Source: an uncultured Acidobacteriota bacterium (GTDB taxonomy: Bacteria > Acidobacteriota > Thermoanaerobaculia > UBA5066 > Gp7-AA6). From it: 64,000 nucleotides of DNA. Within the stretch, counting starts at the first letter, position 1. The number at the start of each line of letters is the position of its first letter. The stretch covers positions 963,975-1,027,974 of the forward strand of contig CAVXOX010000008.1 in NCBI GenBank assembly GCA_963763535.1, in the 5' to 3' direction. Shown one piece after another: positions 1 to 64,000 of this stretch. Both the position numbers and the translations under genes were made by a program. A model generated the notes under the pieces. It did not search any database. It was not told the origin of the DNA and saw only the letters and a list, made by a program, of their open reading frames with translations.

Positions 1-599
1 CCGAGGAGCCAGGGATCGCCCGGGGCCTCGATCGCCTCGGGGAGACCGTCCGGCGCGATGGCCGCCACGGAGAGGCCGCGCCCGAGGTCCTCGATCGCCT
101 GGTGGTGTCGGCTGTTGACGCTCGGCTCACCCGGGCCCGCGACGGCCGCGAGCAGGGTTCGCGCGGTGATCGAGACGGCGTGGTCGCGCCGCGTCTTCTC
201 GTCGCGAGCGCGCTGATGGACGACCGGCGAGGGACGCTCGCTCGGTATGTCCTGGACGAGCGTGCCCCCGAAGGACACGTTGACGACCTGCAGCCCGCGG
301 CAGATCCCGAAGACGGGTACGCCGGCGCGCCGCGCGTCTTCGAACAGCCGGAAGTCGAGGGCATCTCGCTCCGGATCCACCTCCACCGTGCCGTTGTCGA
401 TGCGGACCCGGCCGTACCGCGCGGGATCCACGTCGCCGCCGCCGCCGAGGAGGAGCGCATCGAACGCGCCGGCCTCCGGCGCAAGCGGCGTGATGACCGT
501 GATCGCGCTCCGCGGCACGCCGGCGGCGAGGAGCGAGCGCACATAGTCGCTCGTCTCGGAAACGTCCGCGTCGCGGTCCAGCGTGACGGCGATCTTCAT
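1..599 (-). CDS. Class I glutamine amidotransferase-like hydrolase (peptidase C26 / gamma-glutamyl hydrolase family); its 3' end runs off the window
   Basis: Minus-strand translation from the ATG at 599 gives MKIAVTLDRDADVSETSDYV... with the GICRGLQ nucleophile motif (revcomp of about 300-330). The plus-strand ORF 102..623 is its Arg-rich antisense shadow. No stop is reached before position 1. Confidence 0.75.
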   Translation of the reverse strand, partial: MKIAVTLDRDADVSETSDYVRSLLAAGVPRSAITVITPLAPEAGAFDALLLGGGGDVDPARYGRVRIDNGTVEVDPERDALDFRLFEDARRAGVPVFGICRGLQVVNVSFGGTLVQDIPSERPSPVVHQRARDEKTRRDHAVSITARTLLAAVAGPGEPSVNSRHHQAIEDLGRGLSVAAIAPDGLPEAIEAPGDPWLL

Positions 600-679
600 G
601 GGGTCGGGTCTCTCAATGTGTGACTTTACACGGGGTGTCGCTTCGATCGGGCGCGCTCCAAAGCGCCAGGGTCACATTT

Positions 680-1870
680 TCAGAGACCTGACCCCATTTC
701 GAAGAGGACGGCCATGCCCATGCCGCCGGAGACGCACAGCGTCGCGATGCCGCGCCGGGCGCCGCGGCGCTTCATCTCGTGGAGGAGCGTCGTGGAGATG
801 CGCGCGCCGGTCGCTCCGATCGGATGGCCGAGCGCGATCGCGCCGCCGTTGACGTTGACGCGCGCGAGGTCGATCGGGAGGTCGCGCGCGCACGCGAGAA
901 CCTGCGCCGCGAAGGCCTCGTTGAGCTCGATCAGGTCGACGTCCCCGGCGGCGAGCCCCGTCTTCTCGAGCAGCGCGCGCACCGCGGGCACGGGTCCGAT
1001 GCCCATGCGCGCGGGATCGACGCCGGCCGACGTCCACGCGACGACGCGCGCGAGCGGCTCGACGCCCGCGCGGCGGGCCGCCTCCTCGGTGCCGAGCACG
1101 AGCGCGGCCGCGCCGTCGGTGATGCCGGACGAGTTCCCCGCGTGGACGGTGCCCTGCGGGTCGAAGACGGGCGGCAGCTTCGCGAGCGTCTCCACCGTCG
1201 TGCCCGGCCGCGGGTGCTCGTCCTCGGCAACCTCGACGTCGCCTTTTCGGCCGGCGACCCGGACCGGGACGATCTCGTCGGCGAAACGCTTCTCGCGGAT
1301 CGCCGCGGCCGCCCGGCGCTGCGACTCGGCGGCATAGGCGTCCTGCGCCGCCCGCGAAATGCCGTACTCGCGCGCGAGCGTCTCGGCGGTCTCCCCCATC
1401 AGCTGGCCGCACAGAGGACAGAGGAAGCCGTCCCGGTACATGCCGTCGACGACCTCGGCGTCGCCCATCCGCAGCCCGAAGCGGACGCGCGGCAGGAGGT
1501 AGGGCGTCGCCGACATGCACTCGGTGCCGCCCGCGAGCACGACCTCGTTCTCGCCCGCGCCGATCGTCAGGGCGCCGAGCGTGATCGCCTTCAGCGAGGA
1601 CGCGCAGGCCTTGTTGACCGTGAACGCGGGGACCGCGTCCGGCACGCCCGCCCGCCGCGAGACCTGGCGGGCCGTGTTGGGGCCCCCGCCGGCCTGCCGG
1701 GCGTGGCCGAAGATCGTCTCGGTCACGGCGTCAGCCGGGAGGCCCGAGCGCTCGACCGCGGCCCGCGCCGCCGCGCCCCCGAGCTCCGCCGCGGACGATC
1801 GACCGCGAAGGGCACCGCCGAACTTGCCGATCGGCGTGCGGACGGCGGACAGAACGTAAACCGGGCGCAT
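680..1870 (-). CDS. Acetyl-CoA C-acetyltransferase (thiolase II)
   Basis: 396-aa ORF with thiolase hallmarks: N-terminal VRTPIGKFGG, catalytic Cys in NKACASSLKA, C-terminal GHPIGATGARI and CVSGGMGMA. Confidence 0.9.
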   Translation of the reverse strand: MRPVYVLSAVRTPIGKFGGALRGRSSAAELGGAAARAAVERSGLPADAVTETIFGHARQAGGGPNTARQVSRRAGVPDAVPAFTVNKACASSLKAITLGALTIGAGENEVVLAGGTECMSATPYLLPRVRFGLRMGDAEVVDGMYRDGFLCPLCGQLMGETAETLAREYGISRAAQDAYAAESQRRAAAAIREKRFADEIVPVRVAGRKGDVEVAEDEHPRPGTTVETLAKLPPVFDPQGTVHAGNSSGITDGAAALVLGTEEAARRAGVEPLARVVAWTSAGVDPARMGIGPVPAVRALLEKTGLAAGDVDLIELNEAFAAQVLACARDLPIDLARVNVNGGAIALGHPIGATGARISTTLLHEMKRRGARRGIATLCVSGGMGMAVLFEMGSGL

Positions 1871-1914
1871 GAGGGGCGAATTCTAAGGGATACGGGGAGA
1901 AGGAGAGGCGCCCC

Positions 1915-2793
1915 TCACACGACCGGCAGCCGCACCGTGAACGTCGATCCCTTCCCGAGCGCGCTCTCCGCCGTCACGCGGCCCTTGTGGGCCTCGACGA
2001 TCCATCGCACGATCGAGAGACCGAGGCCCGAGCCGCCCGGGTTCGTGCGGCGCGAGCCCTTGCTCCGGAAGAAGCGCTCGAAGACGTAGGGGAGATCGTC
2101 CTCGGGGATGCCGATCCCGGTATCCGACACCGCCACGATCGCCTCGCCGGGCGCGGAGCCCACGCGCACGTGCACGCGCCCGCCCGGCTCGCTGTACTGC
2201 AGCGCGTTCTCGATGAGGTTGTGCAGCACCTGCTGGAGCCGCCCGGAATCGGCGAAGACGTAGACCGCCCTGGGCGGGACGGCGGCCTCGAGCTGCAGCT
2301 GCCGGTCGGCGGCCGCGGGTGCGAGGTCGCGGACCGTCTCGGAGACGAAGCGCCCGAGGTCGAGGTTCGCGAACGAGAGCGTGACGCGCCCGCTCTCGCC
2401 GCGGGTCAGGAAGAGCAGGTTCTGCGAGATCCGCGTCAGGTGCCGCACCTCGAGGAGCGCGTTGCCGATCGCCTCGCGGTACTCCTCGGCCGGCCGCTCC
2501 TCCTCGAGCGCCACCTCGAGCGAGCCGCGCAGCACGGTCAGCGGCGTGCGGAGCTCGTGCGAGACGTCGGCGATGAATTGCTGCTGCTCCTTCTCGGACG
2601 CCGCGAGCGCGTCGAGCCGGCGATTCAGGCTCTCGGCGACGGCGCGCGCCTCGCCGACGAGGTCGTCCGCCGGGATGCGCAGCAGGGGCTGGTTCTCCGT
2701 CTGCGCGAGGCGCTCCTTCAGCTTCGCGAGCGAGCCCGGATCCGCCGGGACCGGCTCCGGCGCGGCCGGGCGGGAACGCGAAAAGAGCGCCAC
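1915..2793 (-). CDS. Sensor histidine kinase (HisKA + HATPase_c), cytoplasmic type
   Basis: 292 aa with an H-box SHELRTPLTVL, then N, G1 (DTGIGI) and G2 (GGSGLGLSIV) boxes. No TM segment. Lies immediately downstream of the response regulator. Confidence 0.85.
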   Translation of the reverse strand: MALFSRSRPAAPEPVPADPGSLAKLKERLAQTENQPLLRIPADDLVGEARAVAESLNRRLDALAASEKEQQQFIADVSHELRTPLTVLRGSLEVALEEERPAEEYREAIGNALLEVRHLTRISQNLLFLTRGESGRVTLSFANLDLGRFVSETVRDLAPAAADRQLQLEAAVPPRAVYVFADSGRLQQVLHNLIENALQYSEPGGRVHVRVGSAPGEAIVAVSDTGIGIPEDDLPYVFERFFRSKGSRRTNPGGSGLGLSIVRWIVEAHKGRVTAESALGKGSTFTVRLPVV

Positions 2794-2800
2794 GGGGACG

Positions 2801-3493
2801 TCAGCCCTCGGCCAGCGCGCCGGCGTCGCGGACGCGGTAGCCGACGCCGCGCACCGTCTCGATCAGCCGGCCGCGGTCGCCGCCGTCGATCTTCTTGCGG
2901 AGGGCGTTGATGTACACGTCGATGATGTTGGTCGAGAGATCGAACGAATCCTCCCAGATCCGCGCCTGGATCTCCGAGCGCGAGACGACCTTGCCGCGCC
3001 GCCGCAGCAGCAGCTCGAACAGCGCGCCCTCGCGCACCGTCAGGCGCACCGTCTCTTCGCCGCGCACGACCTCCCGCGACTCGGGCTCGTACGAGAGGTC
3101 GGGAAAGACGAGCGGACCGGGCTCCACCACCTCGACCCGGCGCAGCAGCGCGCGGATGCGGGCGAGGAGCTCCCGGAACGAGAACGGCTTGACGAGATAG
3201 TCGTCCGCGCCCGCGTCGAGGCCCTCGATCTTGTTCTCGGTCGTGTCGCGGGCGGTCAGCATCAGGACCTTCGAGCGGACGCCCCGCGTGCGGAGCTCGC
3301 GGCAGAGCTCGATGCCGTCGCGCGAGCCCGGCAGGAGCAGGTCCAGGATCACGAGGTCGGGCGACGTCGCCACGATGCGCTCGAGCGCCGTGTCGGTGTC
3401 GGCGGCGGCGTCGACGGCGTACCCCTTCTCCGTCAGTCCCTTCTTCAGGAACAGCGCGATCCGCTGCTCGTCCTCGACGACGAAGACCTTCAC
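2801..3493 (-). CDS. OmpR-family response regulator (receiver + winged-helix)
   Basis: GTG start at 3493 gives VKVFVVEDEQRIA..., a receiver aspartate (LVILDLLLPG), a conserved K (DYLVKPF) and a winged-helix C-terminus (TVRGVGYR). The track ORF 2801..3703 adds an Arg-rich N-extension I do not believe. Confidence 0.85.
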   Translation of the reverse strand: MKVFVVEDEQRIALFLKKGLTEKGYAVDAAADTDTALERIVATSPDLVILDLLLPGSRDGIELCRELRTRGVRSKVLMLTARDTTENKIEGLDAGADDYLVKPFSFRELLARIRALLRRVEVVEPGPLVFPDLSYEPESREVVRGEETVRLTVREGALFELLLRRRGKVVSRSEIQARIWEDSFDLSTNIIDVYINALRKKIDGGDRGRLIETVRGVGYRVRDAGALAEG

Positions 3494-3690
3494 GCGTCGT
3501 CTCCGTCGCGGTCCTCGGACTCCGGCTCCCCCCGCCGCGACCTCATGAACGAGACGATGAAGACCGACCCGGCGCCCGCCGCGAAACCGGCGGCGAAGGA
3601 GGAGGTCGGCTGGGGGGCCGCGACGGCGACGAGGGCGCCGACCGCCAGCAGCCCCAGGAGGAGCGGGCGCGAGACCTCGATCGGCGGCAC
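3490..3690 (-). CDS. Small single-pass membrane protein (66 aa) translationally coupled to the response regulator
   Basis: Hydrophobic stretch LLLGLLAVGALVAVAA. Its stop overlaps the RR start as GTGA (3493-3490). No homology recognised. Confidence 0.35.
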   Translation of the reverse strand: MPPIEVSRPLLLGLLAVGALVAVAAPQPTSSFAAGFAAGAGSVFIVSFMRSRRGEPESEDRDGDDA

Positions 3691-3754
3691 GGTGCGGAAT
3701 CATAGAAGAGCGCCGCGGTTATTATGACGGCCTTAAGAATAGGAGGATCGGACG

Positions 3755-4315
3755 ATGCAGAGATCCACCTGGGCCGCCCTCGGACTGACCGCCGCGCTCG
3801 CGACCGTCTCGGCGTGCGCGAGCTCGAAACCCGACCCCACGGCCCTGGCCATCATCGAGCCGAAGAGCGGCTCGAATGTCAGCGGGAAAGTCGTCTTCAC
3901 GCAGCTCCCGTCCGGGGAGACCCGCGTCGAGGCCACGATCCAGAACGCGACGCCCGGGAAGCACGGTTTCCACATCCACGAGAAGGGCGACTGCTCCGCG
4001 GCCGACGCCACCTCGGCCGGCGGCCACTTCAACGCGGCGGGGAACCCGCACGCCGGGCCATCGGACGCCAGGCGCCACAACGGCGACTTCGGCAACATCG
4101 AGATCGGCGCGGACGGCAAGGGCACCATGAAGATGACGACGAACATGCTGACCGTGCTGCCGGGTCCGGACTCCGTCGTCGGCAAGGCCGTGATCTTCCA
4201 CGACAAGGAGGACGACCTGAAGACGCAGCCGACGGGCAACGCGGGCGCGCGGTTCGGATGCGGCGTCGTGGTCGAGACGCCCACCGGCAACGCGTCCGAG
4301 ATCAAGGTTCGCTGA
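3755..4315 (+). CDS. sodC: Cu/Zn superoxide dismutase, lipoprotein form
   Basis: Signal plus lipobox (ATVSAC). Cu/Zn-SOD motifs GFHIHEKGDC, HFN, GNPHAGP, GDFGNI and a catalytic Arg in the NAGARFGCGVV region. Confidence 0.9.
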   Translation: MQRSTWAALGLTAALATVSACASSKPDPTALAIIEPKSGSNVSGKVVFTQLPSGETRVEATIQNATPGKHGFHIHEKGDCSAADATSAGGHFNAAGNPHAGPSDARRHNGDFGNIEIGADGKGTMKMTTNMLTVLPGPDSVVGKAVIFHDKEDDLKTQPTGNAGARFGCGVVVETPTGNASEIKVR

Positions 4316-4331
4316 CGCGGCGTCTTCCGGT

Positions 4332-5785
4332 TTGACGAAGCCGCCGTTCGACCTGCCTCCGGCGGAGCTGCGGCGGCTCGGCGCGCTCGCCGCGGATGCC
4401 GTGGCGTCGCACCGCGAGCGGCTGCTCGAGCGGCCGGTCTTCGGCAAGGTCGGCGCGGACGCGGCGCTCTTCGACGAGCCGCTGCCCGAGGACGGCCGGC
4501 CGTTCGAGGAGGTGCTCGCCTTCGTGCGCGAGCACGTGCTCCCCTTCCCGATGGGGAACTCGCACCCCCGCTTCTTCGGGTTCATCAACGCGACGGCCGA
4601 CCCGGTCGGCGCGATGGCCGACTGGCTCGCGGCGACGATGAACCCGAACTGCTGGGGCGGCGACCACGCCGCGATCCACGTCGAGGCGAGCGTCCTGCGC
4701 TGGATCGCCGGGATGATCGGCTACCCCGCGGACGCGGAGGGGATCCTCGTCTCGGGCGGCTCGATGGCGAACTTCACCGCGCTGGCCGCCGCTCGCCGCG
4801 CGATGACGCCGGGCAACGTGCGCGAGGACGGCCTCGCCGGCCCCGATCGGCCGCGGCTGACCGTGTACGCCTCGGACCAGGTCCACCACTGCGTCGACAA
4901 GGCGGTCGACCTGCTCGGGATCGGCACGGCGCAGCTTCGCAGGATCCCGACCGGCGACGACTTCCGGATGGACACCGCGGCGCTGGCGCGCGCGGTGGCG
5001 GCCGACCGCGCGGCGGGCTTCTCCCCCGCGATCGTCGTCGGCAATGCCGGGACGGTGAACACCGGCGCGATCGACCCGCTCGAGGCGATCGCGGACTTCT
5101 GCCGTAGCGAGGGGCTGTGGTTCCACGCCGACGGCGCGTACGGCGCACTCGCGTCGATGGTCCCGTCGGTGCGGCCGCTGTTCGCCGGCCTCGAGCGGGC
5201 GGACTCGCTCGCGACCGACCCGCACAAGTGGCTCTACGCGCCGTACGAGGTCGGCGCGACGTTCGTGCGCGAGCCGGGACGTCTCGCCGCCACGTTCCGG
5301 AAATTCCCCGAGTACCTCGCGTCCGATCCCGAGAGCCCGTTCCCGGGACCCGCCTGGTTCGCGGAGCGCGGCGTCGAGCTCTCGCGCGGGTTCAAGGCGC
5401 TCAAGGTCTGGATGGGGATGAAGACGCACGGCCGGCGCGCTTACGCGGCGCAGATCGAGAACGACATCCGGCTCGCGCGCTTCCTCGCGGACGAGGTCGA
5501 CCGGCGCCCGGACTTCGAGCGCCTCGCGGAGCCCGTCCTCTCGATCGCGAACTTCCGCTGGCGCCCGGCGGGGCGGCGATGTCCGACGCCGACCTCGACC
5601 GCGTGAACCGGAGGATCATCCACCGCCTCGTCGGCGACGGCTCCTTCTTCCTCGCGCCGACGATCCTGAAGGGAAGGACGACGCTCCGCGTCTCGATCAC
5701 GAACTTCCGGACCACGGAGTCAGACCTCCTCGCGCTCCTCGACGAGGTGGAGCGGGTCGGGAAAGAGATCGCCGGGTCGGTGTAG
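4332..5785 (+). CDS. Group II pyridoxal-dependent decarboxylase (aromatic-L-amino-acid / glutamate decarboxylase family); one apparent frameshift near 5570-5580
   Basis: 424-aa ORF with a SGGSMAN PLP region and the DPHKW lysine motif. The conserved C-terminus (MSDADLDRVNRRIIHRLVGDGSFFLAPT... to 5785) continues in another frame (ORF 5117..5785). One single-base indel in ccggcggggcggcgatg would restore the reading. Confidence 0.75.
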
Positions 5786-5805
5786 ATCGGGCGGGGACGA
5801 GCCCA

Positions 5806-5850
5806 CCCCTACGGCCTGTAGGGGCGCCCCTTGCGGGCGCCCGCGCGGCC
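5806..5850. repeat. REP-like palindromic element, copy 1 (CCCCTACggccTGTAGGGG + GGGCGCCCcttgcGGGCGCCC hairpins) between convergent genes
   Basis: Shares the core TGTAGGGGCG(G/C)CCCTTGCGG(G/C)CGCCC with the sites at 10984-11012 and 31451-31480. Confidence 0.6.
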
Positions 5851-6341
5851 TACGCCTTCCGTGCCTTCCACGCCTCGAGATTCCGCTCGATCTGGCGGGT
5901 GTGCTTCTCGAGGTGCTCGGCGTAGATCCGCAGCCAGTCCTCTCCGGAATATCTGCCCGACTCGGAGTGCGTCCCCGTGTTCGCCCACGCCGACTCCGGC
6001 AGCCGGCGCAGCAGCGGGACCGTGTTCGCCCGCACGGCCTCGGTCGTCGCGAGCGCGAGCTCGGGAGACGCGCCGTCGTAGTCGAGCTTTTCCGCCCAGC
6101 GGTCCTGGTCGTAGCCGAGGATCGTCGGATTGGCCTCGGAGGCGAGGAAGCGGATGCGCACGTAGGCGTTCGTCTCCGAATCCGCCGTGTGGCACACGAC
6201 CTCGTGCGCGGACCACTTGCCCGGGCCGGGGCGCCATTGCCGCGCGGGCTCGGGCACCTTCTCCCATGCCGCGCGCAGGTTGCGCGGGCCCTCTTCGTAG
6301 CGGCGAATCAGGGCTTCCCGGGCGGACGCGTCGAGCGCCAT
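5850..6341 (-). CDS. DinB/YfiT-like (DinB_2) metal-dependent hydrolase superfamily protein
   Basis: The ATG at 6341 has a perfect AAGGAGG RBS 6 nt upstream. Sequence MALDASAREALIRRYEEGPRNLRAAWEKVPE... with the WSAHEVVCH metal-binding His typical of DinB_2. The track ORF extends upstream into the cupin gene. Confidence 0.6.
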   Translation of the reverse strand: MALDASAREALIRRYEEGPRNLRAAWEKVPEPARQWRPGPGKWSAHEVVCHTADSETNAYVRIRFLASEANPTILGYDQDRWAEKLDYDGASPELALATTEAVRANTVPLLRRLPESAWANTGTHSESGRYSGEDWLRIYAEHLEKHTRQIERNLEAWKARKA

Positions 6342-6354
6342 TTCGTCCTCCTTC

Positions 6355-6678
6355 TCACCAGAGCGTTCCATCGAGCGAGACGACCGTCTCGCTTCCCAAC
6401 ACTTCCGCCGTGTGCCGGGTGTTCGCGGGCAGATAGATGCGATCGCCGGCGCCAAGATCGAAACTCTTTCCCGCGACGCTGACGCGCAGCACGCCCGCGA
6501 CGACCGCGTCGCACTTGGGCCGCGCATGCTCGTGCTCGGGGAACACGGTGCCGGGCCGGTAGCTGTACAGGAGCACCTCGTACCCCTCGAGCTCGAGCGC
6601 GCGCATCATCCGCTTCTCGGTGGGCTCGCCCTCCCCGCGCGGCCAGCGTTCGAGTCGGACACCGTCTTCGGGTTCCAC
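6355..6678 (-). CDS. Cupin-domain protein
   Basis: 107 aa with the cupin motifs PEHEH...P and G...L.V..G, and a C-terminal IYLPANTRH. Confidence 0.6.
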   Translation of the reverse strand: MEPEDGVRLERWPRGEGEPTEKRMMRALELEGYEVLLYSYRPGTVFPEHEHARPKCDAVVAGVLRVSVAGKSFDLGAGDRIYLPANTRHTAEVLGSETVVSLDGTLW

Positions 6679-6753
6679 GAGGCCCGCAGTCTATCGAGGG
6701 AAAAGAAAAGGGGGGCCGAGGCCCCCCATGGAGTGCGAAGGTCGAAGCGGGCG

Positions 6754-7032
6754 CTAGTAGCGACCGCGCCCGCCGCCGCCGCCGCTCTGGGTCTTGGGAC
6801 GCGCCTCGTTGACCGTCAACGCCCGTCCGCCGTATTCCTGGCCGGAGAGCGCCGAGATCGCGCTGCGCGCCTCGTCGTCGTTGCCGAACTCGACGAACCC
6901 GAAACCCTTCGAACGTCCGGTGTCGCGGTCGGTGATGATCGCCACCGAGGTGACCGCGCCATAGGTCGAGAAGAGGGAGCGGAGGTCGTCTTCCGTGGTG
7001 CTGTAGGGGAGGTTACCAACGTAAAGTTTCAT
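6754..7032 (-). CDS. RRM-type RNA-binding protein (glycine-rich C-tail)
   Basis: RNP-2 LYVGNL and RNP-1 KGFGFVEF motifs, GGGGGRGRY tail, about 190-bp 5' leader. Confidence 0.85.
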   Translation of the reverse strand: MKLYVGNLPYSTTEDDLRSLFSTYGAVTSVAIITDRDTGRSKGFGFVEFGNDDEARSAISALSGQEYGGRALTVNEARPKTQSGGGGGRGRY

Positions 7033-7221
7033 CGAAACAGAATCCTAAAACCGGCGTCACACCCTTCGGACCCAACCGCGCCGCTCGGCGAACCCGACTT
7101 CCCGTGTGATTCGTCGGACTTCAGCCAGCGCGGAAAGCGTGCACGGAAGGCGAGCGATTTACGAGAAGGCGCGCAGTATACAGCTCGCCGGAGGGCCTCG
7201 CAACCGCACCTTGAGGAATTC

Positions 7222-8217
7222 TTAAGCGGTCCGGCCGGGGCCGCTTCGGAGGTCGGCGAGTGCCATTCCGACCCACTTGCCGGTCATCTCCTTGCGCCAG
7301 AGGAACGAGAAGTCCGTGTTGTCCATCGGCCGGGAGACCACGGCCGCCGCCGCGGCCGCCTCGGCGATCGAGGCGTCGTCGAGGGTGCGGCCGGCGAGCG
7401 CGGCCTCGGCCCCGGACGCGCGCACCGGCGCGGAGGCGACGGCCCCGAGGACGATGCGGGACTCGGCCACCCGCTCCCCTTCCCGGCGGACGGCCGCGCC
7501 GACCGCGAGGACCGGGAAGTCGAAGCTCCCCCGCCGGCGCAGCTTCCGGTAGGACGCCGTCCAGCCGTCCGGCGCGGGCACGCGGATCTCCGTCAGGAGC
7601 TCGTCCGGCCGCTTCGTCAGGTAATGGATGCCGTCGTTGGCATAGAGCTCCTCGAGCGAAAGCTCCCGCTCTCCCTCCGCCGACGCGAGCACCGCCCGGG
7701 CCCGAAGGGCGATCAGGATGGGCACCGAGTCGGCCGACTGCACGGCGAGGCATCGCGGCGAGCCGGGCGCGACCCAGCAGATCGTGCCGTCCTTCTTCAT
7801 GCAGAAGTCGATCGCCTGGCGCCACTCGTAGTTCTGGTCGTAGTAGTTGCAGCGCGTGTCGAGGAGGACGTTGCCGCCGAGCGTCCCCATGTTGCGGAGC
7901 GGCGGCGTCGAGATCTCCGCGACGGCATGGACGAGCGCGGGATGGAGGCGGCGGGCCTTCCGGTGGCTCTCGATCTCCGAGAGCGGAACGGCCGCGCCGA
8001 TCGAGAGGCCGTCCGCGCCGGCGCGCAGCCGGGCGAGGCTCGGAATGCGCGAGAGGCCGATCACCGCCTTCGGGGTCTGCTGGCGGCGCTTCATGTTCGG
8101 GTAGAGATCCGTGCCGCCCGCGACGAACGCGGCGTCCTCGCCCTCCCCCGACTTGATGCGCAGGGCCTCCTTCACGCTCGTCGGCGCGAAGTAGCGGAAC
8201 CTGGGGAGTCGCATCAT
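7222..8217 (-). CDS. Molybdo-hydroxylase FAD-binding (medium) subunit, CoxM/XdhB family
   Basis: FAD-binding PCMH domain (AGGTDLYP, GTLGGNV) and a CO-dehydrogenase-flavoprotein C-terminal domain. Third gene of the S-L-M operon. Confidence 0.85.
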   Translation of the reverse strand: MMRLPRFRYFAPTSVKEALRIKSGEGEDAAFVAGGTDLYPNMKRRQQTPKAVIGLSRIPSLARLRAGADGLSIGAAVPLSEIESHRKARRLHPALVHAVAEISTPPLRNMGTLGGNVLLDTRCNYYDQNYEWRQAIDFCMKKDGTICWVAPGSPRCLAVQSADSVPILIALRARAVLASAEGERELSLEELYANDGIHYLTKRPDELLTEIRVPAPDGWTASYRKLRRRGSFDFPVLAVGAAVRREGERVAESRIVLGAVASAPVRASGAEAALAGRTLDDASIAEAAAAAAVVSRPMDNTDFSFLWRKEMTGKWVGMALADLRSGPGRTA

Positions 8218-8237
8218 GGGGCCAACTCCGGCGAACC

Positions 8238-8395
8238 TGTCATCCCGAGGCCCATAGGGCCGAGGGATCCCTTTAGAAGCCGCAGCCGGACTAAGAAAGG
8301 GATCCCTCGTCGCTCCGCTCCTCGGGATGACAAGACAACCTGCGCTCCTCGGGATGACGAAACGGCCAGCGCGCTCCTCGGCATGACCGGGACAG
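8238..8395. mobile_element. MITE-like double-palindrome element, copy A, with three tandem copies of its right terminus
   Basis: GTCATCCCGAGG...CGAGGGATCCCTTT...AAAGGGATCCCTCG...CTCGGGATGAC, followed by a reiterated cgctcctcgggatgac. Sits in the coxL-coxM intergenic region. Confidence 0.6.
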
Positions 8396-8397
8396 AT

Positions 8398-10836
8398 TCA
8401 CCGCACTCCTCCCGCCGACGTCACCGGCGCGTCCTCGGCTTTGCCGTCGCCGCCCTCCTCGGGCGTGCGCACGTGGATCGGCTCGGGATACGGAACCGTC
8501 GGGAAGCGCTCCGGGCCGACGCGAGCGGGCTTGCCCAGCGCCTTCGCCTTCAGCGCCTTGCGGACCTTCTCCGGCGTGACCGGGATCTCGTCGACGCGCA
8601 CGCCGACGGCGTCGTAGACGGCGTTGGCGACGGCCGGCGGAATCGGCAGGAGCGGCCCCTGCCCGACCTCCTTCGCGCCGTACGGCCCGTTGGGGTCCGG
8701 GTCCTCGACGAGGAAGGTCTCGACCTCGGGCATCTCGAGCGTCGTCGGGCTCTTGTACTCGAGCACCGACGGGAACTTGTGGACGACGTTCCGGTTGGCG
8801 TCCGTGCGGTACGCCATCTCCTCCATCATCGCCTCGCCGAGTCCCATGTACACGGAACCCTCGACCTGGCCCATCACGAGCGCCGCGTTGATGCACTTGC
8901 CGACGTCGTGCGCGATCCAGATCTTCGGCACCGTGTAGATGCCGGTCTCCGGGTCGACCTCGACCTCGACGACCGCCGCGGAGTACGAGTACGCCGGCGA
9001 CGGCCCCACGCCGGCGCCGCGGTACCGGCCCGCCGACGGCGGCGGCCGATAGTGACCGACCGTGCCGAGCGTGCCGTGCAGCGACTCCCCCGCGACGGCC
9101 GCGTCGGCGAAGCTCATCCCCTTCCCGGGATCCTCGACGTCGAAGACGCGCCCCTCGGCGAAGCCGATCCGCTCCCGCGGCGCGCCGAGCTTCGGCGCGA
9201 CGGCGTCGAGGATCAGCTCCTTCGCGCGCTCGGCCGCCTGGATCGCGGCGTTGCCGGTCATCAGCGTGACGCGCGAGGAGTACGAGCCGAGGTCGACCGG
9301 CGTCAGGTCCGTGTCGCCGGTGACGATGCGGATGTCGAGCGGGTCGACGCCGAGGATCTCGGCGACGATCGCCGCGAGGATCGTGTCCGAGCCCTGGCCG
9401 ATCTCGGTCGAGCCGCAGAAGACCGTCACGCCGCCGCCGCGGTCGACCTTCAGCTGCACGCCCGACTGCGGCATCTGGTTCCAGTAGATCGGCAGGCCCG
9501 CGCCCGTCAGGTAGGACGAGCACGCGATCCCGAGGCCGCGGCCGAGCGGGAGCTTCCCGCGCCGCTCCCTCCAGCCCGAGGCCGCGACGACCTTGTCGAT
9601 GCAGGCCCCGAGGCCCATCGAGCCGACGCGCAGGTAGTTCGCGGTCAGCGAGTTCGCGGGCTGCAGGTGCTCGCGCCGGATCGCGGCCGGGTCGAGACCG
9701 AGGTCGCACGCGATGCGGTCGAGCTCCGCCTCGAGGGCGAACCGCGGCTGCGGCGTGCCGTGGCCGCGCTTGGGCCCGCACGGCGGCTTGTTCGTGAAGA
9801 CGCGCGCGCCCTCGAACTTGTACGTCGGGACGCGGTACGTGACCGTCTGCAGCGCTCCCGTGTAGTAGGTCGAGGCGACCCCGTACGAGCCGTAGCCGCC
9901 GCCGTCGAGCGCCGTCTGGAAGTGGAGCGCGGTGATCGCGCCGTCCTTCTTCACGCCGGTCCGCACCCGCATCAGGGTCGGGTGACGGCCCCGGTGGCAG
10001 TAGAAGACCTCCTCGCGCGTCAGGCAGATCTTGACGGGCCGGCCCGTGACGCGCGAGAGGTGCGCGACGACGATCTCGTGGTTGAAGACGTCCGACTTGC
10101 CGCCGAAGCCGCCGCCGTTCGGCGTCGCGATCACGCGGATGCGGGACGCCGGCATCGCGAGCACCTTCGCGAGCGCCCGGTGCACGTAGTGCGGCGTCTG
10201 CGTCGAGGACCAGAGCGTGAGCTTCCCGTCGGGACCGAAGTCGGCGACCGCAGCGTGCTGCTCGAGGGCGAGATGGGTGTTGCCTTCGTAGAAGTAGACG
10301 TTGTCGTAGATGCGGTCCGCCCGGGCGAAACCCTCGTCGAGGTCGCCGAACTGCATCGCGACGAGCTTGTGGATGTTTCCGGCGTCGCCGTAGTCGTGAA
10401 TGGGCACGGCCGCCGGGGCGAGCCCCTCGTCGATCGTGCCGACCGGAGGGAGCGGCTCGTACTCGACCCGGACGAGATCGAGCGCGTCGAAGGCCGCGTC
10501 CTCGCTGACGGCGGCGATCGCCGCGACCGGATCGCCGACGTAGCGCACGCGGTCCTGGCAGAGCGCGTGCTCGTCCTGCGAGACGGGCAGGATGCCGAAG
10601 GGGACGGGCAGGTCCTTTCCCGTCGCCACCACGACGACGCCGGGCGCGGCGAGCGCCGCCGAGACGTCGATCGAGAGGATCCTCGCGTGCGCGACCTTCG
10701 CGCGCAGGAGCTTGCAGTGCAGCATCCGCGGCAGCATCAGGTCGTCGGCGAACTTCGTCTGCCCGGTGACCTTCGCCGCGCCATCGACCTTCGTGAACGG
10801 ACGGCCGACGATGCGTGTGGGCTTGCGGGCGGTCAC
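8398..10836 (-). CDS. Molybdopterin-binding large subunit of a xanthine dehydrogenase / CO dehydrogenase family molybdo-hydroxylase (CoxL-like)
   Basis: GTG at 10836 (frame-checked against the track ORF) preceded by a GGAG RBS. N-terminus TARKPTRIVGRPFTKVDGAAKVTGQTKFADD matches the aldehyde-oxidase/xanthine-DH a/b-hammerhead domain. The C-terminal Moco domain is about 810 aa. In-frame with coxS because no stop intervenes. Confidence 0.85.
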   Translation of the reverse strand: MTARKPTRIVGRPFTKVDGAAKVTGQTKFADDLMLPRMLHCKLLRAKVAHARILSIDVSAALAAPGVVVVATGKDLPVPFGILPVSQDEHALCQDRVRYVGDPVAAIAAVSEDAAFDALDLVRVEYEPLPPVGTIDEGLAPAAVPIHDYGDAGNIHKLVAMQFGDLDEGFARADRIYDNVYFYEGNTHLALEQHAAVADFGPDGKLTLWSSTQTPHYVHRALAKVLAMPASRIRVIATPNGGGFGGKSDVFNHEIVVAHLSRVTGRPVKICLTREEVFYCHRGRHPTLMRVRTGVKKDGAITALHFQTALDGGGYGSYGVASTYYTGALQTVTYRVPTYKFEGARVFTNKPPCGPKRGHGTPQPRFALEAELDRIACDLGLDPAAIRREHLQPANSLTANYLRVGSMGLGACIDKVVAASGWRERRGKLPLGRGLGIACSSYLTGAGLPIYWNQMPQSGVQLKVDRGGGVTVFCGSTEIGQGSDTILAAIVAEILGVDPLDIRIVTGDTDLTPVDLGSYSSRVTLMTGNAAIQAAERAKELILDAVAPKLGAPRERIGFAEGRVFDVEDPGKGMSFADAAVAGESLHGTLGTVGHYRPPPSAGRYRGAGVGPSPAYSYSAAVVEVEVDPETGIYTVPKIWIAHDVGKCINAALVMGQVEGSVYMGLGEAMMEEMAYRTDANRNVVHKFPSVLEYKSPTTLEMPEVETFLVEDPDPNGPYGAKEVGQGPLLPIPPAVANAVYDAVGVRVDEIPVTPEKVRKALKAKALGKPARVGPERFPTVPYPEPIHVRTPEEGGDGKAEDAPVTSAGGVR

Positions 10837-10865
10837 TCGCGTTTCTCCGATTCCTGACCCCGTGC

Positions 10866-11012
10866 GGGGGCAAGCCCCTTCCCGACATTGCCCTCGACCC
10901 GACCCGGCGGGGGCAAGCCCCGCCCCTACATTGCCCTCGACCTGACCGCGGCGGGGGCAAGCCCCGCCCCTGCGTTGCCCTCGACCTGTAGGGGCGGCCC
11001 TTGCGGCCGCCC
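10866..11012. repeat. BIME-like cluster: three tandem 43-44-bp units (GGGGGCAAGCCCCGCCCCTACATTGCCCTCGACCTGACCGCGGC) plus one inverted REP (TGTAGGGGCGGCCCTTGCGGCCGCCC)
   Basis: Unit starts at 10866, 10909 and 10953. The period is not a multiple of 3. Each unit is the reverse complement of a degenerate REP core. Confidence 0.7.
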
Positions 11013-11088
11013 GTTGCCGGGGTGTGAAGGCAGCAGCCCGCTCTCGTCGAAGTCGTATCCGTACAGCGACTCCCGGCGCGGCTGCGGC

Positions 11089-11598
11089 CTCCTCCCCCCG
11101 CATCCACGCGGCCGCGAGCTCGACGGCCTCGAAGATCTTCACGTACCCGGTGCAGCGGCACAGGTTTCCCGCGAGCGCCTGGCGGATCTCCGGCAGCGTC
11201 GGCTTCGGGTTCGCCTCGAGGAGCGCCTTCGCCGTCAGCAGGAACCCCGGCGTGCAGTAGCCGCACTGCGCGGCGCCGAGCTCCGAGAACGCCTTCTGCA
11301 GCGGATGGAGTCCCTCCGGTCCGGCCATGCCCTCGACCGTCTCGACGCGCCGGCCCTCGCACTCGAGCCCGAGCACGAGGCAGGAGAGGACGGGCTTTCC
11401 ATCGACGAGCACGGCGCACGTGCCGCATTCGCCGAGCTCGCAGCCGTGCTTCGTGCCGGTCAGCGCGAGGTCCTCGCGGAGCACCTCGAGGAGCGTCTTG
11501 TGCGGCTCGAAAGCCGCCTCGACGCGCTCGCCGTTGACTGTCAGGGAGACGAGGGCCTTCGACCGCTCAGCCGCCGAATTTTGCCTGCGACGCGCCAT
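11089..11598 (-). CDS. [2Fe-2S]-binding small subunit of the molybdo-hydroxylase (CoxS-like); the 3' boundary is only an estimate because there is no in-frame stop
   Basis: Ferredoxin-like CELGECGTC plus a four-helix-bundle 2Fe-2S pair (CGYCTPG, CRCTGY). The domain ends near WMRGEE, about aa 170. The track reports a single 1066-aa ORF 8398..11598 reading through the repeat cluster. Confidence 0.7.
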
Positions 11599-11642
11599 GG
11601 ACGCATCACTCTAAGCCATTTGTTTTGTGAAAGAAAGACGGC

Positions 11643-12558
11643 TTATTGTGACTGACCAGTCAGATTCAACTGGGGCGCCGGCAACGTCCATTTGGGTAAC
11701 TGCAACAGACCGAGAGGGTTGATGCGCGCGCCCGCGATTTTCGCGCTCCAGTGGAGGTGCGGCCCGGTCGCCCGGCCCGTCGCGCCGACGGCGGCGATGG
11801 TCTGTCCCGCCTCGAGGATCTCCCCCGCCTTCACGTCGATCCGGGAGAGATGGAAGTAAGAAGTGAAGAGACCCTCGCCGTGGTCCAGGATCACGGTGCC
11901 GCCCGAGAAGTAGAGATCGTCGGCGAGCGCCACGCGCGCCGGCGCGGGCGCCCGGACCGGCTGCCCGCTCGCGGCCGCGAGGTCGAGCCCCGAGTGCGCC
12001 GAGCGCGGCTCGCCGTTGAAGACGCGGCGGGACCCGAAGCTCTCGCGCCGGATGGGCGCGTCCACGGGCAGAAGGAACGGACCGGTCCACCGCCGCTCCG
12101 GGTCCCCGCTCTTCCAGACGCTCGCCACCTTCTCCTGGTCCGACTGGATCCGCTCCTTCTCGCTCTCGGGCGGCTCGACGTACTCCGGCGCGACGCGGAG
12201 CTTCTCGACGGCGAACTTCCCGGAGCGCACGGCGACCTCGCGCACGGCGGTCCCCTTCTCGCCGCACGGGACTCTCCCCTCGAACCGCAAGGGGCGCTTG
12301 CCCGTCGGTCCCTCGAAGTCGATGCCGACGAGCGCGCGGTAGCGGCGGCCTCTCGACTGGCTCCATCGCAATTTCCCTCGAGGTCTCGCCGAGAACGACG
12401 CGGGCCTCGTCGAGCGGCGCGTCGCTCGTCAGCGTCGCGACGACGATGCCGCCCTGCCGGACGGACGCCGGCGAGAGCGCCGCCGAGAGGCGCGGCGCGC
12501 GGCACTCGCCACCGGAGATCCCGGCGGCGAGCGCGAGGGCCCCGACGAGAAGCGTCAC
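11643..12558 (-). CDS. M23/LytM-family metallopeptidase with signal peptide; apparent frameshift near 12360-12375
   Basis: Signal peptide plus the N-region (ORF 11611..12558, MTLLVGALALAAG...ARVVLGETSREIAMEP) is in one frame. The M23 catalytic domain (HSGLDL..., HLHWSA) is in another (ORF 11643..12371). Confidence 0.7.
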
Positions 12559-12585
12559 CCGATGAGGGTAACGCCGGCGACGGCC

Positions 12586-15500
12586 CTACGGACCGTAAAG
12601 GAGCAACCCGAACGTCTTCGTCAGGAAGACCGCCATCTGTCCGCGCGTCACCGACGCATCCGGACAGTAGTTGCCGCCGCCGCAGCCGCCGGTGATCCCC
12701 TCTGCCGAGAGCCGTTCGATCCAGTCGACCGCGAAGCCCGCCGGACACGGCACGTCGCCGAAGAGGCCCGCGCACGACGGCGGCACGTAGGCCGAGCCGT
12801 GCTCCCCCTTGAGCAGGAAGACCGCCATCTGGGCCCGCGTGACCGGGTTCGCCGGGCAGTAGTTGCCGCCGCCGCAGCCGCCGGTGATCCCCTCGGCGTA
12901 CAGCCGCTCGATCCAGTCGACCGCGAAGTCGCCGGGACACGCCACGTCGGCGAAGACGCCGGCGCACGGCGGCGGCGCGTACGTCGAGCCGTGCTCGGCC
13001 TTCAGGATGAACACCGCCATCTGCGCGCGGGTGACCGGGTTTCCCGGGCAGTAGTTGCCGCCGCCGCAGCCGCCCGTGATCCCGTTGTGGAAGATGTTCT
13101 CGATCGACGCGTAGAAGAGGTTCGCGTTCGCCACGTCGGGGAAGCTGTCGCCGACGTGGAGCGTCCAGGTCCGCGACGCGCCGGTCGAGATCAGCTCGTC
13201 GAAGGTCGCGTCCCAGTGCGGCGCCGGGCGTGAGGCGGGGTTGTCGACGCCCATCGCATAGCAGTTGCCCGTCGCGTCGTGGCAGTTCGCCGCCCCGTTG
13301 GCGGGAATCGAGCCGTAGTCGGCCGACGAGTGCGCGAGCGTGTACGTGGCGCCCGAAGGTCCCGTGAAGTTCGAGGCGGTGCCGGTCAGCGCGAGCGCGG
13401 TCGACTTGCCGTTGAAGTAACCCGGCTCGACCGTGACCGTCTCGCCCGGCTCGAGGACGCCGTTGACCGCGAGTCCCGAGGGCGCCGTGGCCGCGTGCGC
13501 GTCGACGTGGAGCGAGATCGGGATCGGCGAGCAGCAGAAGTGGCCGTCGGCGACCGAGACCGAGTCGATCCGCCAGCCGGTTCCCGAGACGCTGCTGTCG
13601 GAGCCCATCCGCCAGCGGAGCACGACGTTCTGGCCGGCGGCCCCCGGCGGCAGTGCGACGGCCGTCGTCACGTAGCCGCCGGAGCTGCCGGTCCAGGCCG
13701 GACGAGCGCCGAGCGGATTGCCGGTCGTGCCGTCGAGCGTGCCGACGTATCCGCCGGAGGCGAAGCTCCCGCCCGCCGCCACGACGTCCTGGAACGCGCC
13801 GCCGCCGATCGAGATCTCGAGCACGCCGCCGTCGAAGCCGTTCTCGAGGGCATAGGAGCTGCGGAACGTCAGCTGCGCGCTCGACGTCGTGATCGCGATC
13901 GAGGGCGAGTCGAGCCGCTTGTCGGACGCGCTGCCCGGATCGTCCACGAAGGCGTCGTTCGGCGCCGTGTCGGGGGACGTCGCGCTCGTGACCCACAGCG
14001 GCGCCGCGCCCTGGGCGTTCGCCGCGGACCAGCCCGCCGGCAGCGCGGGAGGCACCGCGCCGTCGAAGTTCTGCGCCAGCACGCCGTTGGCGGTGCCCGT
14101 CGGCAGGTCGAACTGCAGGGTGCCCATGTTCGCCGTTCCGTCCTGGAGCGCGAGCACCGCGGCGATCGGCGTCCCGCACGCCGTGTCGGGATCCACCGTG
14201 AAGGTGAAGTCCCGGCACGCGGATCCGCCCGATCCCGCGATCGCGCCGTAGTCCTGCGGGGAGGAGGGCGCGGTCACGCCGCCGGAGGCCTGGAGGGTGG
14301 CCACGAGGTTGCCGGTGCTCGCCCCGCCCGAGTTCTGAATGCAGAACGTGTAGGTGACCGTCTCGCCGGGATCGGAGCGGCCGTTCGGCGGCTGACAGCT
14401 CTCCGCCTGGAGCGTGGCGTCGCCGACCGCGAGGACGACGGCGCCGGTCAGGCACGCGTCGAGCGTCGTCGGCGAGCCGTCGACGATCGTGACGGGGCTC
14501 GTGAACGACCCGAATCCCGGGAACGCGATCGTCGCCGTGTAGTCGCCGGGCGGCAGGTCCATCGCGTAGACGCCCGAGGCGTCGGTCGCGCGGAGGTAGC
14601 CGCCGCCGACCGTGACGATGGCGCCCGCCAACGGGCCGCCGCCGCAGTTCGTCACCGTTCCCGTGAGCGTCCCCTTCGGCGCCGGGCTGCAACCCGGGAA
14701 CTTGAAGGTGCCGACGCGGGTCGCCCAGTCGAACGAGCCGTTGTTCGCGTAGTACTCCTGCGCGTACCAGAAGGTGCAGTCGTCCGAAGGGTCGATCGAC
14801 ATCGCGCTGTAGTCGCCCCATCGCGCGGCCGCGTCCTGCTGGACTCCCGCTCCGGCGAACATCGTCGCCTCGCCCTGCGAGAGCGCGTTCGCCGGATCTC
14901 CCGCGAGGCGTCCCGCCCAGAGGATCGACGGCAGCAGGCTCGTGCTCGAGGCCGAGAAGCCGACGGCGCTGTTGCCCTGGTGGTCCTGCGCCGTCGAGCC
15001 CATCCAGAGGTTGCGCCCGTTGGAGCCGTCGCCGGATCCGGGCGCGTAGGTGACCTGGTTCTTGATCGTGAAGTCGCCGGTGCCGCCGTCGCGCCGCAGC
15101 TCCTCGAAGCGCACGCCCGCCTGGAAGGTCGACGCGGTCGTCGGGTTGACCCCGCTGACGTTCACGGTCCAGTTGAGGACGAACGACTCGACGCCTCCCG
15201 AGAGCGTCCGGTAACCGATGCGGTACATCATCCGGTCGGCGATCGCGTCCACGTATTGCGCGCTCGTCGCCGGAGAGGGCTGCTCGATCGCGTTGCGCGC
15301 GCCCGGGGACCGCGCGTCGAAAGCCGCAACGGCGAGATCGGGCCGCACCGTGAGTGTCGAGCTCGCGGGATCGGCGAAGTCCGCGTGGAACTCGTAGATC
15401 CGGAGCGCGTCGAACGGGTCGCCGAACTCGTCCGCGCGCCACTCCATGAAGAAATTGGGCGTGCCGGCGGGCGGCGGCGTCAGGCCGTTCAGGTGCGTCG

Positions 15501-16377
15501 GGAGCATGCCGCCGGCCGTGATGTCCACGGTCCCGTAGTTGAAGTAGATGTAGGAGGCGGCGGCGTCGCCGACGAGCATCTTCGAGCGATCGAAGGCATA
15601 GAGCCCGGCGCCCGCGTAGGCGCTCCCTCCGGGCGTGAACTGGTTGTCCGACATGTAGTAGCCGTCGGGCCAGACGCCGAAGTGCGGATAGTCGTTCAGG
15701 AGGTTCGGCATCAGGAAGTCGTACAGGTAGTACGACCCGGTGGGATCGCCCGTCTGCGACACGGCGATCAGCTGGTGGTAAGGCGGATTCAGCCCGCTCG
15801 GAAGACAGAACTGGCTGATGAACCAGCGGTCGGCCATCGTGTCGTAGAGGACGATCGGATCGCCGTCGTTGCGGCCGCCGCAGGGCGCGCCGATGGGCGC
15901 GAAGAGGCTCGACAGCTTCGTCGGCGCCGTCAGCGGCGCGCCCGTCTTGTCGTAGACGCGGAAGAGCGAGTTGACGATCTCCACGACATGGCCCGGCCCG
16001 ACGTCGGCGTTGGTGTCCGGCGGCTCGACGCGCGATCCGAACGCGGCCTGGTCGTCGTCGGCGGAGAGACCCGCGAACGTCAGGGTCGGCCCGGGCATGC
16101 CGCCCTCGGGCGCCTCGGATTGGAGCGCCCCGTCGAAGCCCGCTTCGGGAGCGGCCGCGCGCGCGCGCGGGTTTCGCGGCACGCGCTCGTTCGAGCGGAT
16201 CCAGTTCGCCGGAAGATTCTCGTTCGGGGCGGGCGACTCGGGCGGCAGGTCGCGCACGCGCGCCGACGCCACGACGGTGCGGGCGCGGGACGAGACCGGA
16301 ACGGGCCGCGGACCGTCCGCCCAAAGGACGGTCGAAGACACGAAGAGCATTCCCGCGGTCGCCAACGCACGGCGCAT
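12586..16377 (-). CDS. Large secreted multidomain surface protein (1263 aa) ending in three Cys-rich SLH-like repeats
   Basis: ATG at 16377 with a GAGGAG RBS and a signal peptide MRRALATAGMLFVSSTVLWA. N-terminal roughly 600 aa of unknown fold. A carboxypeptidase-regulatory-like domain (TLTGTVTNCGGGPLAGAIVTVGG). A lectin/LamG-like region. C-terminal repeats [25 protein letters not shown]...[12 protein letters not shown] repeated three times, the same module as the 51-64 kb paralogs. Confidence 0.8.
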   Translation of the reverse strand: MRRALATAGMLFVSSTVLWADGPRPVPVSSRARTVVASARVRDLPPESPAPNENLPANWIRSNERVPRNPRARAAAPEAGFDGALQSEAPEGGMPGPTLTFAGLSADDDQAAFGSRVEPPDTNADVGPGHVVEIVNSLFRVYDKTGAPLTAPTKLSSLFAPIGAPCGGRNDGDPIVLYDTMADRWFISQFCLPSGLNPPYHQLIAVSQTGDPTGSYYLYDFLMPNLLNDYPHFGVWPDGYYMSDNQFTPGGSAYAGAGLYAFDRSKMLVGDAAASYIYFNYGTVDITAGGMLPTHLNGLTPPPAGTPNFFMEWRADEFGDPFDALRIYEFHADFADPASSTLTVRPDLAVAAFDARSPGARNAIEQPSPATSAQYVDAIADRMMYRIGYRTLSGGVESFVLNWTVNVSGVNPTTASTFQAGVRFEELRRDGGTGDFTIKNQVTYAPGSGDGSNGRNLWMGSTAQDHQGNSAVGFSASSTSLLPSILWAGRLAGDPANALSQGEATMFAGAGVQQDAAARWGDYSAMSIDPSDDCTFWYAQEYYANNGSFDWATRVGTFKFPGCSPAPKGTLTGTVTNCGGGPLAGAIVTVGGGYLRATDASGVYAMDLPPGDYTATIAFPGFGSFTSPVTIVDGSPTTLDACLTGAVVLAVGDATLQAESCQPPNGRSDPGETVTYTFCIQNSGGASTGNLVATLQASGGVTAPSSPQDYGAIAGSGGSACRDFTFTVDPDTACGTPIAAVLALQDGTANMGTLQFDLPTGTANGVLAQNFDGAVPPALPAGWSAANAQGAAPLWVTSATSPDTAPNDAFVDDPGSASDKRLDSPSIAITTSSAQLTFRSSYALENGFDGGVLEISIGGGAFQDVVAAGGSFASGGYVGTLDGTTGNPLGARPAWTGSSGGYVTTAVALPPGAAGQNVVLRWRMGSDSSVSGTGWRIDSVSVADGHFCCSPIPISLHVDAHAATAPSGLAVNGVLEPGETVTVEPGYFNGKSTALALTGTASNFTGPSGATYTLAHSSADYGSIPANGAANCHDATGNCYAMGVDNPASRPAPHWDATFDELISTGASRTWTLHVGDSFPDVANANLFYASIENIFHNGITGGCGGGNYCPGNPVTRAQMAVFILKAEHGSTYAPPPCAGVFADVACPGDFAVDWIERLYAEGITGGCGGGNYCPANPVTRAQMAVFLLKGEHGSAYVPPSCAGLFGDVPCPAGFAVDWIERLSAEGITGGCGGGNYCPDASVTRGQMAVFLTKTFGLLLYGP

Positions 16378-16433
16378 GACGTCTCCTCTGAAATCGATCG
16401 CAGGAAGGTAGCGCCCGGGTGGCGCCGAAGTCA

Positions 16434-17657
16434 ACGCGCCGCCCCGGAGCCCTTGAAGATCTGCCCGCCCTTCATGACGAAGATCACATTTTCGGTGACG
16501 TGGATGTCGCGGAGCGGGTCACCCGGGACCGCGACGACGTCGGCGTCCTTGCCCTTCTCGAGCGTGCCGATGCGCGCCGCGAGGCCGAGCAGCTCGGCCG
16601 CGCCCGGGCCGGCGGTGCGCAGCGCCGCGGCGGGGCTCATGCCGAGATCGACCATGAGCGCGAACTCGCGGGCGTTCAGGCCGTGGGGCGACACGGCCGA
16701 GTCCGTGCCGAACGCGATCTTCACGCCGCTCTTCAACGCGCGCCGGAACATCTCGTCGTGCGCGGCTTGCGCCGCCTTCGCCTTCGCGGCGATCGCTGGC
16801 GGGAAGCGCTCGCTCTTGCCGCCCGTCCAGACGCCGGCGAGGCACGTCGGCACGAGGAAGGTGCCCTTCGACTTCATCAGCGCGAGCGTCTCGTCGGTGA
16901 CGAACGACCCGTGCTCGATCGAGTCGACGCCGGCTCGCACGGCGGCGCGCGCGGCCAGGTCGCCGTGGGCGTGCGCCGCCGTCTTCCGATTCAGACGATG
17001 CGCCTCGTCGATGATGGCAAAGAGCTCCGCGTCGGTCAGCTGCGGCGCGGCGACGTCGTCGCCGAGCGACAGAACGCCGCCCGAGGCGCACATCTTGATC
17101 ACGGTCGCGCCGTACTTGACGTTCAGGCGCACCGCCTCGCGCGCCTCGTCCGGGCCGCTGACGATCCCCCGCTCGACGCCCGGCTCCTTGCCGAAGGTCT
17201 CCGGAGGGAACCCGGTCACGTCGCAGTGGCCGCCGGTCGAACCGAGCGCATAGCGCGCGACGAGCATTCGCGGGCCGGGCGTGAGGCCGGCATCGATGGC
17301 GTTGCGCAGCCCCACGTCGAGGTCCTTCTCCGAGCCCACGTCGCGCACCGTCGTGAACCCCGCCTCGAGCGTGCGGCGCGCGTACGCCCCGCCGTAGAAC
17401 GCCTGTTCGGTCACGGGACGCCGCAGCTCGGTGAAGAAGTCCTGCACGTAGTTGTCGCCGGCCTGGCCGGTCAGGTGCGTGTGCGAATCGATGAAGCCGG
17501 GCAGGATCGTCGCGTCGCCGAGGTCGACCACCGTCGCACCGGGAGGGACGGTGAGCCCGGAGCCGGCGGCGGTGATCTTCCCGCCCTCGACGACGACCAT
17601 CGCGTTCGGGATCGTCGCGTCCGAGCGGCCGTCGAACATCCGGGCCGCGCGCAGCAC
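16434..17657 (-). CDS. Amidohydrolase-family metal-dependent hydrolase (imidazolonepropionase / Xaa-Pro dipeptidase-like)
   Basis: Metal-binding HxH (DSHTHL), carbamylated-Lys region (KMCASGG), HAHGD, and a C-terminal D (FGTDS). A plausible signal peptide (MKRIEMLILGTTLATTVALS, ATG about 17768) lies upstream in another frame across a CG-dinucleotide run. Confidence 0.8.
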
Positions 17658-17766
17658 CGTGACGCCGGGCGTCGAGGCCTCGGCGCGGCGCGCCGCCGGC
17701 TGCGCGCGCGCGAGAGCGCCACGGTCGTCGCGAGCGTCGTCCCGAGGATGAGCATTTCGATACGCT

Positions 17767-19023
17767 TCATGCCGTCTCCTTCCGGGCGGCCGCGGCCGCC
17801 CCTCCGCGCGCGCCGTACACGAGCGCGCCGGCCGCGAGCGCGATTCCGCCCGCGACGAAATTCTTGGTCTCCGCCGCCGACAGGAACAACAGGCAGATGA
17901 TCAGCGCCGCGATCGGGATGAGAGGGCCGCCGGGCAATCGAATCGTCCGCGGCGTCGCGGGGAGCTTCTTGCGCAGCACCGGCACGGCGAGGCAGGTGCC
18001 GATGTAGGTCGCCAGGCGGGCGACCGTCGAGAGGATGGCGAGCTCCTCGGCGACGCGGAGCGCGCCCGGGTGGATGGCGTTCGACAGCGCGTCGATCGCG
18101 ATCAGCGCGAGCGCCACCCCCGAGTTGAAGAGGATCGCGACGTGGGGCGTCCGGTAGCGCGGATGGATTCGCGCGAAGACCCGCGGCAGGCGCCCCGTCT
18201 CGGCGAGCGCGTAGAGGTAGCGCGGTCCGGCGAGGACGGTGTTGTTGTTCGTGCCGAGCACGGAGAGCACGGCCCCGAGCGTCAGCAGGAAGCCGCCGAA
18301 GGGACCGAGCAGGAGCCGGCCCGCGTCGGCGAGCGGCGTCTGCGAACGGCCGAGGTCGGGGATCGTCCCGATCGCGACGAGCTGCACGAGTGTGTAGATC
18401 GCGGTCACGAGGAGGACCTGCGTGACGAGGGCGAAGGGCACGTCTCGCTTCGGGTTCTTGAACTCGCCCGCCGGCGCCGCCGTGTTCTCGAAGCCGGCGT
18501 ACGCATAGAGCACGAGGAGCGCCGCCTTCGTGAAGTTCCCGCTCTCGGGCGCCGGCACCGGGAAGACGCGGCGCCACGAGATCGCGAAGACGCCCACGAG
18601 AACGAGCAGGACGAGGGGCACCGTCTTGCCGAGCGAGAGCACGACGGCCGTCAGCGCGCCCGACTTGACGCCGCGCACGTTGATCCAGGTCAGGGCGACG
18701 AGCGGAATCACCACGGTCAGCGCCTGCCCGACGCCGCGGTTCGCGCCGTCCCAGAGGTAGCCGACCGCGCGGGCGAAGAAGACTGAGAGGCTCGCGATCG
18801 ACGCGACGCGGGCGATCCAGGTCATCCAGCCCACCTCGAAGCCGACGAAGTCGCCGAAGGCCGCGCGCGTGTACACGATCGCGCCGCCGGCCGTATCGAA
18901 GAGGCTCGCCGCCTCGGCGAAGCAGAGGACCAGCAGGAGCACCGCGACGCCGGCGCCGAGGATCGCCCATACGCTCGCGGGACCGAGCAGCGTCGCCGCG
19001 GCGACGGGCAGGATCAGGTACAC
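17767..19023 (-). CDS. APC-superfamily amino-acid permease (12 TM)
   Basis: 418-aa hydrophobic ORF. The conserved TM1 GSG motif (LRAVSRWEIVALSVNDVIGSGVYLILP) lies just upstream in the same frame with no canonical start. ATG at about 19126 (MPPP) is one frame off, so the true N-terminus is probably near 19126. Confidence 0.75.
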   Translation of the reverse strand: MYLILPVAAATLLGPASVWAILGAGVAVLLLVLCFAEAASLFDTAGGAIVYTRAAFGDFVGFEVGWMTWIARVASIASLSVFFARAVGYLWDGANRGVGQALTVVIPLVALTWINVRGVKSGALTAVVLSLGKTVPLVLLVLVGVFAISWRRVFPVPAPESGNFTKAALLVLYAYAGFENTAAPAGEFKNPKRDVPFALVTQVLLVTAIYTLVQLVAIGTIPDLGRSQTPLADAGRLLLGPFGGFLLTLGAVLSVLGTNNNTVLAGPRYLYALAETGRLPRVFARIHPRYRTPHVAILFNSGVALALIAIDALSNAIHPGALRVAEELAILSTVARLATYIGTCLAVPVLRKKLPATPRTIRLPGGPLIPIAALIICLLFLSAAETKNFVAGGIALAAGALVYGARGGAAAAARKETA

Positions 19024-19149
19024 GCCGCTCCCGATGACGTCGTTGACCGACAGCGCGACGATCTCCCAGCGGGAGACGGCGCGCAGGAAGCCGGGCGACT
19101 TCGGTTCGGCGGAGCTCAGGGTGGCGGCATTCTAGATCAGCGTTTTGGT

Positions 19150-19235
19150 GTCATCCCGAGCGCGGCGAGGGATCCCTTCTCAAGTTATGGTGCGTGCTTC
19201 AAAGGGGTCCCTCGGGTCGTCGCCCTCGGGATGAC
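19150..19235. mobile_element. MITE-like double-palindrome element, copy B, in the divergent promoter region between the permease and ychF
   Basis: gtcatcccgagcgcggcgagggatccc...aaaggggtccctcgggtcgtcgccctcgggatgac. Confidence 0.6.
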
Positions 19236-19261
19236 AGCGGAGCTATATACTCCCGCGCCCA

Positions 19262-20365
19262 ATGCTCCGCGCCGGCATCGTCGGTCTCCCGAACGTCGGG
19301 AAATCCACGCTCTTCAACGCCCTCACGCGCACGCGCAAGGCGGAGGCCGCGAACTACCCGTTCTGCACGATCGAGCCGAACGTCGGCGTCGTCACCGTGC
19401 CCGACTCCCGGCTCGAGCCGCTCGCGAAGATCTCGAAGTCCGAGCGCATCGTGCCCGCCACGATCGAGTTCGTCGACATCGCCGGGCTCGTCAAGGGCGC
19501 CTCGCAGGGGGAAGGTCTCGGCAACAAGTTCCTCCAGCACATCCGCGAGGTGGACGCGATCGTCGAGGTCGTCCGCTGCTTCGAGGATCGGGACGTCGTC
19601 CACGTCGCGGGCGCGCTCGACCCGGTCGCCGACATCGAGACGATCCAGACGGAGCTCGTGCTCGCCGACCTCGAGACCCTGTCGCGGCAGAAGGAGAAGC
19701 TCGAGAAGACCGCGAAGGGCGGCGACAAGGAGGCGAAGGAGGCGCTCCCCGTGGCGGAGAAGCTCGTCGCGCACCTCGACGGCGGACGGCGCGCGTTCAC
19801 GGCGCCGCTGTCGGACGAAGAGAAGGCGGCCGCGCGGCGTTTCTTCCTCCTGACGATGAAGCCGATGCTCTTCGCCTGCAACGTCGCCGAGGGAGAGCTT
19901 GCGACGGCCGACGATTCGCCCCACGTGAAGGCGGTGCGCCACTTCGCACAGACGCACCTCGGCACCGAGGCCGTGGTCGTCTCGGCCGCGATCGAGGCCG
20001 AGCTCGCCGAGCTGCCGGACGCGGAGGCGAAGGAATACCTCGGACATCTCGGCGTGGCGGACTCGGGCGTCTCGTCGCTCATCCGCGCCGCGTACCACCT
20101 CCTCGGCCTGCGCACGTACCTGACGGCCGGCGAGAAGGAGACGCGCGCGTGGACGATCCACGCCGGCGACACGGCCCCGGCCGCGGCGGGAGTGATCCAC
20201 TCCGACTTCGAGAAGGGGTTCATCAAGGCCGAGACGGTCTCGTACGACGACCTGATCGCCGCCGGCGCGATGAACGCCGCGAGGGAGAAGGGTCTCGTGC
20301 GCCAGGAGGGCAAGGAGTACGTGGTTCGCGACGGCGACGTGATCCTGTTCAAGTTCAACGTGTAG
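19262..20365 (+). CDS. ychF: Ribosome-binding ATPase YchF (Obg-family GTPase fold)
   Basis: G1 GLPNVGKST, G3 DIAGLV, a TGS-like C-terminus (GFIKAETVSYDDL), 367 aa, intact. Confidence 0.9.
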   Translation: MLRAGIVGLPNVGKSTLFNALTRTRKAEAANYPFCTIEPNVGVVTVPDSRLEPLAKISKSERIVPATIEFVDIAGLVKGASQGEGLGNKFLQHIREVDAIVEVVRCFEDRDVVHVAGALDPVADIETIQTELVLADLETLSRQKEKLEKTAKGGDKEAKEALPVAEKLVAHLDGGRRAFTAPLSDEEKAAARRFFLLTMKPMLFACNVAEGELATADDSPHVKAVRHFAQTHLGTEAVVVSAAIEAELAELPDAEAKEYLGHLGVADSGVSSLIRAAYHLLGLRTYLTAGEKETRAWTIHAGDTAPAAAGVIHSDFEKGFIKAETVSYDDLIAAGAMNAAREKGLVRQEGKEYVVRDGDVILFKFNV

Positions 20366-20378
20366 GAAACTTCCCGTC

Positions 20379-21155
20379 GTGTTCCGCCGCGCGATCGTCC
20401 GCCCGCCTGCCGAGAACTTCGCCGAGGGCCTGACCACCTCGGAGCTCGGCGCTCCCGACGTCCCGCGCGCGCTCGCGCAGCACGCCGCCTACTGCGAGGC
20501 CCTCGAGCGCTGCGGCCTCGCGCTCACCCGGCTCTCGCCCGACCGCGCGCTATCCCGACTCGACCTTCGTCGAGGACGCCGCGATCCTGACGCCGCGCGG
20601 CGCGGTCCTCACGCGTCCGGGCGCGCCGTCGCCGCGTGGGCGAGGCGGCAGTCGATCGCGCGCGGCGCTCGCGCTGCTTCTACCCGGGCCTGAGCGGATC
20701 GAGCCCCCGGCACGGTCGACGGCGGCGACATCTGCGAGGCGGGCAGTCACTTCTTCATCGGCATTTCGCGGCGGACGAACGAGGAGGGCGCGCGCCAGCT
20801 CGCGCGGCACCTCGCGGGATGGGGTTGCACGAGCGAGGAGGTCGACGTCCGCGGCGTCGCCGGCATCCTCCACCTGAAGAGCGGCATCGCCGCGGTCGAC
20901 GACAAAGCGCCTCGCCGTCATGGAGGCGCTCGCGGAGCCACCCGGCGTTTCGCGGGCTACGACTGCGTGGTCGTCGGCCCGCCGAGACCTACGCCGCCAA
21001 CTGCGTCCGCGTCAACGACGCGCTCCTCGTCGCGGCCGGGCTTCCCGCGGTTCGAGTCGGCCGCGCGCCGCCTCGGCCTCGAGGTGATCGTCCTCGACAT
21101 GTCCGAGTTCGAGAAGATGGACGGCGGCCTGAGCTGTCTGTCGCTGCGCTTCTAA
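20379..21155 (+). pseudogene. Dimethylarginine dimethylaminohydrolase (DDAH)-like gene with at least six frameshifts
   Basis: Conserved DDAH pieces lie in all three frames: MFRRAIVRPPAENFAEGLTTSELGAPD..., ...YPDSTFVEDAAILTPRGAVLTRPGAPSRRGE..., ...ETYAANCVRVNDALLVAAGFPRFESAARRLGLEVIVLDMSEFEKMDGGLSCLSLRF (catalytic Cys retained). The aa sequence stays conserved between shifts, so clustered indel errors are an equally good explanation. Confidence 0.6.
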
Positions 21156-21189
21156 AAACGCCCGTGAGACGCGCCGAGCGCGGGCGCCG

Positions 21190-21854
21190 TCAGGGGCGCG
21201 GCGAGGAGGGCGAGGGAAGCGGCGAGGGCGGCGGCGCCGGCGCCTCGACGCGGCGCAGCGTCCGCGTCATCACCGGCTCCAGACGGCCGCGTTCGCCCTC
21301 GCTCCACGTGATCGTCCACTGGTCCTGCCCGAGCTCCTTCCAGACGGCGCGGACCGCCCGGCGCTTCCCCGTGCGCGCATCCTCGCCGCGAAACACGAGA
21401 TCGCCGCCCTCGAATCGCCCCGTCAGGTGCAGTACGCCCGGGAACGCGCCGTGGATCTCCGAATAGTCGTAGGTGCGCCGCGAGGGGTCCCACGCGACGA
21501 CGAGGAGCGCCGTCACGCGGCCCATGGGGTTGTGGGCGTCGTCGTCGCCGACGACCGAGAAGGAGCCCGGTCCCCTGCGGAACGTCAGCGTGCCCCGGCC
21601 GCCCGGTCCCGGCCGGCCCTCGTATGCCCCGCGCTTGTAGCGCTCCGGCCGGCTCCAGGTCTCCTCGAACGCCCACGCACCGAGGACCGCGTCGAGTTTG
21701 CGCATCTCGGCCGCCGGCGCCTCGAAACGGACGGCGTCCTCGACTCGCTCGTCGTCGTCGACGGCCGGAGAAGGCGTCGGGGTCCTCGCCGGCGCCGGGC
21801 GCGGCGGGGCCGCCGACAGGACGAGCGCGAGCGCCGCCGCGAGCGCCTGCGGCG

Positions 21855-21858
<4 letters not shown>
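21190..21858 (-). CDS. Secreted DUF1579-like protein
   Basis: ATG at 21858 overlaps the fbp stop (ATGA). Signal peptide MTPQALAAALALVLSAAPP and an Ala/Pro-rich C-tail. Confidence 0.45.
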
Positions 21859-22857
<999 letters not shown>

Positions 22858-22868
22858 CGTCGCGAAGG

Positions 22869-23357
22869 TTACTTCTGCTTGGCGATCCGCCAGCGGCCGG
22901 TGGAGGCCGTTCCCTCGCTCCCCTGCGGCGACGTCGTGAAGGTGCCCTCGATCGTGTCGCCGGAGCGGCGCCCCACGAAGGTGGTCACGACCTGGCAGTT
23001 GCACGACGGGTCGCGGTACGGGTCCATGGTCCCGCGCAGCGTCCCTCCCGTCGCGCTGACGAAGTTGATGTTGAGGATCTGCGGCGCCCCGCGCATCGGG
23101 TCGTCGGCCGTCGGCGCCCCCTCCTTCGGCTTCATCAGGACGTCGCCGTGCGCGACCTTGTCGCCCGACTTCAGCTCGAAGACGATCGACCCCGACCGTC
23201 CGGTTTCGGTGCTCGAGTATTCGCCGACCCAGTGGCCCGCGAGAGACGAGACGTCGCCGCCCTCCACGGGAACCGGAGGCGCGGGATTCTGGGACGCGCA
23301 GCTCCCGGCGAAGAGCGCCGCGACGAAGATTGTCGAAAGCGTCCGGCGGTCGACCAT
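22869..23357 (-). CDS. Hypothetical lipoprotein
   Basis: M at 23357, signal peptide plus lipobox (LFAGSC), no recognised domain. Confidence 0.4.
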   Translation of the reverse strand: MVDRRTLSTIFVAALFAGSCASQNPAPPVPVEGGDVSSLAGHWVGEYSSTETGRSGSIVFELKSGDKVAHGDVLMKPKEGAPTADDPMRGAPQILNINFVSATGGTLRGTMDPYRDPSCNCQVVTTFVGRRSGDTIEGTFTTSPQGSEGTASTGRWRIAKQK

Positions 23358-23421
23358 GGAGTCCTCCTGCCGCGGCATCTTACCGCCCGTGTGCGGGCTC
23401 CCGTGTCCGATCGAGGGCGGA

Positions 23422-24441
23422 TCAGGGCCCCTTCGCCCATGCGCGCCAGGCCGGCTTCGGCTCGCCGGAATAGGCCTGGAGGCCGCGGTGCGCGAGAAAT
23501 GCCGCGCGGTTCTTCTCGCGCGTCACGATCGCGCCCGAGGGCGCGCCGTCCTTGCCGGGCGCGGCGTCGCGCAGGTCCACCCATCTCGCGAAGAGGAGCC
23601 GCCGGCCGTCCGCGTGCGCGAGGAATCGCCGCATCCGCGTCACGAAGTCCGCCTGCCGCTCCGGGCTCGATCCGTTCTCGGATGCGGAGGAATAGCTGAC
23701 GACCGGGAACGCGATCGGCCGGCCGGCGGCCGTCCGCAGCAGGTCCGTCCAGTCCTTCTCGAGCGCATCGGGAGGCCGGTGCTGGAACGGCTTGCCCCTC
23801 TCGAAGGGACTGTAGATGTAGAGAAGCAGCGGGCTTCTCTGGTGGAGCAGCGCCGCGACCTCGGGCGCGGAGCTCTCGGTGGGCGCGAGCGTCGTGACGC
23901 CGACGAGCAGATGCGGCGTCCTCTTCTTCAGGTACTGCACGGCGCCGTCGAAGAGCCGGCGATAAGGGGCGAGCTCCTGCGGGCGCTCGGCGAAGTAGGC
24001 ATCCGCGGCCTCGCCGAGCGAGAGCGTCTGGAAGTCGAGGAGGACGGGCGCGAGCGCGTCGAGGAGCCGCCCGAATCGCTGAGAGAGACGCGGGTCGTCG
24101 AACGCCGCGTCGGCGAGATCCCCCGGCACGTCGCGCGCGGCCTCCGTGACGAGGAAAAGGTCGAGCTGCAGCGTCGCCCCGGACTGGCGCAGCAGGCGCG
24201 CGGTGCGGGCGAGGTCGTCGAGCGCGTAACGGTGGGGGGCGGGCTCGGCCGCGGCCCAGGACAGCGACAGTTCGAAGAAGGTCGCTCCGGTGCGGCGCAC
24301 GGCCTCGACGGCGTCGTTGCGCTGCGCGGCCGAGGCCGACTCGGGGAGGTTGAGGGCCACGCCCGCCGCCGGAGGAGGCGGTCCCTCGGCCGGAACGGCC
24401 GCGGCGGCGGCGAGCAGGAGCGCGGCGGCGTGTCGAAACAC
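23422..24441 (-). CDS. Hypothetical secreted protein (possibly a TIM-barrel glycosidase-like fold)
   Basis: 339 aa with signal peptide. Preceded by a structured 300-bp leader. Confidence 0.45.
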   Translation of the reverse strand: MFRHAAALLLAAAAAVPAEGPPPPAAGVALNLPESASAAQRNDAVEAVRRTGATFFELSLSWAAAEPAPHRYALDDLARTARLLRQSGATLQLDLFLVTEAARDVPGDLADAAFDDPRLSQRFGRLLDALAPVLLDFQTLSLGEAADAYFAERPQELAPYRRLFDGAVQYLKKRTPHLLVGVTTLAPTESSAPEVAALLHQRSPLLLYIYSPFERGKPFQHRPPDALEKDWTDLLRTAAGRPIAFPVVSYSSASENGSSPERQADFVTRMRRFLAHADGRRLLFARWVDLRDAAPGKDGAPSGAIVTREKNRAAFLAHRGLQAYSGEPKPAWRAWAKGP

Positions 24442-24743
24442 GAGAGACGCGCCTAGCAGGCTGCTGAAAAATGGATGCGGGCGTCGTGTCCGGCACTTTG
24501 CAGCCGGCGCCCGAATCGCTGAGCACTGATCACAACGCTCATCGTTCTGAAGCGGGCGACGGCAAAGTGCCGGCCACCCTTCGGGTTACGGCGGCGTGGG
24601 GCCATCTGCCCGCGGGTCATCGCTCGACTCTTTTCGCGCGCCTTGACGGCGCGACGATGCTGTCGCATCGCCGTCGTCGCGCTTCCTTGCATCTGACCCC
24701 ACGGCGCTCGTAACGCCATCCCACACCCTTTCTCAGCAACCTG
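24442..24743 (-). promoter_or_regulatory. Structured, lower-GC 5' leader; candidate cis-regulatory RNA of unknown class
   Basis: Terminal 18-bp imperfect inverted repeats (gcctagcaggctgctga / tcagcaacctgctaggc). A long-range stem CGGCACTTTGC...GCAAAGTGCCG. A nested hairpin GACGGCG-ATGCGACAGCATCGTCG-CGCCGTC. A C(UUCG)G-type hairpin CGUGUUUCGACACG that includes the GTG start codon. Confidence 0.3.
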
Positions 24744-25514
24744 CTAGGCGGGCGCGCCGACGAGCACCATCGGACCGGTCGGCGCCGGCATGCCGCCGCG
24801 GGGCTCGACCGTGACGGCGAAGTTCTGCGCGGCCGGCTCCGGGAAGGACGTCGATTCGAACATCGCGCGGCCTGACGCGTTGACGTCGAAGACGCCGGCG
24901 TTGACCGGCTTGCCGTTCAGGAAGACCCAGAGCTCGTACTGCCGGTCCGGGGGCAGCGCCGCGAGGCGCGCGGCAAGGAGCACGCCCCGACGTGCCTTCG
25001 GGCTCCAGCACACCATCCCGCGCGCGCCCGGCTGCGGTCCGGTGCCGCCGAGGTGCATCATCTCGACGTCGTTGCTCTCGAGCACACGCGCGCGCAGCGT
25101 GCGCTCGGCGAGCGCCGTCTCGGCGGTCTGCAGTCGTCCCGCGAGGTCGGCCGAGCGGCTCCGGAGCTCCTCCCGGTCGCGGCGGAGCCGCGCGTCGTCG
25201 AGGACGACCGCGACGAGGAGGAGAGCGGCCGCCACGGCGAAGACGCGCCAGGGCGCCGCCGGCGGCGCGGGCGCGCGGCGCGGCCCGAGCCGACCGAGGA
25301 TCCGCTCGCTCAGCTCCGGCGGCGGCGGGGTGGGAGGGACCGCCGTCCCGAGAGCGGCCGCCGCCTCGCGGCCCTCCGCGAGGAGCTCCTCGCAGGTCGG
25401 GCAGCCCTCGGCCCGGTGCCGCTCGAGTTCGGCGGCGTCCGCGCCGAGCGGCGCGCCGAGCGCGAGCAGGGCGACCAGCTCCTCGTGCCGCTCGCTATGG
25501 GGCATCGGTGCCAC
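24744..25514 (-). CDS. Anti-sigma factor (zinc-finger N-domain, one TM, RskA-like C-domain)
   Basis: HxxxCxxC (HRAEGCPTCEE), a TM segment (VFAVAAALLLVAVVL), a C-terminal anti-sigma-K-like region, and a 20-bp overlap with the sigma gene. Confidence 0.7.
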   Translation of the reverse strand: MAPMPHSERHEELVALLALGAPLGADAAELERHRAEGCPTCEELLAEGREAAAALGTAVPPTPPPPELSERILGRLGPRRAPAPPAAPWRVFAVAAALLLVAVVLDDARLRRDREELRSRSADLAGRLQTAETALAERTLRARVLESNDVEMMHLGGTGPQPGARGMVCWSPKARRGVLLAARLAALPPDRQYELWVFLNGKPVNAGVFDVNASGRAMFESTSFPEPAAQNFAVTVEPRGGMPAPTGPMVLVGAPA

Positions 25515-26073
25515 TCCTCCTGTACGGCCGCAGGCGCTCCCGGAGTTTCATCAGGCCCAGGCGCGCCCGAGTCTTGACGGTGCCGAGCGGCGTCGCGGTG
25601 CGCTCGGCGATCTCCTGCTGGGTGAGGCCCTCGAAGTAGGCGAGCTCGAGGACGGAGCGCTGATCGGCCGGAAGCTCCCGGACGGCCGAGCGGCAGATCG
25701 TCTCCCATTCGCGGTCCGCGGAGGCGCTCTCGACGTCGTCCCGCGCCGGGAGGTCGCCCGCGTCCTCGAGGGGCCGCGGCGGCGGCCTCGACCCCGCGCC
25801 GCGCGCCCGAAGCCGGTCGATCGCCCGGCTGCGGGTCGCGATCAGGAGCCAGGTCGAGACCGCGCCGCGTCGCGCGTCGTACGAGGCCGCCGCACGCCAG
25901 GCGAAGAGGAAGACCTCCTGGAGCACTTCCTCCGCCTCGCCGCCGCCGCCGAGAATCCGGCGTGCGAGGCCGAGCAGCCGAGGCGCGTAACGGTCGTAGA
26001 GCTCGCCGAGCGCCCGCGCGTCACGGGCCTCGATCCGGGCCATCAGGACGGCGTCGGACTCCGCAGGGATCAT
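25495..26073 (-). CDS. ECF-family RNA polymerase sigma-70 factor
   Basis: ATG at 26073 (frame-checked). Region 2 (EVLQEVFLFAWRAAASYD) and region 4 (ELPADQRSVLELAYFEGLTQQEIAE). Confidence 0.85.
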   Translation of the reverse strand: MIPAESDAVLMARIEARDARALGELYDRYAPRLLGLARRILGGGGEAEEVLQEVFLFAWRAAASYDARRGAVSTWLLIATRSRAIDRLRARGAGSRPPPRPLEDAGDLPARDDVESASADREWETICRSAVRELPADQRSVLELAYFEGLTQQEIAERTATPLGTVKTRARLGLMKLRERLRPYRRSGTDAP

Positions 26074-26146
26074 CGTCGCGGCGAAAGATATCGCAGGCCT
26101 CCGCGGGTCCTGGTTCCGTTCGGTACGATGCATCCACGGAGGATCC

Positions 26147-26689
26147 ATGCAGCGACGCGACCTGTTTCGCTCCGCCGCCCGCGCGGGGCTCGCGCTCGGG
26201 CTCGCCGCGGCCGGCCGGCCGCTCATCGCGCTGCCCGGCGCGGACAAGACGGAGATCGACGACATCGGACTCATGAACACGGCGCTCGCGCTCGAGCACC
26301 AGGCGATCTGGGCCTACGGGCTCGCGGGCCGGAGCGGCCTCCTGTCCGAGAAAGCGAAGGAGGTCGGGCTCGCATTCCAGGGAAGCCACGAGCTCCACCG
26401 CGACCTGCTCGTCGACGCCGTGCGTCGCAAGGGCGGCGCGCCGGTCGACGCGAAAAAGGAGTACGTGTTTTCCGTGCCGCTCGCCAACGAGAAGGACGTG
26501 CTCGAGCTCGCGTTCACCCTCGAGGTCGGCGCGGCGCGCGCGTACCTCTCGGTGATCGACCGGTTCCACGATCGCGCGCTCTCCGCCTCTTCGGCGAAGA
26601 TCCTCTCCGACGAGGTGCTGCACGCGACGGTGCTCCGGAGCGTGCTCGGACGCGACGTGGTTCCGACGTTCGGCCTGATCGAGAATTGA
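26147..26689 (+). CDS. Tat-secreted ferritin-like domain protein (DUF4439-like)
   Basis: Twin-arginine signal MQRRDLFRSAARAGLALGLAAAG; ferritin-like helices. Confidence 0.55.
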   Translation: MQRRDLFRSAARAGLALGLAAAGRPLIALPGADKTEIDDIGLMNTALALEHQAIWAYGLAGRSGLLSEKAKEVGLAFQGSHELHRDLLVDAVRRKGGAPVDAKKEYVFSVPLANEKDVLELAFTLEVGAARAYLSVIDRFHDRALSASSAKILSDEVLHATVLRSVLGRDVVPTFGLIEN

Positions 26690-26711
26690 CCGGACCGCCC
26701 GCACGGCGGTC

Positions 26712-26861
26712 CGGTCATCCCGAGGGCGTCGAGCCCGAGGGATCCCTTTCGCAGCCGCACTGAGACATCAAAGGGATCCCTCGCTGCGCTCGGGATGACA
26801 AGAGGCGTGCAGCCGTATCCAGATTTGAAAGGGATCCCTGGCGACGCTCCGCTCGGGATGA
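26712..26861. mobile_element. MITE-like element, copy C: one full copy plus one right-half copy in tandem
   Basis: ggtcatcccgagggcgtcgagcccgagggatccctttcgcagccgcactgagacatcaaagggatccctcgctgcgctcgggatgac, then gaaagggatccctggcgacgctccgctcgggatgac. Confidence 0.6.
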
Positions 26862-26873
26862 CGCGAAGGAGAC

Positions 26874-27164
26874 CTAGCCCGCCGGCCGCTCCGCCTTCGT
26901 TTCCGGGATCGCGGGCGGTCCGCCTTTCAGGTCCTCGCGGATGATCAGGTCGAGGAAGAGCTCGCGCACGCCTTCGCGGCCGCCGGACTTGAATGCCCGC
27001 CGCACCTCCGTCGGACGCAGCGCGATGCCGGTCATCGTCTTCAGGTACTGACAGAACACGTACGATCGAGACCGGAACGAAACGATCAAAAGGAGCAGAA
27101 GCAGAACGGCGGAGCCGAAGACGACCCAGTCCGCCCGCGTCAATAATTCCAACGCGCCCGACAT
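26874..27164 (-). CDS. Small membrane-anchored protein (96 aa), last gene after the Opu transporter
   Basis: ATG at 27164 (frame-checked). One TM segment (VVFGSAVLLLLLLIV). Confidence 0.4.
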   Translation of the reverse strand: MSGALELLTRADWVVFGSAVLLLLLLIVSFRSRSYVFCQYLKTMTGIALRPTEVRRAFKSGGREGVRELFLDLIIREDLKGGPPAIPETKAERPAG

Positions 27165-27229
27165 TTTTTCTGCGAATCCTTTGCCCAACAGGGTAGCAGG
27201 TTTTTGCCGGAACCGCGCGGCTTTCGCCC

Positions 27230-28135
27230 TCAGCGCGGGGTCCCGGCGGGCGTGCCGGCGGGCACCGCGCGCCCCGACAGGAACTCCGCGGCGACGGCTG
27301 CGGGCCGCCGGCCGCCACCGTCGACCGCCGCGTTCATCGCGCGCATCGCGTCGGCGCTGATCGCGCCCGAGAGCCGCTCGAGCGCACGGCGCGCGCGAGG
27401 GTCCTTCCACACAGGCTCGCGCAAGACGAACGCCGCCTCGTACGGCGGAAAGTAGTGCCGATCGTCCTCGAGCACGGAGAGCCGCATCGTCGCGATCGGC
27501 CCATCCGTCGAGTTCCCGGCGACCACGTCGACTTTTCCCTGCGCGAGCGCGGGGTACAGGAGGCCGAGGTCCATCTGCGCGGGCCGCGCGCGAAACGAGA
27601 GCCCGTACGCCGCGGCGAGCCCGGCGTAACCGTCCGCGCGCTCGAGGAACTCGTAGCCGAATCCGGGGCGGAGCTCCGGATGCGCGGCGAGGTCCGAGAT
27701 TCGCGCGACGCCGAGCCGCCGCGCGTCGTCGCCGCGCATCACGAGCGCGAACGTGTTCTCGAAGCCGAGCGGCGGCGTCCACACGAGACGCCAGCGTCGC
27801 GCGTACTCCTCGATCACGCGCGCGCGCACCTGCGCCGCGTCCGAGACGGGCTTCTCCTTCAGGATCGCGGCGAACGCGGTGCCCGTGTACTCGGGATAGA
27901 GATCAAGCTCGCCCGCGACGAGGGCGCGCTGGCACAGGAACGTGCCGCCGAGGTCGAAACGCCGCTCGACCTTCAGGCCCTCCGCTTCGAGCGCCTGCGC
28001 CGCGAGCTCGCCGAGAATGACCTGCTCGGTGAAATTCTTCGAGCCGACGCGGATCGCCGGCGGCCCCGGCGCTCGGCAGGCGGCGGCCGCGAGCAGTGCG
28101 GCGGCGACGGCGACGGCGACGAGTCGCGGCCTCAC
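27230..28135 (-). CDS. Glycine betaine/choline-type ABC transporter substrate-binding protein (OpuAC/OpuBC family)
   Basis: Lipoprotein-type signal (AAAC) and the OpuAC fold (GSKNFTEQVILGEL, LYPEYTG). Confidence 0.8.
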   Translation of the reverse strand: MRPRLVAVAVAAALLAAAACRAPGPPAIRVGSKNFTEQVILGELAAQALEAEGLKVERRFDLGGTFLCQRALVAGELDLYPEYTGTAFAAILKEKPVSDAAQVRARVIEEYARRWRLVWTPPLGFENTFALVMRGDDARRLGVARISDLAAHPELRPGFGYEFLERADGYAGLAAAYGLSFRARPAQMDLGLLYPALAQGKVDVVAGNSTDGPIATMRLSVLEDDRHYFPPYEAAFVLREPVWKDPRARRALERLSGAISADAMRAMNAAVDGGGRRPAAVAAEFLSGRAVPAGTPAGTPR

Positions 28136-28139
28136 GGCC

Positions 28140-28778
28140 TCACCGTCGCGGCCCCCAGCGTCGCGCGACCGCGCCGAGGCCGAAGTCGAGCGCGAGCGCC
28201 AGCCCCGCGGCCGGCAGCGCGCCGGCGAGGATGAGGCGGTGGTCCGCCGTCGCGACGCCGCGATAGATCAGCACGCCGAGGCCGCCGGCCCCGATCGCCG
28301 CCGCGATCGTCGCGAGGCCGACGCCGACCACGACCGCGACGCGGATGCCGGCGAGCACGACCGGGAAGGCGAGCGGCAGCTCGACCATCCGCAGGCGCTC
28401 CCCCCGCGTCATCCCGATGCCGTCGGCCGCCTCGACCACGGCGGGCTCGACCGAGAGGATCCCCGCGTGCGTGTTGCGGAGGATCGGCAGCAGGGAGTAC
28501 ACGACGAGCGCGACGATCGCGGTGCGCGCACCGATGCCGCCGAGGACGGGCACCGGGATGAGGAAGCCGAAGAGCGCGAGGCTCGGAATGGCCTGCATGG
28601 TGTTCGCGAACCCGAGCACGGGCCGCGCGAGGCCGGGCCGCCGCGTCAGCGCGACGCCGAGCGGCACGCCGATCGCCGTCGCGATCGCGGCGGAGACCGC
28701 GACGAGGACGAGGTGCTCTCCCGTCAGAGCGAGGATCTCGTCCCGCCGCTCCCAGAGGAAGCTCGCCAGGCCGCTCAC
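28140..28778 (-). CDS. ABC transporter permease (OpuBB-like)
   Basis: GTG at 28778 overlaps the ATPase stop (GTGA). The EAA loop (EAADGIGMTRGERLRMVELP) is present. Confidence 0.8.
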   Translation of the reverse strand: MSGLASFLWERRDEILALTGEHLVLVAVSAAIATAIGVPLGVALTRRPGLARPVLGFANTMQAIPSLALFGFLIPVPVLGGIGARTAIVALVVYSLLPILRNTHAGILSVEPAVVEAADGIGMTRGERLRMVELPLAFPVVLAGIRVAVVVGVGLATIAAAIGAGGLGVLIYRGVATADHRLILAGALPAAGLALALDFGLGAVARRWGPRR

Positions 28779-29515
28779 GCCAGGAACTCCGCCACAAACT
28801 CGCGCACGAACGCGTCCGCGGGCTGACGCCGCAGCGCGTCGGGGGGCCCGACCTGGCGGATGCGGCCGGCCGCCATGACCGCCACGCGGTCCGCGAGCCG
28901 GAACGCCTCGCCGAGATCGTGGGTCACCAGGAGCACGGCGGCGTCCCAGCGCGCCCGCCACGCGAGGAACTCCTTCTGCATCGCCCGCCGCGCGATCGGG
29001 TCGAGCGCGCCGAACGGCTCGTCCATGAGCACGAGCGCCGGCGCCGCCGCGAGCGCGCGCGCGACGCCGACCCTCTGGCGCTCGCCGCCGGAGAGACTCG
29101 CGGGACGGCGCGGGGCGAAGACGTCGGCGGGAAGACCGACCATCGCCAGCATGGCGTCGGAACGCTCGCGGCGCTTCTCCGGCGTCCAGCCGAGGAGGCG
29201 CGGCACGGCCTCGACGTTCTCGCGCACCGTCCAGTGCGGAAACAGGCCGCCCTCCTGGATCACGAAGCCGATCCGGCGCCGCAGGGCGACCGGCTCCTGC
29301 TCGCCCGCCGGGCGCCCGAAGACGCGCACGGCGCCGCCGTCCGGCTCGAGAAGACGGTTGGCGAGCTTGAGCGCGGTGGTCTTGCCGCAGCCCGACGGGC
29401 CGACGAGCGCGACCGTCTCGCCCGGAAACACGGCGAGGCGAAGGCCGTCGAGAACGAAGCGGTCCGCTCCGAAGCGTTTCCGGACTTCGTCGAATTCGAG
29501 AACGGGCGTCGGCAC
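28775..29515 (-). CDS. ABC transporter ATP-binding protein
   Basis: GTG at 29515 (frame-checked). Walker A GPSGCGKTT, signature LSGGERQRV, Walker B LVLMDEPFGALD, H-loop VTHD. The track ORF extends upstream as antisense of the halogenase gene. Confidence 0.8.
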   Translation of the reverse strand: MPTPVLEFDEVRKRFGADRFVLDGLRLAVFPGETVALVGPSGCGKTTALKLANRLLEPDGGAVRVFGRPAGEQEPVALRRRIGFVIQEGGLFPHWTVRENVEAVPRLLGWTPEKRRERSDAMLAMVGLPADVFAPRRPASLSGGERQRVGVARALAAAPALVLMDEPFGALDPIARRAMQKEFLAWRARWDAAVLLVTHDLGEAFRLADRVAVMAAGRIRQVGPPDALRRQPADAFVREFVAEFLA

Positions 29516-29563
29516 GCGGCGGTCCGGGTCTCTCGCGAGCGCGTCGCGGGCTAGAATCCGCCC

Positions 29564-30843
29564 ATGACCGCATTCTACGACGCCGTCGTCATCGGCGGCG
29601 GTCCCGGGGGATCGACGGTCGGGACGGTCCTCGCCCGCGCGGGTCGGTCCGTGCTGGTGCTCGAGCGGGAGCGCTTCCCGCGATTTCACGTCGGCGAGTC
29701 GCTCCTGCCGTTCTCGCTCCCGATCCTCGACCGGCTGGGGGTGCACGAGAAGGTCCGCGCCGCCGGCTTCCAGCAGAAGTTCGGCGCCTTCTTCTGGAAC
29801 GAGGACAACGGCACGACGCGGCCGGTCGTCTTCGCGGAGGCGCGCGATCCGAACCACCCGATGGCCTACCAGGTCAAGCGCGCCGAATTCGACGACCTGC
29901 TGCTCAAGCACGCGGCGTCCTGCGGCGCCGAGGTGCGCGAGGAGACGTCGGTCGAGGACGTGCTCTTCGAGGGAGAGCGCGCCGTCGGCGTGCGCGCGCG
30001 CCCGCGGCGGGCGGCGGAGAAGTCGAGGAGATCCGCGCGAAAGTCGTCGTCGACGCGTCCGGCCAGGGCGCGTTCCTCTCGCGCCGGCTCGGCCTGCGCT
30101 CGTTCGACCCGAAGCTGAAGCGGGCGGCGCTCTTCGCGCACTACGAGGGAATTCGCTGGCCCGAGGGAAGCCGGCCGGGCGACATCCTGCTGCCGATCGA
30201 CAAGGGCGTCTGGTACTGGATCATCCCCTTCTCGGACGGGACCTGCAGCGTGGGCGGCGTGTTCGACCCAACGGCCGTGACGTTCGACGATGGAGCGAGC
30301 CTCGAGCAGCGCTACGAGGCGACGCTCCGCCGCTCGGCGCGCGTGATGACGCTCCTCGAGGGCTCGCGGCGCGTCTCGAAGGTTCACGGCATCTCGGACT
30401 ACTCCGCCGTCTCGAGCCGCGTGGCGGGAGACGGATGGGTCCTCGTCGGCGATGCGGCGGCGTTCCTCGATCCCGTCTTCTCGACCGGCGTGTTCCTGGC
30501 GATGGGGACCGGAGAGCGCGCCGCGCGGGCGATCGACCGGGCCCTCGCGCGCCGGGGACGCGCCGACGCGAGGGACTTCCGACGGTACACGCGCGAGTCG
30601 AACCGGATCTGGGCGCGCTTCCGGAAGTACGTGTACGGCTTCTACGATCCGGTCTTCTTCGAGGCGTTCTGCACGCCGCGCCCGCCCGAGTCGATCCGCG
30701 CCGCCGTCGTCACCACGCTCGCCGGCGGCGTCGAGCACGTCTCGCCGGCGATGTGGTTCTGGACGCGCCTGATGTTCCTGGGGGTCGGCATCGACAGGAC
30801 GATGCGCCGGCTGACCGGGAAGGCGGTCCCGCAGGAGGGCTGA
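29564..30843 (+). CDS. FAD-dependent halogenase-like oxidoreductase (tryptophan-halogenase / geranylgeranyl-reductase superfamily); one apparent frameshift near 30005
   Basis: GxGxxG (VIGGGPGGS), the flavin-halogenase signature WxWxIP (GVWYWIIPF), a GD motif (VLVGDAAAFLDPVFSTG). The N-terminal part is in the frame of ORF 29564..30118, and the rest is in the frame of ORF 30250..30843. The shift sits in a gcgcgcgcccgcggcgggcgg run. Confidence 0.7.
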
Positions 30844-30845
30844 GG

Positions 30846-31406
30846 CTAGCCGCCCGCGGCGCCCGTGAGCGCTTCCTTCAGATCCTCCTGGACGGGGTTG
30901 GGTCCGAGCCAGACGGCGAAGAGCGCGTCGGCGAAGTCGCGGCCCTCGATCGTTCCCGCGGTCGTGCCGCGCACCGACACCTGCGTGCCCTTGTCCGGGA
31001 TCCACGTCAGGCCGATCTCGTCGCCCTCCTTGACGTCGGGAATCATCTTCGCGAGCTGATCGAGGCGCGCCTTCAACTGAGGCAGCGCCGCCTTCGAGTT
31101 GTTCTCGAAGCCCTCGGCGATCGCCCCGCTGATCTTCGGTCCCTCGACGTTGCGGAGCATGTGGAGACGCATGCTCTTGACCTGCGACGAGGAGACGAGG
31201 CTCGCCGCGTCCTTCGACGGGGTCTCGACGTAGAGCGCCGCGACGTAAACCTTGAAGATCGCCTTCTTGCGGATGCCGGCGCCGTTCAGCTTCAGCGTCT
31301 TCCCGTCCATGGAGACGGTGTCCGGCAGCTTCACGCCGCCGACCTCGAGGGCGAGGAGGGCAACGGCGCGAGAACGAGGGCGGCTGAGAGGGCGTGACTT
31401 CTTCAT
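30846..31406 (-). CDS. Chalcone-isomerase-like family protein, secreted
   Basis: Signal peptide plus the bacterial CHI-like fold (Chalcone_3 pattern). Confidence 0.55.
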   Translation of the reverse strand: MKKSRPLSRPRSRAVALLALEVGGVKLPDTVSMDGKTLKLNGAGIRKKAIFKVYVAALYVETPSKDAASLVSSSQVKSMRLHMLRNVEGPKISGAIAEGFENNSKAALPQLKARLDQLAKMIPDVKEGDEIGLTWIPDKGTQVSVRGTTAGTIEGRDFADALFAVWLGPNPVQEDLKEALTGAAGG

Positions 31407-31450
31407 CGAGACTCCTTGGGACGGATCTTATCGTCACTGAACGGAACGAA

Positions 31451-31480
31451 CGAGAATGTAGGGGCGGCCCTTGCGGCCGC
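31451..31480. repeat. REP-like element, copy 3 (TGTAGGGGCGGCCCTTGCGGCCGCCCGCGGGCGG)
   Basis: Exact core shared with 10984-11012. Followed by a further GAGAGG...CCTCTC inverted repeat. Confidence 0.6.
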
Positions 31481-31534
31481 CCGCGGGCGGGAAGAGCCCC
31501 TCCCCGGCGCGAGAGGGCCGGAAGAGGAGCCTCT

Positions 31535-32596
31535 CTACCCGACCGTGTACCGCGCTTTCGCGAGATCCACGATCTCGCCGATCAGCTGCGTGTAGCTCCG
31601 GCCCGCCTTCTTCGCCGCCATCGCGAACTCGGCGCCCGAGGCGAGCCACGGGTTCGGATTGGCCTCGATGACGTAGACCTCGCCCTTCGGCGTCAGGCGC
31701 ATGTCGATGCGTCCGTAGTCGCGCAGCTTCAGCGCCTGGTAGACCGCGAGCGCGGTGTCCGAGAGGCGCTTGCCGGTGTCCTCGTCGAGCCCCTCGGCGG
31801 GCGCCGACTTCGTGACGCGGTAGTGCTCGGTGTCCTTGTCCCACTTCACTTCCTTGCCGGCGATCTTCGGCGCGCCCTCGGGCAGGCGCGACAAGTCGAG
31901 CTCGATCATCGGGAGGACCTCGGGACTCTCGTTGCCGAGGACCGCCGCGTAGATCTCGCGGCCCTCGATGTACTCCTCGATCAACGCGGGCGCGTCGAAC
32001 TCCTCGTGGATGTAGTGGATCCGCTCCATCAGCTCCTTGACCGACCCGACGACGGAGCCCGAGTCGATCCCGATCGAGCCGTCCTCGGACGTGGGCTTGA
32101 CGATGAGCGGGAACGCGATGTCGTGCGAATGGTCGAGCTTGCCCTTGTACGACGTCGCGAAGAACGGCGTGCGGATGCCGTGGAACGCGAAGATCTTCTT
32201 CGCCAGAGCCTTGTCCTGGGCCAGGTAGAGCGCGTGCGGCCCCGCGCCGGTGTAGGGCTTGCCGAGCAGGTCGAGGTACGCGGCGAGGTTCATGTCCATC
32301 GTGTCGTCGCCGGCGTAGCTCTCGGTCAAGTTGAAGAAGAGGTCCGCCTCCGCCCGCGCGAGCGCGATCAGCGACTGGTCCCGGCCGTCCACGACCTGGT
32401 ACACGGGCTCGTGGCCGAGCTTGGCGAGCGCCTCGAAGATCTCCTCGCGGTCGTGCTTCTCCCGTTTCTTCGCCCGCCGCGGCGCCTTCCCGCGCGTCCG
32501 GACGGGCTTCTCGGGCGGCGCGGGCGGCGCCGCCTCGGCCAGCTCGTCCTCGAGGACGTCGTAGAGGACGGCGATCTTGAGTTTTTCCCGGCTCAT
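31535..32596 (-). CDS. ATP-grasp ligase of the D-alanine--D-alanine ligase family
   Basis: Ddl-type C-domain (LIVKP, EEYIEGREIYAAVLGNE, EANPNP). The N-terminus carries an unusual Lys/Arg-rich insert. Confidence 0.75.
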   Translation of the reverse strand: MSREKLKIAVLYDVLEDELAEAAPPAPPEKPVRTRGKAPRRAKKREKHDREEIFEALAKLGHEPVYQVVDGRDQSLIALARAEADLFFNLTESYAGDDTMDMNLAAYLDLLGKPYTGAGPHALYLAQDKALAKKIFAFHGIRTPFFATSYKGKLDHSHDIAFPLIVKPTSEDGSIGIDSGSVVGSVKELMERIHYIHEEFDAPALIEEYIEGREIYAAVLGNESPEVLPMIELDLSRLPEGAPKIAGKEVKWDKDTEHYRVTKSAPAEGLDEDTGKRLSDTALAVYQALKLRDYGRIDMRLTPKGEVYVIEANPNPWLASGAEFAMAAKKAGRSYTQLIGEIVDLAKARYTVG

Positions 32597-33615
32597 TCCC
32601 GCTCCTCTCGGCCGAACTTACCGCGCGCGAGGTAGTTCATCGCCAGCGCCGTCGTGTAGGTCGCGATCTCGGTGAGGGTGTCCTCCTCCTTCCGCACTTC
32701 CGTGCGCAGCCCGAGCTCGCCGACCCGCCGCTCGATCGACTCGACCAGCCGGCGCACCAGCGGCCGCTGCACGCCGGTCCAGTACGTGACCTTGTCCGTG
32801 AGCGCCTTGCTGTTCTCGCGGAGGAGGTCGGCGGCGGCCCGCACGCCCTTCTTCTTGCGCCGGGAGACGGGGAAGATGTCGACGAGGTCGGTGTCGAGGG
32901 CGAGCGCGATGGACTGGCCCTCTTCCTCGAGCGCCTTCTTGTAGAAGTCCTCGACCGTGGTCTCCATCTCCTCGACCGTGATGTCGGTGTGTCCCTGCGG
33001 CCGCACCGGCTCGACCGCGCGGAGCTTCCTGGCCATTCGGTCGACGTACCGGAGCTTCGCCATGGCGCCCCAGCCGCGGTACCGCTTGCGCCACTGGGAG
33101 CGCGGCGTCAGCCACACCGCGAAGGTCTCCGCGAAGTCCTCGTCCGGATGCTTCTGCGCATACCAGCCCGCGATGTGGCGCACGAACCGCCGCGAGAACG
33201 GGACCGGCCGGTACTGATCGCGATAGGGGCGGCGGAACGGCCCGAAGAGGTCGCGCCACTCCGGCGTCTTGTAGAGCGCGTAGGCGTAGTTGAAGGCGTG
33301 CCCCGCCTCGTGCCGCAGGTACATCATGATCTCGCGCCGGTCCTCGAGGTCGTTCATCGCCTTCTCGAGGCGCGCGAGCTTCGGATCGGCGAGATAGAAC
33401 GGGATGCCGATCACCGGCTCGCCCGAGGGGCAGCCCCACTCGTCCGACAGATAGCAGAGCGGACGGAAGCGGCTCAGTCCCTTCCGGTCGAGCTCGCGGT
33501 AGAGCTGCTGCACGAGGCGCTCGATCGGCGAGCCCTCGAGCTTCAGCCCCAGGTCCTTGATGGGTTTGCTGAGGATCTCCTGGACGTCGGGGGGGGCTTT
33601 CTCGAAGGCGCGCAA
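32593..33615 (-). CDS. Putative zinc metallopeptidase (HEXXH zincin-like)
   Basis: HEAGHAFNYAY motif. Its stop overlaps the ATP-grasp start (ATGA at 32593-32596). Confidence 0.55.
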   Translation of the reverse strand: MRAFEKAPPDVQEILSKPIKDLGLKLEGSPIERLVQQLYRELDRKGLSRFRPLCYLSDEWGCPSGEPVIGIPFYLADPKLARLEKAMNDLEDRREIMMYLRHEAGHAFNYAYALYKTPEWRDLFGPFRRPYRDQYRPVPFSRRFVRHIAGWYAQKHPDEDFAETFAVWLTPRSQWRKRYRGWGAMAKLRYVDRMARKLRAVEPVRPQGHTDITVEEMETTVEDFYKKALEEEGQSIALALDTDLVDIFPVSRRKKKGVRAAADLLRENSKALTDKVTYWTGVQRPLVRRLVESIERRVGELGLRTEVRKEEDTLTEIATYTTALAMNYLARGKFGREERE

Positions 33616-33676
33616 GAGGCTTCATCCGAAGGGTAGCACGCGGACTTCGCGGCTACAATCGCAGGCGGAGGTCACG

Positions 33677-33907
33677 ATGGCCGACGCGTCGATCAAGTGC
33701 ATTCCGAACGGACCGTACCGAGTCTTCGGTCCCGCGACGATCACGGACTCTCAGGGACAGGTCGTGCGAGCGATCGAGGAAGGGAAAGCGGTCTCGCTCT
33801 GCCGCTGCGGAGGTTCGACCAACAAGCCCTACTGCGACGGCACGCACTCGCGCATCGGCTTCGAGGCCGCCGAGGCGGCCGTGCGCAAAGCGGAGGGACT
33901 TCCGTAG
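33677..33907 (+). CDS. CDGSH-type iron-sulfur domain protein
   Basis: ATG at 33677 with an AGGCGGAGG RBS. The CRCGGSTNKPYCDGTH motif. Confidence 0.75.
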   Translation: MADASIKCIPNGPYRVFGPATITDSQGQVVRAIEEGKAVSLCRCGGSTNKPYCDGTHSRIGFEAAEAAVRKAEGLP

Positions 33908-33909
33908 CG

Positions 33910-35166
33910 GCGCCGGCGCTCGCCGCGGCGCTCGCCGCGCTGCGGCTCGCGGGACCTCTCGCGCCGAGCCTCGCCGCGGATCTCGACGGGGATGGCCGGG
34001 AGGAGACGGTCACGGCCGCCCCGGCGCGCGGAGCGGTCCGCCTGACGGTGAAGGACGCGAGCGGCCGCCGCGCCGAGGCAAGAGCGCCCGCGCCGAAGAG
34101 CGACGTCGTGCGCGTCGCGCTCACCGCGGGCTCGCTCGGCAGCGCCGGCGCGCTGCTCCTCGTCGAGGCCGCGGCGGATGCGGGCGACTGCGTGTCGGTG
34201 TGGCGGCTGCGGGGCGACCGGCTCGATCGCGTGCCGATCCACGAAGCGGGCGGGAAGGAAGTGCCCGACTGCTTCCAGGCCGGCGCGTGGACGTGGGAAT
34301 GGAAGAGTACCGGCGAGGGTCGTCCCGCCGCGCTCGTGCGCGAGCGCTCCGAGGCGAGGCCGAGCGGCGCCTTCGCCGTCCAGGACGCGTTCGCCTTCGC
34401 CGGGTTCAGCCTCGAGCCCGACGCGACGCTCTCGAAGCGAGAGATCGGGAGCGTCGAGATTCCCCCGTGGTCGGACCCGGTTCTCTATTCGAACGCCGCG
34501 CTCGAGGTGCTCTACGCGCGCTTCGATCTCTCGCGCCTGCGCCCGGAGCCGACGCTCCGCATCCTCGCGGACCGCGCGGGCGGCGTCTTCGCCGTTCGTT
34601 TCGCGGCGCCCGAGGGGGAAGTGGAACTGCCGGTGACCGCGAACGCGAGGAGCGGAAACATGGCGACGATCGACGCGCGCTCCGGCGAGAGGTCCGCGCG
34701 GCTCGTCGTGCACCTCGGCGGGTCCGACGACACGATCCCGATGCTGGTCGAGGCCGGCGGCCTCGGCGCCCCCTTCGACCAGGTCTACGGCCCCGCGGGA
34801 AGCTTCCATGGCCGCGCGGCGAGGGTCTTCCCGACCGTCGACGACGAGCTCGCTTCCGAAGAGCTCGCGGCGACGTGGGTCGATCCGCAGGGTGCGCAGA
34901 CCGTCTTCGAGCTCGCGGGCGCTCCGCCGTACCGCATCCGGATCGACCAGACGCTCTATGCGATCGACCGCGCGCGCGCCGAGAAGCCGATCGATATCGT
35001 GCTCGCGCCGAAGGAGGGACCGGGGCGGGTGTGGGGCATCACACTGCGGGGCAAGAACGTCATCGAGAGGACTCCCCTCGCCTGCGTGGCGGGCGGCGGT
35101 CCATGCCGGTCCGAGGGAGCGCCCGAGCGCCTGCGCCGGCTGGGCGCCAGAGCGAACTCTCCTTAA
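33910..35166 (+). CDS. Hypothetical protein (FG-GAP-like DLDGDG motif); start unresolved
   Basis: Long ORF in-frame from before the CDGSH stop. No ATG/GTG/TTG near the apparent N-terminus. The first in-frame GTG is at 34048. Confidence 0.35.
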   Translation, partial: APALAAALAALRLAGPLAPSLAADLDGDGREETVTAAPARGAVRLTVKDASGRRAEARAPAPKSDVVRVALTAGSLGSAGALLLVEAAADAGDCVSVWRLRGDRLDRVPIHEAGGKEVPDCFQAGAWTWEWKSTGEGRPAALVRERSEARPSGAFAVQDAFAFAGFSLEPDATLSKREIGSVEIPPWSDPVLYSNAALEVLYARFDLSRLRPEPTLRILADRAGGVFAVRFAAPEGEVELPVTANARSGNMATIDARSGERSARLVVHLGGSDDTIPMLVEAGGLGAPFDQVYGPAGSFHGRAARVFPTVDDELASEELAATWVDPQGAQTVFELAGAPPYRIRIDQTLYAIDRARAEKPIDIVLAPKEGPGRVWGITLRGKNVIERTPLACVAGGGPCRSEGAPERLRRLGARANSP

Positions 35167-35258
35167 CGAGGACAGGTATCGGAGGCCCGACTCGGGGACG
35201 AGGACAGGTTGACGCAGGCGGAGAACCTGTCTAACCTTCTTTCCGGAAAGCACTTCAC

Positions 35259-36461
35259 GTGAATATGCAACCCTCTCTCGTCGGACTGACCGTCCAGACG
35301 GTGGGCACGGCTCTGCTCGCCGCGATCCTCCTCTATTTATCGCGCGGCAAAGGGAGCCGGGTGCTCCAGGCGGCGGCCGTCGGGTGGCTGTTCCAGCTCG
35401 CCTCCCTCGGCTTCCTGCTCCTGATGACCATCTACGGATGGGATTACCGGCTCGAAGTCCACCAGTACTGGAGCTTCCTCTACATCGTCGCGCTCTGCGT
35501 GGCGGCGATTCGCATGGACCACGACGTCTCGCTCGCCAAGCCGATCGCGGTGGCCGCCGTCGGCGGCGTCCCCCTCTCGCTCCTGATGGGATACCTCGTG
35601 CCGCGCGAGATTACGTTCCATGCGGTCCACATGGGCCTGCTCGGGGTCGGTTGGCTTCTCGCCGCCGTCTTCATCTTTCAGAGCCCGCGCGCCGGCATCG
35701 GTCGGCAGTGCGCGGGCGCCATGGCGCTCCTCTCCGCCGTCACCGATCTCGTCTACGTGCTGATGCTCGCGACGGGAACCGGCCGGGCGGCGCCGTCGCG
35801 GCTGGCGCCGTGGCCGCTCGCCTACGCGGGCTTCCTCGACGTCCTGCTCGAGATGCTCTTCGGCATCGGGCTGATCATCTGGGCGATGGAGGACACGGAG
35901 CGCCGCCTGGCGACGCTGCACGCGCGCACCGCCGACGACTCGCGGCGTTCGCAGCGCCGGGCATGGCTCGACCCGCTGACCGAGACGCACAACCGTTTCT
36001 TCCTCGACGAGATCCGGCCCGAGCTCGAGACGGACGACGCGGGCGGCTCGATCGTGCTCATCGACATCGACGGGCTGAAGCGCATCAACGACGAGGAGGG
36101 GCACGAGGAGGGCGACAAGGCGATCTGGACGGTCGCGACGGGCATCAAGAAGCTCGTGCGCGGCAACGACCACGTGATCCGCTGGGGCGGCGACGAGTTC
36201 CTGGTGATCCTGCCGGGCATGGACGAGGAGCTCGCGCGGCGCCGCTTCTACATGCTGCCCGCGAAGATCGACGAGGTGAAGCAGTCGCCGAAGCCGGGCG
36301 GCCGCCCTTACTCGAAGTTCCTCGCGGCGTCGGTCGGCATCCACCCGTACTCGAAGCGCATGACGCTCGACGTCGCCATCGCCCAGGCCGACCGCGTCAT
36401 GTACGAACGCAAACGGGCGCACCGCGAGATGCGCGGCGCGGCCCGAGGAAGGACTCCGTGA
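35259..36461 (+). CDS. Membrane-bound diguanylate cyclase (about 6-TM sensor + GGDEF)
   Basis: Six hydrophobic helices, then GGDEF (RWGGDEF) and an I-site RxxD. Confidence 0.85.
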   Translation: MNMQPSLVGLTVQTVGTALLAAILLYLSRGKGSRVLQAAAVGWLFQLASLGFLLLMTIYGWDYRLEVHQYWSFLYIVALCVAAIRMDHDVSLAKPIAVAAVGGVPLSLLMGYLVPREITFHAVHMGLLGVGWLLAAVFIFQSPRAGIGRQCAGAMALLSAVTDLVYVLMLATGTGRAAPSRLAPWPLAYAGFLDVLLEMLFGIGLIIWAMEDTERRLATLHARTADDSRRSQRRAWLDPLTETHNRFFLDEIRPELETDDAGGSIVLIDIDGLKRINDEEGHEEGDKAIWTVATGIKKLVRGNDHVIRWGGDEFLVILPGMDEELARRRFYMLPAKIDEVKQSPKPGGRPYSKFLAASVGIHPYSKRMTLDVAIAQADRVMYERKRAHREMRGAARGRTP

Positions 36462-36715
36462 ATTATCTCTGGACGGTGTGCCCGAAGTGCGCCTGCGAGG
36501 TGACGATCCAGTTCGACGAGACGCCCGGGGGCCCGTCGGGATCGGTGCGCCGGTGGTCCCGGGACCGCTCGATCAACGACGGCCGGAAGCTCCAGACGCC
36601 GCGCGGCGAGGTCGCCGCGGACGGGAGCTTCCGCGCGGCGTGCGTCTGCGGCGAGATGCTGGCGGTCGAGCCCGCGCGGGTCACGCGCGCCACGACGGAG
36701 AGGCCGACCGCCTGA
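36458..36715 (+). CDS. Small zinc-ribbon protein (85 aa; CPKC...CVC) translationally coupled to the diguanylate cyclase
   Basis: GTG at 36458 overlaps the DGC TGA (GTGA). Cys ligands are CPKCAC and CVCGE. Confidence 0.4.
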   Translation: MNYLWTVCPKCACEVTIQFDETPGGPSGSVRRWSRDRSINDGRKLQTPRGEVAADGSFRAACVCGEMLAVEPARVTRATTERPTA

Positions 36716-36976
36716 AACGCGTTCCCCTCGAGGATTCGTTCGACCTGCACTCCTTCCGTCCCGAGGACGTGACCTCCGCCGTCGAGGAGTACCTGCGCCT
36801 CGCGCGCGAGGCCGGCTACCGCGAGGTGCGCCTGATCCACGGCAAGGGCATCGGCGTCCGCCGCGCCGAGATGCGGCGCATGCTCTCGCGACGCGAGGAC
36901 GTCGCCGGCTTCTTCGACGCGCCGCCAGGAGCGCGGCGGCAGCGGCGCGACGATCGTGGTGCTGAAGAGCGGCTAG
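36712..36976 (+). CDS. Smr-domain protein (MutS2 C-terminal-like nuclease domain); start and one frameshift near 36933 unresolved
   Basis: LHG (DLHSF) and a conserved HGKG (RLIHGKGIGVRRAEM). The C-terminal GGSGATIVVLKSG* is one frame off. The end coordinate is approximate. Confidence 0.5.
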
Positions 36977-37040
36977 CGAAGATCTCCACCCTGGCCTCCG
37001 CTTTCGCCCGGCTGGTCCCGCGAGGTGCCTCACTCAATTT

Positions 37041-37066
37041 CCCTCTCCCCCAACGGGGGGAGAGGG
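37041..37066. terminator. Perfect GC-rich hairpin (CCCTCTCCCCC-aac-GGGGGGAGAGGG) between convergent Smr and OsmC genes; probable bidirectional terminator
   Basis: 11-bp stem and 3-nt loop. An A/T-rich tract sits on the minus-strand side. Confidence 0.5.
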
Positions 37067-37075
37067 TCAGGGGGG

Positions 37076-37534
37076 CTAGACCTCTTCGATGACCACCTCG
37101 AGCGGCATCCCCGCGCGCACCGCCTTCGAGATGATGCAGTACTTCTCGGTGAGAGAAAGCGTCTTCTCGACCTGCGCGCGCTGCGTCTCGAGGAGGGCCG
37201 CCGGCACACGGGCCGTCACCTTCGCCCCCTGCAGGTGGAAGCCGCCCGCCGGGTCCTTCCCGACCTCGGCCGACGCGCGGACCGCGGGGTCGGTGTACGC
37301 GATGTTCAGCTTCTTCAAGAAGATCGCCCACGTGTTGAGAAAGCACGCCGCCAGGGCCGACAAGAGCAGCTCCTCCGGATTCGCGCGTCCGCCGCAGCCG
37401 CCGAGCACGGTCGCGCCCGCGATCGCGATCGGCTTCGCGCCGCCCGTCGTCGGCTGAACCTGTCCGGATCCCTCGCCGTCTCCGGACCACACGGCGTCGA
37501 CCTGGAAGTGATGGACCTCCGCTTTCTCGGTCAT
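37076..37534 (-). CDS. OsmC/Ohr-family peroxiredoxin-like protein
   Basis: ATG at 37534 (frame-checked). OsmC motifs ELLLSALAACF and a second Cys in EKYCIISKA. Confidence 0.8.
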   Translation of the reverse strand: MTEKAEVHHFQVDAVWSGDGEGSGQVQPTTGGAKPIAIAGATVLGGCGGRANPEELLLSALAACFLNTWAIFLKKLNIAYTDPAVRASAEVGKDPAGGFHLQGAKVTARVPAALLETQRAQVEKTLSLTEKYCIISKAVRAGMPLEVVIEEV

Positions 37535-37582
37535 GCGGGGATGATGACATAGTGATTCGGGATGCCGGATGCGGGGTGCGCG

Positions 37583-38030
37583 ATGCGGGATCGCGTCGCT
37601 GGGATCGCGGCCGTGACGCTTGCGCTCGTCGCCTGCGCGACGCCGCCGAAGCCGACCGCCGCGGCGAAGCGAATCGCGCAGAACCCGCCCGCGACCATCG
37701 AGGGGCGCGTGACGGACCCGGACGGCAAGCCCGTCGCCGGCATCGGCGTGCGCGGCATCCCGCGCGGCGAGGACATCCCGTGGTGGCCGGCGGCGGCGAC
37801 CGACTGCGACGGCCGCTTCCGCCTGAAGGTCGCGGCGCCCGCGGCGTACGCGTTCCTCCTCTCCTGGAAGAGCGTCGCGGTCATGACTCCCGAGGCCGAC
37901 GATCCCTCGACGACGGCGGTGCCGGTGCGGGCCGGGCTCGGCGGTCGACGGCGTGCATCTCGTCTTCGACGCCGCCGCCTGGCGGAAGGCCGACGCCGCC
38001 GACCCGCCGGACGACCCGTCGTGTCCATAG
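37583..38030 (+). CDS. Lipoprotein with carboxypeptidase-regulatory-like domain; probable frameshift near 37930
   Basis: Signal plus lipobox (LALVAC). IEGRVTDPDGKPVAGIGV... domain. The C-terminus (SAVDGVHLVFDAAAW...) is in another frame. Confidence 0.35.
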
Positions 38031-38283
38031 CCCGCACTCTTCACGAACGACTCCGGCCGCCGCTCGGATCTTTTCCGCCGAGGCGTCGTCATCGCTCCTC
38101 GCCGATGCCTCCCACATCGCCGTCGTCGCGCTTCCTCGCCTCGACAAAAATCTCTTTCGCGGACAAGCCACCCCTTCCTCGAGGAACCGAAGATCGTTCC
38201 GACGGAACGAACGGCCTGATTGCGTGCTCGGGTTTCGGCCGGGTGTTCGTGAAGAGTCCGGGCTGACCGTATAATTCCGCGCG

Positions 38284-38667
38284 ATGGCCGCGAATCCGAA
38301 GGCGGAACGGCGCCGCGTGCGCTGCGTGATCAACGGCAGGGAGATCGACGTCTGGGAGGGATACCGCCTCTGGGACGCCGCGCTCGACGCCGACGCACGG
38401 CTGTGGAAGTGGTGCGGGGGCGAGGGCCTCTGCGCGACGTGCGCGGTCGTGCCGGTCTCCGGCGGCGAGAATCTTTCAGCGCCGACGAAGACCGAGAAGT
38501 TCTCGCTCGCGCTCTGGTTCGCGAAGCCGCTCGCGCTCGTGCGGCGCCGGTGGAAGGGGCGTCCCGTGCGCCTCGCCTGTCAGTCCTACGTCCACGGACC
38601 GGTCGAGGTCGTGGGCGTCCTCGGCAGCGCCGGCAAGAGCGCGCGCGAAGCCGCGGGCATCGAGTAG
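38284..38667 (+). CDS. 2Fe-2S ferredoxin-like protein
   Basis: CGGEGLCATCAV cluster motif plus a distal Cys (LACQSY). Confidence 0.5.
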   Translation: MAANPKAERRRVRCVINGREIDVWEGYRLWDAALDADARLWKWCGGEGLCATCAVVPVSGGENLSAPTKTEKFSLALWFAKPLALVRRRWKGRPVRLACQSYVHGPVEVVGVLGSAGKSAREAAGIE

Positions 38668-38680
38668 CCGGGGCGCGAGA

Positions 38681-39664
38681 ATGAAGCGGCTCGCTCGCCG
38701 GGCCGCCGCCGTGGGCGGCGCGGCCGCCGCGGCCTACGTCGGCGGGTCGTATCTGCTCGCGCGAGTCGTCGCGCGGCGGCTCATCTCCCCAACCGGCTTC
38801 GGGCCGGCGCCGGCGCGGCACGAAGACCTCCTCGCCGCGCTGGAATCGAGCGCGACGGTGGTCGCGAACCTGAAGCACCGCGGCAGCGCGCGCCTCCCCG
38901 TCGAGCTCTCGGCCACCTTCGCATCGCCGGGCGAGCCCGAGACGCGGCCGACCATCATCTTTCTCCACGGCAAGGGCGGCGACGCGAGCGAGTGGGAATC
39001 CGACGCGCTCCGCGCGCTGCGTCTCGGCTACAACGTCCTGCTGCCCGACCTGCGCGGCCACGGCCGCAGCGGCGGGACGTTCTTCACCCTCGGCTTTCTC
39101 GAGAAGGAGGACCTCGCGCTGACGGTCGCCGCGGCGCGGGACGGCTTCGGCGTCGATCCGGAGCGTCTCGGCATCCACTCCTGCTCGGCGGGATCGTCGG
39201 TGGCGCTCGAGTTCGCGGCCCATCGATCGGGTGTGCGCGCGATCTGGCTCGAGTCGCCGTTCGCGAGGCCCCGCGAGATGGCGCGGCACTACCTCTCGCG
39301 CGCGACCCGCCTGCCGCGCTGGCTCCTCGGCCTGACCTCCCACTGGGCGATCGCCCGTTCGCTGGCGGAGATCCGCGAGGCGCTCGGCGTCCCGCCCGGA
39401 GAGGCGGGCGGGCTCGACGCCGTGGACCCGATTCGCACCGCCACGCGGGTGACGGCGGCGGTACTGCTCGTGCACGGCGACGAGGACCGCATGGTGCCGC
39501 CGCGCTTCAACCACGAGCTCGCCGCGGTCCTTCCGCCGCGCAGCGCGATCTGGAACGTCGCGGGCGCCGGCCACTGCCATCACCCGGACGAGCCCGCCGT
39601 GGCGGCGAAGATCGCCTATGCGAAGAGGTGGCAGGAGTTCTTCACGACTTACCTGCCGGTGTAG
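38681..39664 (+). CDS. Alpha/beta-hydrolase fold protein (S9/dienelactone-hydrolase-like)
   Basis: Nucleophile elbow HSCSAGS, Asp (HGDEDRMV), His (AGHCHH); N-terminal TM/signal. Confidence 0.7.
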   Translation: MKRLARRAAAVGGAAAAAYVGGSYLLARVVARRLISPTGFGPAPARHEDLLAALESSATVVANLKHRGSARLPVELSATFASPGEPETRPTIIFLHGKGGDASEWESDALRALRLGYNVLLPDLRGHGRSGGTFFTLGFLEKEDLALTVAAARDGFGVDPERLGIHSCSAGSSVALEFAAHRSGVRAIWLESPFARPREMARHYLSRATRLPRWLLGLTSHWAIARSLAEIREALGVPPGEAGGLDAVDPIRTATRVTAAVLLVHGDEDRMVPPRFNHELAAVLPPRSAIWNVAGAGHCHHPDEPAVAAKIAYAKRWQEFFTTYLPV

Positions 39665-40869
39665 ACCGATTCCGCCTCACATCGACCGTTCTGCCCTTCA
39701 GCTGTCCGCACGCCGCTGACGCATCCGGTCCCTTGCTGCGCCGCACCGTGACGGTCACGTGCGCGTCGGCGAGGCGGCCGACGAAGCGGTCGATCACGTC
39801 CTCGGAGGGCCGCCGCAATTCCGGCAGGTAGGTCGGGTCCTCGTTCAACGGGATCACGTTGACCTTCACCGGGAGACCGCGCAGCAGGCGGGCGAGGCGG
39901 ACCGCGTCCTCCTCGCGATCGTTGACGCCGGCGATCAGGACGTACTCGACGAGGATCCGGCGCCGCGGCTCCAGCGGCCACGCGCGCATCGCGGCGAGGA
40001 GTCCCTCGAGCGGATAGGTCTTCGTGATCGGCATCAGCTTCTCGCGCGTCGCCTGGTCGGCGGCGTTCAGCGACACCGCGAGATTCGGGCGCCGCGGGAG
40101 CGCCGCGAACGTCGCGAACGCGGGCGTGATGCCGGAGGTCGACACGGTGACGCGGCGCGGCGGCACGAGCTCGAACAGGATCTCGAGCGCCGGGATCACG
40201 CCGTCGGGATCGAGGAACGGCTCCCCCATGCCCATGAAGACGACGCGCAGGCCGTCGAGGCCGCGCCGGGTCTCGACGAGAACGGCGCGGAGCTGCGCCA
40301 GGATCTCGCCGGCGGTGAGGTTCCGTCCGCCGCCGAGCCGACCGGTCACGCAGAAGACGCAGTCGACGGCGCAGCCGGTCTGCGAGGAGAGGCAGATCGT
40401 GAAGCGCGGGACGGGACTCATCCTTGTGCATCCCGAGGGCCGGCGGCCCGAGGGATCCCTTTCTGCGCCGCACTGTGACTCGGAAAGGGATCCCTCGCTA
40501 CGCTCGGGATGACGAGAGGGCGCCGGCCTCCCGCCTCGCGTCCTCGAACTCGTTCGCGGACGAGCGGGCCGCGTCGCCGGGCATGAACACCGCCTCGATG
40601 AGTGCGCCGTCGGTGAGCCGCAGGCCGAACTTGACGCTCCCGTCCGCCGAGGCGTCGCGGCGGACCACCTCGGGCAGGCGCAGCGGCATGGCCTCGGCGA
40701 GCCGCTCGCGCAGCGCGGCCGGCAGCTCCTTCATCGCGGCGTAGTCGGTGGTGCCGCGGCGATGGATCGCGTCGAACAGCTGGCGTCCGCGGTAGCGCGG
40801 GAGTCCCGACTCCACGGCGAACGCCTCCCACGCGGAGGGAGTGAGACCGAAGGGATCGCGCTCGCCCAT
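39642..40869 (-). pseudogene. rlmN: 23S rRNA/tRNA methyltransferase RlmN (radical SAM) interrupted by a MITE-like insertion
   Basis: N-terminal fragment (ORF 40498..40869) ends ...LTDGALIEAVFMPG then reads into the element to a stop. C-terminal fragment (39642..40421) begins ...PRFTICLSSQTGCAVDCVFCVTG (the CxxxCxxC cluster) in a different frame. The element lies exactly between the conserved FMP and T(L/I)C(V/L)SSQ motifs. Confidence 0.7.
40428..40513. mobile_element. MITE-like double-palindrome element, copy D, inside rlmN
   Basis: gcatcccgagggccggcggcccgagggatccctttctgcgccgcactgtgactcggaaagggatccctcgctacgctcgggatgac. Shares the gcagccgcactg(a/t)gac internal segment with copy C. Confidence 0.65.
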
Positions 40870-40899
40870 GACGGGCGAGTCTATGCCGCTGCGCCGCGG

Positions 40900-41304
40900 C
40901 TACTTCGCCGGCTTGCGCGCGGCGGGGGCCTTGCGGTTGCGGACCTTGCGGGTGGGGTCGATCCCGAGCGACTTCAGGAGGCGCAGATCCTTGAGATTGA
41001 TCCGGAACGCGGCGCGCCCGGATTCGCCGGCGCCCTCGTCGGTCTCGACGGCGGCGAGGGTCGCGCGCCGCGACCGGCTGCGGCCCTCCCGCTTGTTCAC
41101 GCCGACCTTCGCGTCGAGAACCATGTAGAGGTTATAGCCCTCGTCGCGGATTTTCTGGATCGAGTCGTGGACGCGGCCCGAGCCGGAGATCGATTCGTTG
41201 ATCGCCTGACCGAGCTCCTTCAACATCGCGCGGAGATGATCCGAGAGTTCCATGTCCGCGGCGATTATCGCTCTCTCGTTGCGAGAATCAAGGATCTTTC
41301 CCAC
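40900..41304 (-). CDS. Hypothetical conserved protein (134 aa, basic C-tail)
   Basis: Complex composition (MGKILDSRNERAIIAADMELSDHLRAMLKELGQ...). No domain recognised. Confidence 0.4.
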   Translation of the reverse strand: MGKILDSRNERAIIAADMELSDHLRAMLKELGQAINESISGSGRVHDSIQKIRDEGYNLYMVLDAKVGVNKREGRSRSRRATLAAVETDEGAGESGRAAFRINLKDLRLLKSLGIDPTRKVRNRKAPAARKPAK

Positions 41305-41395
41305 GCGAAAAAAGTGCTATCCTTTCGTGCCTCCTCGAAACCGCCGCGCGTGTGCGCGCGACCCCCTTCACCCCGTCCGAAGATAAGCTCTTCGC

Positions 41396-42544
41396 ATGTT
41401 CTCGCGGCTCGCGCATCTCTCGTGCACGCGCTGCGGCGCGACGTACGAGCGCGACCGACGCGTGAACGTCTGCGCGCAGTGCGGCGGCGCGCTCTTTCCG
41501 CGCTACCACGCCGTCGCGCTCGACCGCGACGCGGTCGCCGGACGCGCGCGCTCGATCTGGCGCTGGCACGAGCTGATGCCGGTCGAAGAACCGGAGAACA
41601 TCGTCACGCTCGGCGAGGGCGGCACGCCGCTGCTTCGCGCGGACCGCCTCGGCGCGCGGTTCGGGTTCTCGCGATCTTCGCATCAAGGACGAGTCGGGCA
41701 ACCCGACGGGCTCGTTCAAGGCGCGCGGCCTCTCCGCCGCCGTGTCGAAGGCGAAGGAGCTCGGCCACTCGAAGATCGCGCTCCCGACGGCGGGCAACGC
41801 GGGCGGCGCCGCGGCCGCGTACGCGGCGAAGGCGGGCATGGAGTGCCACGTCTTCATGCCCGCGGACACGCCGCCGGTCTTCCGCGATCGAGTGCGAGCG
41901 CTACGGCGCGAAGGTGACGCTCGTCGACGGCCTCATCGACGACTGCGGCCGGATCGTCGCCGCAAACGCGGCGAAGGAGGGCTGGCACGACGTCTCGACC
42001 CTGAAGGAGCCGTTCCGCGTCGAGGGCAAGAAGACGATGGGCTACGAGCTCGCCGAGGACCTCGGCTGGACGCTCCCGGACGCGGTCCTCTACCCCACCG
42101 GTGGCGGCACGGGCCTGATCGGCATGTGGAAGGCGTTCGACGAGATGGAGGAGCTCGGCTGGATCGGCCCGCGGCGGCCGCGGATGTTCGCGATTCAGGC
42201 CGAGGGCTGCGCGCCGATCCCGAAGGCGTTCGCGGAGGGCAAGGACGTCTCCGAGAAGTTCCCGAACGCGCGGACGTACGCCTCGGGGCTGCGCGTGCCG
42301 AAGGCCTTCGCCGATTACCTCATCCTGAAGGACGTCCGCGAGTCCGGCGGCTCGGCGGTCACCGTCACCGACGACGAGATGCGCCGCGCGTGCGACGAGA
42401 TCGGCGCGTGCGAGGGCCTCTTCGTGGCGCCGGAGGGCGGCGCCGTCTGGGCCGCGGCGAAGAACCTGCTGCGCGCAGGGGCTGCTCGACGCGAACGAGC
42501 GAATCGTGCTGTTCAACACCGGGAGCGGCTTCAAGTACCTCTGA
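41396..42544 (+). CDS. thrC: Threonine synthase; about four apparent frameshifts
   Basis: N-terminal Zn-ribbon-like CTRCG...CAQCGG, PLP lysine (NPTGSFKARG), and the remainder of the fold (GNAGGAAAAYAAKAGMECHVFMP; IECERYGAKVTLVDG...; ...LLDANERIVLFNTGSGFKYL*) spread over three frames. One shift is an extra G in a gggg run near 42480. Confidence 0.7.
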
Positions 42545-42596
42545 GCACTGCGGTCCAGCTGCCATAATCGATCCGAACATCGGCAGGAGGCGCTTG

Positions 42597-44601
42597 ATGA
42601 GAGCCGTTCGCGAGGCGGTCGGACTTCTTCTCGGCGTTCTGTTCTGTGCTCCGGTCTTCGCCACCGATCTCGTGATCGGCCACGTTCGCGTCAGGGAAAC
42701 TTCATGGGAACCGACGCGGCGGGAGCTGCGGCGATCGGAAACTTCGCGGGCGTCACGATCACCGGCGGAACGTCGATCGACCTCGTCGGAGACGCCGATC
42801 CGGCGGCGCGCAACCTGATCTCGGGCAACATCGTCGGAATTCGAGGTGACCGGGACCGGGTCCGCGAAAATCCTCGGGAACCTGATGGGCATCGACGCCA
42901 GCGGCTCCACCGCCGTCGGGAACGTCACGGGGATCTATCTCTCCGGCTCCTCGAACAACCAGGTCGGCGGCCCGGACCTCGGCGACGCGAACGTCGTCTC
43001 CGGGAACGGCAGCGAAGGGATCGACCTCGACGGCTGAGCAGGTGTCCTCTCCCAAGGCGAGTACCTGCTCGGGACCGAGAGACCGGCGAAGGCGAGGTCC
43101 TCCGCCGGGAGAGCGCGTTCCGGCAGGGCCCGAGAACTTTACCGGGCGACGAAGATCCTCGGGCGACGTCGGCCCCGGGATCGAGCTCAACTACGGCTCG
43201 CTCAAGCACGCATCGTCCAGGACGCGATCAACTCGAACATGATCGGGGCCGCCTTATGGCACCTCTCCGATTCCCAACGGCGGAGCGGGGATCCGCATCG
43301 ACGGCGGCGACTCGCTCCGGATCTTCGGCAACGGGATTTTCTTCAATCCCGTGGGCATCTGGAGGCTCGCGCCCGTGAGCTTCGCGAGCGTCGTCGTCAC
43401 GCAGAACTCCTTCCACGGCAACCACGGCCTCGCGATCGTCCTCGGCCCGGCGGCTGCGATCTCGCCGAACTCGCCCGGCAGCCCGTTCAACTTCCCCTTC
43501 GTGACCTCGGTCACGACCGACGGGACGTCGACGACCTTCGGCGGCCTTTATGCGGGGCCGCCGAACAGAACGTCAGGATCGAGCGCCGAGACCCTGAAGG
43601 CTCCCACGAGCAGTCCGGAACGGCGAAGGCCTGACGTGGTTAGACTCAGTCACGTCATGTCCGCCGGACCGGAAGTCTGGCGTTCGAAGACACGAGTGTT
43701 CGGAGACCTGACGGCGGAGCGGATCGCGGCGACGGCGACGACCGTCCTCGTCCCGCTCGCCCCCGAGGGCGGCAGCCTCCCCACCATCGAAACCTCCGAG
43801 TTCTCGCAGCGCCTGCCGTTCTCGATCGTGCCGCGCTCGGGGCCCGGTGCCGGGGGAAATCCGGTGACGGTCGCGGGCACGAGTTTCGACCCCGCCGCGA
43901 TCTTGAAGATCGGCGGAGCGGCCGCGGGAAGCGTGATCGTGTCGAACGCTGGCCAGATTACGGCGACGACGCCCGCCCTCGCGCCCGGCGCCGCCTACGA
44001 CGTGTCCGTGACCAATCCCGACCTCACCCGAGGCACGATCGCGCTCGGCTTCGTCGCCGACTTCCTCGACGTCCCGCCGTCCAATACGTTCACGACTACG
44101 TGACGTCGCTCGCGGCCAACGGCATCACGGGCGGCGTCGGCGGAGGCAACTACGGCGTTTCTCTCTCCGTCCTGCGCCAGCAGATGGCCGTCTTCCTGCT
44201 CAAGGCCCGCACGGCCTGTGCTACGTCCCGCCCGCCTGCACCGGCGTCTTCCCCGACGTGCCCTGCCCGTCCACCTTCGCCGACTGGATCGAGGCCCTCG
44301 CAGCCGAGGGCATCACCGGCGGCTGCGGCGGCGGCAGCTACTGCCCGCAGAACCCCGTCCGACGCGACCAGATGGCCGTCTTCCTTCTGAAGGCCGAGCA
44401 CGGCTCGGGCTACACGCCTCCCGCCTTGCACCGGCGTCTTCCCCGACGTCCCGTGCTCCTCGCCGTTCGCGCCCTGGATCGAGCAGCTCGCCGCCGAGAA
44501 CATCACCGGCGGCTGCGGCGGCGGCAACTACTGCCCCGGCAACGACAACACGCAGGGGACAAATGGCCGTCTTCGTCGTCAAAACATTCGGCCTGCAGTA
44601 G
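42597..44601 (+). pseudogene. Decayed remnant of the CSLREA/beta-helix/IPT/SLH-like paralog family
   Basis: ATG at 42597 with an AGGAGG RBS and signal peptide. Beta-helix-like GN.IG segments. An IPT-like block ([32 protein letters not shown]...). C-terminal repeat fragments ([67 protein letters not shown]). All are scattered over three frames, and large sections are missing relative to the intact 740-aa paralogs. Confidence 0.55.
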
Positions 44602-44642
44602 CGCAGGTACGGGCGACCCGCCGGGAGGCCCCGTCCATAGAA

Positions 44643-47249
44643 TTGCCGGTTCCATGCGCTACGCATCCCTGCGCCCCCGGCTCGATCCGCTCCTCCCGCA
44701 CGGTGGAGAAGCCCGGCCGCTACGTCGGGCTCGAGCGAAACCTCGTCCGCAAGGACCTCTCGAAGGCGACGGTCACGCTCGCGCTCGCCTTCCCCGACAC
44801 GTACGAGATCGGGATGAGCCACACGGGGCTGAAGATCCTCTACGAGCTCGTCAACCGCCGGGAGGACTTCGCCTGCGAGCGCGTGTACGCGCCGTGGGTG
44901 GACCTCGAGGCGAAGATGCGCGAGGCCGGAATCCCGCTCTTCTCGACGGAGTCGTTCGCGCCGGCCGCCGACTTCGACGTGCTCGGCTTCTCGCTCCAGG
45001 CGGAGCTGAACTACTCGAACATCCTCAACATGCTCGACCTCGCCGGGCTCCCGGTCTGGCAGCGCGAGCGCCGCGAGACCGACCCGATCGTCCTCGGCGG
45101 CGGGCCGTGCACGGCGAACCCGGAGCCGATCGCCGACTTCTTCGACGCCTTCCTCGTCGGCGACGCCGAGGAAGCGCTGCCGGTCTTCCTCGACGCGTAC
45201 CGGGACGCCCGCGCGCGCGGCCTCTCGCGCCGGGAGCTCCTCGTCCATCTCGCCGCGATCGACGGCATCTACGTGCCGTCGCTCTACGACGTGACGTACC
45301 GCGAGGACGGCCGCATCGCCGCGATCGAGCGCAACGATCCGCGCGCGCCCGAGCGCGCGAAGCGCACCTGGGTCCCCGTGCTCAAGCCCGAGTACTACCC
45401 CGAGAAGCCGATGGTGCCGTCGGTCGAGATCGTGCAGGACCGCCTCGGCCTCGAGGTCATGCGCGGCTGTACGCAGGGCTGCCGGTTCTGCCAGGCCGGC
45501 TACTGGTACCGGCCGGTGCGCGAGCTCGACGCCGGCGACGTCGCCGAGATGACGAAGAAGTTCATCGCCGACTCCGGCTGGAGCGAAGTCGGGCTGCTCT
45601 CGCTCTCGACGGCGGACTACTCGCAGATCGAGCCGCTCGTGAAGTGCCTCGCGCCGCAGCTCTCCGACCGGCGCGTCTCGATCTCGCTGCCGTCGCTGCG
45701 CGCCGAGGCCTTCTCGGTCGGCCTCGCCGACGCGGTCTCCGAGGTGCGCAAGTCCGGCTTCACCTTCGCGCCGGAGACGGGCTCGGACCGCCTGCGCCGC
45801 GTCATCAACAAGACGTTCACCAACGCCGACATGATCGCGGCCGCCGACGTCGCGTTCGCGCGCGGCTGGGACCTGATCAAGGTCTACACCATGATCGGTC
45901 TGCCGACGGAGACGAGGGAGGACCTCGACGAGCTCGTCGCGCTGGTCCAGGGCATCCTCGCGCAGGGGCGCCGGCACGGGCGCAAGAACGTCAACGTCTC
46001 GGTCGGCTCCTTCGTGCCGAAGTCGTGGACGCCGTTCCAGTGGGCGCCGTTCGACGGCGTCGAGACGCTCGAGAAGAAGCTCGGGTACCTGAAGGATCGG
46101 TTCCGCTCCGTGCGCGGCGCGAAGATGAAGTGGCACGAGCCGCGCGAGGCCGAGATCGAGTGCGTCCTCTCCCGCGGCGACCGGCGCGCCGGGCGGATCC
46201 TGCACACGGCATGGAAGTCGGGCGTGCGGTTCGACGGCTGGACCGAGCACTTCCGCCACGACCTCTGGATGAAGGCGTTCGAGGCCGAGGGAATCCCGAA
46301 GGAGACGTACCTCCGCGCCTACGACCTCGACGAGATCCTGCCGTGGGACGTCCTCGACGTGTCGATCAAGAAGCGCTGGCTCCAGATCGAGCTGATCAAG
46401 GCGAAGAAGGAGATGCGGACCGAGGACTGCAAGTGGGGCCACTGCTACGCCTGCGGCGTGCCCGGCAACGGCGAGGACACGGTGCTCGCGACCGCGATGC
46501 CGGGAACGCTCCCGAGCTTCGACGCCGCGACGGCACCGGCGAGCGATCCCGCCGCGTATCGCGACGTCGCCAAGGGCGCCGCGTACCGGCAGAAGGCGAT
46601 GCCCGAGCTTCCCTCCGCCTCGCGCCGAGCGACGCAGGGCGACCGCGTCTTCCGGCACCGCGTCACCTTCTCGAAGACCGGCGACGCGCGCTTCCTCTCG
46701 CACCGCAACACCATGGACGTCCTCGAGCGCGCGATCCGCGCGGCCGGGCTGCCCGCGCGCTACTCCGAAGGCTTCAACCCGCACATGAAGCTCTCGATGG
46801 GGCCGGCGCTCGCGCTCGGCCTCGAGAGCCACGAGGAGATCTTCGACGTCGAGGGGATCGCGCCGTTCTCCGCCGACGCGGCCGCCCGGATCTGCGGGAA
46901 GCTGCCGACGGGTCTGGAGGTCCTCGACGTGCGGGCGCTTCCCCCGGGCGAGCCGTCGCTCGCGAAGGCCGTGAAGGCGGCGCGCTACGCGGTGCGCCTC
47001 GACTCCGAGGAGCACCTCCGCCGCGCGGGCGACGCGCTCGCGGGCGGCTGGCGCGACGCGCTTCCGGCGCTCCGCGCGATGTCGCTCGAGGCGGACGGCG
47101 CCGCGACGCGTCTCCGCTTCGAGGTCAACCTCGATCAGGCGGCGGGCGAGACCGCGACCGCGAAGAAGGTCCTCGAGGGACTTCTCGCGATTCCTCCGGC
47201 CGAGCAGGCGGGGATGTCGGTCGTGCGGGAAGCCACCGTGCTCGGATGA
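44643..47249 (+). CDS. Radical SAM protein, fusion of TIGR03960-like (B12-binding-like + radical SAM) and TIGR03936-like (DUF2344) modules
   Basis: CxxxCxxC = CTQGCRFC. The C-terminal TFSKTGDARFLSHRNTMDVLERAIRAAGLP...YSEGFNPHMKLS matches the radical-SAM-linked protein family. The start is ambiguous: TTG at 44643, GTG at 44703, or ATG at 44654 one frame off. Confidence 0.75.
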   Translation: MPVPCATHPCAPGSIRSSRTVEKPGRYVGLERNLVRKDLSKATVTLALAFPDTYEIGMSHTGLKILYELVNRREDFACERVYAPWVDLEAKMREAGIPLFSTESFAPAADFDVLGFSLQAELNYSNILNMLDLAGLPVWQRERRETDPIVLGGGPCTANPEPIADFFDAFLVGDAEEALPVFLDAYRDARARGLSRRELLVHLAAIDGIYVPSLYDVTYREDGRIAAIERNDPRAPERAKRTWVPVLKPEYYPEKPMVPSVEIVQDRLGLEVMRGCTQGCRFCQAGYWYRPVRELDAGDVAEMTKKFIADSGWSEVGLLSLSTADYSQIEPLVKCLAPQLSDRRVSISLPSLRAEAFSVGLADAVSEVRKSGFTFAPETGSDRLRRVINKTFTNADMIAAADVAFARGWDLIKVYTMIGLPTETREDLDELVALVQGILAQGRRHGRKNVNVSVGSFVPKSWTPFQWAPFDGVETLEKKLGYLKDRFRSVRGAKMKWHEPREAEIECVLSRGDRRAGRILHTAWKSGVRFDGWTEHFRHDLWMKAFEAEGIPKETYLRAYDLDEILPWDVLDVSIKKRWLQIELIKAKKEMRTEDCKWGHCYACGVPGNGEDTVLATAMPGTLPSFDAATAPASDPAAYRDVAKGAAYRQKAMPELPSASRRATQGDRVFRHRVTFSKTGDARFLSHRNTMDVLERAIRAAGLPARYSEGFNPHMKLSMGPALALGLESHEEIFDVEGIAPFSADAAARICGKLPTGLEVLDVRALPPGEPSLAKAVKAARYAVRLDSEEHLRRAGDALAGGWRDALPALRAMSLEADGAATRLRFEVNLDQAAGETATAKKVLEGLLAIPPAEQAGMSVVREATVLG

Positions 47250-47626
47250 CGTATCGCGTCACGGTCTCGGCGAGGTTCGAGGCCGCGCACAACCTCATCG
47301 ACTACGAGGGCGGACCCGAGCCGCTCCACGGCCACTCATACCTCGTCGAGGCGGTCCTCGAGGCGCCGAAGCTCCAGCGCTACGACGTCGCCGTCGACTT
47401 CGTGCCGGCGAAGAAGGCGCTCGAGGCCGTCGCGAAAGAGCTCGACTACGGCTACGTCAACGAGCATCCCGCCTTCCGCGGCCGCAACACCTCCGCCGAG
47501 AATCTCGCGCTCTTCTTCGCCGAGCGCCTCGAGGCGTCGGGCGCGCTCGGGTGGGCGCGCGTCGCGGAAGTGACCGTCTGGGAAGGGCCGCAGAACCGCG
47601 CGACCTACCGGCCCCCGCAAACGTAA
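47246..47626 (+). CDS. 6-pyruvoyl-tetrahydropterin synthase / QueD-family protein
   Basis: ATG overlaps the rSAM stop (ATGA). QueD/PTPS motifs (RFEAAHNL, PLHGHSY, C-terminal E..V.E). 126 aa. Confidence 0.75.
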   Translation: MTYRVTVSARFEAAHNLIDYEGGPEPLHGHSYLVEAVLEAPKLQRYDVAVDFVPAKKALEAVAKELDYGYVNEHPAFRGRNTSAENLALFFAERLEASGALGWARVAEVTVWEGPQNRATYRPPQT

Positions 47627-47638
47627 GATCCGGCGCCG

Positions 47639-50600
47639 GTGCCGCTCTCGAAGCTCGCCGCCGCCCTCGGGTTCGCAACCGCGGCAGGGATCGCGGCCGC
47701 CGAGCAGCTGCCGCTCCGGATCTATACCGCGGCCGACGGCCTCCCGAGCGACCGCGTCTCGGTCGTGCGTTTCGACTCCCAGGGATTCCTCTGGCTCGGT
47801 ACGGAGGACGGCCTCTCCCGGTTCGACGGCTATGACTTCCGCAACTTCGACGCCTCCGACGGCATCGCGCCCGCGCCGATCCGGTCGTTTCTCGAGACCC
47901 GATCGGGTATCTACTGGGTCGGCACGAGCCACGGTCTCGTCCGGTTCGACGCGTTGCGCGAGAGCCGCGCCGGCCGGTCGAACGCGCGCCTCGATCATCT
48001 GCCGGGCGGTGGAATGCACGACGGCGTGCTCGCCCTCCTCGAGGACCGCGCGGGGGCGATCTGGATCGGGACCGAGGACGGCCTCTTCCGTCTCGCCGAC
48101 GAAGGAGAGCCGGCGCGCTTCGAGCCGGTCCCGTTCGCGACGAGCGCGTCGAACATTCCCGTGAACGCCCTCCTCGAGGACCCGGACGGAACGCTCTGGG
48201 TCGGCTCCGAGCTGGGGCTCTTTCGCCGGGCTCCCGGCGGAGCCTTCGCGCGCGTGGCCGACGGCCGCGGCCGCCCGGTTTCGGTGCAGTGCCTGCGACG
48301 CGATCGCGGCGGCGTGCTGTGGATGGGCACGCGGCTGGAGGGCCTGCTCGGGCTGCGCGAGGCTGGCCACGGAGTCGTGCCCTCATGGACTTCGTACACG
48401 GTCGAGACCGGGCTCGCCGGGCAGCACGTCACCGCGGTCGTCGAAACCTCCGACGGAACCCTCTGGGCGAGCTGCTACGGTGGGTTGAGCGAGATCCCTC
48501 CCGACCGAAGCTCGATTCGGCGGTACACGCTCGCCGAGGGCCTGTCGAGCGTCGGCGTGTCCTCGCTCGCGGAGGATCGCGACGGCGATCTCTGGATCGG
48601 CAGCGACAGCGCCGGCCTGATGCGGTTCGCGCGGAACGGCTTTCGGGCTTTCGACGAGAGAGACGGCCTGAAGACGCGCCGCGTCGCCTCGCTCTTCGAG
48701 AGTCGAGATGGCGCGGTGTGCGCGTTCACGCGCGGCCAGAACACGGAGGACATCGTCCACGGCGACGGCTTCCTCGCCTGCTTCGACGGCCGGCGCTTCG
48801 AGACGAAGTCCCTGCGCGTTCCGCCGGGCACGCTCTACGGATGGGGCTGGTCGCAGTTCGCGCTGCAGGACGAGAACGACGAGTGGTGGGTGCCGGCCGT
48901 CCCGGGAGTCTTCCGGTTTCCCGGCGTTCCATTCTCGCGCCTCGGCGACACGCCGCCTCGCCGCCTCTATGGACCCCGCGACGGCCTCGAAGGAAACGCG
49001 ATCCTGCGTCTCTACGAGGACCGGCGCGGCGATCTCTGGATGGCCGTCTCCGGCGACCGCGGGAATCTCGCCCGCTGGGACCGGCGCGCCGACGCGATCC
49101 GGATGTATGGGAAGGCCGACGGGTTGCCCGATCGCGAGCCGATGGCGTTCGTCGAAGACCGGAATGGCGGCCTCTGGATCGGTCTGCGCGGCGGAGGGCT
49201 CGTGCGCTATGCGGACGAAAGGTTCGCGCTCGCCGACGCCGGCACCGGGATTCCCGAGGGCTCGATCCGCGCGCTCGCCCTCGGCGGCGATGGGAGCGTC
49301 TGGCTCGCGAGCGCCCGCGGGGGCATCGGCCGGATCGAGGACGCCGGTCGCTGGCCGCCGCGCTTCGCGGTTTACGGAGTCTCCGAGGGTCTCTCGAGCG
49401 CGAACGCTTCCTCGATCACACTCGACGCCGGAGGCCGCGTCTACGTCGGGACAGAGCGCGGACTCGAACGGCTCGATCCCGCGACCGGCAACGTCCAGCG
49501 CTTCACCGCCGAGGACGGCCTTCCTCGGGGCGTGATCGAGACGTCTCTCCGCGACCGCCGTGGCGATCTCTGGTTCGGATCCGTCGAGGGGCTCTCGCGC
49601 CTCGAGCCGCGAATCGAGCCGCGGCGCGCGCCGCCCTCGGCGCGCATCGCGCGCGTGTTCGTCAATGGCGTCCGCCAGCCGTTGCCGGAGAACGGGGCGT
49701 CCACCGTCCCCCTCGCGCCGGCCCGTCCCGGCCCCACGTCGCTCCAGGTCGACTACGTCGCCGTCGACTTCGCTCCCGGTGGACGTCCGCGCTACCAGTA
49801 CCGCGTCGACGGTCTCGACGCCGACTGGAGCCCTCCCACGGATCAGAGGTCCGTCGTCTACGCGCGACTTCCCGCCGGCGCCTTCCGGTTCCGGGTCCGC
49901 GCGGTGGGGAACGACGGCTCCATTGGCGACTCCGCCGCGTCGGTGAGCCTGCGTGTCGCGCCGCCGCTCTGGCGCCGCCCGGAGGTCGCGGCCGCCGGCG
50001 CGCTCCTCGCCGCCGCCGCCGCCTACGCGCTCCATCGCCTGCGGCTCGCCCGCGCGCTCGAGCTGGAGCGAGTGCGCAGCCGGGTCGCGCGCGACCTGCA
50101 CGACGACGTCGGCGCCGGGCTTTCCGAGATCGCGATCCTCAGCGAGGTCGCGCGCGCGCAAGGCGGCTCGCGGGAGCTGCCGGTCCTCTCCGAAATCGGA
50201 GATCGTGCCCGCGACCTCGTCGACGCGATGACCGACATCGTGTGGTCGACCGACCCTCGGAAGGACGACGTCGCGAGTCTCGTCCAGCGCATCCGCCGGT
50301 TCGCCGCGAACGCGCTCGAGAGCCGCGGAATTGTCTGGACGCTCGAGGTGCCCGAAGACTTCGAGGCGCGCCGGCTGGATCCGGAGCGGCGGCGCCAGAT
50401 CTTTCTCGTCGTGAAGGAGGCGCTCGCGAACGTCGCGCGGCACTCCCGTTGCGCCCGCGCCGCGGTCCGGATCCTTTCCGCGCCGGACGAGCTGGCGGTC
50501 GAGGTCGAAGACGACGGCGTGGGGCTTCGCGGAGCGGCGGGCGCCGACACCGGACACGGCCTCGCCAACATGCGGGCCCGCGCCGCGGCGGTCGGCGGCG

Positions 50601-50677
50601 AGCTGCGCCTCGGCGCCGGAGAGAGGTCCGGCACCATCGTGCGCCTGCGCGTGCCGCTCCCGCGCGGCCGTGTCTGA
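47639..50677 (+). CDS. Sensor histidine kinase with periplasmic two-component-regulator beta-propeller (Reg_prop/Y_Y_Y) domain and HisKA_3 + HATPase_c
   Basis: Signal peptide. Multiple D/EGxLW(I/V)GT propeller blades. One TM (AAAGALLAAAAAYALH). H-box LHDDVGAGLS and an ATPase C-terminus. Confidence 0.8.
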   Translation: MPLSKLAAALGFATAAGIAAAEQLPLRIYTAADGLPSDRVSVVRFDSQGFLWLGTEDGLSRFDGYDFRNFDASDGIAPAPIRSFLETRSGIYWVGTSHGLVRFDALRESRAGRSNARLDHLPGGGMHDGVLALLEDRAGAIWIGTEDGLFRLADEGEPARFEPVPFATSASNIPVNALLEDPDGTLWVGSELGLFRRAPGGAFARVADGRGRPVSVQCLRRDRGGVLWMGTRLEGLLGLREAGHGVVPSWTSYTVETGLAGQHVTAVVETSDGTLWASCYGGLSEIPPDRSSIRRYTLAEGLSSVGVSSLAEDRDGDLWIGSDSAGLMRFARNGFRAFDERDGLKTRRVASLFESRDGAVCAFTRGQNTEDIVHGDGFLACFDGRRFETKSLRVPPGTLYGWGWSQFALQDENDEWWVPAVPGVFRFPGVPFSRLGDTPPRRLYGPRDGLEGNAILRLYEDRRGDLWMAVSGDRGNLARWDRRADAIRMYGKADGLPDREPMAFVEDRNGGLWIGLRGGGLVRYADERFALADAGTGIPEGSIRALALGGDGSVWLASARGGIGRIEDAGRWPPRFAVYGVSEGLSSANASSITLDAGGRVYVGTERGLERLDPATGNVQRFTAEDGLPRGVIETSLRDRRGDLWFGSVEGLSRLEPRIEPRRAPPSARIARVFVNGVRQPLPENGASTVPLAPARPGPTSLQVDYVAVDFAPGGRPRYQYRVDGLDADWSPPTDQRSVVYARLPAGAFRFRVRAVGNDGSIGDSAASVSLRVAPPLWRRPEVAAAGALLAAAAAYALHRLRLARALELERVRSRVARDLHDDVGAGLSEIAILSEVARAQGGSRELPVLSEIGDRARDLVDAMTDIVWSTDPRKDDVASLVQRIRRFAANALESRGIVWTLEVPEDFEARRLDPERRRQIFLVVKEALANVARHSRCARAAVRILSAPDELAVEVEDDGVGLRGAAGADTGHGLANMRARAAAVGGELRLGAGERSGTIVRLRVPLPRGRV

Positions 50678-50736
50678 GCCCGCCGCATGACGATGCGGTT
50701 GCGCGCCCCGCCGCTCCGCGGGAGGATCGGTCGAGA

Positions 50737-51384
50737 ATGCCGGCCGACACCATCCGCGTCGCCCTCGTCGAGGACAAGCGGCTGATCCGGGAAGGTCTCG
50801 GCGCGATCCTCGGCCGGACCGAGGGCCTGCGCTGCGTCGGGGTCTATCCATCGGTCGAGGAGGCGCTGCCGGCGCTCGAGGACGAGCCCTGCGACGTCCT
50901 GCTCCTCGACGTGCAGCTGCCCGGAATGTCGGGCGTCGCCGGCGTGGCGGTCGTTCGGGAGCGCTTCCCCGACACCCGCGTGCTGATGCTGACGGTTTAC
51001 GAGGACGAGGAAAAGATCTTCGAGTCGATCCGCAACGGCGCCTGCGGCTACCTGCTCAAGAAGACACCGCCGGCGCAGATCGCGGAGGCCGTGCGCCAGG
51101 CCCGCGACGGCGGCTCGCCCCTCTCGCCGGAGGTCGCCCGCCTCGTCGTGGAGCACTTCCGGAGCCTTCCCGCGAGACCCCGGACGCAGACTCCGCTGAC
51201 GGGACAGGAGACGGCCCTGCTCAAGAGGCTCGCCGAGGGGCACAGCTACCAGGGGGCGGCCGCCGCGCTCGACATCTCGATCAACACGGTCCGCGACCAC
51301 GTGCGCAGCATCTACGAGAAGCTCCACGTTCATTCCAAGTCGGAGGCGGTCGGCAAAGCCCTGCGAACGGGACTCATCGACTAG
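50737..51384 (+). CDS. NarL/FixJ-family response regulator (REC + LuxR HTH)
   Basis: ATG at 50737 (frame-checked). Receiver (LLLDVQLPG), LuxR HTH ([35 protein letters not shown]). Confidence 0.85.
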
Positions 51385-51472
51385 GCCTTCGCCCCTCACC
51401 GCATCTTCATGCTATTGGCCCGGCGCCCTCGCCGGCCGCAGAGTGCGCCCATCGACGACCGATGGAGAAAGC

Positions 51473-53683
51473 ATGAAGATCACCGTCCGCGGATTCGCCC
51501 TGCTCCTGTCCGGCCTCCTGATCGCCCTCGCCGCGCCAGGCGCCACGTTTACCGTCACCAACACGAACGACAGCGGACCGGGCTCGCTTCGTCAGGCGAT
51601 CCTCGACGCCAACGCCAGCCCTGGCGCGGACACGATCGCGTTCGCGATCCCCGGCGCCGACCCCGGCTGCGACGGCACGGGCGTGTGCACGATCGCGCCG
51701 ACGTCTCAGCTCCACTCCATCGACGAGGCGGCAATGCTCGACGGGTACACGCAGCCGGGCGCCTCGCTCAACACGGCGACGTTCGGATCGAACGCGGTGC
51801 TCAAGATCGTGGTTTCGGGAGTGAACATCCCGGGTGCGGGCGGCATCCTGCCCGGCGCGGCGGGCGTGACGGTTCGGGGCGTCGTCATCAATGGCGGCTT
51901 TCACTCGGCCATCGACATCCTGACGGAGGGCGACGTCCACGTCGAAGGCTGCTTCATCGGGACCGACGCCTCGGGGTCGAGCGCCGTTCCGAACACCGTC
52001 GGCGTCGACTTCTTCCTGAAGGGCGTCGGCAGCGTCATCGGCGGCCCGGCCCCCGGCCAGCGCAACGTCATCGGCTCCGGCCAGCACGGCGTCAGCGGCA
52101 GCAATGTGGCGGGCGCGACGATCCAGAACAACCTGATCGGCACGGACAAGAGCGGCGTCGTCACGCTGCCCCAGGCCGTCGGCGGCGACGGCATCGCGAT
52201 CGGCGCCTGCAATGCCGGAGATCCGCTCGATTCGATTCTCGACAACGTCGTCGCCGGCTTCTCAGGCTATGCGATCCACAACAGCTGCCTGCCCGCGACC
52301 ATTCAGGGCAACCACATCGGCATCGACGCGACGGAAACCGTCGTCTTTGCTCCCGTGACCACGTACGGCATCGCTCCCGGCGAGGGCTCGATCGTCGGCG
52401 GCGTCAACCCCGGCGAGGGCAACGTCATCACCGGGATGCGGGGCGTCGGCATTCTCGGCGACAACTTCGCCGGTGGCACGATCCGGGGCAATTCGATCTG
52501 GGGAAACGGCGGGAACCCGAATTACTCGGGCCTCGGCATCGACATGCTCGGCGACGGGCCGACGAAGAACGACCCGGGAGACGCCGACATGATCCAGAAC
52601 TTTCCCGTCCTGAAGACGGTCACGAACGGCGCGACGACGCACGTCACGGCCGCCCTGCACTCGGCGGCATCGACCCTCTACGACGTCGACTTCTACGCGA
52701 ACCCCGCCTGCTCGAACTTTCCGCGCGAGTACGACGAGGGCAAGACGTTCCTCGGGTCGACCCAGGTGACGACGAATGGCTCGGGCACGGCATCCATCGA
52801 CGTCACACTCCCGGTCGCGACCGAAGACGGCTCCCGCCTCACGATGGTTGCCACGAACCACGCGACGGGCCGCTCCTCCGAGTTCTCGCAGCGCCTCCCC
52901 TTCCTCGTCCTGCCGTCGTCGGGACCCGCGGGGACCGGAATCCCGATGACGATCTACGGCACCGACTTCGCCGCCGGCGCAACGGTGGCGATCGCCGGCG
53001 CCCCCGCCACGGCCGTCACGGTCGTGAACGACGGCCAGATCAGCGCCACCTCGCCGATTCTGACTCCCGGCACCGTCAACGATCTCGTCGTGGCCAACAC
53101 GGATGGCACGACGGGAACGCTCGTCAAGGGCTGGGTCGCCGACTTCCTCGACGTCGACGGAGGCAACCAGTTCTACCAGTTCGTCACGACGCTCGTCTCG
53201 AACGCGATCACCGTCGGCGTCGGGAGCGGCGCGTACGGAATCGGCCAGCCGACGCTGCGTCAGCAGATGGCGGTGTTCCTGCTCAAGGCCGAGCACGGCC
53301 TCTGCTATGCGCCGCCGCCCTGCTCCGGCGTTTTCCCGGACGTTCCGTGCTCGTCGAACTTCGCGCCCTGGATCGAGCAGATGTCCGCCGAGGGGATCAC
53401 CGGCGGCTGCGGCGGCGGCAGTTTCTGTCCGAGTAGCCCCGTCCGGCGCGACCAGATGGCCGTCTTCCTGCTGAAGACCGAGCACGGCTCGTCGTACTCG
53501 CCGCCCGCCTGCGCCGGCGTCTTCCCGGACGTGCCGTGCTCCTCCCCCTTCGCACCGTGGATCGAGCAGCTCTTCAACGAGCAGGTCACGGGCGGCTGCG
53601 GCGGCGGGAACTACTGCCCGGCGAACGCCAATACCCGCGGCCAGATGGCGGTGTTCATGGTCAAGACCTTCCATCTCCAGTAG
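51473..53683 (+). CDS. Surface-protein paralog 1 (736 aa): signal peptide, CSLREA-like N-motif, right-handed beta-helix repeats, IPT/TIG, three Cys-rich SLH-like repeats; intact
   Basis: ATG at 51473 with a [46 protein letters not shown] repeats. [60 protein letters not shown]. Three repeats (...[12 protein letters not shown]..., ...[12 protein letters not shown]...) ending KTFHLQ*. Confidence 0.8.
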
Positions 53684-54068
53684 CGCTTCACATGCCGTCC
53701 TTTCATGGGGCCTTCCTGGAGAAGGGAGGCCGCGCTTCTTGTCGGCGCCGACGGCGCGAGGGCGCCGGGGTTCGTCCCCCCGGAGAGGAAAGAGCGCCCG
53801 GATCGGCGATAGACTCCGCGGCACGCTGAGGAAGGAGGATCGCGCCATGCGCTTTCGTCTCGGCCTCGCCGGTGCGCCGCTCACCGCCGTTCTGCTACGC
53901 CGGTTCACCCTCGTCGACCGAGTCACTCGCAGATCTTGTCGATCACCGGCAACTGCGTGGCGTCAACGATGTCCGCTCGATCCGAACTCGGCATGCGAAT
54001 GCGATTTTCATCGCTGAAATGTTTCGGCTGCCATAGCGGCGGAGGTCCACCCTCCGGAGGGAGGTCTG

Positions 54069-56346
54069 ATGCGACGCTTCCATCTCGTTCTCACGGCAAT
54101 CCTCGCCACGGTCACGGCCTCGGCCACCACGTTCACCGTCACCAACACCAGCGACAGCGGCGCCGGCTCGCTCCGGCAGGCGATCACCGACGCCAACGCG
54201 AACGCGGGCGCCGACACGGTCGACTTCAACATCCCCGGCTCCGATCCGAACTGCGAGCGGGACCGGCGTCTGCACGATCACGCCGACGGCGTCCGAGCCT
54301 GCCTCTGATCACCGATGCCCTGACGATCGACGGCTACACGCAGCCGGGAGCCGCGGTCAATACGTCCGCAACGGGCACGAACGCGGTGCTCAAGATCGTG
54401 CTCTCCGGCGCCAACGCGCCATCGGGGTCCTCGGGTCTGGGCCTCGGCGCGAACTCGATCACGATCCGCGGGCTGGTGATCGGGAGGGGATTCCTCGACG
54501 GAATCGCGGCCGGCTTAGTCAGCGACCTTAAGGTCATCGGCTGCTTCATCGGCGTCGACACGACGGGCAACACGGCGTTTCCTAACATCCGCAACGGGAT
54601 CTATTTCGCGTCACGGACGGCGTCACGATCGGCGGCACGGCACCCGCCGACCGCAACCTGATTTCCGGGAACGGGAACATCGGCTTGGCCGTCGATCTCG
54701 GCGAGCACGACGGGGCCCAACGTCATCCTGGGAAACCTCGTCGGGACCAACGCCGCCGGAACCGCCGCGATCCCCAACTCATCGGACGGGGTGGTCGTGA
54801 GCACCAACGGGCTCGGCGGCTCATTCACGATCGGCGGGTCCGCGGCCGGCGCCGGCAACGTCATCTCCGGCAACGGCGCGCGCGGCCTCTTCGTCGGCGG
54901 CTTCGGCAGCGGGACCGCCTTCACCGTGCAGGGCAACCTCGTCGGCACCGACGCGACCGGGACGCTGCCGGTTCCGAACGGCAGCTACGGCGCTTCGCGC
55001 CGTCTCCAACGGCGCCGCCATCGGAGGCATCGGGGCCGGCGAAGGCAACGTGGTCGCATACAACACCGGCGGCGGCGTGGTGGACGACGCGGGAGAGACC
55101 AACGTCTCGATTCGGGGCAACTCGATTCATGACAATGGATTCGGTTTCCTCGGGCACGGCGTCGGCATCGATCTGAGCGTCAACATCGGCGGCGACGGAG
55201 TCACGCCGAACGACCCGGGCGACGGCGACACGGGCCCGAACAACTACCAGAACTTCCCGATCGTCTCCTCGGCGGCGGCGCTCGCCCCGTCGAGCGGCAC
55301 GCATGTGACGGGCGTCCTGCACTCGACGCCCTCGACCACCTTCGATCTCGACTTCTACGCGAACGACGCGTGCATTCCACACCCCCACGACTTCCTCCAG
55401 GGGCGGACCTACCTCGGGTCCGGGCCAGGTCATGACGGACGGCTCGGGAACCGGGTCGTTCTCCATCGACGTGGCCGGGACGATCCAGCCGGGCGAGCGC
55501 GTCAGCGCGACCGCCACGGACCCGACCGGCAACACGTCCGAGTTCTCGCAGAGGCTTCCCTTCTCCATCAACCCGGCCTCGGGAGACCCGGCGGGCGGCG
55601 CGGCGGTGACCATCTCCGGCACCGACTTCCTCGCCGGCGCGACGGTCACGATCGGCGGCGTCGCCGCGACGAACGTCAACGTCGGGAGCTTCAACAGCCT
55701 GACGGCGAATGCGCCCGCGCTCGCGCCGGGCTCGCTGAACGACGTCGTGGTGACGGACTCGGACGGCGCGAGCGGCACGCTCGAGGCCGGCTACGTGGCG
55801 GACTTCCTCGACGTCCCGCCGTCCCAGCAGTTCTACAGCTACGTGACGACGCTCGTGACGAGCAAGATCACGGTGGGCGTCGGCGGCGGCAACTACGGGG
55901 TGGGCCAGGACACCCTGCGCCAGCAGATGGCGGTCTTTCTGCTGAAGGCCGAGCACGGACTGTGCTACACGCCACCGCCGTGCACGGCCCAGCTCTTCGG
56001 CGACGTGCCCTGCTCCTCGGGCTTCGCGCCCTGGATCAACGAGCTCGTCGCCGAGGGAATCACCGGAGGGTGCGGCGGCGGCAACTATTGTCCGACGAAC
56101 CCGGTCCTGCGCCAGCAGATGGCCGTCTTCCTGCTGAAGGCGGAGCACGGCTCCTCCTACGTCCCGCCCGGATGCGCCGGGGTCTTTCTCGACGTGCCCT
56201 GCCCCTCGCAATTCGCCGACTGGATCGAGCGGCTCGCCGCGGAGGCCATCACCGGAGGTTGTGGCGGAGGCAACTACTGTCCGAGCTCGACGGCCAATCG
56301 CGGCCAGATGGCGACGTTCGTCGTCAAGACCTTCAACCTTCAGTGA
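54069..56346 (+). pseudogene. Surface-protein paralog 2, same architecture, broken by about six frameshifts
   Basis: ORFs 54069..54308, 53936..54661, 54791..55132, 55050..(55450) and 55432..56346 hold successive conserved segments in different frames (for example NIPGSDPNC|[14 protein letters not shown]|TDGVTIGG, GSYGAS|...GVAISNGAA, YLGSG|QVMTDGSG). Confidence 0.55.
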
Positions 56347-56375
56347 CTCGTCAACCCCGGAGAAGGAGATCGATC

Positions 56376-58685
56376 ATGAAACCCCTGGTCCGGATCTCGA
56401 TCAAAATCGCTTTCCTCGCCGCCTGTCTCGCCGCCGCAGTGCCGCTCATCGCCGCCACCTACACCGTCACAAATACCGGCGACAGCGGCGCGGGATCGTT
56501 GCGCGACGCCATCAACCAGTCCAACGCGAGCGTCGGGGTCACCGACACGATCGCTTTCAACGTCACAGGCACCGGGTGTGCCGGCTCTCCGGCCGTCTGC
56601 ACGATCAAGCCGCTCGCTCCCCTGCCCAACATCACCGACGCCGTGATCGTCGATGGCTACACACAGCCCGGCTCGAACCCGAACACGCTCGCGGTCGGCG
56701 ACAACGCCGTGCTCCTGATCGAGCTCGACGGCAGCCAGATCGGCACCTTCGCCTACGGGTTCCTGATCTTCACGGACAACACCACGATCCAGGGACTCGT
56801 GATCAACCGGTTCTCGAACCCCGGGATCGGCATCGACACGACCGGCGGCGGCGGCGCGGGCGGCCACGTCATCCGGGGCAACTTCATCGGGACGAATCCC
56901 GCGGGAACCGCGGCCGCGCCCAACTCGGTATATGGCATCTATGTCCGTTCCCCGAACAACCGCATCGGCGGCCCGAACCCCGCGGATCGCAACGTCATCG
57001 TCGGCGGCTCGGGCGCCTTCGCGACCTGCATCCGGTTCGAGGGGGATTTCGGAGGCGCGACGGATGGAGACGTCGTCCAGGGTAACTACCTCGGAACCGA
57101 CAAGACCGGAACCTTGCCGCTCGGGGGCGGCGACGGCGTCTACATCGGTCCGGGCTCGGGCATCACGGTCGGAGGGGCCGGCGCCGGGGAAGGCAACCTC
57201 ATCTCCGGAAACACCGGCTACGGCATCGACATGACGTCGCCCGGATGCGTGGGCACGATCTCCGGAAACGTCATCCAGGGGAATCTTATCGGCACCGACG
57301 CCTCCGGGACTTCTCCGCTCCCGAACGGCCTCGGCGGCATTCTTCTGAGCTGCACAACCAGCGGTAATCAAATCGGCGGCACGGCCGCGGGCGCCGGCAA
57401 CTTGATCGCCAACAACGGAGTCTCCCCCGGCCAGGGCGGGGGCATCTTCCTCGACTCCACCGCAGGCACCGGAAACGCGATTCGAGCCAACCGGATCTTC
57501 TCGAACAACATCCTCGGTATCGGCCTGAAGGTCAGCTACGCCCTTCCGAACGACCCCGGCGATCCGGACTCCGGTCCGAACAACCTTCAGAACTTTCCGA
57601 TCGTCTCGTCGGCGGCCCCGGGATCCGGAACCACACACATCACCGGCGTGCTCCACAGCACGGCGAACACGACCTACGACCTCGACTTCTTCTCGAATCC
57701 CGCCTGCATCCCGTTCCCCCATGAATATCTCGAGGGCACCGCCTACCTCGGCTCTGGCATGACGACGACGGACGGCGGCGGGACCGGGACATTCGACGTC
57801 GTCGTCCCCGTGCAGATCGGGGCCGGCGAGCACGTGACGGCGACCGCGACCGATCCGGCAGGCAACACCTCGGAATTCTCGCAACGACTGCCGTTCACCA
57901 TCTTCCCGGCGTCGGGCCCGTCGGCGGGAGGCACCTTCGTCTCCATCGGCGGCACGGATTTCGAGGCCGGCGCGACCGTTACGATCGGCGGCGTCGCCGC
58001 GACCAACGTCGTCGTCTCGAACTCGATGAACCTGTCGGCCCAGACGCCGGCCCTCGCCTCGGGCTCCCTCAACGACGTCACGGTCAGCAACACCGACGGA
58101 TCGAGCGGCACGCTGCTCATGGGGTTCGTCGGCGACTTCCTGGACGTGCCGGAGTCCTATCAGTTCTATTCCTTCGTGACCAAGCTCGTCTCGAACGCGA
58201 TCACGGTGGGCTGCGGCGGCGGAGATTACTGCCCCGCGGCCAACGTGACACGCGCGCAGATGGCTGTGTTTCTGCTCAAGGCCAAGTACGGGCTCTGCTA
58301 TGCGCCGCCGCCCGCGAGCGGCACCGTCTTCAACGACGTGCCCGCCAGCGCGTTCGCCGCGGCCTGGATCGAGGCCTTGGCGGCTCTCGGCGTCACCGGA
58401 GGGTGCGGCGGCGGCAACTACTGCCCCAACGGATCCGTCACGCGTGCGCAAATGGCCGTCTTCCTCCTGAAGACGTTCCTGGGAACCACCTACGTTCCGC
58501 CCACCTGCACCGGCGTCTTCGGCGACGTGGTCTGCCCGGGAACGTTCACCGACTGGATCGAGGACCTCTACGCCCGCTCCATCACGGGCGGCTGCCAGGC
58601 GAGTCCGCTTATGTACTGCCCCTCGAACCCGAACACGCGCGGCCAGATGGCGGTCTTCATCACGAAGACCTTCAACCTGCAATGA
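56376..58685 (+). CDS. Surface-protein paralog 3 (769 aa); intact
   Basis: ATG at 56376 with an AAGGAG RBS. ATYTVTNTGDSGAGSLRDAINQSNA. NDPGDPDSGPNNLQNFPIVSSA. HITGVLHSTANTTYDLDFFSNPAC. IPT, then three repeats ending KTFNLQ*. Confidence 0.8.
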   Translation: MKPLVRISIKIAFLAACLAAAVPLIAATYTVTNTGDSGAGSLRDAINQSNASVGVTDTIAFNVTGTGCAGSPAVCTIKPLAPLPNITDAVIVDGYTQPGSNPNTLAVGDNAVLLIELDGSQIGTFAYGFLIFTDNTTIQGLVINRFSNPGIGIDTTGGGGAGGHVIRGNFIGTNPAGTAAAPNSVYGIYVRSPNNRIGGPNPADRNVIVGGSGAFATCIRFEGDFGGATDGDVVQGNYLGTDKTGTLPLGGGDGVYIGPGSGITVGGAGAGEGNLISGNTGYGIDMTSPGCVGTISGNVIQGNLIGTDASGTSPLPNGLGGILLSCTTSGNQIGGTAAGAGNLIANNGVSPGQGGGIFLDSTAGTGNAIRANRIFSNNILGIGLKVSYALPNDPGDPDSGPNNLQNFPIVSSAAPGSGTTHITGVLHSTANTTYDLDFFSNPACIPFPHEYLEGTAYLGSGMTTTDGGGTGTFDVVVPVQIGAGEHVTATATDPAGNTSEFSQRLPFTIFPASGPSAGGTFVSIGGTDFEAGATVTIGGVAATNVVVSNSMNLSAQTPALASGSLNDVTVSNTDGSSGTLLMGFVGDFLDVPESYQFYSFVTKLVSNAITVGCGGGDYCPAANVTRAQMAVFLLKAKYGLCYAPPPASGTVFNDVPASAFAAAWIEALAALGVTGGCGGGNYCPNGSVTRAQMAVFLLKTFLGTTYVPPTCTGVFGDVVCPGTFTDWIEDLYARSITGGCQASPLMYCPSNPNTRGQMAVFITKTFNLQ

Positions 58686-58852
58686 CGGGAAGGCCACACG
58701 GGGAAGCGGATGGCGGGTTGATCACGAGGACCTTCCACCTCCAATAGCGTTCCGCTGGGCGCGCCTCCGTTCGGGGGCGCGCCTTCTCTGCCCTATTCCT
58801 CCCGCGCCGCCGATGCCGCGGGATAGACTTCGCTTTCCTAAAAGGAGAATCA

Positions 58853-61303
58853 ATGCGACTCCGCCTCGCGCTCGCCGGAGCCCTGCTCGCGCTTCCCGTC
58901 GCCGGCGCGACGTTTACCGTCACCAATGTCAACGACTCCGGCGCGGGCTCGCTGCGCCAGGCGATCCTGGACGCCAACGCCAATCCGGGCGCGGACACGA
59001 TCGCCTTCAGCATCGCGGGAAGCGGGGTGCAAACGATCGCGCCGCTGACCCCCCTCGACACGATCACCGACGCGGTCACGATCGACGGGTACTCGCAGCC
59101 GGGCGCATCGGCGAACACGAATCCGCCGGAGATGGGCACGAACGCGGTTCTCCGGATCGAGCTCGACGGAACGCACTCGGGCGGCACGGTGGACGCGGGC
59201 GCGTTGAAGACGCAGGGGCCCGCGAACTCGAACGTCACTATCCGCGGTCTCGTCATCAACCGTGCGCCGTCGAGCGGCATCGTCCTCTTCGGCCAGGGAA
59301 GCAACTTCGTCGTGGAGGGCTGTTTCATCGGGACCGACCCGACCGGGCTGACCTCGATCGACCTCGACAACACGCTGGGCATCCTGATCGACGCGAGCGC
59401 CACGAACGTCCGGATCGGCGGCACGACCCCCGCGGCGCGAAACGTCATCTCGGGCAACTCCAGCGCCCAGATCGCGACCGGCTGCGAGCTCAGCGCGGGC
59501 GGTTCGGGCCACCTGATCCAGGGCAACTTCATCGGCCCCGACGCCACGGGCGCCGCGGCGCCGCCGCACAACTACGCCGGGCAGGGCGGCGGCGTCGGCT
59601 TCTGCTACGGGACATCGACCGTGACGCTCGGCGGAGCCACCGCGGCCGAACGAAACGTCATCGCCGGCAATCCGGGCATCGCCGTCAACCTGGGAAGCAG
59701 CTTCAGCAACGACGTCCACGACATCACCGTCCGCGGCAACTACATCGGGACGGACGTGACCGGCGCGGCCCCGCTCGGCAACGGCGAGCATCGGCATCCG
59801 GGTCAACCAGCCCAACAACAGCATCTTCGAACAACGTCATCGCGTCGAGCGGCGCCGAGGGCATCCAGGCCGAGGGGGGCACGACCCTCGTGCAGGGCAA
59901 TTTCATCGGCACCGATGCCACCGGAATGCTTCCGCTCGGCAACGCCAGTGCGGGCATTCACGTCATCAGTTCCGGCGCGCAGATCGGCGGCACAGGCGCG
60001 AACGAGCCGAACGTGATCGCCTTCAACGGAACGTCGACTTTCTCCGGCCACGGCGTGTGGGTCGAGAACGGCACCGGCTCGGCCATCCGCGCCAATTCCA
60101 TCCACGACAACCTCGCCCTCGGGATCGCGTTTCAAACCGGCGGCAGCGCGACGCCGAACGATCCGGGGGACGGCGACATCGGCCCCAACGGCCTCCAGAA
60201 CTTCCCCGTCCTGTCGACGCTGACGCCGGCGTTTCCCGAAACTCCGGAGGCCGGACTGCACATCCAGGGCACCCTGCACTCGACGCCTTCGACGACGTTC
60301 GACCTGGACTTCTTTTCCAACCCGGCGTGCGTGAGGTTTCCCAAGGACTTCCTGGAGGGCGCGAGGTACCTGGGGTCGGGTGTCGTCACGACCGACGGCG
60401 CCGGCACGGGCATCGTCGACGTGACGGTGCCGATCGGGATCGCGGCGGGCGAGCACGTCAGCGCGACGGCCACCAGCCCCTCCGGCAGCACGTCGGAGTT
60501 TTCTCAGCGGCTCCCCTTCTCCCTCAACACCGGTTCCGGCGACGCGGCCGGCGGCGGGGCGATCACGGTCTTCGGCACAGACTTCGAGGATGGGGCGACC
60601 GTCACGATCGGGGGGACTCCCGCGACGGGGATCGTCGTCGTCTCGACAACATCCATCACCGCGGTGACGCCCGCGCTCGCGGCGGGCAGCGCCAACGACC
60701 TCGTCGTGACGAACACCGACGCCACGACCGGAACGCTCGTCAAGGGCTGGGTCGCGGACTTCCTCGATGTTCCGGGCGGACAGCAGTTCCACCAGTTCGT
60801 CACGACGCTCGTTTCCAGCGGGATCACCGCGGGAGTCGGCGGCGGCCTCTACGGCGTCGGCGACGACACGCTGCGCCAGCAGATGGCGGTGTTCCTGCTC
60901 AAGGCCGCCCACGGCCTCTGCTACACGCCTCCGCCGTGCACGACGCAGGTCTTCACGGACGTGCCCTGCTCCTCCAACTTCGCGCCCTGGATCAACGAGC
61001 TCGTCACCGAAGGCATCACCGGCGGTTGCGGCGCGGGCGTCTTCTGTCCCCAGAACCCCGTGCGCCGCGATCAGATGGCGGTGTTCCTGCTGAAGGCCGA
61101 GCATGGGCTGGGATACACGCCGCCCGCCTGCGTCGGCACGTTTCCCGGACGTGCCGTGCTCGTCGAACTTCGCGCCGTGGATCGAGCAGCTCGCGGCGGA
61201 GAACATCACCGGCGGCTGCGGCGGCGGCAACTACTGCCCCGGCCTCTCCGCCAACCGCGGCCAGATGGCCACGTTCGTGGTCAAGACGTTCCAGCTGCAG
61301 TGA
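58853..61303 (+). CDS. Surface-protein paralog 4; two or three apparent frameshifts (about 59790-59830 and about 61145)
   Basis: N-terminal 320 aa in ORF 58853..60016, the middle in ORF 58813..61485, and the C-terminal repeat in ORF 61103..61303. The second shift is an extra C in tttcccggacgtg compared with paralog 1 (ttcccggacgtg in frame). Confidence 0.6.
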
Positions 61304-61481
61304 CGAAGCCGACCCGCTCGCCGCATCTGGGGTTCGTCGAGAACAACCCCGGTTCGCGCCAGCGTTGGTTCGACGGAGGGCCTGCCTCGCTGGTCGGACC
61401 GTCGTCGAGACGTTCCGCGAGCTTGACCATGAAGGTCGGGCCAACTCGGGTAGACTCCGGGCCCGTCCCAAGGAGGCTCGC

Positions 61482-63707
61482 GTGAGAATCCGTGTCGCCT
61501 CGATCCTCGCGGCCCTTTTCTCGGCTGCCACCGCCTTCGCGAGCACGTTCACCGTCACGACGATGGCCGACTCCGGCGCCGGCTCGCTCCGCCAGGCGAT
61601 CCTCGATGCCAACGCCAACCCGGGCGCCGACACGATCGCGTTCGCCATCCCGGGCTCCGGCGTGCACACGATCGTGCTCACGACGTGGCTTCCGAACGCC
61701 ACCGACCCCGTGACGGTCGACGGCTACACGCAGCCGGGCTCGTCGCCGAACACGCTGCCACTCTCGCAGGGAACCAATGCCGTCCTGAACGTGGAGATCA
61801 ACGGAGCCGCCGTCACGCTCGCGCCGTGCTGGTCGTACCAGGCCAACGGCGGACTTATTCGGGGCGTCGTCATCAACCGCTGCCCCGATGGCGCGATCTA
61901 CGTCACCGGCTCGCTGGACGTCACCGGGAGTTTCCTCGGCATGTCGCCGGCGGGAATGCCGATCAACGGGTCGACGCAGCAATTTGGAGTCTTCGCCCTC
62001 GGCACGCTCGGCAACGAGGCTCCGATCACGGTCAACGTCGGCGGCGCCGACCCCGCGGACCGCAACCTCATTTCCGGCAACGGCGCCGGCGTTTACATGC
62101 AGTACAACGTCGCCGGCGCGGTCAAGGGCAATCTCATCGGGACCGACAAGACCGTCTCCTACACGATCACCAACGGCAACGGGATCATCTGCACCTCGCC
62201 GAAGGGCGTCCAGATCGGAGGCCCGGGAGCGAATGAGGGCAACGTGATCGGCGGCAGCATCGCCGAGGGCTTCGGCGGCCGGTTTTCCGTCTTCCAGGGC
62301 AACTTCGTCGGCACCAATCCCACCGAGACGGCGAATCTCGGCAATCTCGGCACGGGGGTCGCGATCGATTCGAACGTCGTCGTTCCTCCCACCGGAGTCC
62401 TCGGCGGCATGGGCCCCGGAGAAGGCAACGTCATCGCGCACAACGGCGGAGGCGGCATCTACGGCGACCCGGGCGGATTCATGATGACGAGCTCGCTCGG
62501 CCAGGTCTCGGCGCGCGGCAACCGCTTCTACGACAACCGGCCCGTGGCCATCGCGCTCGGCTTCGATCCGCCGCACGCGGCCGATCCCGGCGACGGCGAC
62601 ACCGGACCGAACGGGAGCCAGAACGCGCCCGTGATCACGGGCATCGACTACGGTCCGCCGACCGTCGCCCATTTCCTCCTGAACAGCACGCCCTCGACGA
62701 CGTTCGACGTCGACGTCTACGCCGACACGAGCTGCGTCTCGTTCCCGGTCGTGTCTTCCCAGGGCGAACAGCTCGTGGGCTCGGTCCAGGCGACGACCGA
62801 TGCGTCGGGAGTCGTCACGATCGACTTTTCGCTCCCGTCGCCGCTCGCGCCGGGCCAGAGTGTCTCGGCGATCGCGACGGATCCCGCGGGCAACACGTCG
62901 GAGTTCGCGCAGACGATCCTGCTCAAGACGATTCCGCGGTCGGGTCCCGCCGCCGGCGGCGGCTCGGTGTCTCTCTACGGACAGCTCCTCGAAGCCGGCG
63001 CCACGGTCGCCGTCGACGGCATCGCGCCGTCGAACGTGGTGGTGACGCCGCCCTACATGATCACGGCGAACATGCCGGCGTTCGACCCGGGAACCGCCCA
63101 CGACGTCGTCGTGACGAATCCCGGCGGAGTCTCGGGCACGCTTCGCAACGGCTACATCGCGGACTTTCTCGACGTGCCGCCGGCGAACCAGTTCCACGAC
63201 GACGTCGTCAAGCTGGTGGCGAGCCAGGTGACGGCCGGCGTCGGAGGCGGGTTCTATGGAATCGGCGATTCCGTCAAGCGGCAGTCGATGGCGGTCTTCG
63301 TTCTCAAGGCCGAGCACGGCATCTGCTACACGCCGCCGCCGTGCACGCCGGGCGTCTTCGCCGACGTGCCGTGCCCGTCGCCGTTCGCCGACTGGATCGA
63401 GGCCATGTTCGCGGAAGGAATCACGGGCGGGTGCGGCGGAGGCAACTTCTGTCCGCTGGATGCGGTGCGGCGCGATCAGATGGCGCCGTTTCTGCTCAAG
63501 GCGGTGCACGGACCGGCTTACGCTCCGCCGCCTTGTTCCGGGTACTTCACGGACGTCTCCTGCCCCTCCCTCTTCGCCGACTGGATCGAGCAGCTGTTCC
63601 TGGAGAACGTGACGTCGGGCTGCGGCACCCTCCTCTATTGTCCCTCGAACCCGAACACCAGGGGACAAATGGCGACGTTCCTGGTCAAGGCGCTTCGCCT
63701 TCCGTAG
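61482..63707 (+). CDS. Surface-protein paralog 5 (741 aa); intact but the most divergent
   Basis: GTG at 61482 with an [66 protein letters not shown]. Repeats with [13 protein letters not shown], and a degenerate last one NVTSGCGTLLYCP. Confidence 0.8.
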   Translation: MRIRVASILAALFSAATAFASTFTVTTMADSGAGSLRQAILDANANPGADTIAFAIPGSGVHTIVLTTWLPNATDPVTVDGYTQPGSSPNTLPLSQGTNAVLNVEINGAAVTLAPCWSYQANGGLIRGVVINRCPDGAIYVTGSLDVTGSFLGMSPAGMPINGSTQQFGVFALGTLGNEAPITVNVGGADPADRNLISGNGAGVYMQYNVAGAVKGNLIGTDKTVSYTITNGNGIICTSPKGVQIGGPGANEGNVIGGSIAEGFGGRFSVFQGNFVGTNPTETANLGNLGTGVAIDSNVVVPPTGVLGGMGPGEGNVIAHNGGGGIYGDPGGFMMTSSLGQVSARGNRFYDNRPVAIALGFDPPHAADPGDGDTGPNGSQNAPVITGIDYGPPTVAHFLLNSTPSTTFDVDVYADTSCVSFPVVSSQGEQLVGSVQATTDASGVVTIDFSLPSPLAPGQSVSAIATDPAGNTSEFAQTILLKTIPRSGPAAGGGSVSLYGQLLEAGATVAVDGIAPSNVVVTPPYMITANMPAFDPGTAHDVVVTNPGGVSGTLRNGYIADFLDVPPANQFHDDVVKLVASQVTAGVGGGFYGIGDSVKRQSMAVFVLKAEHGICYTPPPCTPGVFADVPCPSPFADWIEAMFAEGITGGCGGGNFCPLDAVRRDQMAPFLLKAVHGPAYAPPPCSGYFTDVSCPSLFADWIEQLFLENVTSGCGTLLYCPSNPNTRGQMATFLVKALRLP

Positions 63708-63797
63708 GACCCGAAGCCTTCAGCCGCGCGGGCCCGTGCTCGCCGCCCTCACCTCGGCCAGTCGCCGAGCCGGCGCGCGGCTCGAGCCGAGGGTCTA

Positions 63798-64000
63798 GCC
63801 GGAGAGCGCGGCGAGTTCGCCCTTCGCCTTCCGCGCGCGAGGATCCGCCTCGCCGTGGTGGGCGCGCAGTCGCTCGAGCGCCTCGGTCAGCTCCCGCCGG
63901 GCGCGACTCGCGTCGCCCTGGGCCCGGGCGATCTCGGCGCTCGTGACGAGCATCTCGTCCACGCGAGGATGCTCCGCGTCGATCTTTTTCTGCAGGGCGA
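63798..64000 (-). CDS. C-terminal fragment of a hypothetical protein; gene continues beyond the window
   Basis: Minus-strand reading ...ALQKKIDAEHPRVDEMLVTSAEIARAQGDASRARRELTEALERLRAHHGEADPRARKAKGELAALSG*. Confidence 0.3.

Follow-up and report, generated by a model that had tools for sequence, protein, structure and literature searches.

Probable head-to-head dimers of a CGTC/TGTC-tagged REP in an uncultured Acidobacteriota bacterium, with near-identical arms in more than 10 phyla

A survey of bacterial REPs (Di Nocera, De Gregorio, Rocco 2013, BMC Genomics 14:522; PMC3733652) distinguishes two superfamilies by their unpaired terminal tag, GTAG or CGTC. As set out in the text of that survey, the CGTC superfamily is made up of families CGTC-1 to CGTC-4 and includes Neisseria dRS3 and Rickettsia RPE-4/RPE-6; its tag is often TGTC (variants TGTC, CCTC), its 8-9-bp stems almost always start with A-T pairs, its loops are 4-5 nt long, and it has a 3-nt tail, CCA. 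According to the same text, CGTC REPs are mostly found as head-to-head (HH) dimers with spacers of 20-100 bp, often with complementary ends, and heterodimers are frequent. They are reported there from five phyla, with a preference for unidirectional and convergent intergenic spaces, some intragenic in-frame units (CGTC-1 encoding the peptides VIPAKAGI and DSRLRGND) and no associated transposase, and complex loops are described for some GTAG families. GTAG-tagged REPs and REPINs owe their mobility to RAYT tyrosine transposases (Nunvar 2010, PMC2817692; Bertels and Rainey 2011).

The DNA stretch analysed here, a 64-kb window from an uncultured Acidobacteriota bacterium, contains four copies (A to D; Table 1) of a repeat in which two inverted arms of ~25-35 nt flank a spacer of 30-45 bp. 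Compared with CGTC REPs as the survey text portrays them, these copies have the same YGTC tag, AT stem start, overall 8+5+8 geometry, HH heterodimers, type of spacer with complementary ends, in-frame intragenic copy and lack of a linked transposase. They differ from that portrayal in the conserved tandem G.A and GNA triloop of their arms, in a CYN tail instead of CCA, in the long self-complementary loop inserts of some arms, and in a reach beyond the five listed phyla, with arms near-identical between phyla. The likeness to REPINs is also close: two inverted REP hairpins yield a long hairpin of ~90 nt, singlets and clusters occur, no target-site duplication (TSD) is seen, and the tag-plus-hairpin architecture is of the kind recognised by HUH/Y1 enzymes. 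Unlike in REPINs and GTAG REPs, however, the tag is YGTC, and none of the 80 loci of one RAYT family had its gene flanked by these arms. REP and REPIN sequences are normally genus-specific, whereas the present arms are common to more than 10 phyla. Taken together, we think it probable that each locus is an HH dimer of a CGTC/TGTC-tagged REP, REPIN-like in organisation, gained and lost over time, and with no known transposase. The elements are best filed as a selfish or structural repeat, and not as a classical MITE or a terminator. This reading would account for the four odd intergenic or intragenic palindromes of the window as ordinary REP dimers, and would make the family a clean and very widespread example of CGTC-type REPs. 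Of the two labels offered in the original prediction, MITE-like or REP-type, the second is borne out by tagged hairpin doublets of polymorphic presence, and the first is not supported, as none of 136 copies has TSDs and no related autonomous IS was seen in the loci.

Table 1 Positions of the repeat copies, their parts and the reading frames around them in the 64-kb window
Feature	Position	Strand	Description
Copy A	8238-8332		HH dimer (tags outside); left arm 8238-8272, right arm 8300-8332
Copy A, left arm	8238-8272		Sub-hairpin GGCCC-ATA-GGGCC
Copy A, right arm	8300-8332		Long type, CGTCGCTCCGCTCCTCGGGATGACA
Copy A, second reiterated right terminus	8342-8359		gcgctcCTCGGGATGACg; tag and outer half-arm only
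Copy A, third reiterated right terminus	8371-8388		gcgctcCTCGGCATGACc; 1 mismatch
Copy A, context	8398-11598; 7222-8217	-; -	Gap between the stop of an XDH-like large-subunit gene and the start of a FAD-subunit gene
Copy B	19149-19236		HH dimer; between divergent amino-acid permease gene (-, start 19023) and ychF (+, start 19262)
Copy C	26713-26800		HH heterodimer; left arm sub-hairpin GGGC-GTCGA-GCCC, right arm short type
Copy C, context	26147-26689	+	Ferritin-like DUF4439 gene; convergent genes, copy C 24 nt past its stop
Copy C, extra right half	26809-26863		Spacer remnant, inner arm and long-type outer arm, CGTC tag
Copy D	40425-40514		HH heterodimer within rlmN, in the linker of N-terminal domain and radical-SAM core
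rlmN N-terminal ORF	40498-40869	-	RlmN_N domain, 123 aa; ends at TAG within copy D
rlmN radical-SAM ORF	39642-40421	-	259 aa; frame open upstream across entire copy D

All four loci originally predicted for the family were recovered, and the motif counts stand above shuffled sequence: GTCATCCCGAG (up to one mismatch) matches 12 times in the window (shuffles: mean 2.7, maximum 7), and GAGGGATCCCTTT (up to two mismatches) 9 times (mean 1.2, maximum 4). An arm-sequence profile found no further copies in the 64-kb window. The four copies align with a mean column identity of 75%, the conserved blocks being the outer and inner inverted pairs, and copies A, C, and D have their inner arms and spacer core in common. 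Some details of the first description hold with adjustments. The length of 95 bp is that of copy A, the other copies measuring 88-90 bp; the shared outer inverted termini are generally present but imperfect at the left end of copy D (TGTGCATCCCGAG), and the palindrome is usually one base longer than first described (TGTCATCCCGAG...CTCGGGATGACA); the inner inverted pair is a conserved block, with one mismatch per inner arm in copy B. Other details stand as proposed, namely the three right termini of copy A (at 8321-8331, 8348-8358, and, with 1 mismatch, 8377-8387), the loop segment common to copies C and D, which reads gccgcactg(a/t)gac, and the extra half-element of copy C. This half differs in arm type from the adjacent dimer and is therefore not a simple tandem duplication.

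Each of the four copies has a context of its own: an operon for copy A, the gap between divergent genes for copy B, that between convergent genes for copy C, and the interior of a gene for copy D. Copy A fills nearly all of a 180-nt gap between two minus-strand genes, its third right terminus ending 10 nt away from the stop codon of the upstream XDH-like gene, which encodes an Fe-S/molybdopterin subunit. Copy B is located immediately 5′ of a conserved TATACT box, and copy C also follows the DUF4439 gene's own hairpin. All four have their tags outside, as do all public pattern matches described below, for which this orientation was enforced by the search pattern; for the window it was not. Other phyla, too, have half-arms reiterated as in copy A (L033, L037, L048, L089, L092).

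Each arm consists of a 4-nt unpaired tag (TGTC or CGTC) followed by a hairpin, ATCCC-GA-GC-GNA-GC-GA-GGGAT, in which ATCCC and GGGAT form a 5-bp stem, followed by a tandem G.A/A.G mismatch and a GC/GC pair step and closed by a GNA triloop. In some arms a longer self-complementary insert takes the place of the loop. Across 274 arms from 137 elements among the matches listed, the tag was TGTC in 192 (70%), CGTC in 59 (21.5%), GGTC in 19, and AGTC in 4; the window arms carry TGTC (5), CGTC (3), GGTC (2), and one aberrant tag. Nearly half of the same listed arms (123/274) are of a short type, whose 5-nt loop is CGNAG in 101 of 123 with all four bases found at N, and the others carry inserts of 7-17 nt, partly self-complementary, that resemble the complex loops which the survey text describes for some GTAG families (PMC3733652). 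The inner half-arm in this set is CGAGGGAYC. The stem, ATCCCGAG(C)/(G)CGAGGGAT, begins with AT and fits a length of 8-9 bp, its positions 6-7 being the conserved G.A/A.G mismatch, and the tail past GGGAY is an invariant C followed by variable bases (TCC, TTG, TGG...) with no CCA consensus. Because of the tandem G.A mismatch in the stem and the CYN tail, the fit to the four CGTC families is not exact, and the arms possibly represent a new subfamily of CGTC/TGTC REP dimers, or may instead belong to one of the families CGTC-1 to CGTC-4. No mention of the arm sequence was found in the text of PMC3733652 or of later papers citing it, and literature searches with literal sequence strings returned chance primer matches only. 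The 11-nt “termini” make better sense as an arm's tag together with the outer half of its hairpin, rather than as terminal inverted repeats (TIRs) bound by a transposase.

DNA folds of single arms leave the tag unpaired and return the ATCCC/GGGAT stem, tandem G.A/A.G, GC/GC step, and G-N-A triloop. The DNA mini-hairpin d(GCGNAGC) is exceptionally stable. Since the nearest-neighbour energies of short-type single arms are no better than those of shuffles (z −0.4 to −1.0), the arm hairpin rests on comparison and on this known stability. Three window left arms carry perfect self-complementary inserts at the loop, those of copies A and C (Table 1) and a third, GGCC-GGC-GGCC, and their partners stay in the short or long form, as is likewise the case in L071, L112, and L011. 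An insert in one arm that is absent from its partner points to an arm-level hairpin. Entire copies fold into long hairpins on both strands (−49 to −60 kcal/mol, z −4.9 to −7.7). Among the matches listed, the spacer ends are complementary within an element at 5.8 of 10 positions, compared to 3.2 of 10 when partners are shuffled (maximum shuffle 3.6), with distinct end sequences in 93 of 104, and the Y (T/C) position of the inner arms is concordant between arms in 88 of 101 dimers. One long hairpin per element is thus also supported by the spacer ends and by the Y concordance. Given inverted arms and complementary spacer ends, the ~90-bp unit has two possible folds, a pair of small hairpins or a single long one.

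The family extends far beyond the window. When one genome per species was scanned with the pattern GTCATCCCGAG-N55-85-CTCGGGATGAC, in which only the outer 11 nt are fixed, the outer termini were located in at least 119 loci from more than 10 phyla. The matches listed include Acidobacteriota (Terriglobales, Thermoanaerobaculia), Verrucomicrobiota, Gemmatimonadota, Chloroflexota, Planctomycetota, Solirubrobacterales, Oligoflexales, Burkholderiales, Lysobacterales/Luteimonas, Bacteroidota, and Reyranella, Vineibacter, and other Alphaproteobacteria. Since cultured isolates (Luteimonas cucumeris, Reyranella sp., Vineibacter terrae, Spirosoma fluviale, and Flavobacterium sp.) and multi-Mb contigs are among them, mis-binning cannot account for this taxonomic breadth. 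The listed matches follow a common plan, (c)T-GTCATCCCGAG-CGNAG-CGAGGGAYC-[variable spacer]-GRTCCCTCG-CTNCG-CTCGGGATGAC-A(g), and their ~25-base arms are near-unchanged across soil bacteria of more than 10 phyla. The spacers are lineage-specific, with separate ones in Verrucomicrobial, Vineibacter/Reyranella, Terriglobales, and Thermoanaerobaculia copies; the spacer type of the window, CCCTTT...AAAGGG, was also seen in Thermoanaerobaculia and other Acidobacteriota (L011, L020, L026, L112, L118). A collection of 72,556 plasmids gave no match. In IMG/VR, 16 contigs classed as viral contain the arm (L208-L223), one of them (L223) with three copies.

Comparison with related Thermoanaerobaculia indicates that copies are gained and lost. 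The gap that holds copy C spans 185 bp in the window and 28 bp in L125 and L126 (FBPase 89% identical), and L127 (FBPase 81% identical) lacks the element at both the B and the C sites, with the coding sequence flanking these sites and the TATACT box before ychF conserved. Since copies B and C are missing from orthologous sites, copies evidently come and go. The intergenic flanks at the empty sites are highly diverged, and the exact insertion point is not definable from them. The original prediction had raised the prospect of conserved terminators with no insertion polymorphism; presence is in fact polymorphic at orthologous sites, and T-tails are absent. As a separate observation, the TATACT box that copy B abuts lies ~12 nt 5′ of the ychF start and is common to the window (19237-19264) and L127 (17647-17707), a position that suggests a very short leader or a leaderless ychF transcript.

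This polymorphism bears directly on the idea that the repeat is a site-specific functional signal maintained by selection at each locus, which would terminate or attenuate transcription, stabilise mRNA as a 3′ hairpin, or bind a protein. The idea draws on the very stable hairpins formed on both strands, on the location of copies A and C directly past stop codons, and on the survey text, in which E. coli REPs stabilise upstream mRNA and bind gyrase and CGTC REPs favour unidirectional and convergent spaces (PMC3733652). We nevertheless consider it unlikely, as the orthologous sites of copies B and C are empty in relatives, no two of the four copies share a context, and a terminator scan with inspection of the flanks found none of the four to be terminator-like or followed by a T tract. 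No Rfam family matched anywhere in the window at the gathering threshold, and a permissive search gave far-sub-threshold miRNA-hairpin matches only. A REP dimer may still have a secondary, opportunistic effect on neighbouring transcripts.

Another possibility is that the copies are ancient, immobile relics, the differences between genomes reflecting deletion and decay, and the reiterated termini arising through hairpin-driven slippage. We regard this as quite unlikely. The window copies are much alike in arms and spacer core but embedded in unrelated flanks, and four dimers occur in 64 kb here versus none in ~84 kb of relatives' DNA around rlmN and fbp, where no arm was detected. The lineage-specific spacer subfamilies further imply amplification within lineages. 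The case for relics rests instead on the argument of the 2013 survey, as worded in its text, that REPs are old components that have been massively lost (PMC3733652), and on the scatter at rlmN, which is compatible with one old insertion followed by several losses (in P0004 half of the element remains, and in L123 one arm has decayed); against it, the linker of another relative, L120, retains no residual similarity to the element.

The rlmN locus, where copy D is found, also illustrates how REP dimers of this type can be accommodated within a protein. On the minus strand, the frame reading RHPERSEGSLSESQCGAERDPSGRRPSGCTR is open across the entire copy D and continues into MSPVPRFTICLSSQ. The rlmN frame is shifted by 1 nt 5′ of copy D, at 40515-40545 (29 nt vs. 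28 nt in L122), and the N-terminal ORF, one base out of register, therefore stops at the TAG in the CGTAG loop. The closest RlmN proteins, which are all from Thermoanaerobaculia and so place the window in this group, are intact (381-391 aa), and all have a lineage-specific variable linker between NEFxDAR and RFT(I/V)CLSSQ. In three proteins of 404-417 aa (P0008, P0022, P0044) the linker holds the translated element (..RHPERSEGSLSS..KGIPRASGPRDDR..), P0010 has it translated in a different frame (VIPRARG..KGSLAAPGMT), and P0004 retains half of it. The L122 element is orthologous to copy D, with identical junction and arm types, a similar spacer, and an open frame; in L123 an element is present at rlmN with its arm types swapped, and the L120 linker showed no similarity to the element, its local score falling below the shuffle mean. 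The insert position falls between residues 113 and 117 of a solved RlmN, in the short segment that joins its two domains. The copy within the rlmN gene of L122 (gene at 1028-2266, P0008) additionally carries a reiterated, decayed right terminus (CTCGGGATGACA ggagagcgacc CTCCATGACA) that is absent from copy D and parallels copy A.

A second gene of the window is broken in a similar manner. The class-1 fructose-1,6-bisphosphatase gene fbp (21190-23004, minus strand) has a 1-nt frameshift near 22,050 (..GGGKL | RVLYECHP..), and once its frame is corrected, the product matches an intact 333-aa homologue (P0121) at 97% identity from end to end, which suggests an assembly indel error or a recent pseudogene. 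Because fbp is likewise shifted by 1 nt and its homologue is intact, we take the rlmN split as an assembly indel or a very recent mutation; the frameshift itself is possibly an assembly error, or else a mutation of very recent date. We considered copy D as a gene-disrupting insertion and rejected this, the element frame being open and continuous with the radical-SAM part and fbp being similarly shifted. We regard the rlmN split as due to a 1-nt shift beside a translated repeat, and not as an effect of the repeat.

Like the Rickettsia RPE (Ogata et al. 2000, cited in PMC3733652), copy D and its orthologues are translated in frame in a tolerant enzyme linker. By contrast, RPE-1 is longer and unrelated in sequence, and in the window a single copy out of four lies within a gene, with its frame broken by one base. 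The VIPAKAGI and DSRLRGND peptides given for CGTC-1 in PMC3733652 have their counterparts here in VIPSEARD and HPERSEGS. In-frame copies at rlmN thus show such repeats adding ~30 residues to protein linkers, and in-frame repeats lead to spurious HPERSEGS and VIPSEARD peptides in metagenome annotations.

We searched for a gene that could mobilise the dimers. A tblastn search with E. coli RayT across all element loci found decayed RAYT genes in L004 only, 1.5-2 kb from the element; these Y1-transposase remnants were classed nearest to REP-associated tyrosine transposases and do not adjoin an arm. HUH-motif ORFs occurred in 1 of 124 element loci, not adjacent to an arm. The cognate transposase that the original prediction proposed to look for did not emerge from a linkage test of one RAYT family either (alignment A3, seeded from the L004 pseudogenes and scanned in metagenomes): a genuine arm was present in 2 of 80 loci, about background, and other repeats flank these genes. 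The two loci are L204, with a left arm (ATCCCGAGCGAAGTCGAGGGATCT) within the RAYT coding match at ~1050, and L167, with a right arm at ~3354, ~360 bp downstream. When ORFs within 1.5 kb of the 137 elements among the matches listed were clustered, only ABC ATPases and sensor kinases recurred. No gene recurred between paired elements in the loci, where no autonomous relative with the same ends was seen, and ~0.9 Mb of loci contained neither a larger element with these ends nor a recurrent nearby transposase. In one locus (L109, 5839-6400, a Candidatus Sulfotelmatobacter MAG), a small GIY-YIG (COG2827-like) nuclease gene is placed exactly between two near-identical element copies. As a candidate mobiliser this nuclease was dropped, being found in 1 of ~125 element loci, with 3 of the 80 RAYT loci having one without arms.

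Insertion left no duplication at the sites compared. The TSDs expected of a MITE did not appear: direct repeats of 3-9 nt flank none of 136 copies among the matches listed, and shifting the assumed boundaries revealed none above chance. The sole flank signal in these 136 listed copies is a T at −1 and an A at +1, which extends the palindrome by 1-2 bases. A classical MITE, i.e., a deletion derivative of a DDE-transposase IS moved via 11-12-bp TIRs and generating TSDs, is thus very unlikely, since despite perfect 11-12-bp TG...CA inverted termini, small size, multiple dispersed copies, and presence/absence polymorphism, no direct repeat of at least 3 nt flanks any of these copies at any offset beyond chance, neither a larger element with these ends nor a recurrent transposase exists in the ~0.9 Mb of loci, the plasmid collection has no match, and the termini belong to an internally structured arm that is also found alone and reiterated. 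MITEs such as Correia/NEMIS, Nezha, and ERIC are nonetheless likewise small, bounded by inverted termini, dispersed between genes, and transcribed into hairpins; the present elements differ from them by having no TSD, no parent IS in the loci searched, and modular arms that also occur alone.

The common inner arms and spacer core of copies A, C, and D show that the element is non-coding repeated DNA copied as a whole dimer. It leaves no TSD and is tolerated in all kinds of gene surroundings, even in a protein linker, which simply takes up its translation. As for the route of spread, a single-stranded hairpin-plus-tag would be processed in trans by an unlinked HUH/Y1 enzyme, either RAYT or IS200-like, and we tentatively favour spread by such a single-strand-specific enzyme as the most likely of the possible routes. 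An HUH-type enzyme is preferred because of the tag-plus-hairpin design, the lack of duplications, and the reiterated half-arms. The local effect of a copy is probably that of a passive, stable hairpin, be it in the DNA or in the transcript.

A more speculative and, in our view, doubtful extension is that the ~25-nt arm, with its YGTC tag, ATCCC/GGGAT stem, tandem sheared G.A pair, and GNA mini-hairpin, serves as the recognition module of an unlinked single-stranded DNA enzyme that soil bacteria from more than 10 phyla have in common or pass to one another. Were this true, it would explain arms that are near-invariant between phyla alongside lineage-specific spacers, and CGTC-type REPs would gain the dedicated mobilisation system they are reported to lack. 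Handles for finding a recognising enzyme or host factor are provided by an arm that hardly varies from phylum to phylum, by a loop that keeps strictly to G-N-A, and by the recurrent reiteration of the tag-proximal half-arm.

The RAYT-like genes screened above have repeats of their own. This acidobacterial family (L128-L207, A3) is abundant, with proteins of 176-199 aa, and the 3′ ends of its genes enter another repeat in three reading frames (PAQAKLERGT / PPKRSLDGAP / PRPSGAWTGHP). Back-translation suggests that the core of this repeat is a GCGAAGC-centred hairpin (CCCAAGCGAAGCTTGGG) of the same design as the arms. Recurrent 14-mers flanking these loci are of a GGGTGCCCCGTCC type and a GCTTGAGTGGGGCA type. 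Repeats of a different kind are found toward the end of the window (~42,600-64,000), where at least five paralogous large genes encode right-handed beta-helix repeats, a TIG domain, and C-terminal SLH domains. This array contains many internal DNA repeats with a period of ~190 nt, and a TIG/SLH gene is also present in this neighbourhood in the relative L120.

What the first reader, a model, noticed from the sequence alone, without database searches (positions are those of the whole stretch)
12586..16377. Cys-rich SLH-like C-terminal triple repeat, shared by otherwise unrelated secreted proteins
The roughly 150-aa C-termini of the 1263-aa protein here, of all five tandem paralogs, and of the remnant at 42.6-44.6 kb share one repeat unit, repeated three times. 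The unit is Y.PP.C.G.F.DV.C...[20 protein letters not shown]...[14 protein letters not shown], with four conserved Cys. Its skeleton (F.DV ... W ... I..L...GI.GG ... F/YCP ... VTRAQMA.FL) matches the S-layer-homology consensus, with an inserted CGGGNYC loop. This points to one common cell-wall/S-layer anchoring module, possibly disulfide- or metal-stabilised, attached to different passenger domains. I do not recognise the exact variant as a named family.
Basis: partly seen in the sequence, partly recalled or inferred. Interest (0 to 1): 0.7.

Follow-up and report, generated by a model that had tools for sequence, protein, structure and literature searches.

The report
Cysteine-paired SLH cell-wall anchor, Acidobacteriota
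The shared C-terminal triple repeat is a genuine S-layer-homology (SLH) cell-wall-anchoring module that existing databases already recognise, and its unusual features are cysteines that always come in pairs and its abundance in an uncultured soil lineage where SLH anchors were thought to be nearly absent.

Summary
The 1263-aa protein (12586-16377, minus strand), five tandem paralogs (51.5-63.7 kb) and a decayed copy (42.7-44.6 kb) all end in three 64-aa repeats with the stated consensus.

- Pfam PF00395 scores 70 bits against a cut-off of 20.8.
- An AlphaFold model (pLDDT 94) superposes on the B. anthracis Sap and P. alvei SpaA SLH trimers.
- NCBI already names close homologs "S-layer homology domain-containing protein".

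Two details are wrong. This is a named family, and CGGGNYC is not an insertion, because the loop has the canonical length.

New here:
- The cysteines are gained, lost or shifted strictly in pairs (C1-C2 and C3-C4). This favours two disulfides per repeat over a four-Cys metal site.
- The ligand-binding residues SLH-Gly29 and SLH-Arg43 are invariant.
- The source is a Thermoanaerobaculia (Acidobacteriota) metagenome contig.
- The 80 best genome matches, of at least 550 confirmed, are all from that phylum. The module usually has exactly three units, sits at the extreme C-terminus, and often occurs in tandem gene arrays.
- A CsaB-type pyruvyltransferase is present in two related genome bins. It was not found in this window, and the rest of the source genome could not be checked.

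Verdict: a new variant of a known kind, of moderate interest.

The parts
12586..16377 (-). Gene for a 1263-aa exported protein. It has a Sec-type signal peptide (MRRALATAGMLFVSSTVLWA, read by eye), an N-terminal ~580 aa with no family match, CarboxypepD_reg (aa ~589-662), a region resembling the C-terminal part of sortase-dependent M36 peptidases (aa ~666-1006), and three SLH repeats.
   Evidence: ORF. Pfam and NCBIfam. The exact product is on record on ENA ERZ25039551 contig_11142. An intact 1266-aa ortholog in L002 is 87% identical, with dN/dS 0.17.
12586..13146 (-). SLH trimer of the main protein (aa 1078-1263). It consists of three 64-aa units with GITGG in each and TRAQ/TRAQ/TRGQ. There are 10 Cys: C3 and C4 in unit 1, and C1 to C4 in units 2 and 3.
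   Evidence: PF00395 E = 1.2e-19, 70.4 bits, 3 stretches. AlphaFold pLDDT 94. Foldseek to 3PYW E = 8e-10. dN/dS 0.12 against L002.
51473..53683 (+). Paralog P1 (736 aa, intact): signal peptide, beta-helix region, Ig/TIG, SLH trimer (53141-53683).
54069..56346 (+). Paralog P2, with the same architecture but at least 4 reading-frame changes. Its SLH trimer (55801-56346) is in one frame.
   Evidence: tblastn segments fall in frames 3, 1, 2, 3 and 1. Translations.
56376..58685 (+). Paralog P3 (769 aa, intact). Its SLH trimer is 58134-58685. Unit 2 has lost C1 and C2 together, and unit 3 has a 2-residue longer C3-C4 loop (CQASPLMYC).
58853..61303 (+). Paralog P4, with 2 frame changes (near 59.8 kb, and near 61.12 kb inside the SLH module). 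The SLH trimer is 60757-61303.
61482..63707 (+). Paralog P5 (741 aa, intact). The SLH trimer is 63162-63707.
   Evidence: PF00395 gives only 15.8 bits here, below the gathering score.
42692..44601 (+). Pseudogene of a sixth beta-helix/TIG/SLH paralog. It lacks about 147 N-terminal codons, including the signal peptide, and its pieces lie in several different frames. All three SLH units are still recognisable (about 44080-44601).
   Evidence: blastn synteny with L061 and L066. Intact 788-aa ortholog in L061. tblastn frames. Unit translations.

Best explanation
The tail is a true SLH pseudo-trimer. Three SLH repeats fold into the three-pronged spindle known from Sap and SpaA.

**What it does (inferred).** It serves as a non-covalent C-terminal anchor that holds Sec-exported proteins with unrelated passenger domains on a cell-envelope glycan. 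[quoted passage not shown]

**Binding grooves (inferred from the SpaA structure).** By the SpaA rule, each groove is built from SLH-Arg43 of one repeat, SLH-Gly29 of the next repeat and SLH-Trp13 of the third.
- Gly29 is present in all three repeats of every copy, and Arg43 in every readable repeat.
- Trp13 is present only in repeats 2 and 3.
- Two complete grooves are therefore expected.

**What is special (inferred from covariation).** The subfamily carries two disulfides per repeat.
- C3-C4 (G-G-C-x5-C-P) staples the groove-lining loop. It starts at SLH-30, directly after the Gly29 that flips on ligand binding.
- C1-C2 (PPxC...DVPC) ties the inter-repeat linker to the start of the repeat.

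**Shown here:** family membership, fold, conserved ligand residues, pairwise Cys covariation, purifying selection, the lineage, and CsaB in relatives.

**Inferred only:** the actual disulfide bonds, the ligand, and the compartment where anchoring happens.
For: **Family and fold.**
- PF00395 scores 61-70 bits against a cut-off of 20.8.
- The profile matches 6BT4 at E = 8e-15 across all three repeats.
- The AlphaFold model has pLDDT 94 and pTM 0.88.
- The 15 Foldseek matches with E <= 0.001 are all SLH trimers.

**Ligand-binding residues.**
- GIIxG/Gly29 is present in 21 of 21 units. Arg43 is present in 20 of 20 readable units.
- The roles of these residues come from PMC6081394.

**The trimer is inherited as a unit.** Units at the same position in different proteins are 60-69% identical. 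Units at different positions are 48-49% identical.

**Cysteine pairing, three data sets.**

| Data set | Pair | Both | Neither | One only |
|---|---|---|---|---|
| (units from 120 homologs) | C1/C2 | 182 | 80 | 8 |
| (517 unique units, 80 genome loci plus the window) | C1/C2 | 252 | 92 | 10 |
| | C3/C4 | 469 | 27 | 6 |
| (50%-identity representatives) | C1/C2 | 73 | 279 | 3 |
| | C3/C4 | 473 | 7 | 1 |

- All 8 single-Cys units carry a substitute Cys 5 residues downstream.
- Most single-Cys cases listed show a shifted partner Cys or are truncated matches.

**Selection.** dN/dS is 0.12 for the module against the L002 ortholog, and all 10 Cys are conserved.

**Architecture in relatives.** 158 of 165 SLH ORFs in related loci have exactly 3 units. 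Of the 159 with at least 3 units, 92% end within 15 residues of the last unit.

**CsaB in the lineage.**
- L039 scores 214.8 bits on TIGR03609 (cut-off 213.1), and L063 scores 205.7.
- Both match PF04230, at E = 6e-42 and 7e-35.
- NCBI names a Thermoanaerobaculia protein CsaB.
Against: - No PF04230 or CsaB gene lies in the 64-kb window or its 10-kb extension.
- None of the 40 CsaB homologs retrieved comes from the 2.04-Mb source contig. A ligand-making enzyme in this genome is therefore unproven.
- Disulfides are inferred from covariation only. I could not read Cys-Cys distances from the model.
- The covariation counts are not corrected for shared ancestry.
- All six beta-helix copies carry one extra Cys (HGLCY), which gives the module an odd Cys count.
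- SpaA's pyruvate-contacting Lys130 has no equivalent here, so the ligand could differ.
- Acidobacteriota are diderm (my own knowledge). It is unclear how large passenger domains anchored to a peptidoglycan-linked polymer would reach the cell surface.
Confidence: 0.7

Rival explanations
1. The fold and anchoring role are the same, but the ligand is different. The module would bind something other than a CsaB-pyruvylated wall polymer. Candidates are polyamine-modified peptidoglycan, as for Negativicutes OmpM, or a pyruvylated or otherwise anionic glycan on the outer face of the outer membrane (LPS O-chain, capsule or EPS). This would display the passengers outside a diderm cell.
For: - No csaB was found in the window or traced to the source contig.
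- csaB lies near SLH genes in only 2 of 80 loci, and those two are syntenic with each other, so this is one independent case.
- SpaA's Lys130 has no equivalent here (one search compared).
- The passengers look extracellular: beta-helix, TIG, Reprolysin protease, and the M36-associated domain.
- In other taxa the M36-associated domain carries outer-membrane sorting tags, according to the NCBIfam family names.
Against: - Arg43 and Gly29, the residues that hold the pyruvate carboxylate in SpaA and Sap, are invariant.
- A CsaB equivalog exists in the lineage.
- No data here point to any particular alternative ligand.
Confidence: 0.2
2. The four cysteines of each repeat form one metal site (Zn or Fe) rather than disulfides.
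For: Repeats 2 and 3 have four Cys with CxnC-type spacings.
Against: - The two pairs behave independently. 90 units keep C3 and C4 with neither C1 nor C2, and 279 units lack both C1 and C2. A tetrahedral site would not survive that.
- C2 can move 5 residues, or C1 can be replaced by a new Cys after C2, always keeping a pair.
- The proteins have signal peptides and are therefore in an oxidising compartment.
Confidence: 0.05
3. The repeat is not SLH at all. It would be an unrelated Cys-rich repeat family that only mimics the SLH consensus.
For: P5 alone scores below the Pfam cut-off (15.8 bits). Short 16-residue local hits to DUF7569 occur on the GGCGGGxYCP motif in some homologs.
Against: - PF00395 is far above its cut-off for the main protein, P1 and P3.
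- The sequence profile and the predicted fold both hit only SLH trimers.
- The DUF7569 hits cover 16 of 70 profile positions.
Confidence: 0.02

Closest known systems
SLH domain trimers of Gram-positive S-layer and surface proteins: B. anthracis Sap (PDB 3PYW, 6BT4), P. alvei SpaA and SlhA (6CWC and related), G. stearothermophilus SbsB (4AQ1)
   Same: - Same Pfam family.
- Three tandem repeats with the same predicted three-pronged spindle fold (TM 0.75/0.83 to 3PYW).
- The GIIxG and TRAE-type motifs are kept, with Gly29 and Arg43 conserved.
- Trp13 is present in two of three repeats, so two complete grooves are expected, as in SpaA.
- SlhA also carries its SLH trimer near the C-terminus of a non-S-layer protein.
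   Different: - Two covarying Cys pairs per repeat, whereas the Sap sequence aligned has no Cys at those positions.
- The motif is TRAQ or TRGQ, and RRDQ or LRQQ in the paralogs, rather than TRAE.
- SpaA's Lys130 has no equivalent.
- The host is an Acidobacteriota lineage rather than Firmicutes.
- The module is at the extreme C-terminus in 92% of cases.
OmpM / SlpA / Omp-alpha outer-membrane tethers of diderm Terrabacteria (for example PDB 8BYM)
   Same: An SLH domain used in a diderm envelope, with CsaB-dependent pyruvylated polymer as the usual ligand (10.1101/2021.05.31.446380). The profile also hits 8BYM, at E = 4e-7.
   Different: - OmpM has a single N-terminal SLH followed by a coiled coil and a beta-barrel porin.
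- Here there is a C-terminal triple SLH behind soluble passenger domains, and no barrel is detected.
C-terminal sorting tags on related passengers: GlyGly-CTERM/rhombosortase and MYXO-CTERM/myxosortase M36 peptidases (NCBIfam NF038111, NF038112)
   Same: Residues 666-1006 of the main protein resemble the region just upstream of the sorting tag in those proteins (E = 4e-22 and 4e-19). A C-terminal element decides where an exported protein is retained.
   Different: Those tags are short transmembrane-type signals processed by a dedicated protease. This module is a 190-aa folded, non-covalent glycan-binding domain.
CWB2 triple repeats of Clostridioides difficile surface proteins
   Same: Three tandem repeats form a pseudo-trimer that binds an anionic wall polymer through conserved arginines (discussed in PMC6081394).
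   Different: The fold and family are different. No sequence or fold match was found here.

Membership tests
SLH domain (Pfam PF00395 / PROSITE PS51272) | Scores above the curated family threshold | tested here: met
   Scores against a gathering score of 20.8 bits: main protein 61 bits; isolated tail 70.4 bits with 3 stretches; P1 33.9 bits; P3 54.5 bits. P5 is below threshold at 15.8 bits.
SLH domain (Pfam PF00395 / PROSITE PS51272) | Three tandem repeats folding into the three-pronged spindle pseudo-trimer | tested here: met
   AlphaFold pLDDT 94 and pTM 0.88, with two helices per repeat. Foldseek gives 3PYW at E = 8e-10 and TM 0.75/0.83, followed by 6BT4 and the SpaA entries. The profile aligns all three repeats to 6BT4 residues 15-195.
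SLH domain (Pfam PF00395 / PROSITE PS51272) | GIIxG motif with the conserved SLH-Gly29 | tested here: met
   The motif reads [GAKQSN][IV]T[GVAS]G in all 21 units, and the second Gly is invariant. The motif definition comes from PMC6081394.
SLH domain (Pfam PF00395 / PROSITE PS51272) | TRAE-type motif with SLH-Arg43 | tested here: met
   The motif is TRAQ, TRAQ, TRGQ in the main protein and LRQQ, RRDQ, TRGQ or NRGQ in the paralogs. Arg is present in 20 of 20 readable units, and R52, R116 and R180 are invariant in the 61-sequence alignment.
SLH domain (Pfam PF00395 / PROSITE PS51272) | SLH-Trp13 that stacks on the sugar | tested here: inconclusive
   Trp is present in repeats 2 and 3 of every copy (WIE or WIN). 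It is replaced in repeat 1 by Ser, Phe, Tyr or Asp. By the SpaA rule, two of the three grooves would be complete.
SLH/CsaB anchoring system | A CsaB pyruvyltransferase (PF04230 / TIGR03609) in the same genome | tested here: inconclusive
   - None is present in the window or in L001.
- None of 40 CsaB homologs maps to the 2,036,321-bp source contig.
- CsaB is present in related genome bins. L039 scores 214.8 bits against a cut-off of 213.1, and L063 scores 205.7 bits.
- The whole source genome could not be scanned.
SLH/CsaB anchoring system | Binding to pyruvylated secondary cell-wall polymer | not testable with these tools
   This needs sacculus pull-down or ITC with 4,6-Pyr-beta-D-ManNAc.
OmpM-type outer-membrane tether | SLH domain joined to a beta-barrel porin, with the SLH at the N-terminus | tested here: not met
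   The SLH module is C-terminal. The passengers are beta-helix/TIG or CarboxypepD_reg plus unknown domains, and no porin family was hit.
S-layer (lattice-forming) protein | Self-assembling lattice domain and very high abundance | not testable with these tools
   There is no expression or lattice evidence. The literature calls S-layers in Acidobacteriota "ambiguous" (10.1101/2024.05.28.596244).

The most novel reading that the evidence does not exclude
A disulfide-stapled SLH/CsaB system could be the main way Thermoanaerobaculia hang dozens of exported enzymes and adhesin-like proteins on their envelope. Thermoanaerobaculia are diderm Acidobacteriota, usually placed in Gracilicutes. The published survey found SLH/CsaB "practically absent" from Gracilicutes. 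In the boldest version, the ligand is a pyruvylated glycan on the outside of the outer membrane, which would be a new topology for SLH anchoring.
Probability: 0.25. Interest if true: 0.6.

Novelty: new variant of a known kind. Interest (0 to 1): 0.35.

Why it matters
**Practical point.** These genes need no new family. They are SLH-anchored exported proteins, and standard tools already say so.

**Three things may interest envelope biologists.**
- SLH domains, classically Cys-free in Gram-positive bacteria, have a large clade with paired cysteines. At least 9,244 representative clusters at 50% identity match the profile at E <= 1e-30. One pair staples the very loop that moves on ligand binding. 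This is a natural experiment on the rigidity of the SLH groove, and a possible route to more stable SLH display tags.
- The clade is concentrated in Acidobacteriota, and also occurs in Anaerolineales. A 2021 survey reported SLH/CsaB as practically absent or lost in these groups. That distribution map, and the evolutionary story built on it, may need revising.
- Tandem arrays with swapped passengers and decaying copies suggest fast turnover of a surface-protein repertoire in abundant, uncultured soil bacteria.

Tried and rejected
- **"Inserted CGGGNYC loop": rejected.** 43 residues align to Pfam positions 2-44, and the loop aligns without a gap in repeats 1 and 2 to Sap GNDKGMFEP.
- **Four-Cys metal site: rejected** on the independent loss of the two pairs.
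- **DUF7569 as an alternative family: rejected.** The hits cover only 16 residues, on the GGCGGGxYCP motif.
- **Literature on Cys or disulfide-containing SLH: nothing relevant.** The one candidate, LysBT1, reports no disulfides, and the paper does not place a disulfide in its SLH domain. Searches for SLH or S-layers in Thermoanaerobaculia or Acidobacteriota found only a remark that S-layers there are ambiguous.
- **Exact look-up of P1: not on record**. The main protein was found and gave the source contig.
- **csaB.**
  - The window ORFs were scanned with Pfam, with E. coli WcaK by phmmer, and with a CsaB HMM built here. All were negative for the window.
  - A database search with the L063 CsaB gave 40 hits, none from the source contig.
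- **Passenger of the main protein.** There was no match to solved structures by sequence, and no Pfam family for aa 1-588.
- **AFDB fold search:** the library was unavailable.
- **Cys-Cys distances:** I could not read model coordinates, so these are untested.


Full report
**1. What is in the sequence**

The window is about 70% G+C, so long spurious ORFs occur in every frame. I used third-position G+C to pick the coding frames.

The flagged gene is 12586-16434 on the minus strand. It encodes 1282 aa, or 1263 aa from the Met at 16377, and the 1263-aa form is the product on public record. Its last ~190 residues are three units spaced exactly 192 nt apart. At the DNA level the copies are 80-84% identical.

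The same tail ends five tandem genes on the plus strand and one decayed copy:

| Copy | Coordinates | State |
|---|---|---|
| P1 | 51473-53683 | intact |
| P2 | 54069-56346 | at least 4 frame changes |
| P3 | 56376-58685 | intact |
| P4 | 58853-61303 | 2 frame changes |
| P5 | 61482-63707 | intact |
| Decayed copy | 42692-44601 | pseudogene |

- tblastn of the main tail gives E = 1e-50 to 2e-63 against P1, P2, P3 and P5. The matches to P4 and the decayed copy are split by frame breaks, with best E = 8e-49 and 3e-24.
- The passenger parts of the main protein and of the paralogs do not align.

Four Cys are typical of units 2 and 3. Unit 1 has two Cys (main protein and P3) or none (P1, P2, P4, P5 and the decayed copy).

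**2. It is SLH, not merely SLH-like**

- *Pfam.* PF00395 hits the main protein at 61 bits and the isolated tail at 70.4 bits in three stretches, against a gathering score of 20.8. P1 and P3 also pass. P5 falls below the threshold.
- *Profile against PDB sequences.* A profile of the tail plus 60 homologs finds B. anthracis Sap (6BT4, E = 8e-15, aligned over all three repeats), 3PYW, SbsB, and the OmpM entries.
- *Predicted fold.* An AlphaFold model built with that alignment has pLDDT 94 and pTM 0.88, with two helices per repeat. All 15 of its Foldseek matches with E <= 0.001 are SLH trimers. 3PYW is first (E = 8e-10, TM 0.75/0.83), followed by 6BT4 and the SpaA structures.
- *Existing annotation.* Homologs are already named "S-layer homology domain-containing protein" by NCBI.
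- *No insertion.* 43 residues align to Pfam profile positions 2-44. [10 protein letters not shown] aligns without a gap in repeats 1 and 2 to GNDKGMFEP of Sap.

**3. Ligand-binding residues**

The SpaA work defines SLH-Trp13, the GIIxG motif with SLH-Gly29, and SLH-Arg43 of TRAE. Each binding groove takes Arg43 from one repeat, Gly29 from the next and Trp13 from the third (PMC6081394).

- Gly29 is present in all 21 units here. Arg43 is present in all 20 readable units.
- Trp13 is present in units 2 and 3 but not in unit 1.
- Two complete grooves are therefore expected, as in SpaA. This is inference.
- Units at the same position in different proteins are 60-69% identical. Units at different positions are 48-49% identical. 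The trimer is therefore inherited as a block.
- Against the intact 1266-aa ortholog in L002 (87% identity), dN/dS is 0.17 overall and 0.12 in the SLH part. All ten Cys are kept.

**4. The cysteines come in pairs**

I name the positions as follows: C1 in PPxC, C2 in DVPC, C3 in GGC (SLH-30, directly after Gly29), and C4 in YCP.

| Data set | Pair | Both | Neither | One only |
|---|---|---|---|---|
| Units from 120 database homologs | C1/C2 | 182 | 80 | 8 |
| 517 unique units from 80 genome loci plus the window | C1/C2 | 252 | 92 | 10 |
| Same set | C3/C4 | 469 | 27 | 6 |
| 493 unique units from 148 representatives at 50% identity | C1/C2 | 73 | 279 | 3 |
| Same set | C3/C4 | 473 | 7 | 1 |

- In one search, every one of the 8 single-Cys units has a new Cys five residues downstream (SPFC).
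- Most of the single-Cys exceptions listed show a re-paired Cys or are truncated fragments. Examples are PPNG...C-P-x-x-V-C and GGACGGYC.
- Inside the window, P3 unit 2 lost C1 and C2 together. The first units of five beta-helix copies (P1, P2, P4, P5 and the decayed copy) lost C3 and C4 together, reading V...G.
- The two pairs are lost independently of each other. This argues against a four-Cys metal site and for two disulfides.

Two caveats apply. The Fisher tests (p down to about 1e-72) ignore shared ancestry. I could not measure distances in the model.

C3-C4 would close the loop that lines the binding groove, directly after the glycine that flips on ligand binding. This suggests a rigidified groove, which is inference.

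Classical Gram-positive secreted proteins tend to avoid cysteine, whereas diderm periplasms are oxidising (my own knowledge). That would fit where this variant is found.

**5. Where it comes from and how common it is**

- The main protein is encoded on ENA ERZ25039551 contig_11142, a 2.04-Mb metagenome contig.
- Neighbouring housekeeping proteins fall in 90%-identity clusters named Thermoanaerobaculia bacterium.
The best 80 loci are all Acidobacteriota or Thermoanaerobaculia genome bins, with several loci per bin.
- In those loci (which include the window and L001), 158 of 165 SLH ORFs have exactly three units. Of the 159 with at least three units, 92% end within 15 residues of the last unit. 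40 of the 82 sequences with such an ORF hold two or more such genes, up to nine in 20 kb.
- In 1.84 billion representative proteins, the profile finds 135,584 proteins at E <= 1e-3 and 9,244 at E <= 1e-30.
- Database homologs named by NCBI also include Anaerolineales.
- Passengers vary: beta-helix/TIG, Reprolysin protease, fn3, Flg_new, and TIGR03803-type repeats.
- At the site syntenic with the window's pseudogene, L061 has an intact beta-helix paralog. L066 has a different passenger with the same tail.

**6. The csaB test**

- No PF04230 gene lies in the window or in the 10-kb extension.
- Using E. coli WcaK as bait against all ORFs of the fetched loci, I found two syntenic genes, in L039 and L063.
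- Both match PF04230, at E = 6e-42 and 7e-35.
- On the CsaB equivalog model TIGR03609 they score 214.8 and 205.7 bits, against a cut-off of 213.1.
- They lie about 5 kb downstream of a Reprolysin-SLH gene and are followed by GT2 and GT4 glycosyltransferases.
- A database search with the L063 protein returned 40 homologs. The top one is named CsaB from a Thermoanaerobaculia genome bin, and none is from the source contig.

CsaB therefore exists in the lineage. For this genome the question is open.

[quoted passage not shown] Another calls S-layers in Acidobacteriota "ambiguous". I found no paper describing Cys-bearing SLH domains.

**7. Verdict**

The module is an ordinary member of PF00395 in fold and key residues, and is used as a C-terminal anchor on varied exported proteins.

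Three things are not ordinary:
- the strictly paired cysteines;
- the size of this clade;
- its concentration in a phylum where SLH/CsaB was reported as nearly absent.

I rate it a new variant of a known kind, with interest 0.35.

The main open points are the ligand, whether csaB is in this genome, the compartment in a diderm cell, and direct proof of the disulfides.

Noticed in passing
window 8238-8332, 19149-19225, 26716-26863, 40429-40519: A dispersed intergenic element with nested palindromes occurs at least four times, in both orientations. Its form is TGTCATCCCGAG...GAGGGATCCCTTT...AAAGGGATCCCTCG...CTCGGGATGACA. It looks like a REP- or MITE-type repeat.
   Followed up: partly
window 10862-10988 (also 5812-5843, 10982-11013, 31452-31483): Three tandem 43-44-nt copies (CGGCGGGGGCAAGCCCCGCCCC...) sit between the 2Fe-2S and molybdopterin parts of the xanthine-dehydrogenase-family reading frame 8398-11598. 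That frame reads through them as one 1066-aa ORF. A related 32-nt motif (TGTAGGGGCGGCCCTTGCGGCCGCCCG) recurs at three sites.
   Followed up: no
window 54069-56346 and 58853-61303: Paralogs P2 and P4 are broken by single-base frame changes in short runs of 2-3 bases, while their neighbours are intact. The source is a 2-Mb contig named contig_11142, which looks like a long-read assembly. Sequencing error and real decay therefore cannot be told apart here. The copy at 42.7-44.6 kb also has a roughly 350-bp 5' deletion and is a true pseudogene.
   Followed up: partly
window: linker after SLH unit 1 of P1-P5 and the pseudogene (for example 53282-53302): All six beta-helix copies carry an extra Cys in HG[LI]CY between units 1 and 2. 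This gives the module an odd number of cysteines. Its partner, if it has one, is unknown.
   Followed up: no
L066 8891-10543 versus L061 475-2841 versus window 42692-44601: At one syntenic site, between a PALP enzyme gene and a radical-SAM gene, related genomes carry different passenger domains in front of the same SLH tail. This suggests passenger swapping.
   Followed up: partly
L039 15278-19147 and L063 14368-18240: A CsaB-type pyruvyltransferase is followed in the same reading frame by GT2 and GT4 glycosyltransferase domains. It lies about 5 kb downstream of a Reprolysin-SLH gene, with a histidine kinase and a methyltransferase in between.
   Followed up: partly
L053 and L074 (whole loci): These loci hold tandem arrays of eight to nine genes for SLH-tailed proteins within 20 kb. 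The five-gene array in the window is therefore typical of the lineage.
   Followed up: partly
window 12586-16377, residues 666-1006 of the product: This part of the passenger resembles the region upstream of the sorting tag in rhombosortase-dependent and myxosortase-dependent M36 metallopeptidases (NCBIfam NF038111 and NF038112). The N-terminal ~580 residues match no family and no solved structure.
   Followed up: partly
L001 5993-6385 versus window 19262-20365: The public gene calls on this high-GC contig look poor. YchF is called as 130 aa where the window has a clean 367-aa ORF, and the xanthine-dehydrogenase-family genes are split by opposite-strand calls.
   Followed up: no
homologs P0001, P0008, P0020, P0055: Pfam DUF7569 gives short (~16-residue) local hits on the GGCGGGxYCP motif. 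Two exceed its gathering score of 27 bits (31.3 and 30.5) and two fall just below. Precomputed annotations therefore list DUF7569 beside SLH, although only a small part of that profile is matched.
   Followed up: partly

Follow-up and report, generated by a model that had tools for sequence, protein, structure and literature searches.

The question raised by this locus is whether a short palindromic repeat inside rlmN, the gene of an rRNA/tRNA methyltransferase, has inactivated its host or is tolerated by it. The window (the whole 64-kb stretch of DNA that was analysed, from an uncultured Acidobacteriota bacterium of the Thermoanaerobaculia) holds rlmN as two open reading frames with the repeat between them, and a sequence-only reading had taken the arrangement for insertional inactivation by a recently mobile MITE-like element. 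The locus was resolved into the following parts, listed in the direction of the gene:

40534..40869, (-) strand: 5' part of rlmN, read in the N-terminal frame; holds the start codon, the RlmN_N domain, the beta strands as far as ...IEAVFMP, and NEFEDAR, a lineage-specific segment.
40514..40533, (-) strand: linker to the left of the element, 20 nt (CGGGAGGCCGGCGCCCTCTC), against 19 nt in the three relatives with an in-frame element at this site.
40426..40513, (-) strand: element copy D, 88 nt, within rlmN between ...IEAVFMP and RFTICLSSQTGC.
40498..40500, (-) strand: TAG ending the N-terminal ORF, inside the element.
40404..40425, (-) strand: right linker flank, 22 nt (AAGGATGAGTCCCGTCCCGCGC); holds the ATG (40421) listed as start of the C-terminal ORF.
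39642..40403, (-) strand: rlmN 3' part; RFTICLSSQTGCAVDCVFC, radical-SAM core, C-terminal AACGQLKG cysteine and stop.

In the ORF list the N-terminal ORF (40498-40869, (-) strand) had 123 aa and the C-terminal ORF (39642-40421, (-) strand) 259 aa. The former matched RlmN_N (PF21016, 8e-9) and positions 19-102 of the TIGR00048 profile, the latter Radical_SAM (PF04055) and positions 104-348; the two are therefore contiguous parts of one RlmN. Three-frame translation gave unlike codon phases (40869 mod 3 = 0; 40421 mod 3 = 2), and in place of a single uninterrupted RlmN ORF two ORFs in different frames were found; domain matches and phases thus bear out the earlier description of two conserved halves out of frame with each other. 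The cysteine signature was complete: RFTICLSSQTGCAVDCVFC, with the CX3CX2C cluster motif, and ...SAACGQLKG were invariant in an alignment with 23 relatives. The mechanistic cysteines of the product are presumably the equivalents of E. coli Cys118 and Cys355. Membership in RlmN was defined as RlmN_N followed by the radical-SAM core, with a whole-protein TIGR00048 score of at least the curated cut-off (290 bits), and the product was counted as a member; the joined protein scored 291.4 bits with the element excised and 286.6 bits as one-base-corrected read-through, and intact relatives scored 292-297 bits (P0009, 292.2; P0002, 297), the whole lineage lying at the cut-off.

Divergence from the ortholog on the syntenic contig L003 was dominated by the third codon position (first/second/third: 5/4/29 in the 5' part, 9/11/61 in the 3' part); judged by this pattern, both halves appear to have evolved under purifying selection, and relaxed selection is not visible. 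No second rlmN was found within the 64-kb window. In a scan of a collection of genome contigs with the RlmN alignment, using very general peptide patterns, the matches listed were all relatives at 49% identity or less. A functional split enzyme was considered and found unlikely: AAGG abuts the ATG of the C-terminal ORF with no spacer, and that fragment has no N-terminal domain. A neighbouring ORF encodes a 327-aa hydrolase; neither it nor the C-terminal ORF had an exact match among known products.

The repeat itself was found at 40513-40426, between FMP and RFTICLSSQTGC, where a MITE-like repeat had been claimed. The outer inverted repeats of copy D are GTCATCCCGAG (40513-40503) and CTCGGGATGCAC (40437-40426); the inner arms GAGGGATCCCTTT and AAAGGGATCCCTC flank a spacer that varies. 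Copies are canonically 86 nt long; copy D has in addition one C in TTTCCGAG and one C in GATGCAC. As to the earlier description "MITE copy D plus about 50 bp", the element is present, and the non-element sequence amounts to about 87 nt of lineage-specific linker. Copies were located with an nhmmer profile, which returned four full copies (that in rlmN included) and one half copy in the window; those outside rlmN are:

8239..8331, no strand assigned: copy A of the element, a variant of 93 nt; its span lacks a clear coding signal.
19150..19235, (+) strand: copy B of the element, 86 nt; the regions on its two sides are predicted to be coding on opposite strands.
26714..26862, (-) strand: copy C of the element, 86 nt (26799-26714), with a half copy upstream of it (26862-26810); the span lacks a clear coding signal.

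The right end of copy A is duplicated, CTCCTCGGGATGAC recurring about 27 nt downstream. A 25-nt probe from copy D had 3 sites in the window (0.00 expected), the element core GAGGGATCCC 7 sites (0.29 expected). Copy D folded as RNA at -56.3 kcal/mol (z = -4.7), and the element is stop-free in two of the three sense frames. Structurally it has the features of a MITE, namely 11-nt ends (GTCATCCCGAG / CTCGGGATGAC), a length of 86-93 nt, no coding capacity, and multiple copies, also in relatives. A check for a target-site duplication had been proposed; none was seen, the flanks of eight copies sharing no direct repeat. A search of the window by end sequence showed the ends only at short copies and no partner insertion sequence bearing them; Rfam held no family for the element at gathering score, only sub-threshold matches to generic hairpins; a literature search on the element sequence and on MITEs in Thermoanaerobaculia returned nothing relevant. 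The element looks like a palindromic, non-coding, REP-dimer- or MITE-like repeat, an inverted dimer of C/TGTC-tagged units.

The position of the frame break was sought by comparison with intact relatives. The element begins 20 nt past the DAR (Asp-Ala-Arg) codons in the window versus 19, 19 and 19 nt in L001, L087 and L088, and pairwise alignment placed a 1-nt gap in the left flank, near 40524-40527; the frame-breaking surplus base most likely lies, by this comparison, within 40514-40533. With base 40525 removed, an uninterrupted ORF of 408 aa results. Upstream, the C-terminal frame meets no stop across the entire element and as far as 40730, and it spells ...APSRHPERSEGSL..., matching P0009. 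The stop that closes the N-terminal ORF (TAG, 40500-40498) lies within the element, which corrects the earlier reading; read in the C-terminal frame, its T closes a CGT (Arg) codon, for which relatives have CGC or CGG, a synonymous change. The right flank corresponds by homology to the distal portion of its P0009 counterpart, and 22 nt that lie between two ATGAC repeats in P0009 are missing from the window; the extra C of the spacer (+1) and this downstream 22-nt deletion sum to -21, and frame continuity from the element to the core is therefore kept. In the proposed mechanism, the 86-88-nt palindrome would be a tolerated passenger in the rlmN linker of this Thermoanaerobaculia lineage, and one surplus base in the 20 nt 5' of it would shift translation out of the HPERSEG frame, which runs open into the catalytic domain, and into the SSRA-stop frame, which meets the TAG 15 nt into the element.

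The gene is repaired most simply by taking out one base 5' of the element. Treating all three extra bases (flank, spacer C and the C of GATGCAC) as errors was rejected: removing three leaves the gene out of frame. A -1 frameshift was likewise rejected, as it enters the VIPS... frame, which stops at TGA 40420-40418. In the corrected read-through the second arm yields the peptide ERDPSGRRPSGC, with two Cys, unlike the peptide of the relatives; linker peptides such as HPERSEGSLSESQCGAER would mark read-through in the C-terminal frame. Excision of 85 or 88 nt restores the frame as well (380- and 379-aa ORF, respectively), so that frame arithmetic by itself leaves a break caused by the insertion possible; open frames are moreover common at 70% G+C, and the openness of a frame alone is weak evidence.

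Among the best 120 relatives, the element was found in the rlmN linker of intact genes as five full copies (forward in P0009, P0023, P0045 and P0115; reverse in P0011) and one half copy (P0004), always in the same linker; in-frame reading was confirmed on the DNA of L001, L087, L088, L090 and L091. In P0009, P0023 and P0045 the element starts exactly 19 nt past the DAR codons, at the same site and in the same orientation as in the window; in P0115 it occupies a different site, and in P0011 it is reversed. In-frame translation within a conserved host protein was thus found in P0009, P0011, P0023, P0045 and P0115, and in the window it holds only once one base is removed. The translated element contributes about 29 extra residues in the relatives (HPERSEGSL...KGIPRA.GPRDD). 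Spacing from FMP to FTxC was at least 35 residues in 116 of 116 measurable relatives. In the AlphaFold2 model of P0009 (pTM 0.76), residues 100-154 had pLDDT below 50 and no secondary structure, most of the remainder being confidently folded; the linker between the RlmN_N domain and the radical-SAM core is lineage-specific, hypervariable and predicted to be disordered. Relatives free of the element were seen to carry 7-nt tandem repeats within the same linker. A gapped metagenome scan (NEF.DA...GTCATCCCGAG) gave two contigs, both in frame and of the P0009 and P0023 types; a separate metagenome scan for the window-specific right junction had no match. Of the claimed insertional inactivation, the broken frame stands; the attribution to the element does not agree with relatives that translate an element at the same site, nor with the 408-aa ORF obtained by deletion of one base.

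According to the sequence-only reading, the 85-88-nt insertion would itself have shifted the frame and brought in the stop, the family being currently mobile. Such a recent transposition would account for the stop lying in the element, for the 380- or 379-aa ORF (291.4 bits on TIGR00048) left by removal of 85 or 88 nt, and for the mostly element-free state of P0002, the closest backbone relative, and its clade; the reversed copy of P0011 and the different site of P0115 further show that the family entered this linker more than once. It is nonetheless very improbable. Site and orientation match three lineages with an intact gene, the C-terminal frame across the element is the reading frame of the relatives, no target-site duplication is visible, and excision would leave a linker of 30 aa, below all 116 measured relatives (minimum, 35). 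Copy D shares 84-90% identity with rlmN-borne copies from other lineages versus 72-83% with the window's own intergenic copies, and homology to P0009 extends beyond the element on either side (left, about 20 nt; right, about 24 nt); on both counts the recent mobility read from copy D is not supported. The rlmN backbone of the window is P0002-like up to the linker edges (93-100% nucleotide identity in most 90-nt windows), and its linker is P0009-like (79-87%) and unalignable with that of P0002. Linker and flanks are thus common to rlmN backbones of different clades, which argues that the linker is old or was spread as a cassette by homologous recombination; a recent hop into this rlmN is, on such identities, not what happened, and the insertion would be old or inherited with its cassette. 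Cassette spread itself may have proceeded by recombination among Thermoanaerobaculia rlmN genes across the conserved NEFEDAR and RFTxCLSSQTGC codons.

There remained the origin of the surplus base, for which frameshifts were counted by gene-by-gene DNA alignment to L003 and by a stop-to-stop ORF survey; a GC3 frame plot of the whole window was too noisy for the purpose. The threonine synthase gene thrC, which adjoins rlmN, has clean +1 insertions at 41669, 41887 and 42472, its pieces being 96-97% identical to the ortholog with codon-position differences of 4/5/41; a TIG-domain gene has four +1 insertions (54257, 54693, 54993, 55416). Frame-breaking indels cluster at 40.4-44.6 kb and 54-61 kb, and long ORFs elsewhere are intact (e.g. 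8.4-19.1 kb; about ten syntenic genes likewise); a uniformly error-prone assembly is therefore not the explanation.

A genuine, very recent insertion 5' of a long-tolerated in-frame element would make rlmN a pseudogene, with loss of m2A2503 and of tRNA m2A37. In its favour, the window as given is out of frame and has no second rlmN, the lesions are clustered rather than uniform and could mark a decaying region, and loss of rlmN is viable: the gene is dispensable in other bacteria, and clinical isolates of M. tuberculosis carry confirmed natural frameshift alleles, which are linked to linezolid resistance (PMC13158455). This history is possible but doubtful, since thrC would need three or four independent recent insertions and yet has no non-synonymous excess (4/5/41), rlmN is without sign of relaxed selection, and nearly all local lesions are +1 at non-homopolymer sites, resembling a technical signature. 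Bacterial mutation is biased toward deletions, a bias that +1-dominated lesions do not fit.

If, on the other hand, the sequence is correct, full-length RlmN could be made by +1 ribosomal frameshifting in the 45-nt overlap, e.g. at GCG-UAG-C with the stop as the slow codon, and the cell would then need a recoding signal carried by the repeat to make the methyltransferase. The required shift is indeed +1, the zero frame reaches its stop in the overlap, where the +1 frame is open, and the -56 kcal/mol structure spans the site, where a strong downstream hairpin might help. Against this, neither a slippery P-site codon nor a homopolymer occurs in 40500-40545, and a Shine-Dalgarno-like stimulator at the spacing seen in prfB is missing, so that rlmN shows no programmed +1 site; relatives are in frame with one base fewer and need no shift, and the neighbouring genes have similar +1 lesions with no such context. 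Recoding is accordingly regarded as a far-fetched reading, and spread of a linker cassette by recombination would be likelier.

The favoured reading is that of a tolerated, normally translated linker repeat, old or cassette-borne, with a single surplus base that is probably a sequencing or assembly artefact; the organism then most likely makes a 408-aa RlmN. The base would be a consensus error most likely because thrC and the TIG-domain gene carry equally clean +1 insertions with no relaxed selection, and a very recent true mutation is the less likely source. An annotation of the window should mark rlmN, like thrC and the TIG-domain gene, as a frameshifted gene whose sequence awaits verification, and should not record it as inactivated by a mobile element. 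The case also illustrates how an intragenic repeat may be blamed for a break that adjoins it, and how disordered inter-domain linkers serve as safe landing sites for selfish DNA.

With regard to known systems, the putative lesion is a single-base frameshift like those of the M. tuberculosis rlmN alleles; unlike them, it sits among suspicious +1 insertions. Bacterial MITEs such as Correia elements disrupt or fuse with ORFs (reviewed in PMC10969869). The element resembles MITEs in its small size, terminal inverted repeats, lack of an ORF and dispersed, mostly intergenic copies that occasionally lie inside genes; it differs in that eight copies gave no detectable target-site duplication and the window showed no partner insertion sequence sharing its ends.

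The CGTC-tagged REPs (Di Nocera et al. 2013, PMC3733652) are described as units with a CGTC, often TGTC, terminal tag, an AT-starting stem of 8-9 bp, a 4-5-nt loop and a 3-nt tail; they mostly occur as inverted dimers, spaced by 20-100 bp and able to form a single large stem-loop, and they have no dedicated transposase. Intragenic dimers encode 20-30 aa, and RPE-4 and RPE-6 are members, by the same account (PMC3733652). The halves of the element read C/TGTC|ATCCCGAG|loop|CGAGGGAT|CCC, and so show the tag, the AT start, a CCC tail and the inverted-dimer arrangement; unlike those REPs, the element has imperfect stems, with pairing possible at 6 of 8 positions (5 contiguous), its second unit has an 11-nt loop versus 4-5 nt, and its tags stand at the outer ends of the dimer. 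Membership in this family, on comparison with the published description, is a lead.

In behaviour the element resembles the Rickettsia palindromic elements (RPEs; Ogata et al. 2000, 2002, reviewed in PMC10969869), short palindromic non-autonomous repeats that lie in frame inside protein-coding genes, add translated peptide segments to the product and are considered compatible with host fold and function. The element is unrelated to them in sequence, belongs to another setting (phylum Acidobacteriota, Thermoanaerobaculia) and measures 86 nt versus about 150 bp for the first-reported RPEs; the window copy is out of frame as sequenced, and the comparison covers one host gene, rlmN. To our knowledge, a lineage-shared cassette linker, apparent for the element here, has not been described for RPEs. 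Like RPEs, the element is translated in five relatives and placed by the AlphaFold2 model in a disordered linker, and the case looks like an RPE-like one outside Rickettsia: a translated palindrome in the disordered linker of an RNA-modifying enzyme, in several Thermoanaerobaculia lineages.

In the window, rlmN reads as two open reading frames, with a copy of the palindromic element inside the gene:

40869–40498, minus strand: rlmN N-terminal ORF, 123 aa; PF21016 (RlmN N-terminal domain) and TIGR00048 (RlmN equivalog profile) positions 19–102.
40513–40426, minus strand: element copy D, 88-nt imperfect palindrome in rlmN.
40421–39642, minus strand: rlmN C-terminal ORF, 259 aa; Radical_SAM and TIGR00048 positions 104–348.

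The two ORFs are adjoining pieces of a single rlmN in different frames; this split, described in the sequence-only reading, holds in the sequence as given (ORFs and profile matches), and no second rlmN was found within the 64-kb window. About 175 nt lie between the conserved ...IEAVFMP and RFTICLSSQTGC, and 88 of these are copy D, of the layout GTCATCCCGAG-CGTAGC-GAGGGATCCCTTT-(spacer)-AAAGGGATCCCTC-GGGCCGCCGGCCC-CTCGGGATGCAC. The MITE-like repeat reported between FMP and RFTICLSSQTGC was confirmed by an excess of element-derived probes in the window (3 sites vs 0.00 expected; 7 vs 0.29 expected) and by the following further copies, obtained by profile search of the window:

8239–8331: copy A.
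19150–19235: copy B.
26714–26799: copy C.
26810–26862: half copy.

Removal of 85 or 88 nt restored an ORF of 380 or 379 aa, respectively, in agreement with the idea of an insertion. The C-terminal frame is open upstream to 40730, across the entire element, where it reads ...RPAPSRHPERSEGSLSESQCGAERDPSGRRPSGCTRMSPVPRFTICLSS...; the TAG terminating the N-terminal ORF lies within the element, its T being the third base of an Arg codon CGT in the C-terminal frame (CGC or CGG in relatives). Deletion of one base in 40514–40533 gave a 408-aa ORF with no internal stops; TIGR00048: 286.6 bits (408-aa RlmN), 292.2 (P0009, an element-bearing relative), 297 (P0002, an element-free relative). In contig DNA, the distance from the DAR codons to the start of the element is exactly 19 nt for the relatives P0009, P0023 and P0045, and 20 nt for the window. 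Against P0009, the window linker (the segment between FMP and FTxC) has one additional C in the spacer and 22 nt fewer downstream, in sum −21, so that the frame is preserved from the first arm of the element into the catalytic domain. By these alignments, what breaks the rlmN frame is a single extra base on the 5' side of the element.

Nearest in protein sequence are the RlmN of Thermoanaerobaculia (Acidobacteriota), top identity 87–88%; their FMP–FTxC linker is lineage-specific, of at least 35 residues in all, with a conserved NEF.DAR followed by ca. 20 hypervariable residues. Among the best 120 RlmN relatives, the whole element was found forward and in frame in four (P0009, P0023, P0045, P0115), translated as HPERSEGSL...KGIPRA.GPRDD, in reverse orientation in one (P0011), and as a half element in one (P0004); the in-frame state was seen again in two additional metagenome contigs. 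In every in-frame case (linker length − 86) mod 3 = 1, 86 nt being the canonical element length; the insertion therefore acts as one of 87 nt. The HPERSEG and VIPS frames are stop-free in most copies; the SSRA frame is TGA-terminated in most 86-nt copies. Two element-free linkers contain 7-nt tandem repeats, AAATTCG × 4.4 (P0002; contig L092, 453–483) and CCGGGAA × 3.6 (P0010; contig L093, 1851–1875), that encode SEIRN/PKSEIR-type peptides; in general, repetitive DNA seems to accumulate in the RlmN linker.

In the AlphaFold2 model of P0009 (pTM 0.76) confidence is good for the N-terminal domain and for most of the radical-SAM core; residues 100–154, i.e., the whole linker and element peptide, have pLDDT <50 and no secondary structure. 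Solved RlmN structures (6fz6, 3rf9, 5hr6) align either side of the insert, not across it. Differences between window rlmN and its ortholog on the syntenic relative contig L003, by codon position, were 5/4/29 (N part) and 9/11/61 (C part); this concentration at third positions shows that rlmN evolved under purifying selection with the element in place. The repeat is real, and the element is a passenger, RPE-like (resembling Rickettsia palindromic elements), carried in a conserved enzyme's disordered linker. Direct inactivation of rlmN by a recent insertion, as first proposed, is unsupported and very unlikely, since intact relatives carry the element in frame and the lesion is one base beside it, probably technical. 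Recoding, by which rlmN would be expressed despite the frameshift, is barely credible: a shift-prone motif is absent, and the relatives have simply one base fewer.

The gene adjoining rlmN is also disrupted:

41236–42541, plus strand: threonine synthase gene (thrC); ortholog scores 565 bits on NF006050.

Clean +1 insertions at 41669, 41887 and 42472, all outside homopolymers, break it into four frames; the pieces are 96–97% identical to the ortholog, with differences by codon position of 4/5/41 and 1/1/16. This state suggests local consensus errors. In the variable N-terminus of thrC there are also −1 at 41391 and −10 at 41340. The window ortholog (54090–56343) of a 761-aa TIG-domain protein of L003 has +1 at 54257, 54693, 54993 and 55416, and −1 at 54608. 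About 10 further syntenic genes are intact, as are long ORFs in other parts of the window; the lesions are thus clustered, and nearly all are +1. For an amino-acid biosynthesis gene with several independent insertions and no trace of relaxed selection, local consensus error is a far easier explanation than biology, and the rlmN frameshift is probably artefactual. A real, very recent mutation comes second and is itself rather unlikely; it draws plausibility from the dispensability of rlmN in other bacteria and from natural frameshift alleles of the gene (PMC13158455).

The window TIG-domain paralogs form an array (43258–44598 and 51545–63701, plus strand); 51545–53680, 56451–58682 and 61479–63701 are apparently intact, 43258–44598 and 58910–61300 are frame-split as well, and the L003 ortholog also gave a weak SLH match. 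An RHH-PIN toxin-antitoxin pair, located in L003 between thrC and an 889-aa radical-SAM gene, has no window counterpart (vs window 30.8–47.6 kb), TIG-like fragments being there instead; in the window ortholog of the 889-aa gene, 9 and 66 nt are deleted in frame near 46527–46545.

Recent mobility of the family, also read from copy D, was not borne out. In a neighbour-joining tree (protein minus linker) element-bearing rlmN are dispersed among element-free sisters, the sister of window RlmN being P0002, without element. In a sliding comparison, identity of window rlmN to P0002 is 93–100% for most 90-nt segments, as far as the DAR and RFT codons; the linker with its flanks is 79–87% identical to that of P0009 and not alignable with that of P0002. 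Copy D is 84–90% identical to rlmN-borne copies of other lineages and just 72–83% to window copies A–C. The linker mosaic and these identities indicate that rlmN-borne copies share descent. The mosaic suggests that the linker is exchanged like a cassette, through recombination; linker and element may be of ancient date, sister lineages having replaced them repeatedly, or they may form a cassette moved between lineages by recombination across conserved flanking codons. On either origin, copy D is not evidence for recent transposition. That the family entered the RlmN linker on more than one occasion in the course of evolution is shown by P0011, with its reverse copy, and P0115, with its different site. 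The same mosaic of backbone and linker was seen in P0009 against its sister P0010.

Element RNA fold: −56.3 kcal/mol, z = −4.7; Rfam search of the element matched no family; a rough GC3 frame plot gave no clear coding signal at the further window copies. Copy A is a 93-nt variant, its right end (CTCCTCGGGATGAC) being repeated ca. 27 nt downstream (8239–8360 together); the half copy precedes copy C (26714–26862 together); a second CATGAC follows the element by 21–29 nt in P0009 and P0023, a stretch missing from the window rlmN copy. A repeated right end may be part of the full unit. The 21 kb of the syntenic contig L003, on which P0001 (of the two RlmN relatives nearest to the window, one) is encoded, contain no copy; the window, by contrast, has four full copies and one half copy in its 64 kb. 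Weaker profile matches (L030, 358–451; L034, 2976–3004) lie beside rlmN loci of Acidobacteriaceae/Terriglobus metagenome-assembled genomes, and the family may have a wide distribution among Acidobacteriota.

The element is MITE-like in being small and multicopy, with inverted ends; unlike a MITE, it has no known partner and no target-site duplication, none being visible at any copy. Each of its halves (C/TGTC, ATCCCGAG, loop, CGAGGGAT, CCC) is reminiscent of the CGTC-tagged REPs described by Di Nocera et al.; these carry CGTC or TGTC as tag, an AT-starting stem and a 3-nt tail, form inverted dimers with spacers of 20–100 bp, lack a dedicated transposase, include RPE-4 and RPE-6, and as intragenic dimers code for 20–30 aa (PMC3733652). 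Unlike in those REPs, the stems of the element are imperfect and one of its loops measures 11 nt, so that membership is unproven. Closest in behaviour are the Rickettsia palindromic elements, which sit in frame in many genes and are translated (PMC10969869).

Follow-up and report, generated by a model that had tools for sequence, protein, structure and literature searches.

SLH-anchored proteins are known from Gram-positive bacteria, including B. anthracis Sap, Paenibacillus alvei SpaA and Paenibacillus ChiW. The family described here is likewise SLH-anchored, but its module is C-terminal, contains nine conserved cysteines, with GGCGGGxxCP in repeats 2 and 3 and CYxPPxC linkers, has xRxQ for the TRAE motif, and belongs to a diderm host in which it is possibly periplasmic. 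For the rest of the protein, the closest described relative is Acinetobacter QuiC (8WM1; a 3-dehydroshikimate dehydratase annotated as “NosD domain-containing protein”), a periplasmic beta-helix enzyme. A fold search shows the helix and Ig cassette of our family to be distantly homologous to this QuiC family (identity 17-23%). However, QuiC has no TIG or SLH domain and is encoded by a single gene in quinate/protocatechuate clusters, whereas our proteins have both domains and no qui/pca context.

The array lies next to a sensor kinase, and here the comparison is with the Bacteroides hybrid sensors (BT4663, 4A2L/4A2M), whose periplasmic double beta-propeller and Y_Y_Y domain are homologous to those of our kinase. 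The Bacteroides sensors adjoin polysaccharide utilisation loci with SusC/SusD; our kinase adjoins genes whose exported products have folds like those of carbohydrate enzymes, in a locus without SusC/SusD genes. The former have a fused receiver and AraC domain, whereas the latter is a non-hybrid HisKA_3 kinase of the DesK/NarX type, and its NarL-type regulator is a protein of its own.

The original prediction had placed the proteins in the CSLREA family (TIGR04214, CSLREA_Nterm), whose members carry a short motif just behind the signal peptide and then parallel beta-helix repeats. Their GSLRQAI motif does resemble CSLREAI, but Gly replaces the name-giving Cys and the HMM gives no match, even when the N-termini alone are searched at E<=10. 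In addition, a GSLRQAI-type motif is found internally in a giant multi-module protein (locus L072). It is therefore a helix cap rather than a signal at the N-terminus. The family assignment is not supported by the HMM. A literature search on this beta-helix/TIG/SLH family found no paper; the family is new in literature terms, yet assembled from known parts, and it is large. On balance, we favor reading the region as a chromosomal cluster of five old paralogs and one degraded copy, encoding lineage-specific exported envelope proteins that would act by the mechanism proposed below.

Composition and history of the array

The window, a 64,000-nucleotide stretch, is part of the chromosome of a soil Acidobacteria (Thermoanaerobaculia, Acidobacteriota). 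The gene order on the plus strand is degraded g0, histidine kinase, NarL-type regulator and then g1 to g5, where the array ends; beyond it is the tail of a convergent gene on the minus strand. The copies and relics are as follows.

42597..44601, plus strand: g0, sixth copy, with a signal peptide, no GSLRQAI cap and at least seven frame changes
51473..53683, plus strand: g1, intact, 736 aa (ORF; Pfam TIG and SLH; AF2 model)
53810..53870, plus strand: between g1 and g2, remnant of the start of a lost copy (MRFRLGLAGA...), with TAGACTCCG 29 nt ahead
54069..56346, plus strand: g2, approximately 759 aa corrected (three-frame reading and stitching; Pfam TIG and SLH on the corrected protein)
56376..58685, plus strand: g3, intact, 769 aa, starting 29 nt past g2
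58721..58747, plus strand: relic of the last nine codons (ITRTFHLQ and stop) directly past the g3 stop
58853..61303, plus strand: g4, approximately 812 aa corrected by removing three single-base insertions (59785, 59830, 61140)
61482..63707, plus strand: g5, intact 741-aa gene with a GTG start, diverging most from the other copies

The five co-oriented paralogs predicted downstream of the kinase and regulator are all found, as ORFs and by tblastn (E-values of 1E-141 to 1E-154 between copies). Their predicted length of about 740 aa is recovered once frames are corrected (736-814 aa); as sequenced, g2 and g4 are broken and three of the five (g1, g3, g5) are intact. The heavily frameshifted g0, upstream, had been overlooked. 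It is matched by g1, g3 and g5 in frames 1, 3, 2 and 1 across 43258-44598 (tblastn; three-frame reading), and in the close relative L001 its ortholog is unbroken and encodes 889 aa.

Duplication by the assembly process, which had been named as one finding that would overturn the prediction, is excluded: g1 to g5 are merely 44-59% identical to one another, and g1, g2, g4 and g5 each have their own ortholog in an independent assembly (91-98% protein and 93-97.5% DNA identity). The g1 ortholog (P0001) is 98% identical; those of g2 (754 aa, 91% identical) and g4 (812 aa, 92% identical) are intact in L001, which has no counterpart of g3 at the same position.

Are the broken copies pseudogenes? The g2 gene reads as seven frame segments, with six frame changes near 54257, 54293, 54609, 54704, 54991 and 55425. 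If g0, g2 and g4 were true pseudogenes, the array would be decaying by birth-and-death evolution. It is in keeping with this that the breaks are concentrated in these three copies, whereas g1, g3 and g5, like the kinase and radical-SAM genes, are clean and approximately 13 kb of adjoining genes are free of breaks, and that the divergent patches, too, are in g2 and g4. However, the housekeeping gene thrC is broken just as much, and three frame corrections restore a full threonine synthase (556 bits). In L001 the g2 and g4 orthologs are intact and other genes are broken instead, the kinase having 37 indels. Every frame segment reads as conserved protein with zero in-frame stops, and both assemblies have Flye-style contig names, typical for long-read metagenomes. 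We therefore consider decay unlikely; the g2 and g4 breaks are most likely indel errors of long-read metagenome assembly.

The paralogs (44-59% identical) are far more diverged from one another than are orthologs across genomes (60-98%), so the duplications are old. The serial duplication originally proposed is to this extent not supported, and the claim that identity falls toward the last copy survives in part: g5 has diverged the most, with g3 close behind, and there is no clean gradient. Judging from sequence comparison, the old duplications were followed by gain, loss and recombination of copies. Between two strains, the array genes are 94-100% identical except in patches of g2 and g4 (71-88%), and one copy is present in one strain and absent from the other, the junction carrying a relic 3′ end. 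The relic past g3 is homologous (approximately 89% identical) to the 3′ end of the L001 ortholog of g2, and it marks recombination inside the SLH-coding 3′ ends.

Domain architecture and possible roles

Each family protein consists, in order, of a Sec-type signal peptide, an alpha-helix-capped right-handed beta-helix, an Ig-like domain, an IPT/TIG domain and an SLH trimer. The domains of g1 (AF2 model, pLDDT 89.3) and one further protein with the same anchor are as follows.

51545..52507, plus strand: g1 residues 25-345, N-terminal cap and right-handed parallel beta-helix
52508..52897, plus strand: g1 residues 346-475, acidic NDPGDxD..QNFP linker and Ig-like sandwich (AF2)
52898..53140, plus strand: g1 residues 476-556, IPT/TIG domain (PF01833, 31.4 bits; cut-off 20.9)
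53141..53680, plus strand: g1 residues 557-736, three SLH domains forming a pseudo-trimer, nine conserved Cys
12586..16518, minus strand: unrelated exported 1310-aa M36-peptidase-like and CarboxypepD_reg protein with a C-terminal SLH triple (Pfam, NCBIfam)

The TIG and SLH domains exceed the Pfam cut-offs in g1 to g4, and in g5 solely when C-terminal pieces are scanned alone (SLH 22.3, TIG 24.0 bits), in agreement with the prediction. Foldseek matches the g1 TIG domain to the IPT domains of Ebf1, Met and plexin. The beta-helix is confirmed by the structure model and fold search, while Pfam Beta_helix falls slightly under its cut-off (24.7 versus 25.9 bits). In the region that follows, AF2 places strands at residues 379-462, with lower pLDDT at 350-380; it aligns with 8wm1 residues 390-481, and matches to the Bap C region are weak. 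The conserved blocks quoted earlier are present in a 58-sequence consensus. The 12-residue block that ends the Ig sandwich has one version in g2, g3 and the family consensus and another in g1.

Model and fold search also confirm the SLH trimer, which has the fold and conserved arginines of trimers that bind pyruvylated wall glycans, although Pfam scores are modest. The description of all three repeats as Cys-rich needs correction, as GGCGGGxxCP is confined to repeats 2 and 3 and repeat 1 lacks the Cys pair. The M36-like protein is 63% identical to the g1 C-terminus over 180 aa (tblastn), so the anchor is a shared module; the SLH triple is also attached to other N-termini in approximately 25 loci.

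Among the five copies, identity is 75% in the N-cap and 63-68% in the SLH region but 39%, with many indels, in the beta-helix, the least conserved part, whose coil number varies. This bears out the prediction that the array encodes exported envelope proteins, with an anchor that is conserved and a body that varies. We propose that, after Sec export, the SLH trimer binds non-covalently to a peptidoglycan-linked polymer and the TIG and Ig domains form a stalk. The beta-helix would then be the working surface, most likely binding or acting on a glycan or other polymer, with a specificity that may differ from paralog to paralog. Acidobacteria have two membranes, so “wall-anchored” may mean periplasmic and not surface-exposed. 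No outer-membrane export signal was seen in the family proteins, and of the “cell surface” label the exported envelope protein stands, while an SLH tether inside the periplasm is equally possible.

Could the proteins be wall-tethered enzymes, the helix being a polysaccharide lyase, hydrolase, epimerase or QuiC-like dehydratase and the array a glycan-induced set for degradation or envelope remodelling? We regard this as possible but somewhat doubtful. Identity to 8wm1 is low, the helix is the most variable part, and no qui/pca or SusC/D-type genes are nearby. Moreover, no invariant cluster of acidic or basic residues is found on the helix among 58 members, the invariant positions being a Gly/Asn ladder, so neither catalysis nor ligand can be named. 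A structural, S-layer-like coat or a set of adhesins, with paralog mosaics that vary the surface against phages, predators or changing substrates, would account for the C-terminal SLH trimer (as with S-layer proteins), the many paralogs in each genome, the inter-strain patches in g2 and g4 and the gain or loss of one copy. Yet known S-layers usually consist of one very abundant protein. The paralogs have stable orthologs across species, which is at odds with rapid switching; a switch based on inversion or repeats was looked for in vain, and the organism is diderm. This makes a coat or adhesin role improbable, and a polymer-directed beta-helix on a wall-bound stalk is the role we favor.

The two-component pair and the conserved dyad

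The regulatory genes and the short elements upstream of the array genes are as follows.

47639..50677, plus strand: sensor histidine kinase (Pfam Reg_prop 164.7 bits, Y_Y_Y, HisKA_3, HATPase_c)
50737..51384, plus strand: NarL/FixJ-type response regulator (Response_reg 76.7 bits; GerE, LuxR HTH, 43.7 bits)
51400..51415, plus strand: conserved element CGCATCTTCATGCTAT, 57 nt ahead of the g1 start, candidate promoter/operator and candidate regulator site
58824..58832, plus strand: -10-like element TAGACTTCG, 29 nt ahead of the g4 start
61451..61459, plus strand: -10-like element TAGACTCCG, 31 nt ahead of the g5 start

The kinase has a signal/TM segment, two beta-propellers of Reg_prop repeats, Y_Y_Y, a second TM, HisKA_3 and HATPase_c. 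In a PDB sequence search the periplasmic region of the kinase aligns with 4a2l, the BT4663-type sensor of Bacteroides (E-value 5.4E-54), and also with 3v9f, and the cytoplasmic region aligns with DesK. Both the predicted Y_Y_Y propeller kinase and its kinship with glycan-sensing Bacteroides sensors are thus upheld, as is the LuxR-type regulator, which is NarL-like; its best NCBIfam matches are MctR, MadR and NarL, each short of the equivalog cut-off.

The family has more than 5899 matches and occupies no fewer than 522 genomic places, all in Thermoanaerobaculia/Acidobacteriota MAGs, with many arrays per genome, nearly all of them without a two-component system. Synteny comparison finds the module of kinase, regulator, dyad and family gene in five species, at this conserved locus only. 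The dyad, which has the form GCATGnnCATGC in relatives and the 16-nt pattern CGCAT-N3-CATGCTAT, occurs once in the window and once in every locus with the pair, solely ahead of the first copy downstream of the pair, and in none of 73 other loci. The spacing to the following start codon is fixed (53-58 nt), while that to the regulator stop is variable (16-60 nt).

Is the pair connected to the array at all? It might be a chance neighbor, or serve the radical-SAM/QueD genes or distant targets. Only 12 nt separate the kinase gene from the stop of the QueD-like gene before it, and the kinase gene, abutting the radical-SAM/QueD genes, may be part of their operon. At dozens of other loci, an array of 2-8 copies has neither such a kinase nor such a regulator within 10 kb, the orthologous locus L004 has the array and lacks the pair, and g4 and g5 have promoter-like boxes of their own. 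Against this, all five species with the pair have a family gene next, and the 16-nt dyad recurs ahead of it with fixed spacing, even where that gene is a different paralog (L005, L028); and in L003 and L028 a family copy lies between the pair and the radical-SAM genes. An unconnected pair therefore seems to us somewhat less than probable. From its conservation and position, the dyad is most likely the target of the regulator, though it could be an ordinary promoter instead.

In the mechanism that we favor, the BT4663-like double propeller would sense a periplasmic ligand and the kinase would signal to the NarL-type regulator, which would act most likely at the dyad 57 nt ahead of g1. The regulon within the array would then be the first copy only; g3 is probably co-transcribed with g2, and g4 and g5 would be transcribed from their own TAGACT-type promoters. 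Of the “regulated set” originally proposed, at most g1, alone behind the conserved dyad, looks regulator-dependent. Among 76 family genes, 11 have TAGACT 29-40 nt ahead of the start (expected 0.3), and at the orthologous locus without the pair a TAGACT-like box takes the place of the dyad.

Gene content of the array and its frame breaks

The original prediction placed a histidine kinase and a LuxR-type regulator in front of five co-oriented paralogous genes of about 740 amino acids each. Raw ORF lists are crowded with spurious frames because the G+C content of the window is approximately 70%, and we mapped the genes by third-position G+C and homology. The map bears out five copies (g1 to g5) behind the kinase and regulator, all on the plus strand, from g1 at 51473 to g5 at 63707. 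Since the tail of a convergent gene comes after g5, there are exactly five downstream copies.

Genes of the array and its flanks (window coordinates, strand, identity)
41400-42620, +, thrC (threonine synthase); three frame changes, NF006050 match once stitched
42597-44601, +, g0, a degraded family copy with at least seven frame breaks
44643-47249, +, TIGR03960/TIGR03936 radical-SAM fusion (B12-binding)
47246-47626, +, QueD/PTPS-like gene, overlapping the radical-SAM gene
47639-50677, +, histidine kinase (Reg_prop, Y_Y_Y, HisKA_3, HATPase_c)
50737-51384, +, NarL-type response regulator (PF00072 and PF00196)
51473-53683, +, g1, intact
54069-56346, +, g2, in seven frame segments
56376-58685, +, g3, intact
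58853-61303, +, g4, with three single-base insertions relative to its ortholog
61482-63707, +, g5, intact
63750-64000, -, tail of a convergent gene, the Ser/Thr-kinase/TPR gene that ends the array in relatives

The radical-SAM fusion and the QueD/PTPS-like gene (44643-47626) are syntenic with thrC in all relatives (loci L002, L003, L004, and L028). The kinase starts 12 nucleotides past the stop codon of the QueD-like gene. At the other end, the boundary of the array is conserved: a convergent gene for a Ser/Thr protein kinase with TPR repeats lies there (20280-22199 in L002; 17206-20699 in L003), and its product could provide a second regulatory input. The conserved thrC/radical-SAM/QueD block appears to be the core around which the family array grew; the remainder of the window is ordinary chromosome.

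The predicted full-length paralogs are found in g1, g3, and g5, which are intact, but g2 (six frame changes) and g4 are broken. Every frame segment of the broken copies still encodes well-conserved family sequence. Directly upstream, thrC also needs three frame corrections, after which the stitched product matches NF006050 over its full length with 556.6 bits (cut-off 303); its frame changes therefore point to patchy assembly indel errors that reach housekeeping genes too. The closest relative found (L001; ENA ERZ25039551 contig_11142; 93-97% DNA identity) carries intact orthologs of g2 and g4 (754 and 812 amino acids), but its kinase contains 37 non-triplet indels and its regulator and radical-SAM gene are split. 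Both assemblies have Flye-style contig names. Taken together, the broken thrC, the intact g2 and g4 next to a broken kinase in L001, and the contig names make it quite probable that the frame breaks are long-read indel errors and not pseudogenes. Of the related MAGs, most belong to the “MFD” genomes, which we take to be Nanopore-based. The breaks concentrate in the segments most different between strains, a clustering consistent with consensus problems where strains are mixed in the population. Frame breaks of this kind in long-read MAGs can give intact paralogs the appearance of pseudogenes.

Age, extent, and remodelling of the family

Are the copies real, and are they recent? Pairwise identity among g1 to g5 is 44-59%, and g1, g2, g4, and g5 each have their own ortholog in the independent assembly of L001, which rules out assembly duplication. 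The array had been read as serial duplication with identity dropping toward the last copy. The most divergent copy is indeed g5, but g3 is nearly as divergent. Across genomes, orthologs are 60-98% identical (g1: 98, 75, 70, and 67%; g4: 92, 74, 75, and 60%; g5: 97 and 86%; g2: 91%). With orthologs so much closer to each other than paralogs are, the duplications must be older than these species, and recent serial duplication is ruled out.

The array differs in content between close relatives: in L001, g2 is directly followed by g4, and one further copy lies beyond g5. In the window, a 27-nucleotide relic after the g3 stop codon (58721-58747) corresponds to the last nine codons and stop of a family gene and is approximately 89% identical to the end of the L001 g2 ortholog, while the g1-g2 spacer holds a relic start (MRFRLGLAGA..., signal-peptide-like; 53847-53870). 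Both relics record past recombination between copies of the array. Most of g2 and g4 is 94-100% identical to L001, with divergent patches of 71-88% DNA identity in the last 480 nucleotides of g2 (55862-56346) and in the helix-coding parts of g2 (54368-54811) and g4 (59153-59750). In the g4 patch, distant species match the window at least as well as L001 does, and no donor better than the ortholog was found for the patches of either gene among the 80 fetched loci and the window. The patches suggest allelic replacement or hypervariable helix segments.

In a 90%-clustered protein collection, g1 has more than 5899 relatives at E < 1e-5; those with names are called “S-layer homology domain-containing protein” or “IPT/TIG domain-containing protein” and belong to Thermoanaerobaculia. 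Family members occur at no fewer than 522 places in species-representative genomes, all of them, among the matches listed, in Thermoanaerobaculia/Acidobacteriota MAGs. Many of the 80 loci carry 2-8 copies in a row, and MAG MFD00822.bin.1.116 has at least 16 copies across six loci. The family is large and sits in a phylum unexpected for SLH anchoring; all its parts are known domain types, and the function proposed below is inferred. A literature search on the array family, and on SLH domains or S-layers in Thermoanaerobaculia or Acidobacteria, returned nothing relevant.

A variable beta-helix on a modular SLH anchor

The array genes encode exported multi-domain proteins. Their layout is seen in an AlphaFold2 model of g1, built with 58 homologs (mean pLDDT 89.3, pTM 0.80).

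Domains of g1 in the AlphaFold2 model (residues, identity)
5-18, signal-peptide helix
39-47, cap helix, the SLRQAILDA part of the N-terminal motif
about 53-345, right-handed beta-helix
350-380, acidic linker NDPGDxDxGxNxxQNFP, of lower confidence
379-462, Ig-like sandwich with a conserved 12-residue block at its end (g1 differs from the family consensus)
477-556, TIG domain
568-733, three helix-pair SLH repeats

Three Cys-rich SLH-like repeats had been proposed. Pfam SLH (PF00395; cut-off 20.8 bits) recognizes them in g1 (33.9), g2 (50.3), g3 (54.5), and g4 (50.0), but g5 scores 15.8 bits as a whole protein and passes, with 22.3, only when its last 185 amino acids are scanned alone. Nine anchor cysteines are conserved, but the first repeat lacks the GGCGGGxxCP pair. 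In the g1 model the repeats form a pseudo-trimeric helix bundle as in Sap and SpaA, and Foldseek matches the model to 3pyw at TM 0.84. One arginine per repeat (R596, R659, R722), at the TRAE position, is invariant in 58 sequences; the conserved TRAE arginine is a ligand-binding residue in Sap and SpaA. Here this position reads LRQQ, RRDQ, and TRGQ in the three repeats, with Gln in place of Glu.

The same triple is joined to other N-terminal domains in about 25 loci. It also forms the Cys-rich C-terminus of a 1310 amino acid long exported protein of the window (12586-16518, minus strand), which further carries a CarboxypepD_reg domain and a stretch resembling rhombosortase/myxosortase-dependent M36 metallopeptidases. 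The triple is therefore a general anchor module of the lineage. An M23 peptidase gene (11643-12428, minus strand) adjoins that of the M36-like protein. Set against known SLH-anchored envelope proteins, the array family is a lineage-specific variant of that class. The PsAly alginate lyase (6kfn) was rejected as an SLH-anchored analog: it is a 33-kDa enzyme whose paper says nothing of S-layer homology.

SLH anchoring is best known from Gram-positives and a few deep-branching diderm bacteria, and Acidobacteria are diderm. Since, in addition, no outer-membrane export signal is evident in the array proteins, a periplasmic location on the wall has to be considered beside the cell surface, and the proteins may sit on the wall within the periplasm instead. 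No csaB-type gene was seen among the scanned genes of the 64-kb window.

The predicted IPT/TIG domain is confirmed by PF01833 (31.4-44.7 bits in g1 to g4 and 24.0 on an isolated g5 segment; cut-off 20.9). The parallel beta-helix is present in three dimensions, as a right-handed, pectin-lyase-type fold, but Pfam Beta_helix (PF13229; cut-off 25.9 bits) reaches at most 24.7 in g3 and 22.0 in g4 and does not match g1, g2, or g5; some family homologs have precomputed PF13229/PF05048 matches. The helix body is the most variable part, with 39% identity among the copies and many indels, compared to 75% in the cap and 63-68% in the SLH repeats. Its invariant positions in 58 members are Gly/Asn ladder residues, with no acid/base cluster, so that binding, or activities that differ between members, is more likely than a single catalytic activity shared by all.

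The N-terminal motif had given the family the name “CSLREA-like.” We find no match to TIGR04214 (CSLREA_Nterm) for g1, g3, and g5 at E ≤ 0.01, nor for N-termini of approximately 100 amino acids or a 38 amino acid peptide at E ≤ 10, in a release whose inclusion of this model is unconfirmed and with HMMER filters that remove most matches above E of approximately 0.1. CSLREA is rejected as a family label on these searches. In the literature, nothing relevant was found on CSLREA function; the name appears only for an Acinetobacter substrate of type II secretion (T2SS).

The family profile does match PDB 8wm1 (E 5.5e-14) over the whole cassette, from the cap GSLRWAIEQANANPG through the QN..P linker to the terminal Ig domain. 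This structure belongs to an Acinetobacter/Pseudomonas QuiC-type beta-helix family of approximately 486 amino acid proteins, annotated as 3-dehydroshikimate dehydratase or NosD domain-containing and including one fusion with a type I dehydroquinase (DHquinase_I); a literature search on 8WM1 found nothing relevant. Homology in sequence and fold spans the whole enzyme, but the array proteins are only 17-23% identical to it, below orthology level, and their neighbors (thrC, radical SAM, QueD, the two-component pair, the Ser/Thr kinase) offer no quinate/protocatechuate context. The passenger cassette is a distant relative of the QuiC/NosD beta-helix group. In a Pyrinomonadaceae MAG (DATHBT010000295.1; locus L072, 9701-15546), an ORF of more than 1948 amino acids contains the cap-helix-Ig cassette three times, with LamG-like and other modules between and no SLH anchor. 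Because the 8wm1 match spans the cap and this ORF repeats the cassette internally, the role of the N-terminal motif is structural: it caps a mobile beta-helix cassette and is not a sorting motif that goes with signal peptides.

A conserved kinase-regulator-dyad-gene module

The kinase and regulator were correctly recognized. The periplasmic part of the kinase consists of Reg_prop propellers and Y_Y_Y by Pfam and matches the BT4663-type sensor structure 4a2l (E 5.4e-54) and 3v9f (E 2.8e-38); the cytoplasmic part is DesK-like (HisKA_3), and HATPase_c closes the protein at residue 1008 of 1012. The regulator combines Response_reg (PF00072, 76.7 bits) with a GerE/LuxR-type HTH (PF00196, 43.7 bits), and it has no named ortholog since all NCBIfam equivalog matches fall below their cut-offs. 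The sensor is homologous to that of the Bacteroides hybrid two-component systems. However, no receiver or AraC-type domain is fused to the kinase here, and the regulator is a separate, NarL-type protein. At this locus the array is thus coupled to a propeller sensor that is related to the Bacteroides ones but is not hybrid.

tblastn places the sensor and the regulator at a single locus only, the orthologous thrC/radical-SAM/PTPS locus of five species (the window, L001, L002 (=L009), L003 (=L006), L005, and L028). They are absent from all other array-bearing loci examined and from L004, where the same locus has six or more copies. A family member is the gene directly after the regulator in all five species; in L005 and L028 it is a paralog other than g1.

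A 16-nucleotide element, CGCAT-N3-CATGCTAT, is found exactly once in each locus having the two-component pair and in none of the other 73. It includes the dyad GCATGnnCATGC, perfect in three of the five species, and ends 53-58 nucleotides ahead of the start codon that comes after a ribosome-binding site. Its distance to the regulator stop varies (16 to 60 nucleotides), and the remaining spacer is not conserved. L004, which lacks the pair, has a GATAAACTCC box in its place. A different element, (G/A)TAGACT(C/T)C, precedes the start codon by 29-40 nucleotides in 11 of 76 family genes, where 0.3 would be expected; the window has it at three sites only, ahead of the relic start (53810-53818), g4 (58824-58832), and g5 (61451-61459). 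Placed directly ahead of the ribosome-binding site, with no -35 partner recognized, this box probably serves as the -10 part of a promoter typical of the lineage. Scans of 47-64 kb for sigma-70 promoters and intrinsic terminators gave nothing exceeding shuffled expectation.

Conservation and position suggest that g1 has a regulator-associated candidate promoter/operator, that g4 and g5 have constitutive-type promoters of their own, and that g3, after a 29-nucleotide spacer, is co-transcribed with g2. The original idea of a regulated set finds no support for the array as a whole: the dyad stands in front of g1 only, g4 and g5 have the TAGACT element, and most arrays have no pair. Nor is the array a polysaccharide utilisation locus, a recent tandem amplification, or a demonstrated CSLREA protein set.

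We propose that these parts work together as follows. The proteins would be exported by Sec and tethered non-covalently to a wall polymer by the SLH trimer; TIG and Ig would form a stalk, and the helix would bind or process a polymer with a specificity differing by paralog. The sensor would detect a periplasmic, possibly glycan, ligand and the first copy would be switched on. The BT4663-like sensor, NarL-type regulator, 16-nucleotide dyad, and one target gene make a compact testable unit, offering a route to the ligand and then to the role of the beta-helix family.

A broader scenario strikes us as rather unlikely: Thermoanaerobaculia would use the Cys-rich C-terminal SLH triple as a general wall anchor for dozens of exported proteins per genome, and the beta-helix passengers would be a diversifying wall-bound repertoire for binding or catalysis, with one member under the control of a dedicated glycan-type sensor acting via the candidate operator GCATGnnCATGC. 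If this holds, the class would have to possess a wall polymer that is pyruvylated or binds SLH domains by other means, and an envelope organization thought typical of Terrabacteria would occur in a diderm class of Acidobacteria. A large expansion of C-terminal SLH anchoring specific to one class of soil Acidobacteria would raise the questions of what lies on or under the outer membrane of these abundant, uncultured bacteria and which wall polymer is made.

Several smaller observations concern neighboring genes. L002 has a DUF642 gene (225 amino acids; 12221-12898), absent from the window, inserted after its g1 ortholog and ahead of the following copy, and in L003 an ECF sigma factor comes next after the array-closing Ser/Thr kinase. 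Further signaling genes of the window encode an RskA-type anti-sigma factor (24744-25547, minus strand), a GGDEF diguanylate cyclase (35235-36461, plus strand), and a second histidine kinase, of the HisKA type (1915-2862, minus strand).
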